Source: a virus. Taken from it: a DNA stretch of 64,000 bases. Shown here piece after piece: positions 1-64,000 of this stretch. The notes beneath the pieces were generated by a model. It made no database searches and was not told the DNA's origin. It saw only the letters and a program-made list of their open reading frames with translations. The translations under genes were made by a program, and so were the position numbers. The stretch is taken from positions 1-64,000 of the IMG/VR virus record IMGVR_UViG_3300025759_000063. The stretch is one strand, 5' to 3'. The number at the start of each line of letters is the position of its first letter. Position 1 is the stretch's first letter.

Positions 1-663
1 AGACTGTTCTCCACCTTCAGATTGACCCTGAGGTTGACTTTCAGAAGACTGAGAACCCTCATCCGATTGAGTATTTCCCTCAGGATTCTGCTCTGCTGGA
101 GACTCTTCTTTATCTTCTTGTTCTTTCTTACAATACTTATAAAGTTCCTCAGCAGCAATCAGAACATCGGCAAAAGTTTCAGTATTGGCAATTAGATCAA
201 TGATTTCTGCCTCTTCACCTTGCTCAATACGAACATCAACAAAGTTACCAATCTTAAAGTAAAGGTTGGCACGGTCGGCAAGATTAAACTTAGAGATATC
301 CTCATCAGTAATATTAAAGAAGTCTTGCTCGTTCAGTTCTTTATATCCACGATAGAAAGACTTGCCTATACCAAGATACTTACGCTTCATCAGTTTCTCA
401 ATGCGAGCATCCTCCACTACATTGACAAACTGCATTGGAATCTCAAACCCCCATTCATCGCTGGGAGTGAAGAGTGCATGTCCCACTTCATGCCCCACCA
501 GCATATCGTATACGGTGCTGGAAGCGCGTTCCCACATAGGAAGGGTTAGAACCCTATTCAGCACGTCAAAGGACGCCGTAGAGACCTTCTTGTGCTCCAC
601 CACCAAATCCTCAGTGGCAAGCAGTTTGGCGAGTTGGGATTTGATTTCGTGGTTGACGGTCAT
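1..663 (-). CDS. Putative HExxH zinc metallopeptidase (CobT/VWA-associated type of T4-like cyanophages); 3' end lies outside the window
   Basis: Not in the ORF track because it runs off the edge. Manual translation from ATG at 663: MTVNHEIKSQLAKLLATEDLVVEHKKVSTASFDVLNRVLTLPMWERASSTVYDMLVGHEVGHALFTP..., containing GHEVGH. A TATAAT lies about 25 nt upstream. Confidence 0.8.
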   Translation of the reverse strand, partial: MTVNHEIKSQLAKLLATEDLVVEHKKVSTASFDVLNRVLTLPMWERASSTVYDMLVGHEVGHALFTPSDEWGFEIPMQFVNVVEDARIEKLMKRKYLGIGKSFYRGYKELNEQDFFNITDEDISKFNLADRANLYFKIGNFVDVRIEQGEEAEIIDLIANTETFADVLIAAEELYKYCKKEQEDKEESPAEQNPEGNTQSDEGSQSSESQPQGQSEGGEQS

Positions 664-696
664 TGGTCTCTCTGTTGCTTATGAAGCCATTATACG

Positions 697-722
697 AAAA
701 AAGGGTGCCTTGTGGGCACCCC
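697..722 (-). terminator. Rho-independent terminator
   Basis: Minus strand GGGTGCC-CACAA-GGCACCC followed by TTTTTT, downstream of the 743-910 gene. Confidence 0.65.
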
Positions 723-742
723 TCAGACGGTTTGAAAACTGG

Positions 743-910
743 TTACGCTGTGAGGATCTTTCTACATACCTTCCTACACGTCTGTGTATCCTCATCACAA
801 TCAGTCAAACAGTCAAAGTATTCAGAAATCAAATCATTTTCATTCTCCTTATCATAAGACCCATTACTATACCAATAAGCAAGTTGATTATACGAAACTA
901 AATTATGCAT
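743..910 (-). CDS. Small cyanophage-type hypothetical protein with C-terminal four-Cys motif
   Basis: MHNLVSYNQL...EYFDCLTDCDEDTQTCRKVCRKIL; start placed at the MHNL Met. Confidence 0.65.
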   Translation of the reverse strand: MHNLVSYNQLAYWYSNGSYDKENENDLISEYFDCLTDCDEDTQTCRKVCRKILTA

Positions 911-1030
911 GATAACCTCCACGCACAAAGAACTCATAACAAAGAAATTTCAGATCATTGTTTTCTCACTCCTACATTCTACCATTATATATGCAAATTA
1001 TAACAAAATCTTAATAAAAATTTATGCCTA

Positions 1031-1177
1031 CTAGTTTATACCTATAAAAGAAGCACCCCTTTCGGAGTGCTTTTTCTTGAATGCCTTGAGTCTTGCCTTT
1101 GCTTGCCTCAGTGCTTGGGGTTTAAGTTTTCGTTTCTGTTCTTTCTTGGAATGATGCTTCCAGTTTGGTACTTGCAT
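1031..1177 (-). CDS. Small basic hypothetical protein (48 aa)
   Basis: Manual translation MQVPNWKHHSKKEQKRKLKPQALRQAKARLKAFKKKHSERGASFIGIN; follows gp46; below the ORF-track cutoff. Confidence 0.6.
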   Translation of the reverse strand: MQVPNWKHHSKKEQKRKLKPQALRQAKARLKAFKKKHSERGASFIGIN

Positions 1178-1191
1178 TGTTCTTAGGTGGT

Positions 1192-2904
1192 TTAGGCCAC
1201 CATACGGGAAAAACCTTTGACTTTTTCAAACTTTATGACACTTTCAAATTTGTCCTCCAAACCAACTTTGTGAGAGATAACAAAAACATTTGCATCTTTG
1301 ATTACATAACGAATAATCTTAAGAAACTCTTCTGTTCCAAAACCATCAAGAGAACTATCAAAAACTTCATCCATGATAAGAAGATTTGTATTTACTGAGT
1401 TCTTCATTCTTGCAACCTCACGCCAGGTGAAGAGGAGTGCAAGATCGATCCTCATTTTTTCACCCTCACTAAAGGAAGCATATGAAAAGTCTTCATGAAT
1501 TGGTGACTGGACGGTTTCGTTAAATTCCTCATCAAGTGTGAAGTTAATGTAAAAGTCCATCATTTGCAGATAACGATTGACTTGCTGATTTATCAGCGGT
1601 AGATACTTCTTAATGATTTTGGATTTAACTCCACCGTCTTTAAGTAGACTATACGAAAAGTCGTAATAGTTAATTTTGTCTTTTTTAGAGGCTAGTTCTT
1701 CGTATGTAGTTTTTAGATTTTCTTTAAAGGAACTTAACTTCTCATGTTCAGAATTTCTGTTTTGTAACTGTTCGGTAATTCTTTGAATTTCAGATTCCAG
1801 ATTTTGGATCTGTCTTCTACACCCAGAAATCTTAATGTTGTTTTGAGAAATGCCATGCGTTAATTTTGTAATCTCCTTAGATAGAGCAATGAATTGACGC
1901 TCTCGCTCTTCTTCCTCTTTAATTGCCTCTTCCAGCTCTTTGTAACCAGATTGCAACTCCTTTGCTTTATTTTGAGCGTCCTTAATCCTATTTATTCTAA
2001 ACTCTTCTTCAATCGACCTTGTACATGTAGGGCATACCGAATTCTCATTGAAGAACTTGTGTTCTTGTGTAATGGTCGATACCTTTTGAGAAATCTTACC
2101 TTTCATGTTATTAAGTTTTTTCAACTTATCACTAACAGAAACCAAAGACTCTTGTTCTTTTGTGTATTGTACCAAATGAGATTCTATAATATCATTAGCA
2201 TCAACATAATCGCCAATTTCTTTGTCTAGATTGGCAATCTTTTCTTCATTGGCATTTATATTGGCATTACCACGATTCTCAAGTTCATCAATAAAGTTTT
2301 GCTGCATCTCAACTTTATCATCTAAAGATTCTTTTTTGAGATTAAGGGTTTTAATCTCATCCTTTATAAGTCGAATCTTATCTTTGATGATTGAATTCAT
2401 AGAAGAAAAAATCTTGATGTCAAGGAGATCTTCAATTACTTCTCTACGATTTGCTGCAGAGAGTTGCATAAATGGAACAAAAGTGCTGCTACCCAGAATC
2501 ACAATCTGAGTAAAAGACTTATAGTTCATTTTGATTACATTCTGCTCCAACCACTTTTGTTGGTCTAAAGCTGCTGACTTTTGATCTAAAAGTTTATTAT
2601 CCCTATAAATCTCAAAAACGTTTGGTTTAATTCCTCTTACAACTTTCCATTCAGTGTTTCCTATAGAAAATTCAATCTCAACAACACAATCCTTTTCATT
2701 TATTGTATTGATAAGTTGTGGTTTATTAATTTTTCTAAAAGGCTTTCCAAAAAGAGAAAATGTAAGTGCATCAAGAACGGTACTTTTTCCTGCACCATTT
2801 GTACCAATAATCAGATTATTTGAATTTTCAGTAAAGCAAATTTCTGTAAATTGATTTCCTGTTGACAGAAAGTTTTTCCAACGAACATTTTTAAATAAAA
2901 TCAT
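1192..2904 (-). CDS. gp46: Recombination endonuclease subunit, Rad50/SbcC-like ATPase
   Basis: Walker A GTNGAGKST, coiled coil with CPTC hook, FSEGE signature, Walker B LLIMDEVFD. Confidence 0.96.
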   Translation of the reverse strand: MILFKNVRWKNFLSTGNQFTEICFTENSNNLIIGTNGAGKSTVLDALTFSLFGKPFRKINKPQLINTINEKDCVVEIEFSIGNTEWKVVRGIKPNVFEIYRDNKLLDQKSAALDQQKWLEQNVIKMNYKSFTQIVILGSSTFVPFMQLSAANRREVIEDLLDIKIFSSMNSIIKDKIRLIKDEIKTLNLKKESLDDKVEMQQNFIDELENRGNANINANEEKIANLDKEIGDYVDANDIIESHLVQYTKEQESLVSVSDKLKKLNNMKGKISQKVSTITQEHKFFNENSVCPTCTRSIEEEFRINRIKDAQNKAKELQSGYKELEEAIKEEEERERQFIALSKEITKLTHGISQNNIKISGCRRQIQNLESEIQRITEQLQNRNSEHEKLSSFKENLKTTYEELASKKDKINYYDFSYSLLKDGGVKSKIIKKYLPLINQQVNRYLQMMDFYINFTLDEEFNETVQSPIHEDFSYASFSEGEKMRIDLALLFTWREVARMKNSVNTNLLIMDEVFDSSLDGFGTEEFLKIIRYVIKDANVFVISHKVGLEDKFESVIKFEKVKGFSRMVA

Positions 2905-3163
2905 ATTCCATATCTGGTGGGATCACAATATCATCTGGGGTTATAATAGTATACTTACAATCTTGAATTTCGCAAGTTTTTATGATAACAGAATCTTCAA
3001 TTTCTATAATATGCATTTCAGGAAATCCACTTTCCTCTAACATCATTGCATATCTCACTGCATCATCTTCAGCAGAAAATAGATACAATATTCTTTCACC
3101 ATCTTCGTTTTTTACAGAATAAGCACCTTCCTTTTCCTTTCCATCAATAGTTAGAATAAACAT
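2891..3163 (-). CDS. Hypothetical protein between gp47 and gp46
   Basis: 90-aa ORF tightly packed between its neighbours, a position typical of cyanomyoviruses. Confidence 0.8.
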   Translation of the reverse strand: MFILTIDGKEKEGAYSVKNEDGERILYLFSAEDDAVRYAMMLEESGFPEMHIIEIEDSVIIKTCEIQDCKYTIITPDDIVIPPDMEYDFI

Positions 3164-3164
3164 T

Positions 3165-4208
3165 TTAAACCATTTCGCAAGCTTCTTGATAGATTTCCTT
3201 TATCATACTCTGTATGAGTTGTTTATCAAGACCTATTTCGGCCTCCTTAATATATCTATCAAGGATAGAAAGAGTATCTTCAGATTCAAGAACTTCAAAA
3301 TCTTCATTAGATTCTAATTGAAAATTTTCAACAATCTTGAGTTCTGCAACATTTGACTTATAGAGTTTATCTACAAACTTTTCAAATTTTTTAGTGTCAC
3401 TCTTCTTTCTTACAATTACCTTTACAATTTTACTCTCATACTCGGTGGTGTCAAACGTTTGATATGGAGTATCCTCATAATAAATGTTATAAAACATTCT
3501 GAAAGGATTATTAATAGGAGTATGCTCTAAGGTTTTAGTATCAAAAATATGAAACCCACGATTGTCTTTTAAATCTGTCCAATAAATTTCATATGGATTT
3601 CCTAGATAGTGGACTGTTCCATTAGTCGATCTAGTGTGATAGTGTCCCGAGAAGACATGACTGAACTTCTCAAATAGTTTGCTCTCCAAACCATGCTCCA
3701 TGACGATTTGAGAGTTAACTCTAAATCCTGCGAGCTCAAGGTGCCCCATCGCACACTTGCAAGATGTCTTTTTAATAAGTTTGAAAGTGTTTTCTTCATT
3801 TTCAGAGTTAATCCAAGGAATAAAAAGTGTGTTTAGATTGTCAAGTTTAACTTCTGTTGCTTCAGAATATACTTTTACATTATCATATTCTCTCAACAAC
3901 AAATCTACAGAGTTTACATTATTGGTATTCTTATAATATGTTGTATGATTTCCAACAATGGTATGTACTTCTACACCCATTTCTTGAAGACGATCATAGT
4001 AGTTATTTTTTGCCCAAGCAAGAGCAGAGAAATCAATACCTTTACGACTATCAAAAGTATCTCCCATATCTACGATTGTGGTAATCCCGTACTGTTCCAG
4101 CGTCGGGAAAAACACTTCATCATAGAACTTTAGGAAATAATCATGAAAGAGTTTAGAGTTCTTTCTCGCTCCAAAATGTTGGTCAGTAATAATTGCTATT
4201 TTCATCAA
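3165..4208 (-). CDS. gp47: Recombination endonuclease subunit, Mre11/SbcD-like nuclease
   Basis: Metallophosphoesterase motifs DQHFG, GDTFD, GNH, GHL, SGHYH. Confidence 0.96.
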   Translation of the reverse strand: MMKIAIITDQHFGARKNSKLFHDYFLKFYDEVFFPTLEQYGITTIVDMGDTFDSRKGIDFSALAWAKNNYYDRLQEMGVEVHTIVGNHTTYYKNTNNVNSVDLLLREYDNVKVYSEATEVKLDNLNTLFIPWINSENEENTFKLIKKTSCKCAMGHLELAGFRVNSQIVMEHGLESKLFEKFSHVFSGHYHTRSTNGTVHYLGNPYEIYWTDLKDNRGFHIFDTKTLEHTPINNPFRMFYNIYYEDTPYQTFDTTEYESKIVKVIVRKKSDTKKFEKFVDKLYKSNVAELKIVENFQLESNEDFEVLESEDTLSILDRYIKEAEIGLDKQLIQSMIKEIYQEACEMV

Positions 4209-4741
4209 TAACGAAGTTTGGAGTGAACTGCATCCTTAATACTATTGTAGTCGGAATAGTTGTCTCCGTCAAGCTTGTTCTCATCAAATACTTCAGAGTA
4301 TCCAGAGCGTTCAATAATCTTGTTCTTGATTTCTAACTGACGCTTCTCTCTTTGAATCCTACGGAGAAAAGCATAATGAATAATTTGAGTAAAGTATGCA
4401 AAAGGATTTTGAGACTTCTCTGGATTGAAATTGTGAATATACTGAACACAATTTTCAATGCCATCACTAATCATATCTTCCTTGAACATATAGTTCACGA
4501 AGTTTGGTTTAAATGAAAGATGGTTGGCAATCTTCAGGAAACACTCACCAATGTAGCGAGGAATAGGTGGTTTTGTGTCCCATGTTGTCTTTCTATCCTC
4601 ATCAGTAATCTCTCTACCATACTTCTGAATGAAGGTGATTTCAATATCCTCACGATATTTAATTAGAGCAGCAAGAAACTCTTTGTTATTTACATAGTGC
4701 TCTGACCTTTTTCTTTTGGCCATGACGTTTGTGGTTATCAT
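4205..4741 (-). CDS. gp55: Late-transcription sigma factor
   Basis: HYVNNKEF, YIGECFLKIA, NPFAYFTQIIHYAFLRRIQREK motifs typical of T4-like gp55. Confidence 0.95.
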   Translation of the reverse strand: MITTNVMAKRKRSEHYVNNKEFLAALIKYREDIEITFIQKYGREITDEDRKTTWDTKPPIPRYIGECFLKIANHLSFKPNFVNYMFKEDMISDGIENCVQYIHNFNPEKSQNPFAYFTQIIHYAFLRRIQREKRQLEIKNKIIERSGYSEVFDENKLDGDNYSDYNSIKDAVHSKLRY

Positions 4742-4766
4742 AAGTTTTCATCATTACTATGTAGAT

Positions 4767-4795
4767 ATTATAACATTTATCCATATAGTTGACAA
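4767..4795 (-). promoter_or_regulatory. Host-like sigma70 promoter for gp55-gp47-gp46
   Basis: Minus strand TTGTCA-17 bp-TATAAT with TGn extension. Confidence 0.75.
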
Positions 4796-4817
4796 GATAA
4801 CAAATTGTCTGTAGAAT
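4789..4817 (+). promoter_or_regulatory. Divergent sigma70 promoter pointing antisense into the 4857-5252 gene and uvsW
   Basis: TTGACA (4789-4794), 17-bp spacer, TAGAAT (4812-4817). Confidence 0.6.
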
Positions 4818-4856
4818 ACCTTTGTTAGGGTTGATGGATAAGACTTAGCTACTTAA

Positions 4857-5252
4857 TTAGCTCTCTTTAAATATCTTTTCTAGTAGTATCTTTGCTTCAT
4901 TAACAGAAGAGATGTATCCCATTTTACGATCTATTTCTAATTGATTATTTCCATTAGACCTTAATTGATTGATAAAATCTTGATGCATCATAATCATTTC
5001 GACATCATAGGATTCTGACATTGTTAATACATCATCAGAATTGATGACAAATAAATCTTCTGTTGTTGTTTTTAACCAAGGTTCTAATTTGTAACCAACA
5101 ACTTCATTTTGTTTTTTTATTTCTTCAACAATAATTGCATTAGATACTAATAGAAGAGTTCTGTCTGAAGTTTCTTCGGTTACAACTACCTTACAGAAAA
5201 TCTCTTCTCCATTCTTAAATTTTATTGTTGCATAAAAGTCTTCTTCCGTCAT
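4857..5252 (-). CDS. Conserved T4-like hypothetical protein
   Basis: 131-aa ORF in the usual position between uvsW and gp55. Confidence 0.8.
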   Translation of the reverse strand: MTEEDFYATIKFKNGEEIFCKVVVTEETSDRTLLLVSNAIIVEEIKKQNEVVGYKLEPWLKTTTEDLFVINSDDVLTMSESYDVEMIMMHQDFINQLRSNGNNQLEIDRKMGYISSVNEAKILLEKIFKES

Positions 5253-5255
5253 TGT

Positions 5256-6728
5256 TTATTTTATTTTAACTGTGACTATTTCATAATTAAAGTTTTCTTC
5301 ATTGTATATTTTGATTCTTTCTATAAAATGATTTAATGTGTAATTTTTTCTTGATTTAAATGTACAATCATCAGCAATATCGTAAAGTACGGCTTTTGTT
5401 TTATTTTTTCCTTTCCTTAGAATTCTTCCAATTGATTGTAAATTTCTAACTCTTGATTTACTTGGTGAAGCAAAGATTACATTATGCAAATTTTTAATAT
5501 TGATGCCAGTGCTAAAAGTGCCATAAGAAGCAACAATAATTGCATTGTTTTCTCTCTCTGTGATTTCTCTGACTAATTCTCTTTCCTCAGTATCAACACC
5601 ACCATGAACAAAGAAAATCTTTCGATCTCCCTGTTTGTTATTATTTATTCTGTCATATAATATCTGCCCATGAGCTTCTACTCTACTGAACAAAACCAAA
5701 GTATTGCCTTTCAGGTCCAATGCAAGATTTGTTATAAATTTATTTCTTTGATCATGACCAATTAAGTATTGAATCTCATCTTCATATTTTTCAAAATTTT
5801 GAGGATCGTGCTTTAGAACTACACATTGAATATCAAGTTGAGACAAGTGACCTTGCTTCATTAATTCGTCAGTTCTAGTCACCTTATATGAGGGACCAAA
5901 TAATCCTTCAAGAACCCACTTATGTGTTTGTGTTCCATCAAGAGTTCCTGTAAATCCAAATCTATATTTTGCATGATGCAACTTAGTCATAATCTGAACT
6001 AATGATTTGCTCTTGAATAAATGTGCCTCATCACCTATAATTACACCATAATCTTCGAAGAAAGATCTTTCTAACTTATAAACAGATTGCCATGTTGTAA
6101 TTGTAACTGGAGCATCATTTGTCTTCTCTCTTCCCGAATAAATCCTGTGACAATATGAATCTGCATTCCAACCATAGTCAAGAAAATCCTTATACATCTG
6201 CTCTACAAGAGATGTCGTTGGAACAACTAGAAGAATTTTTTGTCCTTTATCTACATAGTATCTTACTAGGGAATAAATCATCAGTGATTTGCCTGATGCA
6301 GTGGGACTTATCAATAGTTTTCTGTTATGCCTTAATGCATCATATACTCCCTCAACTTGATATTTTCTTGGAGAGTGAGTACAAATAGAGTTCATATAAT
6401 CATTTACTCCTTCATATGAAATATTATCATTTTCTTCGTATGGAGTTCCGTAAAACTTATTATTTTCAAACTTATAAGTGTATCCATATTGCTTACAAAA
6501 AGATACAATCTTATCTAAGAGACCCACATAGATCTGCTTGGACCTCATATCATATAAATGAATTTCTCCATTCCAGTTCTTACCCCTATATTGAGGCATG
6601 AATTTTGCATTTGGGACCTCAAACTTGAAATGATCTCTAAGTTCATATTCAATATGAGGCTCTGTGTTAATCTTCAAAAATACTTCGTTGGATTTTGATA
6701 TTACAAGATTTGCTGTAGTGTCAATCAC
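5256..6728 (-). CDS. uvsW: UvsW RNA-DNA/DNA-DNA helicase (SF2)
   Basis: SPTASGKS, DEAH, TGT and QSIGRILR motifs; synteny with uvsY. Confidence 0.95.
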   Translation of the reverse strand: MIDTTANLVISKSNEVFLKINTEPHIEYELRDHFKFEVPNAKFMPQYRGKNWNGEIHLYDMRSKQIYVGLLDKIVSFCKQYGYTYKFENNKFYGTPYEENDNISYEGVNDYMNSICTHSPRKYQVEGVYDALRHNRKLLISPTASGKSLMIYSLVRYYVDKGQKILLVVPTTSLVEQMYKDFLDYGWNADSYCHRIYSGREKTNDAPVTITTWQSVYKLERSFFEDYGVIIGDEAHLFKSKSLVQIMTKLHHAKYRFGFTGTLDGTQTHKWVLEGLFGPSYKVTRTDELMKQGHLSQLDIQCVVLKHDPQNFEKYEDEIQYLIGHDQRNKFITNLALDLKGNTLVLFSRVEAHGQILYDRINNNKQGDRKIFFVHGGVDTEERELVREITERENNAIIVASYGTFSTGINIKNLHNVIFASPSKSRVRNLQSIGRILRKGKNKTKAVLYDIADDCTFKSRKNYTLNHFIERIKIYNEENFNYEIVTVKIK

Positions 6729-6756
6729 ATGAATCCATTCATCTGAAGGTATTTAT

Positions 6757-7194
6757 TTACCCTAGGCCAGAACTAAATCTCATAAACTCAATTGCATTCT
6801 TGATTTGATATGTTCTGTTTTGTATCACTTTCAGAATGCTTTCGAGATAGACAAGCATAGTTTCATAGTAATCAAGTTTCAAATTAACCGTAGATAACTT
6901 TTCATCAGCATCAAGATATTTTTGCATCGTATCTTTGTCGCGGATTTTTTTAGGAAATGGATCCTCTATGTAAACATCGGGATCTGCTTTTCCAGAATAG
7001 TACTCATATCTTTCGTGCCTAATATTTCTTTTTTGTTGTTCTGCTTTCTTTTTTAGAAGAATGATTGTATTATAAAGTTCAAAGTATTTTGCATGAAGTG
7101 TGGGAATATTTGTAGATTCTGTATGAAGATTATCCATATCTATCTTAGAATCCTTCTCCCACATTTTTTGAATAGTATCAAGATCAATTGTCAT
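6757..7194 (-). CDS. uvsY: UvsY recombination mediator
   Basis: LHAKY...RYEYYSGKA...RTYQIKNAIEF pattern; synteny. Confidence 0.92.
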   Translation of the reverse strand: MTIDLDTIQKMWEKDSKIDMDNLHTESTNIPTLHAKYFELYNTIILLKKKAEQQKRNIRHERYEYYSGKADPDVYIEDPFPKKIRDKDTMQKYLDADEKLSTVNLKLDYYETMLVYLESILKVIQNRTYQIKNAIEFMRFSSGLG

Positions 7195-7754
7195 AAAAGA
7201 TTTCCACTTAAATCAGTGATGTTGTAAATAGTATACTTGAAAGATACCTCTGCTGTAAAGTACTGAATGTCCGTATCCGTAGCATCAAAATCCAATGTTG
7301 TCAAAGAATATGGCCAAAGATCTTTAAACATCACTTTAAAATTTGGTTGGAAGTTGCTATTTAATATTGTCAAAGTTCCATCGGAATATATGTCTTGAGA
7401 GTTAGAATCTTTAAGTTCAACTCTTCCTGGTTGTCTTTGTAAATTATATATTTCTTTGAGAGAGTCTGGATATCCCAATCCACGTATCCAGTTTTGAACT
7501 TCTAGATAGTTTTTTAAATCTTCATCTACAATAAATCTCAAATTAAAATCATCAAATTGAATTTTATCTCCAGGAACATCAATATCTTTCAAATAAGTTG
7601 GTTGAATTGCACCACCAAGAGTAAGTCCTGGAATATTTGCAGAGTTGCTAAAAAAAGAAACTTTGGGTGCTCTATTTAAAGTAAATTCAAAACCAGTTGG
7701 AGATAGAAAATTTCTATTTGCTATCTGACTATTATTGATATTCGATAATGCCAT
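7191..7754 (-). CDS. gp3: Tail completion and sheath stabilizer
   Basis: NRNFLSPTGF, ANIPG, FIVDEDLKNY; follows gp23 in cyanophages. Confidence 0.88.
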   Translation of the reverse strand: MALSNINNSQIANRNFLSPTGFEFTLNRAPKVSFFSNSANIPGLTLGGAIQPTYLKDIDVPGDKIQFDDFNLRFIVDEDLKNYLEVQNWIRGLGYPDSLKEIYNLQRQPGRVELKDSNSQDIYSDGTLTILNSNFQPNFKVMFKDLWPYSLTTLDFDATDTDIQYFTAEVSFKYTIYNITDLSGNLL

Positions 7755-7771
7755 TTTTTTAATTATTTAGA

Positions 7772-7801
7772 TAAAAAAAGAGGGTTCCGAAGAACCCTCT
7801 T
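7772..7801 (-). terminator. Terminator after the major capsid gene
   Basis: AAGAGGGTTC-TTCG-GAACCCTCTT then a T-run; UUCG tetraloop. Confidence 0.9.
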
Positions 7802-7825
7802 AAAATGTTATGGCGTGAACCAATA

Positions 7826-9244
7826 TCACATGAGATTTCTGACTTGAACTCTTCTGTAATAACGGTTGCTGTTTGACTGCAGTCTGCCAAGACCTTGACC
7901 GTCCTGAACAGCACCTTCTGCGAATGGATTTGCGACAAGACCATAACGGGTCTTAAATCCAATCTTGGGTTGGAAGGTGTCCTCACCAACTGAACGAACC
8001 ATCTGGAGAGGAACGTATGGGCAATAGAACATACCTGCGTCATAAGGTGATGAACCCTTATAACCAACAACGTAGTATTGGTTGGCAGCGTTATTTGCAG
8101 CATAAGGATCGATATAAACACGATACTTACCTTGCAGAACACCAGCAAAGGTGTTGCCAGTGTCATCAACGTTCAGGTTAGCGTTGAGTGCTGGGGTGTA
8201 ATCGAGTACACCAGCCATGGTGAGTGCAGAAGCAACATCAGCAGAACAAAGGATGATGTTACCCTTTCCTCTACGAGTACGCTGTGCAATCTGGTTAGCA
8301 TCGCGCTCGATTTGGAACAGAAGACCCTTGAACTTCTCAACTGACCAACGACCGTTGGAGTCAACGTCGAGGTCGAATACACCTGCGGTTGCTGTATTTA
8401 CTTGAGCACCAGCTTCTGCAGTGATGTATACGCTGCGGATAACTTCGCGGTTGATTTCAGCAAGAATCTCAGATGACAGAATGTTGGCGAGTTCTGCTTC
8501 TGCGTTCAGACCGTGAATTGCCTTCAGGTCCTGAGCGAGTTCGAGTGAATACTCGGCCTTCAGTGCTCTTGAACGTGCAGTAACCGTAACTTTCTCGATT
8601 GAGAAAGCCATTTGGTTAAACTGATTGTTGGTAGCATCGCCAAGTGCTTCTGAATCGCCGGTATCCATACCAGCAGAAGTTTTGTAACTGCCAACTGGAC
8701 TATCGTTGAGTACTGATGGATTTGCCTCTTGAAGAGTCAGTGCGGCAGTAGTACCAATACCAACTCCGTTTGCATAACCATCTTGGGTCAGGGTGTTGGC
8801 AGCATTCTGCGCAGAGAAACGCTGATCTGCTTCATCGAACAGGGCTTCGTTTCCAGACTGACTACCATAACGTGCACGCATTGCAAAGATAAGTCCAGTA
8901 GGACCTGTCATTGGTTGAACGCCTGCGATGTCATATGCAACCAGGTTAGGCATTGAACGTCTGATCAACGAAATCAGAACGGGATCAAAACCTGCAACTG
9001 GACCTGCAGCAGCAGCATCAGCACCAAAACCTCCTTGAGCGCCAGCAGCGTTGCCGACATTGGTTGGTGCCTCAGTCAGGAATGAACCTGATGTTGCGAA
9101 AGCATTTTGCTCTCTTAAAAATTTTTCTTGGTTTTCGAGCAGGACTGCGGTTACAGCTCTCTTATGCGAATCTTTGATTGAATCAAGACCCTCATGATTG
9201 AGGAGAGGTGCCCACTTTTCCTGCAGATGCTCTGAATGGAACAT
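7826..9244 (-). CDS. gp23: Major capsid protein
   Basis: FDPVLISLIRR, GVQPMTGPTGLIFAMR, SRALKAEYSLELAQDLKAIHG, FQPKIGFKTRYG. Confidence 0.98.
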   Translation of the reverse strand: MFHSEHLQEKWAPLLNHEGLDSIKDSHKRAVTAVLLENQEKFLREQNAFATSGSFLTEAPTNVGNAAGAQGGFGADAAAAGPVAGFDPVLISLIRRSMPNLVAYDIAGVQPMTGPTGLIFAMRARYGSQSGNEALFDEADQRFSAQNAANTLTQDGYANGVGIGTTAALTLQEANPSVLNDSPVGSYKTSAGMDTGDSEALGDATNNQFNQMAFSIEKVTVTARSRALKAEYSLELAQDLKAIHGLNAEAELANILSSEILAEINREVIRSVYITAEAGAQVNTATAGVFDLDVDSNGRWSVEKFKGLLFQIERDANQIAQRTRRGKGNIILCSADVASALTMAGVLDYTPALNANLNVDDTGNTFAGVLQGKYRVYIDPYAANNAANQYYVVGYKGSSPYDAGMFYCPYVPLQMVRSVGEDTFQPKIGFKTRYGLVANPFAEGAVQDGQGLGRLQSNSNRYYRRVQVRNLM

Positions 9245-9326
9245 TTGCTTTATACCTTTAGTAAGTGTTTATTTTGGGGTTTGAATTATATTAAATTCAA
9301 TTGTTTACTTAATCAAAAACTGAATA

Positions 9327-10454
9327 TCACTTAGACATTCTTGCAATCATGTCAACATATGCCGACATTGAACCTGAAACAATTTCAGGAGAATGATCTA
9401 CACCTTCAGATAAAGTTTCTGATTTAGTTTTTGTTGGAGTAACTGACTTTGAAGTGAAATATGATTCCTTCAGCATCTCCACCTTTTCACGATATTGTGC
9501 CTCACTTTCAAACTCAACACTTTCGGCAAGTGAAGCGAGCTTCTCTTTCTGAGTAGACGCAAGTCCCTCAGAAACTTGATCTAAGATTCCTTCTGCAACC
9601 GACTCGGAGAGACGCTTGTTAAGGAAAATATTTTTCTCAATTTGCTCGTTGAGTTTTGTCTCCATATCATCAAGTTTTTCTACCATGCTCTCAAGCACAT
9701 CATATTTATCTTCAGGAATTGATACATAATGTTCTTCAAAAAGTCCCTTCATACCAGCAATGAAGGTCTCGGTCATTTCAGTCTTAAGACCATGCTCAAT
9801 TGCGAGTGCATTTTCAGTCATCCACTCGTCAGAAACATACTCAAGATAAGAATCAACACGCTCTGTGAGTGATTCTTTGATTTCTGCAACTTCTTCTTCA
9901 AGTGCAGTTGCATAAACTTTTTGCAGAGACTCTTCAATTTGTGCAACTTTCGAATTGATTGCTGCCTCAAAAATAGTCTTTGCCTTTTCCTTAAACTCTT
10001 CGGAAAGTTCCTCACCTGCTACAAGAGCTTCAACATCCTCATCAATGCTATACTCTTGAACTACTTCTTGCTCTTGGGAAGTAACTTCTTCTTCCTCAAA
10101 AACTTCTTGCGTATCTTCTACTTCTTCTTCAGAAATTACTTCTTCACCTTCAATTTCTTCCTCCTCTTTCATTTTTTGCATTCCTTCGGCAGGCTTAGCA
10201 CCTCTATTTACAACATCTTTAACTGTTGCAAGTGTTGGTTCCTTGAATTTTGCCGAATCATCATCAACTTTATAACTTTCTGGAGTTGGACCGCCAAGAT
10301 CTTCCCAACTACCAGTTTGACCTGGAGTAGAAACATTGGAAGCATTTGAACCTGCTGATGACATTGAATCTGCTGCTTTTGCACCAGAGTTAACAGCGGT
10401 TTGGGATTGCTTAGTGCCTACTTCCATTTCTTGTAATTCTGTACCACGAGACAT
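9327..10454 (-). CDS. gp22: Prohead core scaffold protein
   Basis: Acidic coiled-coil protein with LSEEFKEKAKTIFEAA; lies between gp21 and gp23. Confidence 0.93.
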   Translation of the reverse strand: MSRGTELQEMEVGTKQSQTAVNSGAKAADSMSSAGSNASNVSTPGQTGSWEDLGGPTPESYKVDDDSAKFKEPTLATVKDVVNRGAKPAEGMQKMKEEEEIEGEEVISEEEVEDTQEVFEEEEVTSQEQEVVQEYSIDEDVEALVAGEELSEEFKEKAKTIFEAAINSKVAQIEESLQKVYATALEEEVAEIKESLTERVDSYLEYVSDEWMTENALAIEHGLKTEMTETFIAGMKGLFEEHYVSIPEDKYDVLESMVEKLDDMETKLNEQIEKNIFLNKRLSESVAEGILDQVSEGLASTQKEKLASLAESVEFESEAQYREKVEMLKESYFTSKSVTPTKTKSETLSEGVDHSPEIVSGSMSAYVDMIARMSK

Positions 10455-10501
10455 TTGAACTCTCCGATTTACCTGTATTAAATCTATATTTATTTATCAA
10501 T

Positions 10502-11152
10502 TTATAAATTTGAAAGAAACTCATTAAACAAGTCTAACTTGTGTTCCTCCAAGCGTTTTTGATCAACTAAGGTATTAATTCTTCTTTGAGTTTGTGCTGC
10601 AAACTTTTCACGAAGAATACCTCCTTCCCATACCCACTCTTTACCCTCCATAATTCCCTGAACAAATGCATCAGGTGCAGATGGATCGGCAACAATATCA
10701 GCAGCAGTTGCTAACATAAAATCTTCACCAACTTGACTATAACCTTCTTTGGTTGGTCTTAATGAACCAATACCGCGAGAAGAAACGCCGAGACAAACAC
10801 CTTCTTTTAAAAGTGATTCTGCAATCTTACCCATTGGGGTTGAAAGAATCTGTGCCTTTCCGATAAAGTTGTTACCCTTCTGCTCAAGTGCAACAATCTT
10901 ATGAGAAACTCTGTCCAGGTTTACTGTTGGACCATCGGGGTGTCCGAGTTCTCCAAGAGCACGACCCTTATTGACATATTGCTCAGTATATCTTCTTACT
11001 TCCTTTTCCATAATGGACATAGGATACATACGTCCATTTCTGTTTACACACTCTGCCTGAAGGAAAGGTCCGGTAATATAGAGTTTTGCCTCTTTACCGA
11101 CACCTTCGGTAATAACCTCTACCTTTTCGATTTCCTCTCTAATAAGTTTCAT
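10502..11152 (-). CDS. gp21: Prohead protease
   Basis: NRNGRMY, ALGELGHP, GVSSRGIGS, DIVADPSAPDAFV. Confidence 0.96.
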   Translation of the reverse strand: MKLIREEIEKVEVITEGVGKEAKLYITGPFLQAECVNRNGRMYPMSIMEKEVRRYTEQYVNKGRALGELGHPDGPTVNLDRVSHKIVALEQKGNNFIGKAQILSTPMGKIAESLLKEGVCLGVSSRGIGSLRPTKEGYSQVGEDFMLATAADIVADPSAPDAFVQGIMEGKEWVWEGGILREKFAAQTQRRINTLVDQKRLEEHKLDLFNEFLSNL

Positions 11153-11364
11153 CTTTTTATTAGTTCTTTAACTTTATTTATTATTTAAAGTAACTTTCTA
11201 TATTTTAAAAGGTACTTACTGCAATAGAAATTGGTTGAGAAGAAACGACCGTCAATGGCAAGGGTATTTGTAATATTAATAGAAATATTATCAATGATAG
11301 TTTTTTAAGGTTGTTGAGAATTTGTAGTAATTATTCTACTTATCTTATATTGGTTTAATTTAAC

Positions 11365-11631
11365 TCATCCAGTATACCCTACTTTTGATGCCTTAATCGA
11401 GGGACTTGTCCAAATGACATCAGAACCGTTTTTTTCCAAAAATTCTACAGTGTTTGCTGGCATTGTAAAATATGTTGTTGTTGCAGCTCCAACACTTGTA
11501 GAAAGTCCGACTGTTGCTATACCTGAAGTATCGTTGTGAAGTCTAACTACAGTAGCACTTGATATGCTCGTAGATGAACCAGCAACAGTTGCTGTTGCAA
11601 CTTCAGTTTCAATAATTTTAGTCTTAGCCAT
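11365..11631 (-). CDS. Hypothetical protein in head module
   Basis: 88-aa ORF with an upstream AATAAATA late promoter near 11652-11659. Confidence 0.7.
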   Translation of the reverse strand: MAKTKIIETEVATATVAGSSTSISSATVVRLHNDTSGIATVGLSTSVGAATTTYFTMPANTVEFLEKNGSDVIWTSPSIKASKVGYTG

Positions 11632-11661
11632 TTCTAATATTGTTTATTAGTTATTTATTAA

Positions 11662-11820
11662 CTACTGATTCCCTGAAGAATAATCAAACATGGAAGATGC
11701 AACTTCTGGTCTTTTGACTTCAATTTTTTCGGCTGATTTTGAGTATAGAATTTCTTTTACTCTATCGCTGATATCGGAAATCGAAGAGTTGTCCATAATC
11801 ATGTCCATTAATTCATCCAT
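11662..11820 (-). CDS. Small prohead core-like protein (gp67 position), 52 aa
   Basis: Manual translation MDELMDMIMDNSSISDISDRVKEILYSKSAEKIEVKRPEVASSMFDYSSGNQ; follows portal gene; late promoter at 11848-11855. Confidence 0.7.
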   Translation of the reverse strand: MDELMDMIMDNSSISDISDRVKEILYSKSAEKIEVKRPEVASSMFDYSSGNQ

Positions 11821-11847
11821 TTTTTTAAATAAAAATTAACTAAGTAA

Positions 11848-11855
11848 TATTTATA
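11848..11855 (-). promoter_or_regulatory. T4-type late promoter TATAAATA
   Basis: Exact match overlapping the gp20 stop. NATAAATA variants also precede uvsW, gp22, gp20, gp18, gp15, gp13, gp8 and gp25. Confidence 0.75.
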
Positions 11856-13500
11856 TCTCTCCGCCTTCTGGTGGTTCTACAACTTTAGAAGATTTATTTA
11901 AATCTGGTTCCATAATCGGTGCTCCCAAGTCCATTTGCACATTTTGATCTGCAGGAATTCCAGTTTCTGGATCTACTGGAATTGATGGATCTGGTATTAT
12001 ACCATCTTTAATTTCTTTTTTAATCAATTCATCCTGCTCAATAATTTCTTTATCTGTTTGTCTGAGCACCTTCCTTCGTAAATAGTCTTGAGAAAAGTAT
12101 TTTCCAACATAAGGTTCTGCTGTTTGGACTAAAGTCAATCTTTCATTCATCAATTCCGCTTCTTTAAGCTCTGAGAAATGATTATCATAAAGGAAGTCAT
12201 ACTGAATATGCTCTTCCATTTTCTCCCAATCTTCTGGAGTGATGATATTCTTAAGAAGAAGTTGAGTTCTCAACATATCATTAAACATATGTGAGAATCT
12301 CTTCCTCAGACGACCGACAAACTTAGTAAATTTGAGTTCGTCTCTTAGAATTTCAGAAGAACGGCCAAGATTAAATCCACCTTCTCCATCCATTCTTGAC
12401 GGTGGAACATTCAGTGAACGATATAACTTCTTCTTGAAATATTCAATATCAGTAATCTCACCAAGGTTTTGACCACCGGGAAGTGTAGAGATTTCAGTTC
12501 CTCTACCACCTTCTCTTCTTGGAAGCCAGAAATCTTCAAGCATACTCATATACTTTTTATCGTCACGGATTTCTCCCGTGCTTGCATCGTATACAAGTTT
12601 GTTGCGATAACGCATCATAACATCACGAAGATATTGCTCTGCCTTTACCTTTGGAAGATTGCCAACATCAATGTAGAAAATACGACGTTCTGGTGCTCTT
12701 GACAATCTGTAAATTACCAGAGAATCCTCAATCATTCTCAGTTGATTGAGTGACTTAATTGCTTTGTGTAGATATGATAAAGTCAATCCTTTATTCCTAT
12801 CAACCAAACCAGATGTGCAATATGCAATAGAATCTTTAGACATTTTTATGCCTTTAGATGAATTTATCATGGATTGATTATTCAACTTTGGAGTATACAT
12901 AAAATACTCTTCTATTTCGGGAAAATTATAATCCATTGGATCACTGTCCCTCAAATTGGGCATTCTTATGTTTACTCTATCATCATTCTTTTTTTCTTGC
13001 CTAACATATCTCATTTTCATTGAATCAATATATCTCAATTCCTGCAATCCTTCTTGGGGATTTTTGAGATCTATTACTTTGTGATAATAAATTCTACCAT
13101 CAATATACCAATTCCTATAAATTTCGTGAGATTTTCTATCAAAATCTAAAAGTTCCAAAATATATTTGAACTCTTCTCTTATTTTATTTTTAATTCCATC
13201 ACTTGCATTTAAATTTGATAATTCTATTTGTATCGGACTATCATCAACATCAGATACTATAGCTTCATTAACAATATCCTCAATGGCACTATCACACTCA
13301 GGATGAAGTGCCATTTCTCGATATCTTCTAATTAGGTCAAATTCGCTTTTATATACTCCTTCAAGGTCAACATAAGAACCAAAAAAACCACTAGAGAGAT
13401 AGTGGTCAACCCCATCATCATTGGTTTGAGGAATGGGGGAGACTGTACTCTTAGTGGGTTTTTGGTTATTTTCTATTGAAAATCCAAATAATTTTGACAT
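11851..13500 (-). CDS. gp20: Portal vertex protein
   Basis: YRLSRAPERRIFYIDVGNLP, EDFWLPRREGGRGTEI. Confidence 0.97.
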   Translation of the reverse strand: MSKLFGFSIENNQKPTKSTVSPIPQTNDDGVDHYLSSGFFGSYVDLEGVYKSEFDLIRRYREMALHPECDSAIEDIVNEAIVSDVDDSPIQIELSNLNASDGIKNKIREEFKYILELLDFDRKSHEIYRNWYIDGRIYYHKVIDLKNPQEGLQELRYIDSMKMRYVRQEKKNDDRVNIRMPNLRDSDPMDYNFPEIEEYFMYTPKLNNQSMINSSKGIKMSKDSIAYCTSGLVDRNKGLTLSYLHKAIKSLNQLRMIEDSLVIYRLSRAPERRIFYIDVGNLPKVKAEQYLRDVMMRYRNKLVYDASTGEIRDDKKYMSMLEDFWLPRREGGRGTEISTLPGGQNLGEITDIEYFKKKLYRSLNVPPSRMDGEGGFNLGRSSEILRDELKFTKFVGRLRKRFSHMFNDMLRTQLLLKNIITPEDWEKMEEHIQYDFLYDNHFSELKEAELMNERLTLVQTAEPYVGKYFSQDYLRRKVLRQTDKEIIEQDELIKKEIKDGIIPDPSIPVDPETGIPADQNVQMDLGAPIMEPDLNKSSKVVEPPEGGEI

Positions 13501-13543
13501 TATGTATTTCTAGCGTACTTTATCTAAGTACTATTTATTACTA

Positions 13544-14185
13544 TTAAGAAATCTCAGTACTTGTTTGATCTCTAGAACCAGATCCTTCTCCTGCAGTCCA
13601 CCATTGAACTTGGAATTCAACTGTATATTCTTCAATAGTATCTCCACTATCATATGAAAGATCAATCTGAGAAACATTGGTTGGGAAAATGTCATAGAAC
13701 TTGTAAGTTCTTAGTGGAAGTATTGCCGAACCATTATCCAAATTGGAATTATTTGTAGAGAACAACTGCCCCGCACCTCTACCAAGTTGATGCACAAGAG
13801 CATCTGACATATATGATGCTGGATTTGTTGCACCAGTATTGTTTGATAACTTACTGATAGAATTCATCCAGAGTTCAAAGGCTGTTCTAAGTTTGAAATC
13901 TTCATCATTAATGATTGTCACTGTCCAAGCATCGATTGTTCTATCACCAGCTACCTTTAAAGTTCTTCCTCTAAAGGGAACTTCAATTGGCGAAATATTC
14001 GATGCGGGAAGTGCTGCAGCCTTGCAAAGAAACTTAAAAGTTTCTGACTCTTGCCCAGCACCCGTTCCCCAAAGGGACTGAAGTGGTGCGGGGAAAGACC
14101 CCAACTCCACTTCAAACAGATTAGGTCTTGCACCACCACCTGCGAGTCTTTCTTTAAATCCTGAAATTGTTCTGAGAGTAGACAT
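13544..14185 (-). CDS. gp19: Tail tube protein
   Basis: GGGARPNLF, FRGRTLKVAGDRT, WTVTIINDEDF. Confidence 0.95.
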   Translation of the reverse strand: MSTLRTISGFKERLAGGGARPNLFEVELGSFPAPLQSLWGTGAGQESETFKFLCKAAALPASNISPIEVPFRGRTLKVAGDRTIDAWTVTIINDEDFKLRTAFELWMNSISKLSNNTGATNPASYMSDALVHQLGRGAGQLFSTNNSNLDNGSAILPLRTYKFYDIFPTNVSQIDLSYDSGDTIEEYTVEFQVQWWTAGEGSGSRDQTSTEIS

Positions 14186-14220
14186 TTTTAAAACCTCCTT
14201 ATTTGTTAATTAATAAAAAA

Positions 14221-16383
14221 TCAAATTCTACCTGCTACTTCTTCAAAAGAAATCCCAGTTCTAGTAGCAACAAAGGTTAATGTGATGTAGTTGATTGATC
14301 TTGTTGGCTTCAGAAAAATGTCCGCTCTAAATTCATTATTGTCGATAACATCTGAAGTGTTATTGGTTTCATCACAAATGACTAAGAAATCAAATACACC
14401 TTGCTTAGATTGAACATCTCTCAAGTATGGTTCAACAATGTTTGTGAAGTTTGCTCTTGTTGTTTGGTTATTCAATTCAAACAATTGAGCTTCTCCTGCT
14501 GACTTAAGTGCCTGCTCAACAGTCAAGAACAATCTGCGAACATTGATTCTATCAAATGCAGATGGATATGAAAGGGCAGTTTTATCGCCAAACAGTAATA
14601 TTCCAGCACCTGGTTGATTAATTATTGAATTTACTCTTGCCTTATAAAGAGAATCTCTTTGGGATTTTGTTGGAGTATATGCAAGTTTTACCGCATTATT
14701 CAATATACCTCTTTGCTGTCCTGCAGGAGAGAACCAGGGGAAAGAAGTTAAACTTGTTCTTGCCATTAGACCTGCAACATCTGCACTACAAGGAACATAC
14801 CTAAAAGTATTATTGTATTTGTCAAATGTATACTTGTAACCACTATCAAATATTGCATATGATGAAGATTGGAGTGGTGAGAAGAACTTAATTATGTTAT
14901 TTGTCTGAGTTTCTTTATTTGAAACGTTTACAACATCTGATCTATATGGCGAAATGACTGCAAGGCAATCTTTACGGGATTCTGCGGTAGTGATTAATTT
15001 ATTTGCGAGTGCTTGAGTATCTTCTATGTTACTTAATGATGGACCTGCAATTAAGAAATCAACATCAACCTCATCTTCATTTGTGAATAAATCATAAGCA
15101 AGACTCAGTTTCCCAAGATTGGATTTATAATCATCCACACCATCCGAAAGAACAAAAGTTTGAGCACCAATTGCACTAAATGTTGCTCCTTGAGCATTTT
15201 GATTCCAACCACCATTCGTAGTAGAAACTGGTGCAAATGTTGTTGAAGTAGTGAATCCAGTTGCTACAGGAGTGATATTGTTTGTTGTATCCGTGCTTGT
15301 ATAATATGTATTTCCTGCATAAATGTAATTTGAAACATTTGCAAGATAATCTCTATAATAAATTCTTTGTGGCGAACTTACTCCAGAAATTGCATCTTTT
15401 GCTTTGGAGATTCCAATATGCTTTTCAAGAATATTTCCTTGAACACCTGAAATAGAACCATTATCATCAACAATTACAATATTTAATGCGTCATTTTTTG
15501 AACTTCTTCCAAGTCCATACTGAGAAGTTACTGGTTTTGGTGCGATAGACTTCCAAAATACTGTAGAATTTGTAAGTCCTAATGTTTGTTGATCGTACCA
15601 ATCAACTGCAGTAATTGTAGTGCTAGCAATTCCAATATTAACTGGTCCTGCAGTGCTAGAAATTCCAATATCAACCGAACCATTTACAAATGAAGTATAT
15701 GCACTTCCTTCAGCATATTGAATGGCATCATATGTAACTCCACTATCAGTAGTTCTATTTGTAATCTTTACGTCAAGGGTGTATGTTTCAGTATTAATAC
15801 CAGTAATAATTCCTTTAAGTGCACCAGATACGATACTAGTTGATCCAGCTCCAGGTACAACAAGATTGCTAAAGGGAACTGTAATTCCATATCCAACTTG
15901 AATTCTGGAGAATAATGTTGCTCCAGCGCCTACTGTTATGATTTGATCTGCTTTATCATCAACGACACAAACTTTTAATCCATTCGCCCAAGTTCCTGGA
16001 GTTTTTGCTGCATAGTGATAGTTTCCAGTTTCTTGATTATCATAATCATCACGATTTTTAATATCTACTGTAGCATCAGAACTGTATCCAGTTCTAGAGT
16101 TCTTCAGACTATCTGAATCAGTTCTAACAACCTTTAAAATGCCACCATAAGAAAGATATGATGCTGCAGATAACCAATACTCATATTGGGATTCTGTAGA
16201 AATTGGTTTTCCGAAGGTTTTTACAAGTTCTTGTTCGGTTGCAATCTCTACAACTTCCTCTACAGGTCCGATTTGGAATGGTCCTGCAATACATCCAATG
16301 TTGTCAAGAACATTTTCAGCTCTTCCTACGGTTAAATCAACTTCTCGGACAAGTGTGCCTGGAGATAATTGAGGAGTCGCCAT
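14221..16383 (-). CDS. gp18: Tail sheath protein
   Basis: SPG...REVDLT, PWFSPAG, FDRINVRRLF, KPTRSINYITLTF. Confidence 0.96.
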   Translation of the reverse strand: MATPQLSPGTLVREVDLTVGRAENVLDNIGCIAGPFQIGPVEEVVEIATEQELVKTFGKPISTESQYEYWLSAASYLSYGGILKVVRTDSDSLKNSRTGYSSDATVDIKNRDDYDNQETGNYHYAAKTPGTWANGLKVCVVDDKADQIITVGAGATLFSRIQVGYGITVPFSNLVVPGAGSTSIVSGALKGIITGINTETYTLDVKITNRTTDSGVTYDAIQYAEGSAYTSFVNGSVDIGISSTAGPVNIGIASTTITAVDWYDQQTLGLTNSTVFWKSIAPKPVTSQYGLGRSSKNDALNIVIVDDNGSISGVQGNILEKHIGISKAKDAISGVSSPQRIYYRDYLANVSNYIYAGNTYYTSTDTTNNITPVATGFTTSTTFAPVSTTNGGWNQNAQGATFSAIGAQTFVLSDGVDDYKSNLGKLSLAYDLFTNEDEVDVDFLIAGPSLSNIEDTQALANKLITTAESRKDCLAVISPYRSDVVNVSNKETQTNNIIKFFSPLQSSSYAIFDSGYKYTFDKYNNTFRYVPCSADVAGLMARTSLTSFPWFSPAGQQRGILNNAVKLAYTPTKSQRDSLYKARVNSIINQPGAGILLFGDKTALSYPSAFDRINVRRLFLTVEQALKSAGEAQLFELNNQTTRANFTNIVEPYLRDVQSKQGVFDFLVICDETNNTSDVIDNNEFRADIFLKPTRSINYITLTFVATRTGISFEEVAGRI

Positions 16384-16465
16384 TTTTTTCTCCGTGATTC
16401 TCAGTTTATCTAAAAAATATTTATTAAAAAGTTACTTTACGTGGGGGGAAACTGGTGGTGAATGT

Positions 16466-16690
16466 CTACCAATCTGGATATTGCCAAAATCCAATATCCT
16501 TTTTTGTAGTATTTAAAATTCTTTTCTTTGTACACTCTTTACATTCATATGAATATGAGGAAGGAACGGGTCCTTTATACTTTCTTGTCCGATAAAAATC
16601 ATCTACTAAATTTTTAATCATCCCACACTTCTTACACTTTCTATCACTTAATAAAAGATGACCAAGCCTTATTTGCTTATCTAATTCCAT
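16466..16690 (-). CDS. Small zinc-finger protein (two CxxC)
   Basis: RKCKKC...DFY...YSYECKEC; start placed at MELDKQ, overlapping the gp17 stop. Confidence 0.7.
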   Translation of the reverse strand: MELDKQIRLGHLLLSDRKCKKCGMIKNLVDDFYRTRKYKGPVPSSYSYECKECTKKRILNTTKKDIGFWQYPDW

Positions 16691-18336
16691 TATTGATAGT
16701 CCCACATATAAGACATATCTCCATATTCATCAGTAAACCACCTATCTCCACTATCATCAACAAAAGTTTCTTCACCATTCAATCCATCAACAATAAAACC
16801 AAAAGGTGACATATCTTGCTCTATCTGGTTTTTTTGCTCTTCATATAATCTTTTTCTAATATCTTGGTCAGTAAGTTCCTTGAAATAATCCTGAGCAACT
16901 AACCAAGCATATATCACTAAGCACATCGCAAGGTCATCATTGCACCCATCTTCTGCCTCAAAAGAATTATGCTTTGAAATAAAAGTAGTAAGTTCAGAAA
17001 TAATCTCATAGTCATTAAATATGAGTTTATCTTCTTCAATAATTGTCTTTAAGTTAAGTGCTCCAACCTTCTTAACGGTCTTGGACATTTTAACTCCAAG
17101 TTGTGTTTTCTTTCCAGAAAAACCTTGACCTACAATTTGACCTGCTCTTCCTCTCATAGAGCACATCAAAACATTTTGATACTCCAAGTCATAGTGAAGC
17201 AATGATGCTACCTGATCTCCAATATCATTAACTTCGCAAAGAATATATGCCCCATTATAACTTTTTGCTAATTCATATATTATATTTGGGAACATCATAG
17301 GTTTAATTTCATTGTTCCTATATTTTGCCACCAATCTATGAGGAAACTCTGTAATATCAATAACAACAAATGCCGAGTAGTCCTCACTAACTCCCCTAGC
17401 AACGTCAACAGTTACAACATAGTCGTGATTTTCTTTTGGATTTTCGTATACATCTAGTCCAGCATTTCTTTTTATTGGGTCACTAAAAACAAGAGATTTT
17501 AACTTTGATGGTGCAATCAAAGTATCAACAGAGCCTAGGAACTCACACTCAAACTCAACTTTAAACTGCTGTTCTGATGTGTTTGCAATAGTTTGTGCTT
17601 TCCATGCAGAGTCTCTTCCTGGAACTTCCGACCAGTGAACATCTGTGGGAACATATTCATTCTTTCCCCTCTCAGAATCGTGCCAATACCTATAAAAATG
17701 ATTCATCCCGTGAGGGGTTGAAACCATTATGACTTTTGTGCTTTTACCAGAAGTAATAGTAGGATAAACAGATGCAAAGAAGGAATCTGCGATATGGTTC
17801 GGAACGAAAGCAAACTCATCGAGAAAGAGGATATTGAATGACATGCCTCGGACAGCACTTGCAGACGTAGAAGCAGCCAGTATCTTTGATCCATTTTCTA
17901 ACTCGATGTTACCTCTGTTCCAGGCTATAATACCCTGTTGCATCCATTTAGGCAAGTTCTCATAAGCAGTGGCAAGTCTTCCAAGAAGTTCTCTTGCAGT
18001 TGCTGCTTTGTTTGCCAGAATGCCAATGTTTACACTATCATTAAAAATAAGATAATGAAGAAGATAAGATACCACAGTTGTAGACTTTCCAGTCTGCCTA
18101 GGCATCTTACAAATATTAAATCTATTTTCGTGGAATCTATTAATTAATTTCTCTTGGAAATCGTAGGGTTTAAATTGTGTTAATCCTTCGTCAAGAGAAA
18201 CAATTTTTATATAATTGTTGGCAAAATAAACAGGATCATCTTTACACCTCATAAATTCTAAAATTTGTTCTTGTGTAAACTCAATCTGAGTATTTGCCTT
18301 TTTTAATAAAGGATTGCCAAGATATACTTCACTCAT
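16690..18336 (-). CDS. gp17: Terminase large subunit
   Basis: PRQTGKST Walker A, FLDEFAF Walker B, VDVARG and NDDLAM nuclease motifs. Confidence 0.97.
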   Translation of the reverse strand: MSEVYLGNPLLKKANTQIEFTQEQILEFMRCKDDPVYFANNYIKIVSLDEGLTQFKPYDFQEKLINRFHENRFNICKMPRQTGKSTTVVSYLLHYLIFNDSVNIGILANKAATARELLGRLATAYENLPKWMQQGIIAWNRGNIELENGSKILAASTSASAVRGMSFNILFLDEFAFVPNHIADSFFASVYPTITSGKSTKVIMVSTPHGMNHFYRYWHDSERGKNEYVPTDVHWSEVPGRDSAWKAQTIANTSEQQFKVEFECEFLGSVDTLIAPSKLKSLVFSDPIKRNAGLDVYENPKENHDYVVTVDVARGVSEDYSAFVVIDITEFPHRLVAKYRNNEIKPMMFPNIIYELAKSYNGAYILCEVNDIGDQVASLLHYDLEYQNVLMCSMRGRAGQIVGQGFSGKKTQLGVKMSKTVKKVGALNLKTIIEEDKLIFNDYEIISELTTFISKHNSFEAEDGCNDDLAMCLVIYAWLVAQDYFKELTDQDIRKRLYEEQKNQIEQDMSPFGFIVDGLNGEETFVDDSGDRWFTDEYGDMSYMWDYQ

Positions 18337-18342
18337 GAAAAA

Positions 18343-19902
18343 TTAGTCCTCAATAAATGTTATTGCACAATCTGCTTTTTGTAAAACGGATTCTGATGAA
18401 ACTGCCATCGTTAATCTTCTTTGGGGTGGCAGAACAATTCTTAATGCATCAAGATCAATTGTTTCAGGCGCACCAGATGTGACACAAAATACTGCTATTG
18501 GGTCTCCAGCAGTAATTGTTGTATCTGTTCTTGAGTATGAAGATGCGTTTCCGAGAGGTGTAAAATCTAAAGGACCAGCAGTTATTGGGTCAAGATATAA
18601 GTAGATAAAGCATGGTGCCGATGAGGATGCTGTTGTTAGAGCACTAATTTTTTTTATTATAAGTTCTCTTGTATTAATTTTATCGTTAACTATCATACCA
18701 CCTTTGATTGTAAGAAGATGGAATTTTGTTCCAGTAGCATTCATTCCACCGCTTTTGGTTCTGAAAGCTGCAAGTGGATTTGTTGTGGTATTAATTATAC
18801 CCTCAATAGCACCCATCATAGATGCACCAGAAACGGTTACACCAACACCAGAATTTCCATCCAAATTAGCAGCAACATAACCAATTTTAAGTGATGGATT
18901 ATCCAAATGAACTGTGTTGTTTCTATTTGAATAATGAATGTGGTGAATGGGCATCATATCACCAGTATCTGGATTTTCAACTGCAAATCTCATTTCACCA
19001 ACACCCAACCAACGGAAATTGATTTGATATACATTCAGTTTAGTTGGATCTAATGTAACTCCCGATGGATTTGTAGTTCCACCAACACCAGTAAGAGTAT
19101 CAAAATTCCAATCTTCTTGATATGTCCAATTACTAGTATGATTTACTCCCGACTGTGCAGTTGTGGAGGTTGCTACAAAATCTCCATTACTTACAATAGA
19201 AAATGTTCCTGCCTTTGGACCTACACTTGTAGATAGAAAATCAATAAATCCATTGCTATAATCAGTAATCCAACCAGGAAAAGTGTTGGTGCCAATACCA
19301 GTTGCATTCTGTGTCGCTGTTCCAGATCCAATAGTAACTGTAGTCGCAACTCCGGCCAAAGTTATGGTTATATTTTCTGTTCCACTTGTTGGCGTTGTAA
19401 TAGAAAATCTATGAATATGTGCTTTACCACCATTCTCGCGAAGAATACCAAATCTTCCATTGGTATTAAAACCAACTTGAAGTGCTTGTTCCTGCGCAAA
19501 GAATCCTGCTCTTTGAGTGTATCCTTCTACACTCCCAGAAAATTGTGCTGTAAATCTTGCCAGAGCACCTTGTCCTGGACGGTATCTTACCGACCTTTTA
19601 GAACGTATAACACCATATCCATAAGCACCAGTTCCTGTTGATGCCTCCATTAAGGTATTGGAAGTTGTTGCCCCAGTTCCAAATGAATATGTTTCAAACC
19701 TATCCGAATTTAATCCATAAAGACCATCAAGTTGAAATACAGGAGTAATAGGGACAGAAACGTTTTCTCCAAAAGCACTACTTCCACTTGCAGTTCCATG
19801 GCACCCATCAATATTGCCGTATCTATCGGCACACATATAAACTTCAAAAAGACTTCTTTCTTGATTTAGATAGTCTTGATTATTTTTATTCCATTGTGCC
19901 AT
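18343..19902 (-). CDS. Probable virion-associated hypothetical protein (Gly/Thr-rich)
   Basis: About 520-aa ORF starting MAQWNKNNQDYLNQERSLFEV, between gp16 and gp17. Confidence 0.75.
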   Translation of the reverse strand: MAQWNKNNQDYLNQERSLFEVYMCADRYGNIDGCHGTASGSSAFGENVSVPITPVFQLDGLYGLNSDRFETYSFGTGATTSNTLMEASTGTGAYGYGVIRSKRSVRYRPGQGALARFTAQFSGSVEGYTQRAGFFAQEQALQVGFNTNGRFGILRENGGKAHIHRFSITTPTSGTENITITLAGVATTVTIGSGTATQNATGIGTNTFPGWITDYSNGFIDFLSTSVGPKAGTFSIVSNGDFVATSTTAQSGVNHTSNWTYQEDWNFDTLTGVGGTTNPSGVTLDPTKLNVYQINFRWLGVGEMRFAVENPDTGDMMPIHHIHYSNRNNTVHLDNPSLKIGYVAANLDGNSGVGVTVSGASMMGAIEGIINTTTNPLAAFRTKSGGMNATGTKFHLLTIKGGMIVNDKINTRELIIKKISALTTASSSAPCFIYLYLDPITAGPLDFTPLGNASSYSRTDTTITAGDPIAVFCVTSGAPETIDLDALRIVLPPQRRLTMAVSSESVLQKADCAITFIED

Positions 19903-19904
19903 AA

Positions 19905-20222
19905 TCAATCAATCCACTCTAATTTTGATGGGTGATACCTTTTTGCATTTTTGATATTAAAATTCTTTTCCTGTATCGGATAAATTTGATGCACAACAAC
20001 TCCAGGATATTCACCTTGGAGTTGTTCTCCAAGTTCTTGCTTTGATGGTAAACCAGACTTAGTTACCATCTCAAGTCGGTATAAACTTCCTTGCCACATT
20101 ACATCTGCAATGTAACTTTCGCCAACTTGTTGTTGTTCTGGTTGGGAGTTGATGTAAAGATTTCCGTTAAAGTCCCCAGAAATAGTTACTGATTCTGATA
20201 AAAACTCTTTAAAACTTTTCAT
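19905..20222 (-). CDS. Putative internal head protein with capsid-targeting-like N-terminus
   Basis: Start reassigned to MKSFKEFLSE (20222), resembling the T4 internal-protein targeting sequence MKTYQEFIAE. Confidence 0.7.
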   Translation of the reverse strand: MKSFKEFLSESVTISGDFNGNLYINSQPEQQQVGESYIADVMWQGSLYRLEMVTKSGLPSKQELGEQLQGEYPGVVVHQIYPIQEKNFNIKNAKRYHPSKLEWID

Positions 20223-20223
20223 A

Positions 20224-21417
20224 CTAGCACTTCCAGCGACGACGGGCTTTACAAACTGGTTTATCTGGTGTGGATGAGCAATCAATGTTATGCATGTCTT
20301 GCTGACCCTTAGAGCGTGCGCAGAATGATTTACGACGCTTGGCATCCTTGCTTCCTGGTTTTGGATCGCCAGTTACGGCAGTCTTAAGTTTAGAACCTGG
20401 ATTCTCTCTGCGATATGCTTTGACTGCGGCAGGACTCATTCCATCAGTTTTATCCGACTTATTAACTTTCTGCCAGTCTTCAACTTGAAGAAGTGGTTGA
20501 CCAGGATCATAATCTCTGATATTGAAGTAAGTAAGTCTAGAATCTGGATACACTTTTCTTACTTGATCTTGAACTTCTGTTCTTGTGGGTCTCTTTCCTG
20601 ATGGGAAGAACATTTGTAATGTATATGTCTTACCTCTCCAAATGACCATTGCAACTATTATGTTTCCAGTTTTTGTTGGAAGTCTAGTCGCCTCCTCAAG
20701 ATCACCCATAGGTTTTACATAATTTTTGTCTGGACCTGGTTTTGCTCCACTTCCACCATAAAATTTCTTTGTTTTACACTCACAAGGATCCTTTCCACAT
20801 TTTTTGCAACACTCTTCGGAAATAATTGGTTCTGGTTTAATCAAATCAATGAACTCATATTCCATTGCCTTAAAATCTTCTCTCCAATTTGAAAACTGAT
20901 ACTCCTCAGTTTTATTTCCCCAATTTGCTGCTCCTTTTTTGCGACACTTAACCAATGCTCCAGAAGCATATGCGGAAGGCCAAACTTTATATCTACTTTT
21001 TACCTTTTTGTAGCAGGCATCCTTTTCTCCAGCAGCCTCTTCTATTGCTGGTTTGGAGTAATCGTCCCAATATTTTGGTCCAAATGCACATTCAGATCTA
21101 GTCTCATTCTTCTTACACTTTGGACAATATCTAATAGTTTGTTTTTCTTCTGTAGCCACGTTCTTTGCCTTCCCTCTTCTATCTGGATTTGGATCTTGAC
21201 GGTTTTTTCGTTCAAATGCTCTTTGCTCTTCCCCATCATCAAGATCTCTTTTCATTTTAGAAGACCCGCATTTTGGTTTTGATGTTTGACCTGGTTGCTT
21301 TGCACAAGGTTTACCTGCATACTTGCCACCAAGTTGAACCCAACCAGGTTTACCATCAGAAGACTTGCTTTTAGTAAACCAATCGTGTAATGAACTGTCA
21401 CCAGATTTGTTGGGCAT
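20224..21417 (-). CDS. Modular Lys/Cys-rich hypothetical protein, possible head polyprotein
   Basis: Short basic or Cys-rich modules separated by xxEE motifs. Confidence 0.75.
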   Translation of the reverse strand: MPNKSGDSSLHDWFTKSKSSDGKPGWVQLGGKYAGKPCAKQPGQTSKPKCGSSKMKRDLDDGEEQRAFERKNRQDPNPDRRGKAKNVATEEKQTIRYCPKCKKNETRSECAFGPKYWDDYSKPAIEEAAGEKDACYKKVKSRYKVWPSAYASGALVKCRKKGAANWGNKTEEYQFSNWREDFKAMEYEFIDLIKPEPIISEECCKKCGKDPCECKTKKFYGGSGAKPGPDKNYVKPMGDLEEATRLPTKTGNIIVAMVIWRGKTYTLQMFFPSGKRPTRTEVQDQVRKVYPDSRLTYFNIRDYDPGQPLLQVEDWQKVNKSDKTDGMSPAAVKAYRRENPGSKLKTAVTGDPKPGSKDAKRRKSFCARSKGQQDMHNIDCSSTPDKPVCKARRRWKC

Positions 21418-21437
21418 TTTTATATAATATTCTTCTT

Positions 21438-21878
21438 TTATTTATCTTTTTGGGATTCATCTTGTTGTTTAATCAATTTTGCCAACTCTGCGGTAGATCC
21501 AACAAAAAGTGCATTTGTTACATTTGTTGGACCTTTTGATTCTTTAGTCTCCTCAATATCTTTTAATTTTTTCTGTACATCTATTAATTTTTCTGTTGCA
21601 TCGGAAACGTTCTTTATAAGTTGGCCAGCAACCTCATATGCCCTAGGCAATTCAGTTTCCTGTGCCAGTTCCAATATACCATTAATTGCTTCTTGACCTT
21701 TTTCTATAATAGAATATAAATTTGCCCTAGTATATTCGTAATCTTTTTTTAAGTCGGTTTTTTTATTATCTTGTTGATTAGCCTCTACTACTTCTGGAAT
21801 TATTGAAGTATCTTCTTCATCAAAACCTTCAGTATTAAATTCTTCATTCAACTTCTCATATTTTTTTGTCATAATCAT
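21438..21878 (-). CDS. gp16: Terminase small subunit
   Basis: DYEYTRANLY, PRAYEVAGQLIK, NALFVGSTAEL. Confidence 0.93.
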   Translation of the reverse strand: MIMTKKYEKLNEEFNTEGFDEEDTSIIPEVVEANQQDNKKTDLKKDYEYTRANLYSIIEKGQEAINGILELAQETELPRAYEVAGQLIKNVSDATEKLIDVQKKLKDIEETKESKGPTNVTNALFVGSTAELAKLIKQQDESQKDK

Positions 21879-22903
21879 ACAAATCCACCACTAAATCCAA
21901 AATCATCACCAACTTCAATTTGAGCATTGTCAGAATCTGTTATTAATTTTACATCTGATCCAAGAACATGGTTAGAAATTGTAGTTCCATCAGCACCTCT
22001 TTCTACAGTAATTTTGTTAGAAGTTTTTGATATTATTTTCATTTCTTCATTGCCAATTACAATATAAGATCCTTTAGTTATTGATGTTGAATCTGCAAGT
22101 TCGAAAGTTTTTGTTTGGGAATCTATGTCTTCTGAAAGTGTTGTGACTACATTTCCAGAATAACTCTTTGTTGCTCTTGGTTCTACCGAATAAGAAGTAT
22201 CTCTTTCTCTTGTCTTAAGACTTCTTGCATCCGAAGAACCTGCAACATAACCAATATTAACTTTTTTAATAATATCTTTTGTAACAGAAGATACTGGACC
22301 AAACAGATAAATTTTTGCAGTAAATCTTAAAGTATATATTAATGCCCTTCTTGTACTGAAGTCTCCTTCATAATCGTCATTCATTGTTATGCTATCAAGG
22401 ATAATCGGAATATCTCTCTTTTCAGATATCTCTTCAACTAAATTTACTGATAAATTATATGATGGTTGAAAGTAAGGTAAAATTTGTTCCAATATTTGAA
22501 GCATATCATCATTCAGTTTTGACATTATACTAAGTTCAAATTCCATATTATATGGAACGGGCATATATGCCTTTTTTTCTTCTGATGAATTTGTTGAAGA
22601 TGAAGTTACGAATGTTTGAGTTGAAGTTACTTTTCTTGATGCATCATAACTCAAACCAATAAATTCAAATGACATTCTTGGTAGTGTCATTTGAACAGAT
22701 CTATTTAAATCTGGTGATTGCTCAAGTCTCGCTAAAAATTTTTGCGTGGGTCCATACGCAAGGGGAACTTTAACAATGCTAACCACATTGTCTGAGTTAT
22801 TTTTGTGACTAATTGAAATATCATTAAACAATGTGCCAAAAGATATGACAGTTTTTCTTAATATTTCGTGATAAAAATACTCAAACATTTTATTATTGAC
22901 CAA
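21875..22903 (-). CDS. gp15: Tail sheath stabilizer/completion protein
   Basis: YFYHEILRKTVISFGTLFN, VPLAYGP, LPRMSFE, EQILPYFQP. Confidence 0.93.
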   Translation of the reverse strand: MVNNKMFEYFYHEILRKTVISFGTLFNDISISHKNNSDNVVSIVKVPLAYGPTQKFLARLEQSPDLNRSVQMTLPRMSFEFIGLSYDASRKVTSTQTFVTSSSTNSSEEKKAYMPVPYNMEFELSIMSKLNDDMLQILEQILPYFQPSYNLSVNLVEEISEKRDIPIILDSITMNDDYEGDFSTRRALIYTLRFTAKIYLFGPVSSVTKDIIKKVNIGYVAGSSDARSLKTRERDTSYSVEPRATKSYSGNVVTTLSEDIDSQTKTFELADSTSITKGSYIVIGNEEMKIISKTSNKITVERGADGTTISNHVLGSDVKLITDSDNAQIEVGDDFGFSGGFV

Positions 22904-22922
22904 ATTTTTTTACTTAATTTAT

Positions 22923-24299
22923 TTATGGCAAACCAAATGGATTCTTCTCAGAAAAATCAATAATAAAATCTGCTTCTCTTTCAATATTTAAGTTGTCTGC
23001 ATAAGAGTCTGTAGTTTCAGAATTTAATGTAATTAATTGCCTTGAAGAATTGCTTTCGGATCCAACAATAAATTCTTCTAATATAAATGTTCCTGTAATA
23101 TTAGAAACCTCTAAAATATTTGTAGTTTGATCCCATTTTTTAACTATTGCTGTAGTTCCACTTACAGAACCTGTAATAGTCTCATTGAACATATAGGTTC
23201 CGGAACCAATTTGTGCCGGTGAACCTATAGTTATTGATGGAATTTCAGTATATCCAAGACCAGCATTTGTAATTAATATTGATTGAATTGTCCCTGCAGC
23301 AGAAACAACTGCGGTTACGGCTGCAGAAACTGTAGAAATTCCCGCAATAGTTATTTCTGGAGATGTAATATATCCAGAACCACCATTAGTTACTGTGACA
23401 ATTCCAACAACACCATCACCAATTAAAGTATTTGCTTCGGCACCTGACCCATATCCATCCGTACTTTGAAATGATACACTTGGAGCAACAGTGTAACCAT
23501 ATCCAGAATTGGATAGATTGACAGATTGAACCCTATCGGATTCTATTCCATTGCAATCAATTAATCCAGAAATAATGGAAGATTCTGCTTGAGCATTCAA
23601 ACCTCCTGCAGGTGCTTTGGATAAAATAACAGTTGGTGCTGAAAGATATCCAGTTCCCCTATTTGTGATGGTTATAGTTCTGACACCACCATTTACAATT
23701 GAAATAGATGCTGTTGCTGTTGTAGAGGATCCAACTAATGTGAGAGATTGTGTATATCCTTCATCTATAAAATTATCATCAATTTCTTCAATACCAGTAT
23801 TTACTATTTCGTCTTCATATCTAAACAATTCGCATCTAAGTTGATATATATAATTTTTTTGAAGTTGGTAGAAAGGTTTTTCGTGCTCAACATATTTAAT
23901 TTCAAATATTCTGTCTCCAAGAGGAAAATAAATTAAATCCCCTTCTTTTGGTCTGCTTATTAACTTAGTATCCGAAATATCTTCTAATAATGGTGCAATG
24001 TAAGTTTCATATCTTTCTCTAGATATGACAATATTTAAATCATCTTTATCCTGGATTCCAAATTTTGTTAATAAAGTTCCTAGTCCATCATATCCTTCAT
24101 AAGTTTCAACATATGCCTCTATTGGATATGCATTATCAAATTTTGATTCTATTACTTCTTTAATTACAGTATTTGATGTAATATATTTTCTTGGAATATA
24201 ATATACCTCAACACCATACATTCTCAATTGTTCATTTACTAAATCTTGAATTAAAGATTGCTCTGATTTTGAACCCTGAAGAAAAAACGGATTAAGCAT
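22923..24299 (-). CDS. gp14: Neck protein
   Basis: EQLRMYGVEVYYIPR, RPKEGDLIYFP, PFYQL, C-terminal DFSEKNPFG. Confidence 0.93.
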   Translation of the reverse strand: MLNPFFLQGSKSEQSLIQDLVNEQLRMYGVEVYYIPRKYITSNTVIKEVIESKFDNAYPIEAYVETYEGYDGLGTLLTKFGIQDKDDLNIVISRERYETYIAPLLEDISDTKLISRPKEGDLIYFPLGDRIFEIKYVEHEKPFYQLQKNYIYQLRCELFRYEDEIVNTGIEEIDDNFIDEGYTQSLTLVGSSTTATASISIVNGGVRTITITNRGTGYLSAPTVILSKAPAGGLNAQAESSIISGLIDCNGIESDRVQSVNLSNSGYGYTVAPSVSFQSTDGYGSGAEANTLIGDGVVGIVTVTNGGSGYITSPEITIAGISTVSAAVTAVVSAAGTIQSILITNAGLGYTEIPSITIGSPAQIGSGTYMFNETITGSVSGTTAIVKKWDQTTNILEVSNITGTFILEEFIVGSESNSSRQLITLNSETTDSYADNLNIEREADFIIDFSEKNPFGLP

Positions 24300-24303
24300 T
24301 TAA

Positions 24304-25152
24304 TTATCCTATCATATCTAAAGGTGGTAATTCATAAGAATTTGACATCTTTTCCATTATCATGTCTATTTCTCGTTGTGCATCATCATAGAGTTGTCTT
24401 CCATTTAACTCAATTCCTCCTGGAAGTTTTACTCCTTGAAATTTTATTAAATTTTGACCCCACTGCCTTTTAATCAATGAAGTAAGATATTGCTTCAACC
24501 AAGAATCGTTCCATACTCTAGTAAAATCATTTGGATTAAGTGAGCGGAAACAGTCAATCACTAGATAATTTCCAACTGAGATGCTTCCCCAATCAATATC
24601 CAAATATAACCTATCCATTCTTTGATTAAATCTTATTTGCTTTTGGGTACTTAATAAAAAATCTATATCTTCCAAATAAGTTTTAGTCATTGCATAAGTC
24701 AATAATTCGGTAGAACCCCAATAATATACATCATTTAAAAATAATTGATACTTAACACTGAACATATTATTTGTTGCAGTATTAGTTCCGTCAAATTGAT
24801 ATATTTTATTAATTCCAATAACTGAAGATGGTATTTGTAAATAATTACTATTTTCTTTGTATGTAAATGTAGTAGCAGTACCAACAATATTTGTAGTTGC
24901 TGATGTTACTACAATTCCTGCAGATGAACTTGTTCCTGCTGGAGCTCTACCTCTATCAATATCATCTTGAGTTATTTGATATTTTAAATAAACCTGAGAT
25001 ACCCCATCAAAATGCCTTTCCTGAAAGAATTGAATAGCATCGTCAACTAAGTCATCAATTTGTTCATCAGCAACGTTAATTTCCAAAACTGGCGCCCCCA
25101 GTTTTCTTTTACAATAATTTATTAATTCTTGTCTAGAAGATGGTTGCGCCAT
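24304..25152 (-). CDS. gp13: Neck protein
   Basis: YCKRKLGAPVLEINV, QWGQNLIKF, LPGGIELNG. Confidence 0.94.
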   Translation of the reverse strand: MAQPSSRQELINYCKRKLGAPVLEINVADEQIDDLVDDAIQFFQERHFDGVSQVYLKYQITQDDIDRGRAPAGTSSSAGIVVTSATTNIVGTATTFTYKENSNYLQIPSSVIGINKIYQFDGTNTATNNMFSVKYQLFLNDVYYWGSTELLTYAMTKTYLEDIDFLLSTQKQIRFNQRMDRLYLDIDWGSISVGNYLVIDCFRSLNPNDFTRVWNDSWLKQYLTSLIKRQWGQNLIKFQGVKLPGGIELNGRQLYDDAQREIDMIMEKMSNSYELPPLDMIG

Positions 25153-25198
25153 TTAACTATTTTTCTCCATATAAAATATTTATGATTCACAAAGAATT

Positions 25199-25423
25199 TT
25201 ATTTATTTTCAATAATTTGCTTCAGTAAAAATTTTATTTCTTTCAACTCACCCTTTACATCTTCCAATTCATTTTCTATACAGTCAATTTTTTGTTTTTG
25301 TTTTTCACTGATATTTTTTCTTCTCAAATAAGATTCATACTCTTGTTTATTTGTATTTACTATTGCGTTTGAATTCGAATCTCTATAAAGATTTTCAAAT
25401 CCTTCTACAGGAATTAGTGACAT
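25199..25423 (-). CDS. Small coiled-coil hypothetical protein
   Basis: 74-aa ORF starting 1 nt after the stop of the 2523-aa gene. Confidence 0.75.
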   Translation of the reverse strand: MSLIPVEGFENLYRDSNSNAIVNTNKQEYESYLRRKNISEKQKQKIDCIENELEDVKGELKEIKFLLKQIIENK

Positions 25424-25424
25424 G

Positions 25425-28400
25425 TTATGCTAATGCAAGTGCTCTAAAGTTTCTAATTATCGGTACAAAAGCTTGGTTTTCTGATGAACCTACCAATTTA
25501 ATTCTAAAATCTTCAAATGAAGTGTTAAGATTTACTGTAAATACATATTCCTTAAACTCATAACTTCTGGGATTTCCAAGATTTCTGTCAACTTTCACTT
25601 GTTTTTTATCTGGTTTTCCATTACTATTTAATGGATTTATGATAGATCCATTGGTTGCTATATTTAAATCTCCAGGGAAAAGGGTAAATCTATCACTTCC
25701 ATTTATCGAATAAAGAACTCTCACATCAGATCCTTGACGAATGTATGCATCAAACAAAACTTTAATTGAAGATGCTGGATTTTCCAGTCTTATTGGAGTT
25801 GTTATATATGAGAATAAATGTGGGTCTTCTTTAATCGTATTGACTCTAGAATCATTGGCATAATCAGTAATTGGATTGTTAATTCTATTACTGACTAAAG
25901 TCAATGATGTGTTAGATAAATCTATAGCAGGACTAATTCTAGAATCATTGGTAAAGAAGTTTACGGAAATATTGGTTGATTTATTTCCTGGGAAATCAGT
26001 CAAGAAATTACTTTCATTTACTTTTGATGCAATAAGTCTTGGGGAATCAAAATATTGCATCTTTGAATTTGTTAGGTCTTCAAATCCATTATCGATAAAT
26101 GATATTTCATTTCCACCCAAACTTTTTCCACTAATAGTTCTTATTTTCAAATTGATATTTGTTCCTGTAGGAGTTACTTGGGTTATATTTGGAATAATCA
26201 TTTCATATTGAACATTATATGATGCTTCTGCTCCAGCTCCACCAACATTTTTTGTGTTATTAAACTTTAATTTACCAAGACCAGTATTTACACTTCGATC
26301 GACTCCATTGGAAGACATATCAATCTTAATATTATATGTATCGACTCCAATTGGATTTGGAATTGTAACATTAGAAAGATTATGTTGTTTGTTTATTCTT
26401 CTTAAAGAAACTCCACCGACTTCATATTTTTCGACCAAAGTATTTACTGAGTAATTGTAACCCCTAGTATTGTCAATTTCTCTTTCTACTCCAGTTAAAG
26501 TATTTGATGTTGTCCCAGTGTAACTCAAAATTTCTTCATTTATTTTAATATATCCTTTATTGGTAACGCTTACTGGATTATTTTCAAAGACTTCGAATAT
26601 TGATGTATTTGAAACAAATAATTCACTTTCGACTCCAGATTCAGTTGGATAAACTGCTTCAAGTTTTTGCTTAGAAATATCTGATTCAATTCCAGAGATT
26701 TCAACAATATTTGTAGAAGAGTGCATTCCATGATTTCTATGGAAAACTTTAACATGCTCTCCATCATTAATTGTTGAAATGTTTATTGTCGAAAGAGATG
26801 TACCTATATCGGTGAAATCAGTTACAATTCCGGAGGAATTAATAAATTTAATATCCTTATTTGGACTAAATTCGCCATGGATTCTATCAACTACAAGTTC
26901 GTTGTTTCCAACTATATTGGATACACTTAATTTTATTCCACTACCCAATCCAGAACCTATTGACACAGGTTCAAGAACATCACCAATAACATAACCAATT
27001 CCTCCATTTGCTATAGTTGCTGCTATCGCAACATTATTCAATATTGTAATATCTGCAGTTGCATTAAATCCAGTTCCAGTTAGACTTCTAAGAGAAACTC
27101 CATTAAAAGTTCCTGGTCCAGTATAACCAGTTCCTGCATTGATTATCGATAAATTTGAAAAGGCACTTCCACCATAACCAACCAAGTATCCTGTAGCCGT
27201 TGCTAAACCAGCAATTTCTTGAATTACAGTTTGTCCAATTGCAACTTCCGTATTTGTAATAGTTGATGATAAAGAAATCCTTGCACTATTTGAATAAATT
27301 GTTAAAGGATTATTTGTCATTACATTTTTTGCATCATCCAAATCAGAATTAAACAATTCAGTAAATCCTGAAGATTTGAATTCCGATCTATAAAGTTCAA
27401 ATTTCAAGTCTTCATATTGACTTGGGGTCCAAGAAGATGCATTTTGGGATTTAAATAATGAACCAAGAAGTTTTTGAGTTGTTACAAGAATTTGATTTCT
27501 TTCCGAATTTAAAGTAGAAACATCTGGTTCTCCCAATCTTGAAATCCAAACATTATATTCGTTAGAATTTGAAAGCACGACTATAGCATATTCTCTTTGA
27601 CCTTCCAGGTAAACTGGAGATTCAAATTCAAATGTTGTTGCAACTGAAGCATCTTCCGATAAATTAATTTTATTGGGAGACAACTCAACTTCTGAGAAAG
27701 CTAATATTTTTTGTGAGGGAATTCCCAAATTAACTTCTCTAATCTGAACTGTTACTGGTAATGAATCGTCCTTTGTCCTAAAATACAAATCGAGTTTTGA
27801 TAAGTATACTCCAGTTTCATCATCAACGATAAAGGACTGTGCAAGAGGATCTATATATCTTCCAGTCAATCTAGTACTAGATGATGAAGAAGTGCTTGTT
27901 CTAGAATCTATTAATTCTGAACTAACAGTAGTAGATCTTTCCTGCTCAAGAGTATCATTTACATCAACTCTTGCATTTCTTAGTGATAGTGTTGTTTCTT
28001 GATATGTATCAACTTGTCCTTCGGAATAGAATGTTTCCTCCGCAACAGTTGTTATTACTCCGGGAATTCTTGAATTTGTTGAACTGCTCGTTAACCTCAA
28101 TCTACTTCTTCCTGTCTCAAATTTTTGATCCTCTACATCGTTAGGAATAAAGAAAGAAGCGATTAAAGTTCCAACTCTATCAGTAACCAAACGAACATTA
28201 GTAACTCTTGCAAATGCTCTAGAAGTTCCTCCAAAAATTAAAGATCCACTAACGATATTTCCATAAAATTTTGGCGTTGAATTATCTGCAAGAGACTCTG
28301 TATCAATATTCAATATTGTACTAGTTGAAGAATAGTTTTCTGGAATCGTTTCATTTCTATTATAAGGATTCCTATCAAAAGTGTCCGTAGGGTTATCATA

Positions 28401-31400
28401 TGGACCATATTTGTGATTTGAATTTGCAACTCTAACTCTAAAATTGCCTTTTTTAATCGATTTTCTATTAAGTACTGTAGTTGGGGGAATAATAGTGACA
28501 GTTTCTCCAGGTATAAAAGTACCTCTAGTCATTTGAATTTCGACTAGTTTGCTAAAGCAGAATTTAGAAATTGCGGAACCTTCAAAAAATGGATATACTC
28601 TCGTGTATGGTTTTAGTCTTCTTGCAGTAAATTCAAGATTCCTTGATCTCAAATAATTAACAACATCTCTTTTTACAATTCTATCGCCAAGAGATTCGGT
28701 ATCAATACTTTCATTTACTATATACTGAACTCCAGATCTTCTTTGATCTAAATTAGTATCAGAAAACGTATTTGTAGTAGTTGTAGTTGAACTCCAACTT
28801 GTAACTTCCGCAACTCTAAAGTTTCGTGGAACGGTTCCTGTTCTGTTTGTACCTCTCAATTCATTGAATTCTGCAAGAGTTGCTGGTCTCCAACCACCAT
28901 TACTTGAACCTGTTGATGTTGAAGAACTAGTTTCAAACCTTCTATCAAATTCAACACCAGTAGTTTCCCAAGAATTCCATATAACGGGACTTACTCCAAG
29001 TCTTTCTCCATCTTCTGTTGTTGTTATTTCTGCCCTCAGTGCTTCTGCAACCCCTAAGAAAGAACCTTCAAAATCTATATTTTTAGCTTCTATTCTTTTG
29101 GTATCAACCCAAACATCAACTGATGGGTTTATTTGGATAGAACCTTCCCACAATTTGACAAAGAATGGTGTTACATTTTCAGTTCTTGTTGCAAATGGTT
29201 GCTTTAACCAAGAAACACTGTCGTAATCCAAAAGAAGAGTATCTCCAACTCTTTTTAAAGAAGACCCAACAATATTGGAAAACCTCTTATCACCATTTTC
29301 TTGAGTTGTAGATCCTACTCCAGGGATTGTGTTATTTGCAATTTCTAAGTTTATATTTGTTGTATAATGTGATGGTCTCAATTCTCCTTTTCTGGTATCA
29401 ATAGAATTTTTAACTCCATTTGAAAGATCTTGTCCCAATAATGTTGAAAAATTGTCAACGTAAAAACCTGACTTAAACCTATTTAAACCAGTTCCTGTTC
29501 CATCATCAATGAATAGATTTTGTGTTGCAGTTTCTAGCAAAGAAAGTGATGTATAATATTCTAAGTTCTTAATTCTTTTTTCTAATCCAAAAATATCTTT
29601 CATTTGATATCTCTTATGAGATATAAATTCAATCCGAGCATCTGAAGTATTGTATAAGTATGCAGGGAGATATATATTTGCAATATTCATTGCCCCAGCA
29701 ACTTCTTGGGGAAGAACTGGGTTGTCTGCAGGATTTCCAAACTTAACAACAAAAGATTTATCTTTTGTCAAATAAATTCTATCAATTCTTGGTAGATAAT
29801 ATGAATAATCTAAGATAAGAGGTTCTTCTGGAGAAATTACACTACTCGAACTGTGCCTAGAATTGTTAAAATTTCTACCTTCAAACTCAAATGGAGATTT
29901 TCCATTCAAAGTTACATTATAATTAGAAACTCTTGGTCTATAATCAATAATATCGGTTAATCTATTTCCCTCAATAGTTTCAATATCATCTTTATAGTTG
30001 AAAGTATTGTAGGAATTGGCAGTAGTTACATCTGCAACATCTGATAAATCATAATAAAATCTAGAAAATAAAACTTTAAGTTTTCTTGTTGGTTTCGGTG
30101 CATCTTCATTTCTAATAATTCTTGAGTAATCATAATAAGTGAGTTTTTGTCCAGAATTAAGTTTATAATTATCTATTATATTCTTACTACCAACCTTGAT
30201 TGATGAGATTGAACCAATCACATTTGATTTTGAAAATGAAACTAATTCACCTTCAATAAATTCTGTGTCTTTTTGGTATATGAAACCTACTTCAGTATCA
30301 TTTTTTCTTTCCACATAAAGAGCTTTTGTGCCACTAGTCTTTCCAGTTATAACTTCTCCAATAATTAAATCATTGGTCGTTGATGTTTGTCCATTAAGAG
30401 AATTTAAGACTAATGATGGAACTTCTGGGTCTGAAGTTGATTCTGATTCAAATATTCCATACAAAGTTCTTACATCGGGATAATTTAAACAAATCTCATC
30501 ATCATCAACTCTAGTACCAAACGGATAGTTTCCAAAAGTTAATCCATCATTCAAACTTTCTTCACCAGTGCCTGATGCAGGATTTGATGATTTGTTGATA
30601 ATGATACTTTCTACTATTTTCTTTTTCTTTACTTTAGACTTTATCTTACTTTTTCTTAATGATGCCGTTAAAATGCAATTAGTATCATTTGAACCGAGAT
30701 TGTTTAATCTTATCCTTTTGTTTCCACTTCCAGATACAAACTCTATTTTATCCGAACTCAATCTTTCAAGTGAACCATCACTTCTTGTTAATGTATATCT
30801 TTCTTCATCAAATGGTAAGAATATTTCATTATCTCCGGCATCTATATTATTAGTAGACCCATCTGTAATTGTTATTCCAGTAAACTGTTTTCTCAATGTT
30901 AATTGAGAGTTATCTAAATTAACAGATTCTACATTTTTCTTTGCCAGTGTGCTGTAGAGTGTTCTATTTGAAGCACTATTCCCACTTTCTGCTATTGGAG
31001 ATATATTAGAACCACATCTAACCAAATTATTTACGTTAATAGTGGTTGTAGGCAATTTTCCATATACGACATTTCCAACATCTTCTACAGACTCGATCGT
31101 AAACCTATTTTCATCTTCATTAATTGAAGTTACTCTAGAGAATGAGAATGTGCTAATTCCTGGTTGAGTGCATCTAATAATATTACCAACATTCAATTGT
31201 TTAGTAATATCGAAACCCTCAACGGTAACTGTCGATATTCCTGATAAACCTTCTGTTATTTGTGCTTGACCAAATCTTAAGTTTGCATTTTGTACAACAT
31301 CAGCAGAAAATGTTACTCCGGCACCTGCGGCCGCAGTTGAAAATACTGATTTTACGTCTGAGGTCTCATAGTTTCTAATTGTTTCAATAAATCTTACATT

Positions 31401-32996
31401 ATTATCCTGATCAGCATTTGAAAATTCAATTACTTCTTTCTCTGAAAAATTTCCGTTTATTTGATATATTGTAATTGTACTAGCAGAAGATACTGAACTT
31501 TTTAAAAAAGCAGTAGCACCAGTAGACTTACCTTTAATGTATATTGGTGTTGTTAAAGTTACTGGTTCAGTAAGATTTAATGTCGAAAAAATTTGAACAT
31601 CAAATAATGATAATCCCCATTTGTTATTCTTCAGGTTTCCAGTGTATCCTCCTTCATCTAGATAAAAATCATAAACTCTGGCAGATCCAATTTCAATTCC
31701 AGATTCAGAACCAGAATCTATTCCAACTTTTTGGTCTCTTAAACTTAATACGCTGGAGGTATTAAATTCGATAAGAGGAGTTCCCGTAAGATTGTTGACA
31801 AAAAACGTTGGAGAATATCCAAAATTTACTGATTGTTCCTTTAAAGTTTTTGTTGTTCTCGGTTTTTGTGCATCCAAAAATGTGGGACCTTCTAATGAAA
31901 CTTCATATCCTTTTACATATGCCTTTCCTGCACTTATTTTATAAGTTGCTAAGGATTCACTTGGAACCGAACCACCGTAAGTTATTTGACCATCTTCAAA
32001 TATTCCACCATTTCCATTTCCATCATCCAAACTGTCTTTACAAAATGTATTAAATGCTTTGACATAATAATGTCCCGATTCATCAAAAGTTCTTCTTGCC
32101 AGTTCGTCAGCTAAAATATTATAATCGGTTCCAGTATTTACTTCTCTTAAAACCCCATTTTGTACAGTAGCTAACTGAACAAAATTCGTATCATCAAAAT
32201 CGTCAAGAGACTTTTTAAATAATTTTGTTTCTATTTTTAATCTGTCTGCACCGGGAGCAGAAAAATTGCTAAATCCTTGAGAGTTATCATTTAAAGAGGA
32301 ATCATCGTCCGAATTAACCAATTGCTCATCGACAAATAAACCAACTCTATAACTTGGTTTATTATCATATTGATCTAGAATTAAAATTTCATCCTTTACC
32401 TGTACAAAATTTCCTCTTAAAAAATAAATTCCATTAGATAAGCAAAATGCAGAACCTGTTGAGGTGGAATTGTTCAAAATTGTGTTTGCAAATCCTTCAT
32501 TTGACGAAATAAAACTATTTCCAAATGATATAGGAGTTTCTGCCAATAAAACTTCATTATCTAAAAATTCTCTACCTTCTAAATTTTCCGATGAAGATTC
32601 TAAGTAACTTACATATAATGTTATTCTTCCTCTATCAGATTCTTCCGCTTTCAATACCTTTTCTACCTTGGCTTTTATTCCAGAAGTTCTTCCTGAAATT
32701 ATTTTTCCCACTAAGTTATTTAAATACAAAGAAACTGGTATTCCAGAAAAATCTGATTCAATTTCTACAGCATAAAAATTACTAAGATAGGTAAGTTGTC
32801 CTGGAACTACCTTAGAACCCTCCTTAAATATATTTGTTCCAAACTGTTCAATTTGATTTTGCAAAATTGATTGCAAATTATTTAATTCTCTAGCTTGAAT
32901 TGGGTATCCTGGTTTAAATAATACCTTATAGTAATCCTTTTCTTTATCAAAGTCGTCAAAATAAGGGGATACGTTGAGGTTAGTTTCTTGTGGCAT
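25425..32996 (-). CDS. Large virion structural protein (VrlC/DUF4815-like)
   Basis: MPQETNLNVSPYFDDF, ARRTFDESG, RFKSGFYVDNF, DPLAQSF motifs; follows gp8. Confidence 0.85.
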   Translation of the reverse strand: MPQETNLNVSPYFDDFDKEKDYYKVLFKPGYPIQARELNNLQSILQNQIEQFGTNIFKEGSKVVPGQLTYLSNFYAVEIESDFSGIPVSLYLNNLVGKIISGRTSGIKAKVEKVLKAEESDRGRITLYVSYLESSSENLEGREFLDNEVLLAETPISFGNSFISSNEGFANTILNNSTSTGSAFCLSNGIYFLRGNFVQVKDEILILDQYDNKPSYRVGLFVDEQLVNSDDDSSLNDNSQGFSNFSAPGADRLKIETKLFKKSLDDFDDTNFVQLATVQNGVLREVNTGTDYNILADELARRTFDESGHYYVKAFNTFCKDSLDDGNGNGGIFEDGQITYGGSVPSESLATYKISAGKAYVKGYEVSLEGPTFLDAQKPRTTKTLKEQSVNFGYSPTFFVNNLTGTPLIEFNTSSVLSLRDQKVGIDSGSESGIEIGSARVYDFYLDEGGYTGNLKNNKWGLSLFDVQIFSTLNLTEPVTLTTPIYIKGKSTGATAFLKSSVSSASTITIYQINGNFSEKEVIEFSNADQDNNVRFIETIRNYETSDVKSVFSTAAAGAGVTFSADVVQNANLRFGQAQITEGLSGISTVTVEGFDITKQLNVGNIIRCTQPGISTFSFSRVTSINEDENRFTIESVEDVGNVVYGKLPTTTINVNNLVRCGSNISPIAESGNSASNRTLYSTLAKKNVESVNLDNSQLTLRKQFTGITITDGSTNNIDAGDNEIFLPFDEERYTLTRSDGSLERLSSDKIEFVSGSGNKRIRLNNLGSNDTNCILTASLRKSKIKSKVKKKKIVESIIINKSSNPASGTGEESLNDGLTFGNYPFGTRVDDDEICLNYPDVRTLYGIFESESTSDPEVPSLVLNSLNGQTSTTNDLIIGEVITGKTSGTKALYVERKNDTEVGFIYQKDTEFIEGELVSFSKSNVIGSISSIKVGSKNIIDNYKLNSGQKLTYYDYSRIIRNEDAPKPTRKLKVLFSRFYYDLSDVADVTTANSYNTFNYKDDIETIEGNRLTDIIDYRPRVSNYNVTLNGKSPFEFEGRNFNNSRHSSSSVISPEEPLILDYSYYLPRIDRIYLTKDKSFVVKFGNPADNPVLPQEVAGAMNIANIYLPAYLYNTSDARIEFISHKRYQMKDIFGLEKRIKNLEYYTSLSLLETATQNLFIDDGTGTGLNRFKSGFYVDNFSTLLGQDLSNGVKNSIDTRKGELRPSHYTTNINLEIANNTIPGVGSTTQENGDKRFSNIVGSSLKRVGDTLLLDYDSVSWLKQPFATRTENVTPFFVKLWEGSIQINPSVDVWVDTKRIEAKNIDFEGSFLGVAEALRAEITTTEDGERLGVSPVIWNSWETTGVEFDRRFETSSSTSTGSSNGGWRPATLAEFNELRGTNRTGTVPRNFRVAEVTSWSSTTTTTNTFSDTNLDQRRSGVQYIVNESIDTESLGDRIVKRDVVNYLRSRNLEFTARRLKPYTRVYPFFEGSAISKFCFSKLVEIQMTRGTFIPGETVTIIPPTTVLNRKSIKKGNFRVRVANSNHKYGPYDNPTDTFDRNPYNRNETIPENYSSTSTILNIDTESLADNSTPKFYGNIVSGSLIFGGTSRAFARVTNVRLVTDRVGTLIASFFIPNDVEDQKFETGRSRLRLTSSSTNSRIPGVITTVAEETFYSEGQVDTYQETTLSLRNARVDVNDTLEQERSTTVSSELIDSRTSTSSSSSTRLTGRYIDPLAQSFIVDDETGVYLSKLDLYFRTKDDSLPVTVQIREVNLGIPSQKILAFSEVELSPNKINLSEDASVATTFEFESPVYLEGQREYAIVVLSNSNEYNVWISRLGEPDVSTLNSERNQILVTTQKLLGSLFKSQNASSWTPSQYEDLKFELYRSEFKSSGFTELFNSDLDDAKNVMTNNPLTIYSNSARISLSSTITNTEVAIGQTVIQEIAGLATATGYLVGYGGSAFSNLSIINAGTGYTGPGTFNGVSLRSLTGTGFNATADITILNNVAIAATIANGGIGYVIGDVLEPVSIGSGLGSGIKLSVSNIVGNNELVVDRIHGEFSPNKDIKFINSSGIVTDFTDIGTSLSTINISTINDGEHVKVFHRNHGMHSSTNIVEISGIESDISKQKLEAVYPTESGVESELFVSNTSIFEVFENNPVSVTNKGYIKINEEILSYTGTTSNTLTGVEREIDNTRGYNYSVNTLVEKYEVGGVSLRRINKQHNLSNVTIPNPIGVDTYNIKIDMSSNGVDRSVNTGLGKLKFNNTKNVGGAGAEASYNVQYEMIIPNITQVTPTGTNINLKIRTISGKSLGGNEISFIDNGFEDLTNSKMQYFDSPRLIASKVNESNFLTDFPGNKSTNISVNFFTNDSRISPAIDLSNTSLTLVSNRINNPITDYANDSRVNTIKEDPHLFSYITTPIRLENPASSIKVLFDAYIRQGSDVRVLYSINGSDRFTLFPGDLNIATNGSIINPLNSNGKPDKKQVKVDRNLGNPRSYEFKEYVFTVNLNTSFEDFRIKLVGSSENQAFVPIIRNFRALALA

Positions 32997-33005
32997 GATT
33001 TTTAA

Positions 33006-34550
33006 TTAGAATTGAAAAATAACTTTGATATCTTCTTTTTGGTTTATTGATCTAGTAATAGATGGTCTATTATCGATGTAGATCATGTCTCCAGAGTATT
33101 TTTTAACTTCAGGATTCGAAACCCCGTTTTCAAACAATTGTCCAAGATTATATGTCTTACTATCTATAGAAGTAGTCAACCCACTAAATTCTATTTGAAT
33201 TGGTAAACTACTAATAGTTCCATCAATATTTCCGCCTGAGGAGGAGAATCTATACTGTTCATATCCATATGATGGTTCTGTGGAAGACAAATCGCTAGTG
33301 CCTGTAGTAAATCCAACCAAACTTCTATCTTGCCAATATTTTAATACACCAGTTCTATTGTCATAAGAAACAACTCTACCAACAGCAGTTTTCCCAACTC
33401 CAATTTGTTGAGTTATGATACTGTTAAATGGATAATTTGCATTTGAAATATTTCCTTGAAGTTTTAGTGCATATGTATTGCTCACCTTTTCTTCACTCAA
33501 TAATGAAGAAGTGCCAAATTGTAAAGGATTTTTTACAATTCCAACTCTAGCAATTTTATTTCCAACAACAAAATCTGGATTTAAATTATCATTCTCAATT
33601 CTGGAATAAATTAGTACGTTTTTTGCTCCAAGATCGCGGTAAATATCAAAACCATGTCCCTCTAAAGGTGGAACTATTACATCAAATGTTGGTAAAATAT
33701 CTCCACTTATACTAGCAGATTCTAAATCAATCTTTGCGAAAGTATATCCACTTCCACCTGATGTAATGTCAATACTATCTACTGTAGCATCATTACCCAC
33801 AACTATTGTTGCAGTTGCTCCAAAACCATCTCCTATAATTTTTACATTTTCATAAGTTTTTGGTGCAACTCCTAAATTAGTTCCTCTATTTTTTATTAGA
33901 GCAACTTTTAATTGACCACTCACATCCGGATTTGCATTTTCTCTTACTGCAGCATTTTCGATGCTTGTCGCCCAGTTTTGGGGAGTAAAAATATAATCGA
34001 TAGAATCAAATTTTACAATATCTGATGGTTTTAATGTGTAAAGATACTTCCAAATATAACCATCACCACTTACACCAGCTGCTTTTGGTTCTAAATCTGT
34101 AAATGTTGGTTCATCCAAAGATGGGTTTCCGTTGAGATTATCTGGGTCTGTTCCATTGGAAAGACAAATGTAAACTCTAAAGTCACTATTCACAACATAA
34201 AAGTTTGATTCATATAAACTTGTCCTTTCTGAAGGAATTGATAATTTATTTCTACTCACATCCTGCCTATACATATCATAAGTATTTCCACTTGTCCAAG
34301 TATTCTTTTTTACAACTTTTCGCACATCTTGAGAATTTAATCTTTTTAAAGCGACAACCGTGTCCCAAATATCATTGTAATTGTCAAAAGAATCTATCGG
34401 AGATCTTGGTGATGTTTCCCAATCGGAATCATAATCTGTTGAGTTTGTCAACCCAACAAAGGCATAGTAACAATTTGCTGTAGAAGCAACCGATGTTATG
34501 AAGTTATCAGCATTCAGAATTCTAAATTGATCTGTTATAATCGCAGACAT
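33006..34550 (-). CDS. gp8: Baseplate wedge subunit
   Basis: MSAIITDQFRILNA, YRVYIC-like FRVYICLSN, DGYIWKYLY, YIDNR...QKEDIK. Confidence 0.9.
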   Translation of the reverse strand: MSAIITDQFRILNADNFITSVASTANCYYAFVGLTNSTDYDSDWETSPRSPIDSFDNYNDIWDTVVALKRLNSQDVRKVVKKNTWTSGNTYDMYRQDVSRNKLSIPSERTSLYESNFYVVNSDFRVYICLSNGTDPDNLNGNPSLDEPTFTDLEPKAAGVSGDGYIWKYLYTLKPSDIVKFDSIDYIFTPQNWATSIENAAVRENANPDVSGQLKVALIKNRGTNLGVAPKTYENVKIIGDGFGATATIVVGNDATVDSIDITSGGSGYTFAKIDLESASISGDILPTFDVIVPPLEGHGFDIYRDLGAKNVLIYSRIENDNLNPDFVVGNKIARVGIVKNPLQFGTSSLLSEEKVSNTYALKLQGNISNANYPFNSIITQQIGVGKTAVGRVVSYDNRTGVLKYWQDRSLVGFTTGTSDLSSTEPSYGYEQYRFSSSGGNIDGTISSLPIQIEFSGLTTSIDSKTYNLGQLFENGVSNPEVKKYSGDMIYIDNRPSITRSINQKEDIKVIFQF

Positions 34551-34598
34551 TGATTTATTACTTTTTTCTATATTTATTTAATATAAATGTAAATAAAA

Positions 34599-37500
34599 TC
34601 AAATATTATCATAATTAGCGAATCTGAGTCTATTTACTCTTCTTATTGTTGGTGTTGTATTCAATCCAACAACTCCATATTCTGGAGATACAGAATATTC
34701 ATTATCTATTGTAGGTATTTCAATCAATCCCCAACTAAAATCTCCAAAATACGTTCCATATCCAATTGAAGAATCTATTTGATTATAATCGGAAACACTA
34801 ACAGTAACTTTGATTACATCTTCAGTTCCTCCCCCATAGACCTCTGTTGTAGCTGCAGACACAGAAATTGCTTGATATATGTTATCAATATTTTCTGTTC
34901 CGATTCCAATAATACTTCCATCACTTCTCAAACTCGTCAATCCACTACCAACTTTTGAGTTTGATAATTTGAAATAATAGTTTTCTGATATATTACTTGT
35001 ATTAGTTGTTGGGTTATTTACATTAATATTTCTTAAATATGAATCATTTGGTATAAAGAAATCAAACACTAATCCTGTAGAAGCCAATCCGACACTTGTT
35101 GTTGCTATTCCCGTTATGATTCCAAAATCGCCCAAGTACGAAACATTTTTAATTTCATTGACTTTTGCACTTCTTTCTTCTATCAAAACTAGTGGTGGAT
35201 TTGTTTGAGTGTATCCAAAACCCGGAGAAATTACATCAATTGATGATATTGATCCTCCAACCAGATTTGTTTTTAAAGTAGCAACACCACTTTTTCCTAT
35301 TCCTATTGGATATTGTATAGAAGCAGATATTTCTGGTTTTAATAAACTTGTAGTATATCCAACTCCACCGTTGGATATGACTATAGATTGTATAGTCCCT
35401 GCTGCAGAAACTATTGCAGTGGCTGCTGCAGAAACTAATTCGCTATTATCAATGATTTGAATTGTTTTTAAAATTTCTGGAGATGTTGGACTTATATTTT
35501 CCTGCTGTGGGTCAAAAATAGTTTTAACTGAATCTACAAATATTTGTGTAGAACCTATTCCTACAGATTGGATTAATTTTGCTGTTGGATTTACATATGA
35601 TTCATATCTAACCCTACTCTTGTTAACTTCTTTTTTATCTATTATCAAATCATTTCTTTGCCTATACCAATTTAATGGTCGGAATAAATTAGAATCTTCA
35701 GTGATTCCTTTTCCAGAATATGGATTTGTTTCTAAAACATCCGGTAATAATATGTCAGTTACCAATCTCTTCTGCTCAATAAGATTAAATTTATCTCCAA
35801 CCAATTCAACCTTATCACCCGTTTTTATCGTTTCCAACAAATCAACATCAATAACATCTATATTTGGAGTTCCTTTATAAAATATTATTCTTCCTTTATC
35901 GCCATTTTTTGGTGCTTCAGTGAAAGTAATTGTACTTCCTCCATTAAATTTGTAAGCGACATCGGGTTCCTGAAGGACATCATTAATAAAAACTAATAAT
36001 ACTGTATTTAATTCAATATTTCCACCTTTTTCTTTAATTATTGCAAATCTGTTTCCCCCTCTAGAAATTGGGAAAGTAGTTTTATTACCATCAAATAATT
36101 CGTCTAACTCATCGAGAGTTTCTAGTTCTCCTAATGACCATCCACTAAAATCGTCGGAAAAAACTCTTTCCACTACCAACTTAAATTCTCTATATGGTAA
36201 TGCTGTATTGGTTGGTATTCCTGTAGTTCCTCCTACATCTAAGGTTAAAACATCTCCAATATTATAAGAATAACCAAAGTTTTTTATGGTAAAATCTATT
36301 ACACTAGAACCCTGACCAACAACAATATCAATAGATGCTTCTGTACCAATTCCAGAATTGACTTTTAATCTTAAATCTGAGTATGAAAATGGAGAATCAA
36401 AAATTACCTCTGGTGGATTTGTTGATGTATATCCAGATCCTGGATTTGTTATATTGACGCCAACAACATTACCATCTGATATTGAAGCAACACCAACAAA
36501 CTCTGTATTTAACTTCCCATTACTATAAGATTGAACTTTGACATTGACCGATGTTTGAATTCCGCTTCTGTATCCAGAACCACTATTTCCAATACTTATA
36601 GATTGAATTGTACCCGCAATAGAAACTACTGCGGTTCCTCCAGCAGAAACCAATGGTTGATATCCAAATCCATTACTAGATGCTGTAGCAACTATTATAC
36701 CCCTTCTAGGTATTGATGCATTATTGACATCATATTTGATTGAAGTTCCAGTTCCAGTGAAGTTTAATTGAGTTTGGGATAAATTTTCTGTTAAATTAAA
36801 ATTATCTGTTGGTATTTGAATAATATTGTTTATTAATACTATAGAATTTAATTCTGAAAATCCTACAATATCTTGCTTGTCAGATTTTACGGTAAATGAT
36901 TTTGTAGATGCGTCAAATTGATCGCTTATATCATCAAATACATAATTTCTATTATATGCACTTTCTCCAGAACTAACATCTGCTGATCTTAAAAATACTC
37001 TTCCCTGAAAAGATGATCTAACATTAATGTCACCATTGACACCATCAACTATTGGACCATAAGGAGCTTCATCAAAATAAAGGATATTTTTTTTAATTTT
37101 ATAATTGCCTTTTAGTTTAGTTATTAAAGTATTTTGAGAGTGTTCTTTTAATGATGAACCCAAAATTGGTCTTGAAACTTCCACAGAATTGCCGACACCA
37201 ACTGCAATAATTTTCATTATTTCATCTTCTATTTCAATCAAATCTCCACTAAAAAATGATGTTATTCCGGTAAAAGATAAAATATTTGAAGATAGATTTA
37301 AATTTGATGCTAAAGATGAAGTTACTGATGTTGCAACTATAGGTGCTTGAGCAATATTATCAATTAATATTAAGGATTTGGAATTTTGATTTGTTGAAGT
37401 GATAAAATGATTTATTCCCACACCAAGTCCAGTAAACTGAATTAATTTTGGTGGATTTAACAGTGCATCCGCTGGGGAAGTTGTAAATCCAATAAATCTA

Positions 37501-39116
37501 TCATCTTGTTTATATACATATAAGTTTCCACTAAGTTTATCAGTTACCCCAACTCCAGAAATAAATGTATTTTCTATAGGAATGGCACTAATAGTTGATA
37601 CCTCTTCGGTATCAAATAATCTGGAAAATGTAATTGCTACTCCAGAAAGAATTTGTTGTGTTATTGTACTGGAAATAGAAACTGAACTTACTCCAACTTG
37701 ACTTAGAGATATATACTTTCCACCATTAAAAATATAATCTCCAACTTGCAGACCTGTAGTATTATCTACTTCAACATTAGTGTCTCCCAAGTCTACTTGT
37801 GCTGTTGTATTTGCTGTAAGAATATCTACGTATTGTAATGGATCTGGTTCATATTCAACTCTTTCTCCAGAAACAAAATAATGACCTGGTAAGTAAATTA
37901 AATTCCTTTCGAGATCAACACTCGCGGGATTTGTTGCTGAAGATTGCAGTTCTGCATTAAATCTTCTCTGAAAAATTGGAATTTTTTTGGAAGTTAAATT
38001 AAATTCTTTTGCAAAATCTTTTCCGCTAATTAATTGAGTAACGCCTGAAATTACTGCTCCAACATTTAAATCAATTAGAGAATCAATATCTCCTAAATTT
38101 AAATTCGTTATCGAATGCTGTAAAAGAGTTATTTCAACATCAATATCTGGATTTGGTGTAAAAATGAGTTCCGTTATCGCTGCACTATTTGAGGTAAAAG
38201 TTCCTAATATATTGTTAGTTGCAACAACTCCATATTCAATTATTCTAGAATCAGCATCATTATTTAATACTACAATTTCTGAAAGTTGAACACTATTATT
38301 TGTTGTGTCGGTTATTTGCACTACAAAATAACCAAAATTATAGTCTGAGGTATAATCTGCAATTACACTAGCAGATGGATCTATTGATGATGCTATTGAA
38401 ACATTCACAGACTCTAATAGTCCGCCAGATAAAAGTTTTTGAGTTACTATTGTTTTCGTGGTATTTGCTACAGAAACTGAAATAGAACTACAGTTAAAGT
38501 CTGTATTTAATCTCGGATAAAATAATACATCAATATCCGTCCCATTAAAAACTAAACCATAAGTTCCTATTCCAGAAGTTTCTATTGAAGAATTATTGGA
38601 TATTGTAATTCTTCCAAAATTAGAACTACTAATATTTGAACCATCATGAGCAAAGTTTATTTCATTATGTTCATAGTTTAAATCATCTAAAGATGATAAC
38701 GAAAATGATAACTTTCCTGAAGTGTATTCGGTAGAATCTATTTTAACAATAGTAGTTGTTCCTATTCCAGCAGAAATTTGTGTATATGCAGTATCAAGTT
38801 TTACAGTATTTCCAAAAAAATATGAATCTGGAATAAATTCATCTTTTTTTGTGTCATATATCAAAAAACTAAAATTATAAAGATTATTCCTACCATCAAT
38901 TGGTGCAAAAGTAACTTGTAGTGATGCTTGATCGTCAAATTCAGATCTTTCTAGATTGAAACTGCCAATCTCGTCTAAAGTAAATAATTTTCCATATTCA
39001 TTTGTAAAAATCTCATTACCATCAGTCACAAAACTAATAATAGAGGATTGTCTTCTATCAGGATTTTCAGTATCCTTTACATTTAAATATACCCTACTTG
39101 ATCTTACTTTTGCCAT
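34599..39116 (-). CDS. Baseplate structural protein, similar to the C-terminal part of cyanophage gp7
   Basis: 1505-aa ORF with GxGY repeats and a C-terminal GDFSWG; starts 1 nt after the upstream gp7-like stop. Confidence 0.7.
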   Translation of the reverse strand: MAKVRSSRVYLNVKDTENPDRRQSSIISFVTDGNEIFTNEYGKLFTLDEIGSFNLERSEFDDQASLQVTFAPIDGRNNLYNFSFLIYDTKKDEFIPDSYFFGNTVKLDTAYTQISAGIGTTTIVKIDSTEYTSGKLSFSLSSLDDLNYEHNEINFAHDGSNISSSNFGRITISNNSSIETSGIGTYGLVFNGTDIDVLFYPRLNTDFNCSSISVSVANTTKTIVTQKLLSGGLLESVNVSIASSIDPSASVIADYTSDYNFGYFVVQITDTTNNSVQLSEIVVLNNDADSRIIEYGVVATNNILGTFTSNSAAITELIFTPNPDIDVEITLLQHSITNLNLGDIDSLIDLNVGAVISGVTQLISGKDFAKEFNLTSKKIPIFQRRFNAELQSSATNPASVDLERNLIYLPGHYFVSGERVEYEPDPLQYVDILTANTTAQVDLGDTNVEVDNTTGLQVGDYIFNGGKYISLSQVGVSSVSISSTITQQILSGVAITFSRLFDTEEVSTISAIPIENTFISGVGVTDKLSGNLYVYKQDDRFIGFTTSPADALLNPPKLIQFTGLGVGINHFITSTNQNSKSLILIDNIAQAPIVATSVTSSLASNLNLSSNILSFTGITSFFSGDLIEIEDEIMKIIAVGVGNSVEVSRPILGSSLKEHSQNTLITKLKGNYKIKKNILYFDEAPYGPIVDGVNGDINVRSSFQGRVFLRSADVSSGESAYNRNYVFDDISDQFDASTKSFTVKSDKQDIVGFSELNSIVLINNIIQIPTDNFNLTENLSQTQLNFTGTGTSIKYDVNNASIPRRGIIVATASSNGFGYQPLVSAGGTAVVSIAGTIQSISIGNSGSGYRSGIQTSVNVKVQSYSNGKLNTEFVGVASISDGNVVGVNITNPGSGYTSTNPPEVIFDSPFSYSDLRLKVNSGIGTEASIDIVVGQGSSVIDFTIKNFGYSYNIGDVLTLDVGGTTGIPTNTALPYREFKLVVERVFSDDFSGWSLGELETLDELDELFDGNKTTFPISRGGNRFAIIKEKGGNIELNTVLLVFINDVLQEPDVAYKFNGGSTITFTEAPKNGDKGRIIFYKGTPNIDVIDVDLLETIKTGDKVELVGDKFNLIEQKRLVTDILLPDVLETNPYSGKGITEDSNLFRPLNWYRQRNDLIIDKKEVNKSRVRYESYVNPTAKLIQSVGIGSTQIFVDSVKTIFDPQQENISPTSPEILKTIQIIDNSELVSAAATAIVSAAGTIQSIVISNGGVGYTTSLLKPEISASIQYPIGIGKSGVATLKTNLVGGSISSIDVISPGFGYTQTNPPLVLIEERSAKVNEIKNVSYLGDFGIITGIATTSVGLASTGLVFDFFIPNDSYLRNINVNNPTTNTSNISENYYFKLSNSKVGSGLTSLRSDGSIIGIGTENIDNIYQAISVSAATTEVYGGGTEDVIKVTVSVSDYNQIDSSIGYGTYFGDFSWGLIEIPTIDNEYSVSPEYGVVGLNTTPTIRRVNRLRFANYDNI

Positions 39117-39117
39117 T

Positions 39118-42100
39118 TTAAATACTAAATGTAGTTACTGTTGTTTTTGATGTCGTTGATGTACTAAATTGTGAACTTATATCATCAATCAGCAATACCC
39201 TATTTCCTATTGATTCTGCATAATCTTGTAAGAATACTGAATTGAATGTTATTTCATCACTTGTTAGATTTTCTTCAATTAAAACCCCATTTTCAGACGC
39301 TAAATCGTAATCATAAACTGCATCAATATTAGTTATATTAGTTAAATCACACGTCGCAATGACCGCACCATTATTCTGATTTGAATCAATTTCTGCAGTA
39401 ACTGTTTTTTCAACAATCAAATCACCAAATCTTTTATATCCCAAAGTATGATTCAAATTACTTACGATACTATTCCACTCTTTAAATTCAATTTCGGATT
39501 TTAATGAATATGAAAAAAGTTGATAATAATCACTATCTTGTATTCTCTGAATATTATCATTAAGAAAACCTATAGTATCTTTCCACCCCTGAACAATAAT
39601 GGATGAAGAATCTATATTGTATCTTGTTTCATATTCTAAAACTTCTTTAATTAAAGCTAAAGAATTTGAAGATCTGCCAAAAATACTCACATTATTTGGA
39701 ATTTTTTCCTTTGTTTTTATAGTCAAGTACTCATTTACTGAATCATATTTCTGCACCTCACCAACAATTCCTTCAGAAATTGTAGTTTCTCCAACCAAAA
39801 ATTCATTCTTTTTTAAATTGATTTTAAATTTTGGAAAATCATCTTCAGATATTATTCTTCCAATAGAATTTTCTAAATCAAAATCTCCAGGAATTTCGGA
39901 AGAATCCAAGTAATCTTCAAGTGAATACTTAACAGACGCTCCAGAACCTCCAATTGAAGGAACAACTTCTATCAACTTAAATGTCGAATAATTATAATTT
40001 ATAGAATTAAACCCTTTTGTGATTATCGAGGAGTCAGTATTTTCTTTAATAGAAACTCCCTCAATTAAAACTTTTTGATTGAGAGAAAATGGAAAATCTT
40101 CAATAGAACTAAATTGTGTATCCAATTTTATGGTTACAATTTTTGTTGCATTGTCATATTCAACCTCAAGTATCCCAACACCATTACTATTGTTAATTGG
40201 AATTATTTTTGGTGATACATTATAAATTCCTTTTGTATTTTGTATTACTGTTACTTTTTGATTTTCTAAGTCACAATCAAGAATAATATCTTCAACTTGT
40301 TTATTTGTAAACCCATCAATTAAAACTAAATTAGGATTTGTATTATAATTATTTCCAACTGAAGAAATTTTTATAGATTCTATAGATGTTAATGGTTCAA
40401 CTCTTAATATTGTTGGGAATTTTAAAAGGGGTTTTAATGTTTTGTCAGATGAATAATTTGCACCAATATCTAAAATTCTGGTTTTTTGTATTTTTCCTAT
40501 AGATTTGCTCTGTGGAATTAGAATTGCACCAGTTCCTGCCGCAGAAACTACTCCATTTATTTTTGGAAGCTTGTCATACAATTTTCCTGAAGAATTTATT
40601 TTTATATTGTTTATTGGTCCAGATTCATTGAGAGAAGTTGTATAATATTCACTTGCAGAATTTGTAGAATTAAATGTTTTATCAACGTAAAAATCTCCAG
40701 TAAAACTAAATGAATTTGTTTGAATTCCAGTTATTATATGTTTTCCATTCAAACCTGAGGAATTTAATTTAATTAAATTGAAATTGTCTACTTCCCTGTC
40801 TGTAAAAAGTTCATTTTTAATTTGGTTAGTGTTACCATCCAATATTTTAAGATTATAGTATAAGTTATTTGGAAAATCTTCATCTAGTGTAAATGATAAA
40901 GTTGCAGGAGATAATCCAATAGAACCATTTTTTGTGATTTTTGATGTCCCCAATGTTGTTATTGGAAAATATTCATCATTAAAAAACTTATTCTTATATA
41001 TTTTAAAGTCAAAAGAAGAAGTTCTTCCTACTCCAAATGGTTGTGATAGTGAGGAATCTGATAAATCAAATATTACCGATTGATTTCTATTTAAATTTAT
41101 TTTTGGATTTATTGGTGAAATTGTACCTGAGAATTGGGATGTTAAATTTATTGGTACAATATCTAAAGATGTTGAGTTATAATAAGTTGCTGAAAGTCTA
41201 ATATGATCTTTATCAAAAACAATAACATAATAAATTTGATTATCTTCCAATCCTCCAATTGTATTTGAAGAATTGTATATTATTTTTTGTCCAGAGTCAA
41301 AATTATGATTGACTATCCTTATGGTATTTTTTGTAGTATCAACATCAGAATTGGAAAAATCTTGAGGATTGATAATTAGTCTTCTGTGATAATCATTATA
41401 TTTTACCGCAATATTTACCGAATCTTTTTCTTTTACATTTAAGAATATTTCATCACCTCCCCTTAATCCAAAAGAAGATGCTGTTGATACTGTTATTTTG
41501 TTAACGGAAAGTGCACCAGTAAGAACGTTATCATAATTTGTGGTAAAACTGTGATAATCTCCAGTTCCTACTCCATTGAAATATAGTAGTGATGTGCTAG
41601 TTTCTATTCCAACAAATTCTCCTTCTGTTCCCAATGCAACTTTATTTGTGGATATTCCAATTAAATCATTTGATAACCTTGCAACATAAACTGTTATACC
41701 ATCATTTAACGTAAATGTATTAAATATATTAGATACTGATATTCCAATTCCACTATTTGCATTGTAAATTAATTTATCTCCTGTTTCTAATTTGTGGTCT
41801 TTTAGGTAAATTGATTTTAATGGAATTTGTATTGAAGTCTGTCCAACTCCGGGGTTGGAAAAAATTACAGTGGATCCTATTCCTACTGTCCCTATACCTA
41901 AAGATTCTATGGGGTTAAAATATAATTCTCTATTAATTTTGTAATTAAAAGAATCTAGTTTTTTATCAAGATTGATAAAAAACTTTCTTTGATTTTCATT
42001 CAGAACAGAATAAGCCTGGTGTGCGGAAGAAGTTGTAGAATTTTGTTCTCTAAGGACTTTAATTCTAGAAGACTCTTTATCAATAGATAAAACTTTAACG

Positions 42101-45100
42101 TCTTCAGAACCTATCGTTAATATGTCGTTTTCTCTAATATTTGGAAAACTTAAAGACCCATAAACAGAAAAATAAGTAGATAATCCAGTTATACTGGTAT
42201 TTCCAACTGCAGCATTTAAAATTAAATTATCCGTTCTTACTCCCACATTAAATGAATTTTGGATAATTGGATTATTTTTTGATAAGGATTCTATTTTAAA
42301 GAAATCTCCATTACTTAATAAATGTGGAGCGGTGGCAAATCCGACCAATCTATTTTCTATGTTTGTCTTATAAAACTCAATGTTCGGTAAGAATCTACTT
42401 TCGTTTGTGATAGATTCTATAGTTTTTCCTTTAATAGACTCTACTTTAGCCGCTACTCCATTACCAGAAGTAATTGTATTGTTGAAAGAAAGTCTTTCTC
42501 CAATTTTATATCCATCTCCAGGAGAAATTATTTTGACGTTTTCAACTCCACCCCTTATTATAGATAAAACCTCAGATTCTTGAGAATTTAAATCTTCATT
42601 ATTAAGCAGATAATTGTACCTTGAATTATCACTACCTATATTGAGAGCAAAAGTATTTCGTAAAACCTTAGTATTTTCAAATTCAAACTGCTCTTGATTT
42701 GAATTTGGGTCAAAATTAAAAAATGTTGGCTTTGATTTATAATAATTTCCAACGATATATGGAAACACTGGTTCCTTTCTCGCATCAAAAGATATTTCTG
42801 ATGAAAAATCTTCACTTATTGTCATAAAGTATGCATAAATTCCATTAGGATACTCTGGAGTTACACAATATCTTCCATTACTTTCATCCAAATCACCATT
42901 TCCCACAAATTCGTAATCTTCAACAAAATATCCTGTTGGATAAAAACGAAAGATTTCTCTATCTGCACCTTCTCGGATTCCGGTTAATTTATACCCACTA
43001 ACCATTCTCCTAACTTTTTTATTATTTGGAGAATCATATCCATATGGGCCATAAATTGGGTATCCATCATACGACCATCCTAAAATTGGAGAATGATACT
43101 TGTCTTCATTTATATCATTCTGAAAATCAGATCTGTAATTTGTTCCATTCGAAAATGTTTTACTTCTAAAAACAGAGTCTCTAAATTTATTTGGTGCATA
43201 TAAATGAGTATATTGTAATCCATAATTTTCCTTCAATCCCCTATAAACAACACTATCATCTTCTGATGATATTCTATTTGTTTTCAATAATCTAAAGAAT
43301 TCATTTATTGTAAATTGTTGTGGATATAATTTTAAAATACACCCTTGAGATTCATCTATAATGTCAATTATAGTTTCCTTAGTGTATCCCGTTCCGCCGG
43401 ATATTACCTTTATTTCTGATAATTTTTTATCCTTAATGATTGGGGTTAATATTGCACCAATTCCAAATCCGCGAACAACTACTTTTGGTGGAGCAGTATA
43501 TCCATTTCCTTTATTATTAATTAAAACTGACGTTATCTTTCCGTTCGATATAATTGGAACTGCCGTTGCTTTGGACGATATTTTTCCTAGAGAATAATTT
43601 GGTTGTTTAACATAATTTATTATCTCTGGAGATCCATATCTTGTTCCTCCTTCATATATAAAGGTGGATTTGATTTGACCTTGAAATATTGGTTGCAGTT
43701 TGGCATTTATATCCACTCTACTTAATGTAGATATCCCAACCTCTCCCTCAACAGTTACTGTAATGGGTTCATAATCAAAAGTATAGTTGCCGGAACCAAC
43801 ACTTTCTATATTTACATATTCCTTTGTATCATAATAAAAATATCTGTTAGTTACTCCAACGCCAAGTATTGATAACTTAAAGGAAGTTTCATCGACTGTT
43901 GTTACAATATATTTGCTTCCAGTTGTTAGTCCAACTACAGTAGAATCTCCCCCAAGATATTGTATTATATCTTTATCACTATAAGGAGATTTATTTGAAT
44001 TATTTACTTTTATTGTATTTGTGGAAGTAATAATTCCTGAAGATGGTACAGTGATTTTTGCTGTTTTATATCCTTCTCCGGAACTAAGTATTTCAATTGA
44101 ATTTATCTTTTGCTTTCTTATAGTCGATTCAAATCTATGATTGCCTATCCCATATCCCGTCAAATTTACTGGATTAGAAGAACTTAGTGAATCTTCTAAA
44201 TTTTTGTGTAAAGTAATTTTATTATCATCAATTACTTTCACATAATACTTTGCATCTGTAGATAATCCTCCAATTACTTGGTTATTATTTGTTCTGTATA
44301 TTATAGATTCTCCATCTCTAAACTTATGATATGTTGAAAATCCGAGAGTATTTGTAGAAAGGTTTATATTTTCATTTGTTGTAGATGAATTTATATCAAT
44401 AAAATAATCATAACTAATCATTTTTGCTTCTGCCGAAGCTCCACTTCCAGACCCTCCCTTAATAGTAATGATAGGTACATCTAGATAATCAAATCCACCA
44501 TCTATAACATCTATTCTCTTTAAAGATCCTTCTACAGAAACATATCCTTTAGCCTGATCTCCACTTTCTTTATCAATAACTAACTCTGGCGGATTTATAA
44601 TATCATAGTTGTTTCCTTGAGAAACAACCTCTGCTGTTCTTATAGGGCCATAATAAATGGAGTCTTTTGATTTGTAGTTGAGTATTTCAACGCCATTTAT
44701 AAGAATCCCGACAGTTCCTGGTTCAGTTTTATATTTTTTTTCGTCAATTTCTGGATTTTTTATGAGTCTTACTAATCTTTGTGTGTCTACTTCAGAAACT
44801 GTAAGGTTTTTATTTTTAGAAAACTTTTTAAGAGATAACGTACCTGCTGATTCGAATGTAGATTCTTGCGGGTCAAAATTTTCTACAGATAAGTAAGAAT
44901 CTTTTGCTAAGTCTGACCTACTTTTTGCCAACTTAATTGATTTATCATCAATTTTTTTGACGTAATATGAACCAGTTATAACTGTTAAACCAAGTCCAGA
45001 TTGATTGCTCGAATTTACGAAAAATGATACTTCATCTCCCGTCAAAAATCCATGATTTTCTCCAAAAGAAACAAGATTAATTAATTCTCCAGAATCTATT

Positions 45101-46839
45101 TTATTTTTTAAAATTACCTTTGATGTGTTTATTTCCTGTCTATTTGGATATGATGGTAGAGATGAAGATGTAATATATTCAATATTTTCATCAAAGTCTT
45201 TATATACATTTGATACATTTGAAATGTATTTTTTATCGTATTTTGAAAGTAATTTTTTGACAGAAAAAATATTTTTTATGTTTTTGTCAGTATTTGTTAT
45301 TGTAAAAGATCTTCCAGGAACATTTCCTGAAGTATATAATATACTTTCTCCGGATATGATATCAGTCTTTCTTTGATCATCTATTCCATCTACATAGTCA
45401 ATCTCTACAGAATCTCCTTTGTAAATTCCATTAAAATCAAAAGTTTCTACAAAATAATTTCCATTACCTTTTATTGAGAATGTTTTAACATTACATAGTA
45501 CCGAAGTATTGAAAAACCAATTGTTTTCTTGGTAATTTTTTCCAATATATCCAAGATTTGTGATACTTGCTTTATCACCTTTTTCATAGTAAAAATTTTC
45601 TCTGGAAAGTTCTACTTCAGATAAAACTCCAGTAATTCTAAATCTTATTTCATCACCATTGTCATCAAAAGCATAGGCATAGGTATTCAAAGAAATTTCC
45701 GATTCGTTGGGAATAGTCTGAGTTATTCCTGAACAACCTAAAAATTCATTAATTGTTTTTGATTTGTAATTAATTACTAAATCAGTTCCATTTAAATTTA
45801 CAGTCAATTGGCCACTTTTTGGAAATCCTATTGTAGAATCGACACAAATAGTATCCGAAGATATTGATACATCATCTATTATTTTTGTTTTTGGATTTAC
45901 CTGTAAATTTCCAAAAATAGAACCTGAAACAATAACATCTTTATCAAAATCAAAATCAACACTTAATGTATAATATATTTTTCCTTTTCTAATTATTTTT
46001 TGTACGTTGCTTACTGTACCAAAAGATTTTGTGATATTTGCAAATTGATTTTGAAATATGGTTCTATTTCTAAGGTCTTCAATATTTCCTTGTACTCCCT
46101 CAGCAACAAAATTTCTTGATACTCTATAATTTGCTGATGATGGTTGAATTAGATTATTTTTTGGTAAAATAACTTCAACATCTTTTCCATAAAGAATTCT
46201 GAATAATATTTCAAAAGATCTTTCTGTTCCTTTTGATGAATAAAAATCCTTAGACTGCTTAAGAACTATATTTTTATTTACTTCAGAAAATAATTCTCTA
46301 CCTTCAAATCCAAAAAGATATTGACTTTTTGTTTTCTTAAAAAACTCTTTTAAAAATAGTGAGCCAATGTTTTTAACTCTATTTGGATTTTCTCCAGTAA
46401 TATCAAGTTGGGAATGAAAATCTGCCAAACTATCAGAAAAAGTTAAGTCTTCAGTATCATTTTCTGAGTATCCTATAACTGAACTAAATCCCCTTGAACA
46501 ATTTAAAAATTGAGTTTCTGTTTTTGACTTATATAAAATTAATTCATTATCAATGCTAACAATACCATAAGTATTTGGAAATCCTTTTGTAGTTTCTACA
46601 TTGATAATATCATCAAATATTTGTACATCTTGTGTGAGATTAGTAGTTTCTGTAAAATTTATTAAGTTATTAGCATCAACATATTGGTCTATATTTTGTA
46701 AGATATCGTATGCAGAACCTTTTGATTCTAGTGATTTGTAATATTCTCTTAAAAGTTCGCCTACAAGAGGATAATCTTCTCTAACAAAAGAAGGTAATTG
46801 AGATTCTACAATAGAACTGATTTTTACTCTGCTTTCCAT
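39118..46839 (-). CDS. gp7: Baseplate wedge initiator (gp7-like) with YHYH-like segment
   Basis: FYSSKGT..SF..LF, HSPILGWSYDGYPIYGPYGY, DLDESNGRYCVTPEYPNG, DSDYYQLFSY; follows gp6. Confidence 0.8.
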   Translation of the reverse strand: MESRVKISSIVESQLPSFVREDYPLVGELLREYYKSLESKGSAYDILQNIDQYVDANNLINFTETTNLTQDVQIFDDIINVETTKGFPNTYGIVSIDNELILYKSKTETQFLNCSRGFSSVIGYSENDTEDLTFSDSLADFHSQLDITGENPNRVKNIGSLFLKEFFKKTKSQYLFGFEGRELFSEVNKNIVLKQSKDFYSSKGTERSFEILFRILYGKDVEVILPKNNLIQPSSANYRVSRNFVAEGVQGNIEDLRNRTIFQNQFANITKSFGTVSNVQKIIRKGKIYYTLSVDFDFDKDVIVSGSIFGNLQVNPKTKIIDDVSISSDTICVDSTIGFPKSGQLTVNLNGTDLVINYKSKTINEFLGCSGITQTIPNESEISLNTYAYAFDDNGDEIRFRITGVLSEVELSRENFYYEKGDKASITNLGYIGKNYQENNWFFNTSVLCNVKTFSIKGNGNYFVETFDFNGIYKGDSVEIDYVDGIDDQRKTDIISGESILYTSGNVPGRSFTITNTDKNIKNIFSVKKLLSKYDKKYISNVSNVYKDFDENIEYITSSSLPSYPNRQEINTSKVILKNKIDSGELINLVSFGENHGFLTGDEVSFFVNSSNQSGLGLTVITGSYYVKKIDDKSIKLAKSRSDLAKDSYLSVENFDPQESTFESAGTLSLKKFSKNKNLTVSEVDTQRLVRLIKNPEIDEKKYKTEPGTVGILINGVEILNYKSKDSIYYGPIRTAEVVSQGNNYDIINPPELVIDKESGDQAKGYVSVEGSLKRIDVIDGGFDYLDVPIITIKGGSGSGASAEAKMISYDYFIDINSSTTNENINLSTNTLGFSTYHKFRDGESIIYRTNNNQVIGGLSTDAKYYVKVIDDNKITLHKNLEDSLSSSNPVNLTGYGIGNHRFESTIRKQKINSIEILSSGEGYKTAKITVPSSGIITSTNTIKVNNSNKSPYSDKDIIQYLGGDSTVVGLTTGSKYIVTTVDETSFKLSILGVGVTNRYFYYDTKEYVNIESVGSGNYTFDYEPITVTVEGEVGISTLSRVDINAKLQPIFQGQIKSTFIYEGGTRYGSPEIINYVKQPNYSLGKISSKATAVPIISNGKITSVLINNKGNGYTAPPKVVVRGFGIGAILTPIIKDKKLSEIKVISGGTGYTKETIIDIIDESQGCILKLYPQQFTINEFFRLLKTNRISSEDDSVVYRGLKENYGLQYTHLYAPNKFRDSVFRSKTFSNGTNYRSDFQNDINEDKYHSPILGWSYDGYPIYGPYGYDSPNNKKVRRMVSGYKLTGIREGADREIFRFYPTGYFVEDYEFVGNGDLDESNGRYCVTPEYPNGIYAYFMTISEDFSSEISFDARKEPVFPYIVGNYYKSKPTFFNFDPNSNQEQFEFENTKVLRNTFALNIGSDNSRYNYLLNNEDLNSQESEVLSIIRGGVENVKIISPGDGYKIGERLSFNNTITSGNGVAAKVESIKGKTIESITNESRFLPNIEFYKTNIENRLVGFATAPHLLSNGDFFKIESLSKNNPIIQNSFNVGVRTDNLILNAAVGNTSITGLSTYFSVYGSLSFPNIRENDILTIGSEDVKVLSIDKESSRIKVLREQNSTTSSAHQAYSVLNENQRKFFINLDKKLDSFNYKINRELYFNPIESLGIGTVGIGSTVIFSNPGVGQTSIQIPLKSIYLKDHKLETGDKLIYNANSGIGISVSNIFNTFTLNDGITVYVARLSNDLIGISTNKVALGTEGEFVGIETSTSLLYFNGVGTGDYHSFTTNYDNVLTGALSVNKITVSTASSFGLRGGDEIFLNVKEKDSVNIAVKYNDYHRRLIINPQDFSNSDVDTTKNTIRIVNHNFDSGQKIIYNSSNTIGGLEDNQIYYVIVFDKDHIRLSATYYNSTSLDIVPINLTSQFSGTISPINPKINLNRNQSVIFDLSDSSLSQPFGVGRTSSFDFKIYKNKFFNDEYFPITTLGTSKITKNGSIGLSPATLSFTLDEDFPNNLYYNLKILDGNTNQIKNELFTDREVDNFNLIKLNSSGLNGKHIITGIQTNSFSFTGDFYVDKTFNSTNSASEYYTTSLNESGPINNIKINSSGKLYDKLPKINGVVSAAGTGAILIPQSKSIGKIQKTRILDIGANYSSDKTLKPLLKFPTILRVEPLTSIESIKISSVGNNYNTNPNLVLIDGFTNKQVEDIILDCDLENQKVTVIQNTKGIYNVSPKIIPINNSNGVGILEVEYDNATKIVTIKLDTQFSSIEDFPFSLNQKVLIEGVSIKENTDSSIITKGFNSINYNYSTFKLIEVVPSIGGSGASVKYSLEDYLDSSEIPGDFDLENSIGRIISEDDFPKFKINLKKNEFLVGETTISEGIVGEVQKYDSVNEYLTIKTKEKIPNNVSIFGRSSNSLALIKEVLEYETRYNIDSSSIIVQGWKDTIGFLNDNIQRIQDSDYYQLFSYSLKSEIEFKEWNSIVSNLNHTLGYKRFGDLIVEKTVTAEIDSNQNNGAVIATCDLTNITNIDAVYDYDLASENGVLIEENLTSDEITFNSVFLQDYAESIGNRVLLIDDISSQFSTSTTSKTTVTTFSI

Positions 46840-46842
46840 TTA

Positions 46843-48744
46843 TTAATTTCTGACTAAATTGCCATTTGAATAACTAGAGGTAACGATATAATTTGATCCA
46901 GAAGTATCTGAACCAGATTCAACATTATCTGGTAATACATTGACAAGTGTTCTATTAATATCTATCTGCAAATAAATGTCCTGCACTCCAAGAACATCAT
47001 TTGACTGTGGAATAGCAGATATCTCAATGATAGGAGTTCCACCGTCATTTTTTGCTGTAGAAATGATATTCAATGGATTTGTTACAATTTCTCCTGTCAA
47101 ATAATCAACAGTACCAATAGACCTTTTCACAATGACAGGAGTATTATCCGAATTTAAATAGAATAAGAACAAACTTCCAGACTTTTTATCTGGATTTGGA
47201 GAATCTCCAAAATAAACTATGTTTGATATTCCACTTACTTTAAATCCAGAAGATTTTATATTATATCCACTGACATTTTTGACATAAAATGCATTTCTAA
47301 AACAAATCTCATACTGGGCAAATTGATTCTGAGATACTTTTAAATCTCTTCTAATTTGAATTCTTGTAATATTTGAAGTAATAGCAGCATCAGTATTATC
47401 GACGAGTGTTTGATACTTACTATATTTAAATCTTGCACCATACTTATTCAACTCTTCAGAATCCGAATATGCATTTATATTGTCATATATTTTTGTTATT
47501 AGTGCATTTTGACTCAAAGTTGTATTTGAGTTGTAGTATGCGTTTGTTTCCAATTCAATATAAAGAAATTTAATATCTAATATTTCAGGTGATATGCCAG
47601 CAACTGTATATTTTTTAAGTCTTTGTTTGATATTATCTTTAATATTATTTGATATAAAAGATCCAAACTTTGGTTTTATTGAAATAAAAACCTTTCCAAA
47701 TTGTGGAGGATTTAAATCTTCTCCACCAAAAGCACTTACAGACTCTGCTTCGGAATAAATTCTAGAAACAATAGTCTCATAATCTGATGCAGTCACTGCT
47801 CTATTTTGTGCAGAATATAATCTCGGAGCAAAATTGCGAATAGAATTTACAGATTCAATTTCAGATCCAGAAGAAGAACTTAAATTTGTAGTAATTAATG
47901 AAATTTCTTCTGTAACTGGAGTTCCTTTATTGTCAAATAATGAACCAGTAAAATTAAAATTAGAAACTCCATTTGAACTTTCTCCAGAACTTATAATATA
48001 TGAAGCTTCGATGTAATTATTATTTTGAAGCTTAGACCCAAAAACTCCATCTCCAAATATTAATTCATATCTTTCATCTTCAATTTCTTGAAGAAAATAA
48101 ACTTTAGATGTTGAGGTGACATCTAAAATGCTTGAAGAATTTGTATATTTTCTAATACTTGTTGAAGATTCTGTATCCCTAACAGTTACTAAAAGAGATG
48201 TAGTATCAATTCCTCTATTTTCTAATATGAATCTTTGATTTAAATTATTTGCGTCTACTGTAAAGTTAGTTTTAAAAACAGTTCCTTCTATAACTTCAAT
48301 TGAATCAAAAACTGCAGTTCCATCTATTACTGGTACAGTAATATTATCTAAAATTGAAAATGTAAATACCAAATCTCCAAAATTTTCACTTCTACAAACA
48401 TTTCCACTTTTTAATGTCACAAATTTTATAGTAGGATTGCTAATTGCTACTGAGAATGTAATGTTTGCTTTTGAGGATCTTCTTGACCTAGGAACATATC
48501 CAATATTTCTTGCAAGAGAAACTATATTTTCCCTTAAAGTCGCACTATCAATAAAAACCTCATTACTTACCATATTAGCATTGTAAGAGGCAATATATGT
48601 ATTATATGCTAACGTATCAATAATAATTGATAGATTTGAACCTTCAAAATCATAGTCAGTAAAATTTGAATTCGATTTTAGATAATCTCGAATTGATGTT
48701 TTTATTTGATCGAAATCTAAATTTGTAAAGTTAACTAATGACAT
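46843..48744 (-). CDS. gp6: Baseplate wedge subunit
   Basis: LDFDQIK, FTDYDFEGS, FIDSATLRENIVSLA, QNRAVTASDY. Confidence 0.95.
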   Translation of the reverse strand: MSLVNFTNLDFDQIKTSIRDYLKSNSNFTDYDFEGSNLSIIIDTLAYNTYIASYNANMVSNEVFIDSATLRENIVSLARNIGYVPRSRRSSKANITFSVAISNPTIKFVTLKSGNVCRSENFGDLVFTFSILDNITVPVIDGTAVFDSIEVIEGTVFKTNFTVDANNLNQRFILENRGIDTTSLLVTVRDTESSTSIRKYTNSSSILDVTSTSKVYFLQEIEDERYELIFGDGVFGSKLQNNNYIEASYIISSGESSNGVSNFNFTGSLFDNKGTPVTEEISLITTNLSSSSGSEIESVNSIRNFAPRLYSAQNRAVTASDYETIVSRIYSEAESVSAFGGEDLNPPQFGKVFISIKPKFGSFISNNIKDNIKQRLKKYTVAGISPEILDIKFLYIELETNAYYNSNTTLSQNALITKIYDNINAYSDSEELNKYGARFKYSKYQTLVDNTDAAITSNITRIQIRRDLKVSQNQFAQYEICFRNAFYVKNVSGYNIKSSGFKVSGISNIVYFGDSPNPDKKSGSLFLFYLNSDNTPVIVKRSIGTVDYLTGEIVTNPLNIISTAKNDGGTPIIEISAIPQSNDVLGVQDIYLQIDINRTLVNVLPDNVESGSDTSGSNYIVTSSYSNGNLVRN

Positions 48745-49151
48745 TATCGTACTGACTGTAGTGCAAAAGTAAGTTGTTGTGGTAACGCATCTATTCCAAT
48801 AATATAATATCTAATAGTTACATTTAATTCATTTGCATCAATTTCTGAGGAGTTTATATCAACATTTATTAATTTTACTCTTGGTTCATAATTATTAATT
48901 GTATTGGTAATTTCATCACGTAGTTCTAATTCAGTTATACTGCTAAGATTTTCAAAAAGACTTTTTGATAGATTAGAACCAAGATTTTGATTAAAAAATC
49001 TTTCTCCACGTAAAGTCAATACTAGATTACGAATAGAGCGAGCAATAGATGTCTCGTTTCTAATATCAATGATATCAAATGTTATTGGATTCACCTGAAA
49101 AGTCAGACTAATATCTTTAAATTGTTTACTGACTCGCTCTACTGGCATCAA
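48744..49151 (-). CDS. gp25: Baseplate wedge subunit
   Basis: FKDISL, SIRNLVLT..GERFF, NYEPRV. Confidence 0.92.
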   Translation of the reverse strand: MMPVERVSKQFKDISLTFQVNPITFDIIDIRNETSIARSIRNLVLTLRGERFFNQNLGSNLSKSLFENLSSITELELRDEITNTINNYEPRVKLINVDINSSEIDANELNVTIRYYIIGIDALPQQLTFALQSVR

Positions 49152-49175
49152 TAGACTCTAATTCTATCTTATTTA

Positions 49176-49427
49176 TCACCCAAAAATAGGTTCTGTACCG
49201 TATTCCCAGTCATCATAATCATTATCATTGCGAATTTTTTCATGAATTTCTTTCTGAACAGCAAAATCATGCTTTTTTGGTGTCATATTGTCATTATTAA
49301 TCTCACGAAGCATTTGTTTTTTTAAATCTCCAGGTGTTTTGCTCCAATAATCTGCAATTAATCCACTTGTACCCCACATTTCTCTCATATAACTTGAATC
49401 GCGGTCTGGATTGGGGTGAATTGCCAT
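49176..49427 (-). CDS. Hypothetical protein
   Basis: 83-aa ORF with GGAG RBS and upstream AATAAATA (49488-49495). Confidence 0.7.
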   Translation of the reverse strand: MAIHPNPDRDSSYMREMWGTSGLIADYWSKTPGDLKKQMLREINNDNMTPKKHDFAVQKEIHEKIRNDNDYDDWEYGTEPIFG

Positions 49428-49486
49428 CTGTTTTCTCCTTTTATAGGTTGAACAGAACTTTTTAAGGGGTTGCTATCCCTTATTTT

Positions 49487-50143
49487 TTATTTATTTTCAC
49501 GCTCTTGTGCTGTCTTCCAATGATATTCGTCTTCATTACCCATTCCAAGGCGCTCATAACTATTTTCAACTTGGTAATATTGTGTTGAAACCTTAAAATC
49601 AGGTATTTTTGGTTCTGTAGGTGTCAGACTGTTGTCAAAAATACGCAATCTGTTGTTTGGATAGAGTGCAAATTGACCATTATTCAGTTCAATGAGGTTA
49701 TGAGATTTGTGTTCAGCAGGATTTTCACTCGTAGCCCAATCAACATAGTCTGGATCATGATGATAATTATCGATTGTGCAAATATAAGTACCTTTTTGAA
49801 TGCCATAATCGCGAGTATAGCATTCAAAATCCATACTTCCAATAAATTTTTTATCAATACTCACTACACCATAATCCATACAATTCCAAAATTGTAAATT
49901 TGGTAGGTTTAAGTCTGGATCTGGAGTTTCTGGACGAGACAAAAAGGCACTAATTGGCAATTTGTCATACATTGCGGCATATTCTGGTAAATATGTCTCA
50001 AAATAAAAAGCGCGTCCAGGAATCGACTTTGCCGAAACCCAAACGCCCTTTACAAATTCACCGTGCCCACTCTGATGGTCTGTAAGATATTCTTTACGAA
50101 CCCATATTTCTTTTGATGGGAGGTTAGTGATAAGACAACTCAT
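49487..50143 (-). CDS. Conserved phage hypothetical protein
   Basis: 218-aa ORF with LPISAF, LQFWNC, EHKSHN, PNNR. Confidence 0.8.
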   Translation of the reverse strand: MSCLITNLPSKEIWVRKEYLTDHQSGHGEFVKGVWVSAKSIPGRAFYFETYLPEYAAMYDKLPISAFLSRPETPDPDLNLPNLQFWNCMDYGVVSIDKKFIGSMDFECYTRDYGIQKGTYICTIDNYHHDPDYVDWATSENPAEHKSHNLIELNNGQFALYPNNRLRIFDNSLTPTEPKIPDFKVSTQYYQVENSYERLGMGNEDEYHWKTAQERENK

Positions 50144-50165
50144 TTTTTTTTAATGAATGTTTTAT

Positions 50166-50300
50166 TTAACCCCTACCCTGTCCGCGATACTTTTTCCTCT
50201 TTCCATTACGAGATGTTGCTGAAAGCAATGTGCGAGAAGAACGTCCTTGGCGAGTCTTTTTAGGTGCTCCTGGAACAAATGTAGTCTTATTATAAGCCAT
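50166..50300 (-). CDS. Small highly basic protein (44 aa)
   Basis: Manual translation MAYNKTTFVPGAPKKTRQGRSSRTLLSATSRNGKRKKYRGQGRG; AGGAG upstream. Confidence 0.7.
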   Translation of the reverse strand: MAYNKTTFVPGAPKKTRQGRSSRTLLSATSRNGKRKKYRGQGRG

Positions 50301-50316
50301 AAATTAAAATCTCCTA

Positions 50317-51093
50317 TCAAATTACACGAGTCTTTTCATGCCCAACACGAATTCGAGGATCGCACCAAATCTCAAATCCTTCTTCCTTTGCATCAAGACA
50401 GAATGAAACATCCTCTCCACACATATCTTGAACTGCACCAGATTCAAAGACTTGCATCTTAGGTGCAAACCATGGATACTCAAGATTCTCAAATACCCCG
50501 TTCTTAATTAATACCCAACCAAATCCTGTATAATCAACAGTAAATGGTTTACGACGCTTTGAAATACTCTCTACTGTTTCATGATTCATTACTCCACCAT
50601 TGTTACGGAAATCTTCTTCCTCCAACCAATGTGCGACAGATGTTGTGCGTCCATCTTCTGTGGCATACCATCCAGCAGTAATTTCATGCTCTGTTCCATC
50701 CTCAGAAAGTGCAAGATCGCACAATTGCCAGAACTTGTTAGTGTCAAAGACAATATCCGAGTCAATCCAAAGTTGATAATCATATTTCAACTTTCCATCC
50801 CATGGTACTTGCTTTGGACCTCTCAATACATTTGCTCCAAGACACTTGCAACGAGCAAAATTAACCATCGATGAATAATCTTGACTAATCTGAATACTCA
50901 TTCCATTCTGTACCATGTCAAAACATAATTGTACAAATGCTTTCAGAAAAATAAATGAACATCCACGACCAGGAAGACAGAATACAATTGACTTGCCTCG
51001 CATCCGCTCCTTGATTGCTGTATAATCCCACTCCTCTCCTTCTGGTTTACTGGTAGTGGGTGCTTTTGCTTTTACTGTAAATCCTTTTGCCAT
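50317..51093 (-). CDS. GT-A fold glycosyltransferase-like protein
   Basis: WIDSDIVF (DxD), GEDVSFC, VGHEK motifs. Confidence 0.75.
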   Translation of the reverse strand: MAKGFTVKAKAPTTSKPEGEEWDYTAIKERMRGKSIVFCLPGRGCSFIFLKAFVQLCFDMVQNGMSIQISQDYSSMVNFARCKCLGANVLRGPKQVPWDGKLKYDYQLWIDSDIVFDTNKFWQLCDLALSEDGTEHEITAGWYATEDGRTTSVAHWLEEEDFRNNGGVMNHETVESISKRRKPFTVDYTGFGWVLIKNGVFENLEYPWFAPKMQVFESGAVQDMCGEDVSFCLDAKEEGFEIWCDPRIRVGHEKTRVI

Positions 51094-51141
51094 AATTGAA
51101 ATTAACTTTCAGTTCAATTTTACTCCCTATTTAGGGTCTTG

Positions 51142-51378
51142 TCAATGTGACGAATTTAATTCTGCCATACGATTGACTGTGAGTTCCTCATATGATAGGT
51201 CATCTACACAATACTCAGTCTTGAGTAGGCCTACCATATTATTCAGTGTCTTCCATGTAACACTGAACTCATCCTCACTGATAGAATGAAATATACACCT
51301 ATCCTTTGCATATATGTGATATACCTTGACTTGCTGGTTCATAAAAAATACCTGAAAATTTTTTTCTTTCAGTCTCAT
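51142..51378 (-). CDS. Hypothetical protein
   Basis: 78-aa ORF with ATGA overlap to the upstream gene; true start may be 51342. Confidence 0.65.
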   Translation of the reverse strand: MRLKEKNFQVFFMNQQVKVYHIYAKDRCIFHSISEDEFSVTWKTLNNMVGLLKTEYCVDDLSYEELTVNRMAELNSSH

Positions 51379-51560
51379 TTCGATACTGCATTATATATCA
51401 CAATAATACAAAGTCCCAGTGCCGTAAACAAAGGAAATCGAAATACCTCGAAGAATCTCCCCGGATACCTTATTAACCACCCCGCAAAGATTACCTTCCA
51501 GAAATTCCAATACGGTCGGGGTTTTCTCATGTTTTTTTTCTCCGCGAAATTTTTTTTCAT
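51375..51560 (-). CDS. Small membrane protein
   Basis: PYWNFWKVIFAGWLIRYP plus a hydrophobic C-terminus. Confidence 0.6.
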   Translation of the reverse strand: MKKNFAEKKNMRKPRPYWNFWKVIFAGWLIRYPGRFFEVFRFPLFTALGLCIIVIYNAVSK

Positions 51561-51725
51561 TCTTTATATCTCTCTCGCGTTTTGTCACCTCTGTAGGTTA
51601 GGGTAGTGAGGGGTTTTTATAACGGCAGGGCGCCGCGGCGGTATAAACGACCCGGCATAATAACTGCCGAATACGCATACGAATAAGACTGCCCTAAGTA
51701 TCAACGAAGGGCAGTACAGTAAGCA

Positions 51726-51977
51726 TCAGTAATCGAACACGTCTGTGTCTAGTTCGATAGCGTTCACTGCGGGGTCAGCATACCTTACCCCATCAGGAGT
51801 TGCTACAGTGTTTAACTCTTTGAGTACACTCAGAAAATCCTCATAAGAATCGCATTTCTGAGCGAGATTATAAAGAAACTCATCATTCTGTATCCAGAGA
51901 GAAACATTCCAGGTTTCGTAGTTAGTCCAACCGTTGTAGGTGGTATCTGTGAGATTAGTTTGGAAAGTAGCAGTCAT
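51726..51977 (-). CDS. Hypothetical early protein
   Basis: YNGWTNYETWNVSLW motif; follows repeat copy 1. Confidence 0.75.
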   Translation of the reverse strand: MTATFQTNLTDTTYNGWTNYETWNVSLWIQNDEFLYNLAQKCDSYEDFLSVLKELNTVATPDGVRYADPAVNAIELDTDVFDY

Positions 51978-52021
51978 TTAGGAACGAATGAGAGGTTAAT
52001 TTAGTGGGGTTGTGCCCCTTA

Positions 52022-52050
52022 CACTACTAGAACACTTTAAGGGGCTCAGT
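52022..52050 (-). repeat. 29-bp module repeat, copy 1
   Basis: ACTGAGCCCCTTAAAGTGT-TCT-AGTAGTG. Confidence 0.95.
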
Positions 52051-52227
52051 AACTGTTACCACTTCGGGGAACGTCCAACGGAACTCATAAAGTAGCTGCT
52101 CATCACTAACACCTTCCAGATTTTCACGCATATAATCAGACAGTGCACATTCAAGGTCCGAAGGTGTCATTCCGTCGATAGTTGCCTCGACGAGAGCATC
52201 AATCAAAATTTGACGATTAGCAAGCAT
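52027..52227 (-). CDS. Hypothetical protein
   Basis: 66-aa ORF that reads into repeat copy 1 and stops inside it. Confidence 0.65.
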   Translation of the reverse strand: MLANRQILIDALVEATIDGMTPSDLECALSDYMRENLEGVSDEQLLYEFRWTFPEVVTVTEPLKVF

Positions 52228-52290
52228 TTGAGTTACTTAAGGGGAAACGATTTAAGACTGTGAGAGGCACCTAGAAGCGCCTCTAAGGTA

Positions 52291-52443
52291 TCAGAACTCC
52301 ACGGGGAGTAGGGTAGGACCATCGGCGGCATAATTACCCGATTCGCTACCCTCACCGTCGCTCACAAGTGCATTCAGAATCTCAAGAATTTGAGTGCCAG
52401 TGTTACCTTGACGCAGGGCGGAGAGCATCAGTGTCTTGGACAT
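52291..52443 (-). CDS. Hypothetical protein (50 aa)
   Basis: Manual translation MSKTLMLSALRQGNTGTQILEILNALVSDGEGSESGNYAADGPTLLPVEF; start 18 nt after repeat copy 2. Confidence 0.65.
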   Translation of the reverse strand: MSKTLMLSALRQGNTGTQILEILNALVSDGEGSESGNYAADGPTLLPVEF

Positions 52444-52461
52444 GTTTGAGTCGGTTGCTTA

Positions 52462-52490
52462 CACTACTGCTACACTTTATGTGGCTCAGT
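52462..52490 (-). repeat. 29-bp module repeat, copy 2
   Basis: ACTGAGCCACATAAAGTGT-AGC-AGTAGTG. Confidence 0.95.
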
Positions 52491-52499
52491 AACTGTTAC

Positions 52500-52673
52500 T
52501 CACCAACGGTCGGGTGTACTCAAGTCCTCAACATATGCCTCACACTTTTCCGCAGGTTCAAGCTTGAAGAGTTTCTCCCAATCAAGTTGATGAGGGTTAA
52601 AGTCTGCAAGTGCTTCAATCTCCAGAGTGATACGATAACGATGCTTCTGGGCCTGAAGATAACTGAGAGACAT
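52500..52673 (-). CDS. Hypothetical protein (57 aa)
   Basis: Manual translation MSLSYLQAQKHRYRITLEIEALADFNPHQLDWEKLFKLEPAEKCEAYVEDLSTPDRW; AAGGAG RBS and its own promoter. Confidence 0.75.
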   Translation of the reverse strand: MSLSYLQAQKHRYRITLEIEALADFNPHQLDWEKLFKLEPAEKCEAYVEDLSTPDRW

Positions 52674-52700
52674 GATTCGCTCCTTTGTTGTGACTTGAGT

Positions 52701-52729
52701 ATTCTAGGATATCGGCGCCGAAATGTCAA
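52701..52729 (-). promoter_or_regulatory. sigma70 promoter
   Basis: TTGACA-17 bp-TAGAAT on the minus strand. Confidence 0.8.
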
Positions 52730-52801
52730 GAATCGTCGGAGTATTTATCTGGCACGGTGACAATTTGCGGACCTTATGTGTGGGATTTTTGACCTTGTGG
52801 G

Positions 52802-52830
52802 TTGACAAAGTGCGGTCCTTATGTTATGCT
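52802..52830 (+). promoter_or_regulatory. sigma70 promoter firing into the tandem repeats (no plus-strand gene downstream)
   Basis: TTGACA (52802-52807), 17-bp spacer, TGn-TATGCT (52825-52830). Confidence 0.65.
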
Positions 52831-52839
52831 CGCTAAGAT

Positions 52840-52974
52840 CACAAGGTCCTGAGGGCTTTATACACAAGACTTGGAGGGCTTTATACTCAAGGGCCCACAA
52901 GGTCCTGAGGGCTTTATACACAAGACTTGGAGGGCTTTATACTCAAGGGCCCACAAGGTCCTGAGGGCTTTATA
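52840..52974. repeat. Tandem repeat: 2.4 copies of a 56-bp unit containing five 23-bp subunits CACAAG-N5-GAGGGCTTTATA (iteron-like)
   Basis: Unit CACAAGGTCCTGAGGGCTTTATA CACAAGACTTGGAGGGCTTTATA CTCAAGGGCC at 52840 and 52896, partial at 52952. Confidence 0.95.
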
Positions 52975-53001
52975 CAAGATTTCAAGAGCTTTTCAATGAG
53001 T

Positions 53002-53042
53002 TTTTCCACAATTATCAACACTTTTCCACAAGATGTGGAAAA
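53002..53042. promoter_or_regulatory. Cluster of DnaA-box-like 9-mers
   Basis: TTTTCCACA at 53002 and 53022, TTATCAACA at 53012, inverted TGTGGAAAA at 53034. Confidence 0.7.
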
Positions 53043-53093
53043 CTATAAAACTCTTAGCTATATTTTTTTAACCATTTATTAAATTAAAAACAT

Positions 53094-53126
53094 AAAAAAA
53101 AAAAAAAACACCCCTTGAGGGTGTTA
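53094..53126 (-). terminator. Terminator ending the upstream gene array before the origin-like locus
   Basis: AACACCCT-CAA-GGGGTGTT followed by a long T-run. Confidence 0.75.
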
Positions 53127-53276
53127 CTTAGGTCTTATAATCTCCGAGGTAGTGTATAGTACATCAGAGAGAAATTGTCTCGTTGGTGGTGACTTTGCAA
53201 TCAACACAGAGACTAGAATAAGAATCAAAATCTTCACTTGGTTAGCATAGAAGTTTGCAGATCTTGTCTTATTCAT
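53124..53276 (-). CDS. Small membrane protein (50 aa)
   Basis: Manual translation MNKTRSANFYANQVKILILILVSVLIAKSPPTRQFLSDVLYTTSEIIRPK. Confidence 0.6.
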   Translation of the reverse strand: MNKTRSANFYANQVKILILILVSVLIAKSPPTRQFLSDVLYTTSEIIRPK

Positions 53277-53278
53277 TC

Positions 53279-53611
53279 TCAACCCAGACGCATCGAAGAG
53301 AAGAAAGGAACGGTAGTTAGTCCTTGAACAGTGTTCATCTTAAGAAACCATTCTCCTGCTTTTTGGAATACACGATCACCACATTCTCCGTGTGCTTGAA
53401 GAATAGCATTCAGGCGAGACTTAGTGGTATTGGATTGCCAACCACCATCAAATAAGCGAAGAAAAGTCTCACCAATCTCTGCAATCTTTTTACCATGAAG
53501 GAATACAATAGAGAGATCATTTTGCTCATCATAGGTAACAACAGTATTGGCACTTTTCCAATTCTCGTTGTTAGTGATGGCATCATTCATTTGCTTTTCG
53601 ATCTTACGCAT
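53279..53611 (-). CDS. Conserved phage hypothetical protein
   Basis: MRKIE..M...W..ANT, LHG..IA, GWQSNTTKSRLNA; follows repeat copy 3. Confidence 0.8.
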   Translation of the reverse strand: MRKIEKQMNDAITNNENWKSANTVVTYDEQNDLSIVFLHGKKIAEIGETFLRLFDGGWQSNTTKSRLNAILQAHGECGDRVFQKAGEWFLKMNTVQGLTTVPFFSSMRLG

Positions 53612-53641
53612 TTGGTTTTTTTGTTTGAGGTTTCTGTCTTA

Positions 53642-53670
53642 CACTACTAGGACACTTTAAGTGGCTCAGT
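53642..53670 (-). repeat. 29-bp module repeat, copy 3
   Basis: ACTGAGCCACTTAAAGTGT-CCT-AGTAGTG. Confidence 0.95.
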
Positions 53671-53675
53671 GAGCA

Positions 53676-53921
53676 TTAGGAAATCAAATCTTCTAGAATC
53701 TCATCACCATAGCAATCGACAATTTCTTCCTTTAATTGTTGCTCATCATAGTCATTCAGATTCTCCATGATAACATCATAGGCCATAATCATCAGAGTTT
53801 TAGTATCCATATCATCAACAATCATCTGGGCATAATTATCACGGAGATTGGAGAGTTGATCAGGAGTAAGAGGCATGATTTCAGATTTGAGGATTTCGGT
53901 GTAAAGATTAGAGTCAGACAT
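53676..53921 (-). CDS. Hypothetical acidic protein
   Basis: 81-aa ORF; stop 5 nt before repeat copy 3. Confidence 0.7.
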   Translation of the reverse strand: MSDSNLYTEILKSEIMPLTPDQLSNLRDNYAQMIVDDMDTKTLMIMAYDVIMENLNDYDEQQLKEEIVDCYGDEILEDLIS

Positions 53922-54105
53922 TGGTCAGATCATTGATAGTGAGGACATGAACATCAGGAACAGATTCATCAAAATGTTCGGACCATTCTTGATACGATGC
54001 AACAGCATCATCAAGACGATTCTCATCTGTCAGTTTCATCACTTGTGCATGAATATCATCAAGAATGAGTGCCAACATCTTGTCTTTTTGATTGTTGTTC
54101 ATCAT
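53914..54105 (-). CDS. Hypothetical protein
   Basis: 63-aa ORF in a compact operon. Confidence 0.65.
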   Translation of the reverse strand: MMNNNQKDKMLALILDDIHAQVMKLTDENRLDDAVASYQEWSEHFDESVPDVHVLTINDLTNV

Positions 54106-54111
54106 CAGAAA

Positions 54112-54270
54112 TTAGAGAACTTGAAAGTCAGTGAAAATCTTAAGTTGTGTTGCAGTGAAGATTCTATCATCACTACATTTTGAATACTTTTCGCGTTCTA
54201 GATCAACATAGGTTTCGAGTGCACTTTGTATTGCGCGATACTCATCATTTGACAATTCCAATTTCAGCAT
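54112..54270 (-). CDS. Hypothetical protein
   Basis: Start reassigned to MLKLELS, 1 nt after the upstream stop. Confidence 0.6.
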   Translation of the reverse strand: MLKLELSNDEYRAIQSALETYVDLEREKYSKCSDDRIFTATQLKIFTDFQVL

Positions 54271-54271
54271 A

Positions 54272-54499
54272 TCAATCAAAACGGGATGAAACATCTTTTC
54301 CTGGGTTTTCATAGAATGAAACAGTCTCTGTAATCTGCGAAACATCATATGTGAATTGAACCATCTTTCCATCCTTCAGAATACGATACTGAGTCAATTC
54401 TTTCCAGAATGGTTGACCATTATCATCCCAACTCTGACGCTTTTCTTTGACAGGAACAATCTCATAATCCTGATTCGTTTTTAATGAGGTGTAAATCAT
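54272..54499 (-). CDS. Hypothetical protein
   Basis: 75-aa ORF starting 19 nt after repeat copy 4. Confidence 0.7.
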   Translation of the reverse strand: MIYTSLKTNQDYEIVPVKEKRQSWDDNGQPFWKELTQYRILKDGKMVQFTYDVSQITETVSFYENPGKDVSSRFD

Positions 54500-54518
54500 C
54501 TTTTTCGTTTGAACGTCT

Positions 54519-54547
54519 CACTACTAGGACACTTTAAGGGGCTCAGT
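54519..54547 (-). repeat. 29-bp module repeat, copy 4
   Basis: ACTGAGCCCCTTAAAGTGT-CCT-AGTAGTG; its TGA is the stop of 54543-54884. Confidence 0.95.
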
Positions 54548-54884
54548 AACCCTTACTCATCATGGAAAGTGCAGCATCCTGAGTGGTGCTATCTTGTGGC
54601 AGTTGTACTTTGCGAGCACAATCAATTGCATCAGCAAAGTTATCGAAACTACCGAAGTTCTTTTGATTGCCAACCCAGCAACCTTTGTACTCATAGATCA
54701 TTGCTTCGACAGAGAATACATCGACTTTGGTATCACGATTCACACCGTGCTTAATATAAACTTTTCCATCATTTCGAGTGTACTTATCAAAGGTGTTAGA
54801 CTTGAAAGTACGGGAGAAATCAGTCACAAACTCAGAGGTGAGATCAGTATTCTGAGCGAAGAGATTAGCAAAGTGAATTGTCAT
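54543..54884 (-). CDS. Hypothetical protein (single-gene module)
   Basis: 113-aa ORF bracketed exactly by repeat copies 5 and 4. Confidence 0.75.
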   Translation of the reverse strand: MTIHFANLFAQNTDLTSEFVTDFSRTFKSNTFDKYTRNDGKVYIKHGVNRDTKVDVFSVEAMIYEYKGCWVGNQKNFGSFDNFADAIDCARKVQLPQDSTTQDAALSMMSKGY

Positions 54885-54907
54885 TTTTGAATTTCGTTTG
54901 AACCTTA

Positions 54908-54936
54908 CACTACTGGTACACTTTAAGTGGCTCAGT
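54908..54936 (-). repeat. 29-bp module repeat, copy 5
   Basis: ACTGAGCCACTTAAAGTGT-ACC-AGTAGTG. Confidence 0.95.
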
Positions 54937-54941
54937 AGACA

Positions 54942-55184
54942 TTAGAGAGTGAACGTTTGCTCTACAATCACATCAAAATCTTCCGTCATTTTGACATAAT
55001 TCCACTCACCAATATCCTCTCCTTCTTGATAACAATGAATCAGATCATTTGCATCAGTCTTGACATAACAACCATCATCAAAGTTATCCTCATCGAGAAC
55101 ATAACCAGATGCAATCAGTGCTTCAGTAAAAGTCATTTTGTTGTGAAGATAAGTCTTAATCAGTGACATTTTTTCGTTATTCAT
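54942..55184 (-). CDS. Hypothetical protein
   Basis: 80-aa ORF; alternative start at 55136. Confidence 0.7.
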   Translation of the reverse strand: MNNEKMSLIKTYLHNKMTFTEALIASGYVLDEDNFDDGCYVKTDANDLIHCYQEGEDIGEWNYVKMTEDFDVIVEQTFTL

Positions 55185-55528
55185 CGGAGATAAAGAAACC
55201 CACCGTATTGATCACAAATAGTGGGATTCTCAGTGAGTTGCTCAACATAGAATCGAATACCCTTTGCAGGTGCTTTTACACTGGCAGGTTTGTAACATGC
55301 ACCAGTGTTATTCTCCACAAACATATATGCAGAGCGTCCATGTTTACGTTCACCACCAGAGACCAAATAAGTCATCAGTTTGATGTACTTACGACCGAAA
55401 TCTGCTTCGACTTGGTAATAAGTATCATGACCAGATTCGATGGCATTAACTTTCCATTGGTCATTCAATTGCTCAATCAGAGTATCAACAAGGAACTCAG
55501 ATTTGGTTTGATTCAGAATAGCAGACAT
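55181..55528 (-). CDS. Conserved phage hypothetical protein
   Basis: GRKYIKL...FVE..TG..YKPAS.KAPAKGIRF...GGFLYLR. Confidence 0.78.
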   Translation of the reverse strand: MSAILNQTKSEFLVDTLIEQLNDQWKVNAIESGHDTYYQVEADFGRKYIKLMTYLVSGGERKHGRSAYMFVENNTGACYKPASVKAPAKGIRFYVEQLTENPTICDQYGGFLYLR

Positions 55529-55565
55529 TTTCTTTTGATTATAATTTAAGTGTTGAATTGTGCAA

Positions 55566-55817
55566 TCAGCAGGCACAGGTAAGTGCAGAATTGAACAGTT
55601 GCGGTTCGGTGTGCATATCAGTCACAATGTAACCATAACCCTCAACACGGGAATCTACCTCATACTGGAAATCTTTCTTGGTAATGTAGCGAATAGATTG
55701 CTTGCAGTTAGAGAAAGTCAGAATCTTGAGAATATGACGATTGGAGATAGTTCCATCCGCATACTTTACGGGATAGAAATCAACAATCATGTTAGCATCT
55801 TTGGAAGTGAGTTGCAT
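55566..55817 (-). CDS. Hypothetical protein
   Basis: 83-aa ORF with AAGGAG RBS after repeat copy 6. Confidence 0.75.
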   Translation of the reverse strand: MQLTSKDANMIVDFYPVKYADGTISNRHILKILTFSNCKQSIRYITKKDFQYEVDSRVEGYGYIVTDMHTEPQLFNSALTCAC

Positions 55818-55842
55818 TTTTCTCCTTTGGGTTTCTGTCTTA

Positions 55843-55871
55843 CACTACTGGAACACTTTAAGGGGCTCAGT
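55843..55871 (-). repeat. 29-bp module repeat, copy 6
   Basis: ACTGAGCCCCTTAAAGTGT-TCC-AGTAGTG. Confidence 0.95.
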
Positions 55872-55876
55872 GAGCA

Positions 55877-56020
55877 CTACTTGAAAACTGCTGTGCATCC
55901 TACAATCTTTGCCTTAGGATTACGTGCTAATGCAGTCTCACGCGCATCCTGATAGTTTACAGCTTCCACAATCTCTGAGAATACCTTACCTGCAACATAC
56001 AAATCAACTTTAACTCTCAT
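55877..56020 (-). CDS. Small cyanophage-type protein (47 aa)
   Basis: Manual translation MRVKVDLYVAGKVFSEIVEAVNYQDARETALARNPKAKIVGCTAVFK. Confidence 0.7.
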   Translation of the reverse strand: MRVKVDLYVAGKVFSEIVEAVNYQDARETALARNPKAKIVGCTAVFK

Positions 56021-56029
56021 GTGCTTAAA

Positions 56030-56227
56030 TTATAGAGTTTGCCATGATTGTGCTTCCTTGACATCAGAATCATAATACTTCTGCATTATGCTGTCAATGA
56101 TAGGATACCACTCTTCATTAGAACTTGGATACCCACATTCTCTTGCTTCACGAAGAAACCTTAAAATGCAAGTTTCCTCATTAGGAGTAAGGTCAACGCG
56201 GTTCAAACTGTAAGTCCAGATGTTCAT
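56030..56227 (-). CDS. Hypothetical protein
   Basis: 65-aa ORF in a compact operon. Confidence 0.65.
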   Translation of the reverse strand: MNIWTYSLNRVDLTPNEETCILRFLREARECGYPSSNEEWYPIIDSIMQKYYDSDVKEAQSWQTL

Positions 56228-56230
56228 GAT

Positions 56231-56392
56231 TTAGACAGAAGGAGTAACAGAAACTTCTTTAATGTTTAGTCCACAGAGTTGATTGTAGACACGATTATTG
56301 ATAAGGTCACAAGCACGTTTTGCACTCGATTTCTCATACCAAACGGTCACACATCCGTCGTTGGTCTCAACTCGAACTCGATAGTTTTTCAT
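56231..56392 (-). CDS. Hypothetical protein
   Basis: Start reassigned to MKNYRVRVET; TACAAT about 30 nt upstream. Confidence 0.65.
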   Translation of the reverse strand: MKNYRVRVETNDGCVTVWYEKSSAKRACDLINNRVYNQLCGLNIKEVSVTPSV

Positions 56393-56508
56393 ACTTTTGG
56401 AATTGAATGTGCTTTGTTGATGATTGTAACCCATTCGGTTGGGGGTGATAGTTTGTTGGAAACTTTCACCCACCGACCCTTAAACTTAACGATTGTGTAT
56501 TTCATAAA

Positions 56509-56700
56509 TCACCACTCAGTTTGATGTGAACGATAATTCATCAGATAAGTTAGACAATCGTCTGCCTTTTTGAGTTCCTTTTCTTTCTGATACCTATCAG
56601 AGTGATATACACTCAAGCGGTCAACTTCTTTGAGAAGATTGAGTCGAAAGAAAGTGAACTCATCATCAGCAAAAAGTGTGCGGGGGTCTTGTGCTTTCAT
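56509..56700 (-). CDS. Hypothetical protein
   Basis: 63-aa ORF starting 18 nt after repeat copy 7. Confidence 0.65.
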   Translation of the reverse strand: MKAQDPRTLFADDEFTFFRLNLLKEVDRLSVYHSDRYQKEKELKKADDCLTYLMNYRSHQTEW

Positions 56701-56718
56701 GTTTGAGTATGCTTCTTA

Positions 56719-56747
56719 CACTACTGGGACACTTTAAGGGGCTCAGT
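56719..56747 (-). repeat. 29-bp module repeat, copy 7
   Basis: ACTGAGCCCCTTAAAGTGT-CCC-AGTAGTG. Confidence 0.95.
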
Positions 56748-56752
56748 AACTA

Positions 56753-56923
56753 TCAGGCAACTGCATCCTCATCACTCACAAGAGAAAGATCTGGCAGGTT
56801 ATTTACACGCGACTTCATACGGTTGTGCTTAGAAATTGTCCATCCGTTAGCATCAGCATCGTGCAGAACTCCATCTAGTTGACGACGCTCAGATTCGGTG
56901 TGAAAATGCCTTTCTTGGTTCAT
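56753..56923 (-). CDS. Hypothetical protein
   Basis: Start reassigned to MNQERHF, downstream of a sigma70 promoter. Confidence 0.65.
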   Translation of the reverse strand: MNQERHFHTESERRQLDGVLHDADANGWTISKHNRMKSRVNNLPDLSLVSDEDAVA

Positions 56924-56950
56924 GATTTCAAATCTCAAGAGAACATAAAG

Positions 56951-56979
56951 ATTGTACCAGATTTTATTCACTCTGGCAA
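56951..56979 (-). promoter_or_regulatory. sigma70 promoter
   Basis: TTGCCA-17 bp-TACAAT on the minus strand. Confidence 0.65.
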
Positions 56980-56988
56980 TGGTAGCTT

Positions 56989-57246
56989 TTACCTACCGCA
57001 AGGCACCTCTTCGTACCACGTTCTGACATAACCAGGACGCCATCTGTTGCCAGGAACATATTCTTCTCTGCGAATACGTTTGATACAATATCTGTGATAG
57101 AAGTGGTCTCTGTAATTATCACGCTTTCTTTCATGGCGATGATCACTATCCTCATGAACAAATGGCTCCCAGAACTGTTGCCAGGTGATAGCATTTGCAG
57201 GGATGGGAGAGAGTGCTAAGAGCACAGCAGTTAGTAACAGTTTCAT
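56989..57246 (-). CDS. Putative exported small protein
   Basis: Signal-peptide-like MKLLLTAVLLALSPIPANA; His/Arg-rich middle; C...EEYVPG...EVPC tail. Confidence 0.7.
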   Translation of the reverse strand: MKLLLTAVLLALSPIPANAITWQQFWEPFVHEDSDHRHERKRDNYRDHFYHRYCIKRIRREEYVPGNRWRPGYVRTWYEEVPCGR

Positions 57247-57268
57247 GGTTAAAATAGACTCCATTTAT

Positions 57269-58174
57269 TTAACTCCAAACCTTTTCCATGTTGAAGTTTG
57301 CATAACTAAACTCTTCACGGTCAACAACCTTGAAAGTCCCATAATTGTTAGAGATAACATAACCTTCATGGCAAACAAACGTATTACCAATCATACAAGC
57401 AATGTCATCGGTTTCTTTAATGAACAAGAACAAATCATCCTTCATAGATGCAACCAACTTCCAAAGCCGTAGCAGGTTGATGTCACATTCACATTTTTCT
57501 GCAATTTCATCCTCAACAATGGGTTGACCCTCACGGATGCAGGCATTGATTGCTTTTTTGATTTGTGTTGCCTTGCGAGCACTTACAAAATCACATAGAG
57601 TGGACATTTGACGGGCAAATGCTGCAACATCTGCCAAATCTTCACGGTATGGGTTTAACTCAACCTCGGGTTGAATAAACAGACAATTTTGGGTGCTGGG
57701 AAGGTCAAGAACCAAAGGATAAGCATCAACCTCACGCAAATCATTCCCACCACTATAAACAGTGTGTGGGGCTACAATTATATCTTGAGAGATAAACTCT
57801 GGGAAGACATATGTCAAAGTGTTGGGGCGATAGGTATCAGAACCACCGACACCAATCCAATCACCTTGGACAATAGTTTTGGTGCGAGGAAGATACTTAA
57901 AGCAAAGATGCAGAATATCTGCAACTCTACCCTCATAGAACTTATCAATCTCCCGATGAGAATGTGCAATCTTGATTTTTACTTTGTTAAAGGCACTTTT
58001 TGTAGCCACAAACCATTTCCCATTTGCAGGATTTGTTCCCCAAACCAAGCTAGGACTCCCATCAATTTTTGTGCTGATGATAGAATCAGGGTCCGAGAAC
58101 CAATCAAGAACCGAAAGGTCACCCGTTAGGATAGAATCTTCTACGTGTTCAAGGTGGATATTTTGTGCCATCAA
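57269..58174 (-). CDS. DUF6267-like protein with ligase/nucleotidyltransferase-type motifs
   Basis: NIHLEHVED, TKIDG, QGD, HEGYV, FKVVDREEFS. Confidence 0.75.
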   Translation of the reverse strand: MMAQNIHLEHVEDSILTGDLSVLDWFSDPDSIISTKIDGSPSLVWGTNPANGKWFVATKSAFNKVKIKIAHSHREIDKFYEGRVADILHLCFKYLPRTKTIVQGDWIGVGGSDTYRPNTLTYVFPEFISQDIIVAPHTVYSGGNDLREVDAYPLVLDLPSTQNCLFIQPEVELNPYREDLADVAAFARQMSTLCDFVSARKATQIKKAINACIREGQPIVEDEIAEKCECDINLLRLWKLVASMKDDLFLFIKETDDIACMIGNTFVCHEGYVISNNYGTFKVVDREEFSYANFNMEKVWS

Positions 58175-58187
58175 TTTACCATCGCTA

Positions 58188-58216
58188 CACTACTAGGACA
58201 CTTTAAGGGGCTCAGA
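58188..58216 (-). repeat. 29-bp module repeat, copy 8
   Basis: TCTGAGCCCCTTAAAGTGT-CCT-AGTAGTG; its TGA is the stop of 58212-58679. Confidence 0.93.
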
Positions 58217-58679
58217 TAGAAACAATCTCTTTAATGTAATAGGTGGAAGAATTGTAGCATTCATATTGCTTTTCTTTCTTATACTTTGTCCGATGAACTA
58301 TTGCTTTAATATTACTATATGTGTGACCCTTATTGCGTGCCCAAGTTGATAACTGCTTTACAATTTCTTCTGTCCCATCTCTAAAAATTATCTTATAAGT
58401 CTTTGCGTTAGGATTATTTTCTTTTAGTTGTTTTAGGTTTGCCTTTTTACCCTCTTCACTATGAACATTCACCCGTCCTCTATACCAACCATCTGGGATT
58501 TCATCACATTTGACCATCTTATTATCTGTTCCATTTGTTATCCAAATCTTACCTTTATTTGGAGGTGGTATATTCATTTCTTGTGGTGACAATAGCTCAT
58601 AATCATCTTCCATCAAGATGAAATCTTTTCCAGATACGTTGAAACATTCGTTCAACGATTGAACGCTTACTTTATTCAT
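58212..58679 (-). CDS. Homing-endonuclease-related (NUMOD-like) DNA-binding protein without an evident nuclease domain
   Basis: KGKIWITNG...IPDGWYRGR and NPNAKTY...LSTWAR segments; no GIY-YIG or HNH motif seen. Confidence 0.6.
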   Translation of the reverse strand: MNKVSVQSLNECFNVSGKDFILMEDDYELLSPQEMNIPPPNKGKIWITNGTDNKMVKCDEIPDGWYRGRVNVHSEEGKKANLKQLKENNPNAKTYKIIFRDGTEEIVKQLSTWARNKGHTYSNIKAIVHRTKYKKEKQYECYNSSTYYIKEIVSI

Positions 58680-58685
58680 TCTGCT

Positions 58686-58777
58686 TTATGTGTCGCAGTA
58701 TTATTTATACAAGAAAAGGGGCATTTCTGCCCCCATTCTCTTTGCTTAGTTGCGACACATAAGCATCATTATTTATA
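58686..58777 (-). promoter_or_regulatory. Tandem late promoters, 12-bp inverted repeat and internal terminator; possible small RNA
   Basis: TATAAATA at 58770-58777 and 58702-58709; arms 58751-58762 and 58686-58697; GGGGCA-GAAA-TGCCCC-TTTTCTT at 58711-58733. Confidence 0.75.
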
Positions 58778-59071
58778 TCACTCAACAATGTCGTTGTAAG
58801 TATTTTGAACTTTACCAACAAACTCTTGACGCTGTTCGGGAGTCAGAAGATTGTTGCGAACAAAATTAATCAAAGTGAAAAGTCCAACAAGTTGCATTAT
58901 ACCATTGAACACAGGAATTGCATCCACAACCATCACAACCTCATGAATTATCAGTTGTGCAACAATTACAACAAAGAGAATAGTTGCGGAGATTCCAACT
59001 TTTTTGAGAACATCGTTGGTAACATTCTCATTGACGAAGGTCTTGATTTGTGCGATTTTGTCGTTCATCAT
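58778..59071 (-). CDS. CAAD/CurT (curvature thylakoid)-like membrane protein
   Basis: Two hydrophobic segments and the pattern VDAIPVFNGIMQLVGL...FVRNNLL...RQEF, matching the CAAD signature by eye. Confidence 0.75.
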   Translation of the reverse strand: MMNDKIAQIKTFVNENVTNDVLKKVGISATILFVVIVAQLIIHEVVMVVDAIPVFNGIMQLVGLFTLINFVRNNLLTPEQRQEFVGKVQNTYNDIVE

Positions 59072-59113
59072 TTCAAAAGTTTAATAGTTTTTGTGGGAGC
59101 AGTGTGCTCCTCA

Positions 59114-59142
59114 CACTACTGGAACACTTTAAGGGGCTCAGT
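59114..59142 (-). repeat. 29-bp module repeat, copy 9
   Basis: ACTGAGCCCCTTAAAGTGT-TCC-AGTAGTG; its TGA is the dam stop. Confidence 0.95.
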
Positions 59143-59956
59143 AGACAGCAATCAATTCATTTGCTTTCTTTCTACTTCCACCATTTGCTGCAATAGTTCT
59201 AGACACTTGAATTGGATAGATTGTGGCATTTTTGTATAGTTCTCTGGTGATGGAAACGTCATTATTAGATACAATCACTTTAATACCCTTTGCAGCAAGA
59301 GATTCTGCAAGTTGTGCTAGTTTAACCTGCTGGTCTGATGTAAACCCATCAGTCGCATAGCTTGTGAAGTTTGATGTATCAGATGCAGGAACATATGGTG
59401 GGTCAAAATAGACAACATCACCTGCTTCCAAATCTTCATAAAGAGATAAATCTTCAAATGAAAGTGATGTGAACCGCACCAATTGTTTGGTGAGGAAATA
59501 CATCCTAAATTTCATCATCTCTTCAGATGGACAAGTTGGTTTTTCATATTTACCAAAAGGAACATTAAATCCACCATTTTTATTGTATCTTGACAGTCCA
59601 TTAAAGCAGTGGCGATTCAAATAGATGAATAGTCTTGCCCTTTCTTTAGAATCTGTTGATTGATTGAAGTGTTCTCTCAAATCAAGATATGACTCTTTAG
59701 TATTATTCTCTGGAATGAACAGTTCTTTACAATACTGAATAAAACTATCCTCATTTGGATCTAACAAATTCTGATAAATTGCCACCAAATCTTTATTCAC
59801 ATCATTGAGAATATACTGCTCTGCTGATGTGTTCAGTGCAACAGCAAGGCTCCCACCAAAGGGTTCACAATAACGCTTTGGACTACCAATATGGGGAGTA
59901 AGATGGGGAAGGACTCTATATTTGTTTCCTGCCCACTTTAGAAAGGGTTTATGCAT
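59138..59956 (-). CDS. dam: Dam-family (D12 class) N6-adenine DNA methyltransferase
   Basis: KPFLKWAGNK, EPFGGS, YLNRHCFNGLSRYNKNGGFNVPFG, DPPY. Confidence 0.93.
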   Translation of the reverse strand: MHKPFLKWAGNKYRVLPHLTPHIGSPKRYCEPFGGSLAVALNTSAEQYILNDVNKDLVAIYQNLLDPNEDSFIQYCKELFIPENNTKESYLDLREHFNQSTDSKERARLFIYLNRHCFNGLSRYNKNGGFNVPFGKYEKPTCPSEEMMKFRMYFLTKQLVRFTSLSFEDLSLYEDLEAGDVVYFDPPYVPASDTSNFTSYATDGFTSDQQVKLAQLAESLAAKGIKVIVSNNDVSITRELYKNATIYPIQVSRTIAANGGSRKKANELIAVY

Positions 59957-61352
59957 ACAAATAATTTTTTAGAATAACACGGAGTGTAGTATGTGTTCCT
60001 GTTTTCTTGATACTACCAAGTTTAATAAGATCACTAGCAGAAGAAAGATAACAATTTCTTGGATACTCAAACTCATTAGTATTATCGCACCATTCATTCA
60101 AATCTTCAAGTGTAAAAGATTTTTTAAGTCCATTCTGCATAGCATAAATGAACACCAGACGCAGGAAATTCAGTTCCTTATACATGTGCTCATTTCTATT
60201 TTTAGAGCCCAAAATGTTAGCACCACCATTAACATAGATGTTATGGTCACAGACATCTGCATTTTTACCAGCATCTCTTTCAATGTAAAAGAGTTCCCAC
60301 AAAATCCAATCAATGGCAGTCAATCGTAGTTTCCAAACATCTGCGGCACGATTACGAATCCAGGAAGAAAAATTCTTTTCTCCTTGCCAGTTGATTGTAG
60401 AACCATTGCGAACTTTGTTTCTACCAAACAATTTGTCTTGCCAATAATCTTCAACATTACTATCTTTGATGATTTTAATCTCAGAAATAAGTTGATTCAA
60501 AAACTGATTAAAATATGGTGCCTTACCATTCATATATGCTGCTGTCATGTCAACACAGAGAGCACGATAGATTTTGCTATACGTTGACCCGTTGTTGATA
60601 ATTTGAGAAGTTATTGCAGGTACATTTTCAAAAACAGGTAGATATGGTTTCACGACATCTGTCATTGTATCTACATCTTTAGGAACAGTATTATTGTCAA
60701 TCAAACTGATAGGTCCGTCCATGTCATTTAGCAACCATGGAGTTAAATTTGATTGTCCAGTTGTTGCATTTAAGTAACCGAAACCATTCAGAACAGAGGT
60801 ATAGTTATCGTTCTTAGATTTACCAGATGCAGTATGATCAATGGTACGATAAATTCGATTATATTCATCGTTGCTAGAAATTAGAACAATTTCATATCGA
60901 AGTGTTGATTCTGCCTCAGGAACACAATCTGAGAGAAGATAATCCTTTGGAATATCTAACTCACCATTAAGAAGTTTGCATAGGGTAACAATAAGAGTGT
61001 TACCATTCATCTGCTTAGGTGTCCATGCTTTAAAAGTATTGCCAAAATTATCTACAAAATCAGTGGTTGAAACCACTATCATATTTTCACGATTTGCTGT
61101 GTCATGATTATAAAGAACATATCTTCCATTCTCATCTTTCTGTAAGAAGTAAGTTCGATAAACATCACCTTCTGCCCTGTCTTCGCTATTTCTTTGAAGT
61201 GAAACTGGGTCTAAAACTTTGCTGTAAGAAGTGCCTCTTTTCTCAACCAATCCATTATAGAAAGGGAGATTTACATGGTTAGAGGATTCTCCATTTTCGT
61301 GTATTTGTTTTGCGAGCAGCACAATTTGCTCGATAAGAGTTTGAGTCAACAT
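59949..61352 (-). CDS. Large hypothetical protein, possibly with a divergent ParB/DGQHR-like N-terminal domain
   Basis: About 467-aa ORF; ATG at 61352 with GGAG RBS; overlaps the dam start; QMNGNT segment. Confidence 0.7.
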   Translation of the reverse strand: MLTQTLIEQIVLLAKQIHENGESSNHVNLPFYNGLVEKRGTSYSKVLDPVSLQRNSEDRAEGDVYRTYFLQKDENGRYVLYNHDTANRENMIVVSTTDFVDNFGNTFKAWTPKQMNGNTLIVTLCKLLNGELDIPKDYLLSDCVPEAESTLRYEIVLISSNDEYNRIYRTIDHTASGKSKNDNYTSVLNGFGYLNATTGQSNLTPWLLNDMDGPISLIDNNTVPKDVDTMTDVVKPYLPVFENVPAITSQIINNGSTYSKIYRALCVDMTAAYMNGKAPYFNQFLNQLISEIKIIKDSNVEDYWQDKLFGRNKVRNGSTINWQGEKNFSSWIRNRAADVWKLRLTAIDWILWELFYIERDAGKNADVCDHNIYVNGGANILGSKNRNEHMYKELNFLRLVFIYAMQNGLKKSFTLEDLNEWCDNTNEFEYPRNCYLSSASDLIKLGSIKKTGTHTTLRVILKNYLYA

Positions 61353-61414
61353 AGATTTTCTCCGTGTATAGATTTGGAGTGTCAAAACGGGTATAGATTT
61401 GTTTTGACTGAACT

Positions 61415-61448
61415 TATTTAGTATAAACTATTTTCAGTTAGTTGTCAA
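61415..61448 (-). promoter_or_regulatory. sigma70 promoter overlapping a late-like CTAAATA element
   Basis: TTGACA (61443-61448), 17-bp spacer, TATACT (61420-61425); CTAAATA at 61415-61421. Confidence 0.75.
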
Positions 61449-61451
61449 CTA

Positions 61452-62039
61452 TCAGAAAAGATTGCGTCCAAATTGACCACAAAGATAAAATGCCATTCCC
61501 TTATCCTTAAGAGTCACACCTGCAAATTTCAGAGGAACATAGTGACCGTTGGTTTTAGATGCTTTGGTGCGAATCTGAAGCAATCCGTTAGGGCCAGTGA
61601 TGGTATTCAATTCACTTTCCTCATCAAATGCCGTGCGAATATGGTTACAAATGAATTCGTAATCCTCTTTCAGTTCCCGATAGTGCTCAGAATGAGTTTC
61701 TGAATTTAGAAGTTCAGTTCCCACATAATCGTTGGTGCGAGTGAAACCAACGTAGATGGTCTGATTGAGTTTCTCAGCAACTTTACTTTCAGCGAAAGGA
61801 ACATTATCCTCAATAATTTCGCTAAGGCAGTGCTTTAACTGTGTCACAGCAATAGATTCACCAACCGTGAACGTCTTAAGTTCACCGTCCACAAGATCTT
61901 TGAGGTTGGAGCTGTTAGGAATGCCCAGAGCAGTTTCAATCAGTTGTCCGCGAGAACCTTTGTTCTTGCCAGGTTTGGCATATGCAGAGAAATCAGTTAC
62001 TTTCAATTTAGCAAAAGTTTGAATAGTTGTGAGAGTCAT
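61452..62039 (-). CDS. MutH/Sau3AI-family PD-(D/E)XK endonuclease
   Basis: KGSRGQLIETALG...KDL..GELKT, LQIRTKA and AFYL align by eye with MutH KGWIGVLLE...QDF..GVELKT, LQIRPKA and GFYL; start reassigned to 62039, after repeat copy 10. Confidence 0.8.
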   Translation of the reverse strand: MTLTTIQTFAKLKVTDFSAYAKPGKNKGSRGQLIETALGIPNSSNLKDLVDGELKTFTVGESIAVTQLKHCLSEIIEDNVPFAESKVAEKLNQTIYVGFTRTNDYVGTELLNSETHSEHYRELKEDYEFICNHIRTAFDEESELNTITGPNGLLQIRTKASKTNGHYVPLKFAGVTLKDKGMAFYLCGQFGRNLF

Positions 62040-62056
62040 TGCAAGTTTGTTCCTTG

Positions 62057-62085
62057 TACTACTACAACACTTTAAGTGGCTCAGT
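62057..62085 (-). repeat. 29-bp module repeat, copy 10
   Basis: ACTGAGCCACTTAAAGTGT-TGT-AGTAGTA. Confidence 0.92.
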
Positions 62086-62089
62086 ATCA

Positions 62090-62308
62090 TCAATCAATCG
62101 GAAGTTTAGCAACACTCTTACCTCTACGATGTTTTTGAATAAACTTGCGGGCAGATTCCTCCGTTGTGCACACTTTAAGCTGCTTGCCATTGTGAATGAT
62201 CATCAATCGGTTACAGTAAGGAACTGCTGCATAGATTCCACCATCAACAATAAATCCATTTTGGGGTGGGTTTGAGTCAAGAATGCTTGAATTAGTTGGT
62301 TGGTTCAT
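62090..62308 (-). CDS. Cyanophage-type hypothetical protein (72 aa)
   Basis: Start reassigned to MNQPTNS; YAAVP...IIHNGKQLKVC...SARKFI. Confidence 0.7.
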   Translation of the reverse strand: MNQPTNSSILDSNPPQNGFIVDGGIYAAVPYCNRLMIIHNGKQLKVCTTEESARKFIQKHRRGKSVAKLPID

Positions 62309-62426
62309 GATACTTTCAAAAAAATCGTGATTTTTGTTGGGGCGGATGCCCCATAGGGTCTGTGCAGTGAAATTGCAAAAAAATCGGGGTTTTACCCCTG
62401 ATGGCCACTTGAGTCTTGGGTGAGAC

Positions 62427-62867
62427 TCACCGCCTGTAGATGATGGTGATGGTTTTTCCATCATCCACTATACTCTCTAGAGTGCATTCTTTCAAGAGTT
62501 CTGCATTGTCGTGATTTGCTCTGGTTTTGATACGATGACACTCCTTGCAGAGTAATTGGCATTTCTCAACTTCTGGAATAATTCTAGACATATCCCAGTC
62601 GATGATTTTTCCAATAGTGTATGCTTTGTCTGCTCGGTTGATGTGGTCAAACTGAAGGTTTTCTGTCGTTCTACACCCTACACAGACTCCACCCAGATGC
62701 TCAACAAGTTGCTGCCTCTTTTTCTTGCGAAGTTCTCTGAGTTTTTCTGTCTTGTAAGCTCTATTTTTCTTTGCCCATTCACTGTTCCTTTCAAGTTTTT
62801 CCTCCCTGTAAGTTTCATCATTTTGGTATTTGTTTCGGTGCCAATCTGCACCAGTGTTCTTACTCAT
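62427..62867 (-). CDS. HNH homing endonuclease
   Basis: GGVCVGC..TENLQFDHIN...KCQLLCKECHRIKT. Confidence 0.88.
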   Translation of the reverse strand: MSKNTGADWHRNKYQNDETYREEKLERNSEWAKKNRAYKTEKLRELRKKKRQQLVEHLGGVCVGCRTTENLQFDHINRADKAYTIGKIIDWDMSRIIPEVEKCQLLCKECHRIKTRANHDNAELLKECTLESIVDDGKTITIIYRR

Positions 62868-62870
62868 AAG

Positions 62871-62907
62871 AATGACACAACTGATTTATTTATATAGTTG
62901 TGTCATT
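62871..62907 (-). promoter_or_regulatory. Late promoter inside a 12-bp inverted repeat that covers the HNH translation start region
   Basis: Arms AATGACACAACT (62871-62882) and AGTTGTGTCATT (62896-62907); TATAAATA at 62887-62894. Confidence 0.8.
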
Positions 62908-62911
62908 TCAA

Positions 62912-64000
62912 TCACCTCCGCACAACAGAATCCAACATCTCACCTTTATGAAATACGGTATCAACAACGTTCTGCAATGCTCGCTCGGTGCTGATACCAA
63001 CCTGGGAATACACAGGTACAACACAAAGACCAAACTTCTTGGTATCGCTACCCAAACGCAGGACACGGCCGATGGTTTGAACCATTTCGATGGTGTCCAT
63101 ATTGCGAAGGAAAACAACAGTCTCCAATTCGCTCACGTTGATACCCTCAGAGAGAATAGAACGGTGAAGAACAACAAACTTCTTGCTAGGATCTTTACCC
63201 CAAGCATTGAGAGTGTTGAAGAACTCCTCTCGGTTAGCTTTCTTGCCGTCAATTACAGCACCAGTCTTGCTAGTGATGTAGAGATAAGAGTAACCACGTT
63301 GTTGTAATTCAGAAGCAAAATCAGTGAATCCCATCAGGTTCATCAGTTGCTTGCTAGTCTTAACACAAACAAGAATCTTCTTGGTGTCAGTGTCATCAAT
63401 CGTGTCCAAAACATTGGCACAATCAATGTTAGGATTGATTTGTTTTGCCTTGTGAATGTCAAACTTCTTTGCCTGAATCTTAGGAGGAATGATGTAACCA
63501 CCCTCCACCAGTTCAGGTGCAGAAACGCGACAAATAATGTCACCATAAACCTCAACATCGTTCATACCAGGTTTGTTGATAGTGACAGAAGTCTTGCGGG
63601 TTGCAGTAAAGAAGTAGCAACGTTCTGCATCGCCAGAGAAGAACTCTGTAGGAGCAAAGAAGTTACGCTTTACAGAATTGTGTGCCTCATCAAAGTAAAT
63701 GGTGTTCACTTCGATGTCTGCTTGACGCAAACGATCAAGAGAATTGTAGGTCGTGAAGATAATGCAAGCATCACCAGCCGTGCGGGCAACATTAGCAAAC
63801 ATATGAATTTGCTTGGGGTTGGTGCTGCTGAAGTGAGAAGTTTCACCACTGTGAGCGTGCATTACGTGCACATTCTTGGTGTCGATAACCTCAAGAAATT
63901 CGCTACAGAGTTGCTCTGCAAGCAAAATACGAGGGCAAACAACAACAATGGTGGTGGCACCAATGTTGTCAATCTGTGCCTTAGCATCAGTAATCATTGT
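62912..64000 (-). CDS. SF2 DEAH-box helicase (type III Res-like), 5' end probably outside the window
   Basis: VVCPRILLAEQL, FTTYNS, FDEAHN, FTAT, LSEGIN, QTIGRVLR; Walker A is not in the window. Confidence 0.88.
   Translation of the reverse strand, partial: TMITDAKAQIDNIGATTIVVVCPRILLAEQLCSEFLEVIDTKNVHVMHAHSGETSHFSSTNPKQIHMFANVARTAGDACIIFTTYNSLDRLRQADIEVNTIYFDEAHNSVKRNFFAPTEFFSGDAERCYFFTATRKTSVTINKPGMNDVEVYGDIICRVSAPELVEGGYIIPPKIQAKKFDIHKAKQINPNIDCANVLDTIDDTDTKKILVCVKTSKQLMNLMGFTDFASELQQRGYSYLYITSKTGAVIDGKKANREEFFNTLNAWGKDPSKKFVVLHRSILSEGINVSELETVVFLRNMDTIEMVQTIGRVLRLGSDTKKFGLCVVPVYSQVGISTERALQNVVDTVFHKGEMLDSVVRR

Follow-up and report, generated by a model that had tools for sequence, protein, structure and literature searches.

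The virus record analysed here, a 112,201-bp IMG/VR sequence of a T4-like cyanomyovirus, contains a 29-base element in 18 copies, 10 of which lie in the window, the stretch of DNA formed by bases 1 to 64,000. On balance, the element is probably a lineage-specific transcription start signal (promoter) of the small-gene region, with occasional recombination from copy to copy. A start signal with one half that is constant in each genome yet replaced between lineages would point to a missing specificity factor, and the repeats would explain part of the accessory-gene reshuffling in these abundant marine viruses.

The repeat array and its surroundings

A preliminary description had reported ten co-oriented copies of ACTGAGCCMCWTAAAGTGT-NNN-AGTAGTR, and all ten coordinates match this pattern, nine exactly and the copy at 58188 with one mismatch (Table 1). 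The pattern had zero matches in 100 dinucleotide shuffles (0 expected by chance). All window copies lie on the minus strand, a detail absent from that description, and the genes lie on the same strand. Neither a pattern search nor a weight-matrix scan found a copy in the first 51 kb, as had been noticed, and the proposed motif-model scan of the full genome and of related phages yielded both a family of elements in relatives and eight additional copies past the window. These are found at 64119, 64672, 64952, 65877, 66557, 67606, 73543 and 74761, spanning 64.1 to 74.8 kb of the record, and all are again on the minus strand.

The close fit of the copies between genes was borne out by the ORF table. 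In the record, the next start codon is 13 to 45 nt downstream of the copies. The repeat's own TGA serves as the upstream stop in copies 4, 8 and 9 (ORF ends 54543, 58212 and 59138), copy 1 holds the end of the upstream ORF (52027) within the repeat, and the stop is exactly 5 nt before the repeat in copies 3, 5, 6 and 7; the gap is 9 nt for copy 2 and 4 nt for copy 10. The absence of terminators described earlier holds insofar as none adjoins a repeat, but several terminator-like hairpins are present on the gene strand, the strongest at 62398-62386, 58734-58717 and 53125-53107.

Table 1. Copies of the element in the window and other signals of the region
Feature	Position	Strand	Remarks
Copy 10	62057..62085	-	ACTGAGCCACTTAAAGTGT-TGT-AGTAGTA; heads ~190-aa ORF starting near 62033
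Copy 9	59114..59142	-	TGA ends the Dam-type methylase gene (59138-59956); heads CAAD-domain ORF 58778-59071
Copy 8	58188..58216	-	One mismatch (TCTGAG...); heads DUF6267 gene 57269-58171
Copy 7	56719..56747	-	Heads ORF 56509-56700 (63 aa)
Copy 6	55843..55871	-	Heads ORF 55566-55817 (83 aa)
Copy 5	54908..54936	-	Heads ORF 54543-54884 (113 aa)
Copy 4	54519..54547	-	TGA ends ORF 54543-54884; heads ORF 54272-54499
Copy 3	53642..53670	-	Heads ORF 53279-53611 (110 aa)
Copy 2	52462..52490	-	CACATAAAG variant; heads ORF 52291-52443 (50 aa)
Copy 1, last of array	52022..52050	-	Upstream ORF 52027-52227 ends inside; heads ORF 51726-51977 (83 aa)
Near-consensus host-type promoter, TTGACA-17-TATACT	61420..61448	-	Ahead of 478-aa ORF without element
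Terminator hairpin (58734-58717), then TATAAATA	58701..58734	-	Heads 155-aa ORF 58212-58679

Other signals are interspersed with the copies. Besides the promoter listed in Table 1, near-consensus host-type promoters are located at 56069-56097, 52701-52729 and 51117-51145, making four in 51 to 62 kb, and the gene strand of the whole record carries 12, compared with 3.6 on average and 7 at most in shuffles. TATAAATA is the T4-type late promoter consensus; the unit made of the hairpin, this motif and the 155-aa ORF is inserted just upstream of copy 8 and is absent from the close relative G002. Genes of the region that do not carry the element have near-consensus sigma-70 promoters or TATAAATA ahead of them, which makes the element a third, separate class of signal. 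Pfam recognized only helicase, D12 (Dam) methylase, DUF6267 and CAAD domains in the ten larger ORFs of 49 to 64 kb.

A shared half and a private half

Conservation extends ~5 nt past the 29-mer (GTAAG) and, weakly, upstream as well. The 3′ half shared by the family reads AAAGTGT-N3-(T/A)(A/G)TAGT-RTRAG and is found in many IMG/VR cyanomyovirus contigs, while the 5′ block of ~11 nt is constant within each genome and replaced between lineages. At least 10 different private blocks exist, that of the record's lineage being ACTGAGCCMCT. The 3-nt gap had rightly been singled out as the variable part, as N3 varies within each genome and the private block and AAAGTGT never do. By reading of the alignment, a 7-bp stem is present only in the GGGGGGACGCC lineage.

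Among isolates, the element is carried only by S-SM2 and SynMITS9220M01. In complete genomes (12 copies in S-SM2, 12 in SynMITS9220M01 and 10 in G001, a 184-kb relative), the true copies are all contained in one small-gene stretch of 13 to 16 kb and on one strand. The element is absent from Syn9, P-TIM40 and S-CAM9; Syn9 has no match even at up to 3 mismatches, and P-TIM40 has no more matches than the reversed-pattern control.

In 2016, Doron et al. reportedly described a novel element that regulates early genes in Syn9 and P-TIM40, two cyanophages. Like the record, Syn9 is a T4-like cyanophage with small genes around a Dam methylase and a UvsW-type helicase, and a non-sigma-70-like signal beside host-like promoters on other genes is common to the record and, reportedly, to that system. 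In the Syn9 small-gene region we found a GTGaCAC...AAGTGTCCAC dyad ~30 nt upstream of a -10-like box. The AAGTGTCC half-site is common to the element and to the dyad upstream of Syn9 gp63, gp68 and gp75, but in Syn9 the related half-site is set ~30 nt upstream from a -10-like box that is separate from it. The element was rejected as an instance of the reported Syn9/P-TIM40 motif because it is absent from both genomes. Synteny with the Syn9 small-gene region, together with that report, is the basis for a possible early timing.

Across the family, the start codon is found 0 to about 70 nt from the element. An ATG directly follows ...TAGT in 52 of 151 distinct instances, and in 45 of these 52 the abutting frame runs on for 40 codons or more, compared with 2 for the sole other possible frame. 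The DUF6267 start codon abuts the element in at least 9 related lineages, and the conserved N-terminus MQNKHLEHPED begins there. Since start codons abut the element in relatives, transcripts must begin at or before that ATG, inside the element, and these reading frames suggest leaderless early messages. Of these 45 genes with an abutting ATG, 23 have another in-frame ATG 4 to 6 codons on, and in genes of this kind the first ATG may be tolerated and not used. The abutting ATGs exclude a -10 box at TATAGT or TAGTRT from which transcription would start 7 nt later.

The element as a candidate promoter

In the proposed mechanism, the shared TAAAGT box would act as the -10 element (A at position -11, T at position -7), placing the private block at about -23 to -13 on the gene strand. 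After the box and the free 3-nt stretch that follows it, transcription would start at the purine of (T/A)(A/G)TAGT, so that TAGT-RTRAG-CAMCA would be the first conserved stretch to be transcribed. The shared half would probably be read by the host RNA polymerase, the private block by a putative factor differing between lineages, and the element would work without a -35 hexamer. TAAAGT fits the form of a -10 hexamer, and its placement agrees with the abutting ATGs and with one in-register TTGACA. The latter belongs to the copy at 74761-74785, in which a perfect TTGACA is found exactly 17 nt upstream of TAAAAT, in the TAAAGT position. A -35 match of 5/6 or 6/6 at 16 to 18 nt is also seen in some copies from L100 and L107; over 192 instances, -35 matches at 16 to 18 nt are no better than those at other offsets. 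None of the 35 sigma-70 consensus matches in 50 to 64 kb falls on a repeat, and TAAAGC, without T at -7, is present in 7 of 12 S-SM2 copies. The fully conserved spacer is unlike ordinary sigma-70 promoters and, like the failure to find a reader protein, counts against this reading. The promoter role assigned earlier is supported indirectly by position, orientation, family-wide conservation, abutting start codons and one in-register -35, from which we infer the activity itself.

It is conceivable, if rather unlikely, that the element acts in RNA instead, long messages from a few ordinary promoters carrying at each gene a cutting, stabilising or translation-control site such as an RNase E site or the operator of a RegA-like repressor. 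Such a site would be in keeping with conservation that runs into the would-be leader (RTRAG-CAMCA), with the one-third of instances that abut start codons, with the lack of a -35 box and of a sigma-70 consensus match, and with co-oriented, tightly packed genes that have few terminators and could be transcribed into long messages from the near-consensus host-type promoters of the region. However, a translation operator would not be expected at so variable a distance from the start codon, and no conserved hairpin was found in the element: five of six copies fold no better than shuffles (z of -0.8 to +1.3), the fold of copy 9 (z of -2.7) is owed to a hairpin downstream of the element, and no Rfam family matches. 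Moreover, lineages differ in the entire private block, for which the element contains no compensating partner, and a perfect -35 stands in register in one copy.

There is a smaller chance that the element is an ordinary host-polymerase promoter without a private reader, whose 5′ block is a spacer kept uniform by copy-paste or gene conversion. Copy-to-copy recombination does occur, T4-type phages recombine very actively, and a reader protein was not found: Pfam gave no DNA-binding lead among the clade-specific small proteins, and the only sigma-like gene detected was a gp55 homologue, present in Syn9 too. Yet N3, between two invariant boxes, varies freely within a genome, which argues against gene conversion because this would homogenise N3 too. 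In addition, 12 orthologous copy pairs from a 91%-identical relative have 0 changes at 120 fixed private-block sites, while the M position changed 3 times and N3 5 times in the same pairs. As judged from sequence comparison, selection acts on the private block in every genome, which implies that something differing between lineages must read it. With their different private blocks, the two phages in culture (S-SM2 and SynMITS9220M01) offer a direct way into the search for the putative specificity factor. Were the element only a strong host-type promoter, it would be an ordinary though tidy cyanophage counterpart of the promoter-early stem-loops (PeSLs) of T4-type phages.

A more specific version of the promoter reading is tempting but tentative. 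A subclade of T4-like cyanophages may have a private promoter code for its small genes, in which the host polymerase would read the TAAAGT/start-site core and the ~11-nt block would be recognized by a phage factor that possibly enters with the DNA, resulting in T7-style orthogonality without a phage polymerase and in leaderless or nearly leaderless messages. Promoters of the T7 group (T7, T3, SP6, K11) combine a common initiation part (...TATAG) with an upstream specificity part, the same throughout a genome but different from phage to phage, a two-part logic that the element shares. In a hand alignment on TATAG, the shared half matches the SP6 promoter at 12 of 17 positions. No match to the single-subunit RNA polymerase (PF00940) was found in S-SM2, SynMITS9220M01, G001 or the record, but the control genomes gave no match either, which limits the weight of this negative result. 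T4 middle promoters, which consist of a MotA box and a -10 and are read via MotA/AsiA sigma appropriation, resemble the element in having a -10 without a usable -35 and a conserved phage-specific upstream box that a phage factor reads instead of the -35, although this reader is putative in the case of the element. The MotA box is centred near -30 and is not lineage-private, whereas the block of the element is at about -13 to -23. Cyanomyoviruses are devoid of the Alt, ModA/B, motA and asiA of T4 (PMC2984593).

Recombination between copies

We identified one 521-bp and one 3834-bp indel running from copy to copy in register. In the 3834-bp indel relative to L016/L017, copy 10 is the upstream and copy 8 the downstream member, and L016 joins the flanks of these copies (about 62057 and 58188). 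A single G002 element combines the 5′ flank of copy 64672 with the 3′ part of copy 64119, the junction lying inside CTGAGCCACTTAAA. Several one-sided junctions at elements were found besides the two clean events. Homology to G002 stops 20 nt downstream of copy 10 and gives way to ~2 kb of different genes, and a 246-bp insertion in G002 starts 20 to 41 nt downstream of copy 6. In different phages, one gene family (F5) occupies three different places in the array, each time behind an element. Neither end is at an element in at least 5 of 9 indels relative to the closest relative, and breakpoints are not enriched over gene boundaries generally because the element occupies about one-third of these. 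The crossover site proposed in the preliminary description, for which indel breakpoints in relatives had been suggested as a check, therefore survives as passive homology, with two in-register indels and a relocated gene, but most indels lie elsewhere.

General recombination of a T4-type phage needs no site-specific recombinase, and occasional crossover by this route would be expected because 18 near-identical copies share one orientation. A crossover between copies would delete, insert or move modules, as described for the PeSLs of RB49/phi1, T4/PST and KVP40/nt-1 (Arbiol et al. 2010, PMC2839356; Comeau et al. 2014, PMC4122927). PeSLs resemble the element in being co-oriented intergenic cassettes between a small-gene stop and the next start that cluster in the hyperplastic region, just ahead of small genes without known function, and in having junctions inside the repeats in some indels or replacements between close relatives. 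Exchange between neighbouring PeSLs reportedly also gives rise to mini-circles. PeSLs are made of a sigma-70 consensus promoter and a stem-loop terminator, whereas the element has neither, only its -10-like TAAAGT box, and possesses a lineage-private invariant block that is not known to have been described for PeSLs. Cyanophages are not mentioned in the 2014 paper (PMC4122927), and for cyanophage S-PM2 shuffling of the PeSL type was considered unlikely (PMC4503421).

The array had also been called integron-like, without a recombinase in view. The latter is correct, since Pfam found no integrase or homing-endonuclease domain in the ten larger ORFs of 49 to 64 kb, but the comparison itself fails. 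An integron has an adjacent IntI tyrosine recombinase and attI site, attC sites that form imperfect hairpins and promoterless cassettes expressed from one Pc, whereas in the record no such recombinase was detected in these ORFs, the element has no conserved fold, each module brings its own start-signal-like element and general recombination suffices. A dedicated recombination site of the attC type, or the target or terminus of a homing or mobile element, with the moving of cassettes as its main job, is very improbable, for although in-register indels and one gene at three element-headed positions would suit it, the missing enzyme domains, the lack of a hairpin and the indels away from elements argue against it, and every element points in the direction of a gene whose start it immediately precedes, as an expression signal would.

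A repeat array with shared and private halves

All ten copies of the 29-bp repeat placed by the preliminary description between 52022 and 62057 were recovered, nine exactly and one with a single mismatch (0 copies in 100 dinucleotide shuffles), and the spacings claimed to neighboring stop and start codons were correct when the ORFs were checked. The repeat observation is real. Eight further copies lie at 64.1 to 74.8 kb and none elsewhere in the record (112,201 bp, estimated 52% complete, with the window as its first 64 kb). All share the minus strand with the genes, and several of the later copies carry TATAGTATAAG in place of the AGTAGTGTAAG of the first ten. In complete genomes, every true copy falls within one 13- to 16-kb stretch on a single strand. 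The placement and direction of the copies point to an expression signal. Metagenome contigs beginning at the element were retrieved for only two loci.

The element combines a private 5′ block of ~11 nt (here ACTGAGCCMCT, with M its variable site) with a 3′ half that is shared among phages. IMG/VR contigs contain the same 3′ half, AAAGTGT-N3-(T/A)(A/G)TAGT-RTRAG, often followed by CAMCA and joined to at least 10 different 5′ blocks. SynMITS9220M01 has TTACTCACCTCT-AAAGTGT-CCC-TATAGT ahead of about a dozen small genes, the S-SM2 version is AAGGGGGGTCGYCT-AAAGYGT-CCC-TATAGT, and two related loci (L018 and L019) carry a TGGGCCC-N3-AAAGTGT variant. Copies from the same genome agree in the 5′ block and AAAGTGT but differ in N3 and in the two bases that open the second box. 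Among ~50,700 phage records, the canonical core was present only in S-SM2, SynMITS9220M01, and one single-cell-amplified virus record; the element was not found in the T4-like cyanophages Syn9, P-TIM40, and S-CAM9. In the equivalent region of Syn9, a GTGaCAC...AAGTGTCCAC dyad precedes a −10-like box by ~30 nt; this dyad has only the AAGTGTCC half-site in common with the element.

Twelve orthologous copies were compared with those of a relative at 91% overall identity. Because the M position changed three times and N3 five times, with no change at 120 fixed block sites, selection rather than homogenization must keep the private block. Every private block has a stretch of purines and, after it, a C-rich stretch; those of L018, L081/L107, L051, and L112 include the 6-bp palindromes GGGCCC, GGTACC, GGATCC, and GGGGCC, while that of the window lineage (GAGCCMC) is not palindromic. 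Stops in all three frames occur in 11 of 17 copies in this record, 10 of 11 in G001 (a 184-kb relative), and 9 of 9 in locus L035, versus 13% of shuffles, but were rejected as a family feature since the S-SM2 and L092 lineages lack them.

Proposed start point and promoter reading

An ATG immediately follows ...TAGT in 52 of 151 distinct element instances. In 45 of them the abutting frame runs for 40 codons or more without a stop, compared with 2 in the sole alternative frame, and the conserved N terminus of DUF6267 begins at the abutting ATG in at least nine lineages. Because this frame is open and the DUF6267 N terminus begins there, the message would have to start at or before the abutting ATG. 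A TATAGT or TAGTRT −10 box is therefore rejected, as a start 7 nt downstream would leave abutting in-frame start codons outside the transcript. The remaining −10 candidate is TAAAGT (A at −11, T at −7), which would make the purine of (T/A)(A/G)TAGT the first transcribed base. Under this reading, leaders are 0 to 5 nt long in the abutting cases and 15 to 26 nt in most others. In one copy outside the window (74761-74785), TAAAAT occupies the position of TAAAGT and a perfect TTGACA precedes it by exactly 17 nt, and a few copies of other lineages have good −35 boxes in register, while no general enrichment of a −35 signal was found ahead of element copies. In several lineages (L024, L030, L035, L092, and others), many unrelated ATG-abutting genes open ATG-A(G/A)C-(A/G)MM-ACT, and a second in-frame ATG lies 4 to 6 codons on in 23 of the 45 abutting cases.

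Promoter activity, a start point, and early timing are what we infer for the element. Near-consensus host-type promoters number 12 on the gene strand of the record versus 3.6 in shuffles. Two of the four TTGACA-17-TAnnnT sites in the table lie 23 to 34 nt ahead of a called, element-free ORF, and the start codon closest to each of the remaining two belongs to a smaller listed ORF. Because the element-free genes of the region have near-consensus host-type promoters or the late consensus TATAAATA, the element is a third, separate signal class. Its conserved downstream part seems to constrain the start of the coding sequence.

The private block would lie at about −13 to −23 relative to the proposed start, where ordinary promoters have no sequence specificity, which implies that it may be read by a factor differing between lineages. 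No T7-like polymerase or extra sigma factor was detected beyond the gp55 homologue, although the control genomes of the polymerase search also gave no match. The single Sigma70_r2-like frame is presumably that gp55 late sigma homologue, and each compared cyanophage, Syn9 included, has one such gene. Forty-one protein families are common to G001, SynMITS9220M01, and S-SM2 and missing from Syn9; the 10 scanned in Pfam gave no DNA-binding lead, and the list is too long and its selection criterion too weak to name a reader candidate. The element of the window lineage contains the inverted repeats yTACTG/CAGTAG and CACTT/AAGTG. A hairpin or cruciform was rejected, as shuffled sequences fold at least as well as the element and other lineages do not preserve the arms. 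It matches no known RNA family, and NtcA, Pho, cyanobacterial LexA, and CRP boxes, compared by eye, do not fit. The selected, lineage-private half merits experimental work.

Recombination at the repeats

The array was compared with that of the closest relative, G002 (~91% identical overall, 93 to 97% in most blocks here), counting indels of at least 40 bp. One of the nine found is a clean copy-to-copy event, in which the 521 bp between copies 64672 and 64119, containing a 139-aa gene, are missing; the single G002 element there is a hybrid with its junction inside CTGAGCCACTTAAA. Two other loci, L016 and L017, likewise lack 3834 bp in register between copies 62058 and 58189. Depending on the phage, the 139-aa gene family follows an element at one of three array positions, and in several replacements homology stops 20 to 41 nt past an element. 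At least five of the nine G002 indels, however, have neither end at an element and, since roughly one gene boundary in three has one, this comparison gave no indel excess at elements over gene boundaries in general. The proposed role as a crossover site thus holds for the two in-register events and the relocated gene but not for most G002 indels. With in-register events present and at least five of nine indels off the elements, the repeats would be one of several seams at which general homologous recombination acts.

Of the earlier interpretation, the repeat as a putative start signal doubling as a recombination seam stands, while the integron-like array does not: Pfam found no integrase among the larger ORFs, there is no attC-like fold, and the cassettes are not promoterless. 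The element is most likely a start-signal cassette that the phage carries in many copies and that also serves as a recombination seam.

Known systems and neighboring features

An early-gene element was reportedly described by Doron et al. in 2016 for Syn9 and P-TIM40. It is the closest system by biology, but the motif of the window is not present in those phages. The accessible text of papers citing Doron et al. 2016 does not give the motif sequence, and AAAGTGT was not found as a cyanophage motif in the literature searched. The closest described system is the promoter-early stem-loop (PeSL) of T4-type coliphages and vibriophages, which, in the portions available of its descriptions (Arbiol et al. 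2010, PMC2839356; Comeau et al. 2014, PMC4122927), is alike in location and shuffling role. The element lacks both parts that define a PeSL there, the sigma-70 consensus promoter and the stem-loop terminator, and those portions describe no counterpart of the private block.

Features of the window outside the repeat copies
Feature	Position	Strand	Remarks
Sigma70_r2-like match	4340-4480	−	In 180-aa open frame; sole such match in record
TTGACA-17-TAnnnT promoter	51117-51145	Gene strand	11/12 matches
TTGACA-17-TAnnnT promoter	52701-52729	Gene strand	11/12 matches
TTGACA-17-TAnnnT promoter	56069-56097	Gene strand	11/12 matches
TTGACA-17-TAnnnT promoter	61420-61448	Gene strand	11/12 matches
ORF-poor stretch	52700-53126		~420 bp, few ORFs; includes the promoter at 52701-52729
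Three 56-bp tandem repeats	52840-53007		A pair is identical
Strong terminator	53125-53107	Gene strand	Within ORF-poor stretch
557-bp unit	58212-58777		Just upstream of copy 8; missing from G002
Terminator hairpin	58734-58717		Part of 557-bp unit
Late consensus TATAAATA	58708-58701		Heads 155-aa ORF of 557-bp unit
146-aa ORF	62427-62911		
Terminator-like hairpin	62398-62386		Follows 146-aa ORF

The closest DNA matches of the record are T4-like cyanomyoviruses (Kyanoviridae), the best being SynMITS9220M01, S-SM2, S-CAM9, and S-SCSM2R. Pfam identified a UvsW-type helicase, a Dam-type methylase, DUF6267, and a CAAD protein amid many small ORFs of no known function. The 146-aa ORF and the 155-aa ORF have no Pfam match. 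The region of the former is missing from G002, L016, and L017, with junctions away from any element, and the 557-bp unit looks like a self-contained, late-expressed add-on gene. The G002 alignment breaks within the 56-bp tandem repeats, which suggests that their copy number may differ between the two phages. In relatives the small-gene stretch adjoins the baseplate genes gp25, gp6, and gp7; G+C content is 37 to 42% in the small-gene array (50000-64000) versus 27 to 33% in the region of the baseplate and giant gp7-like genes (22000-50000).
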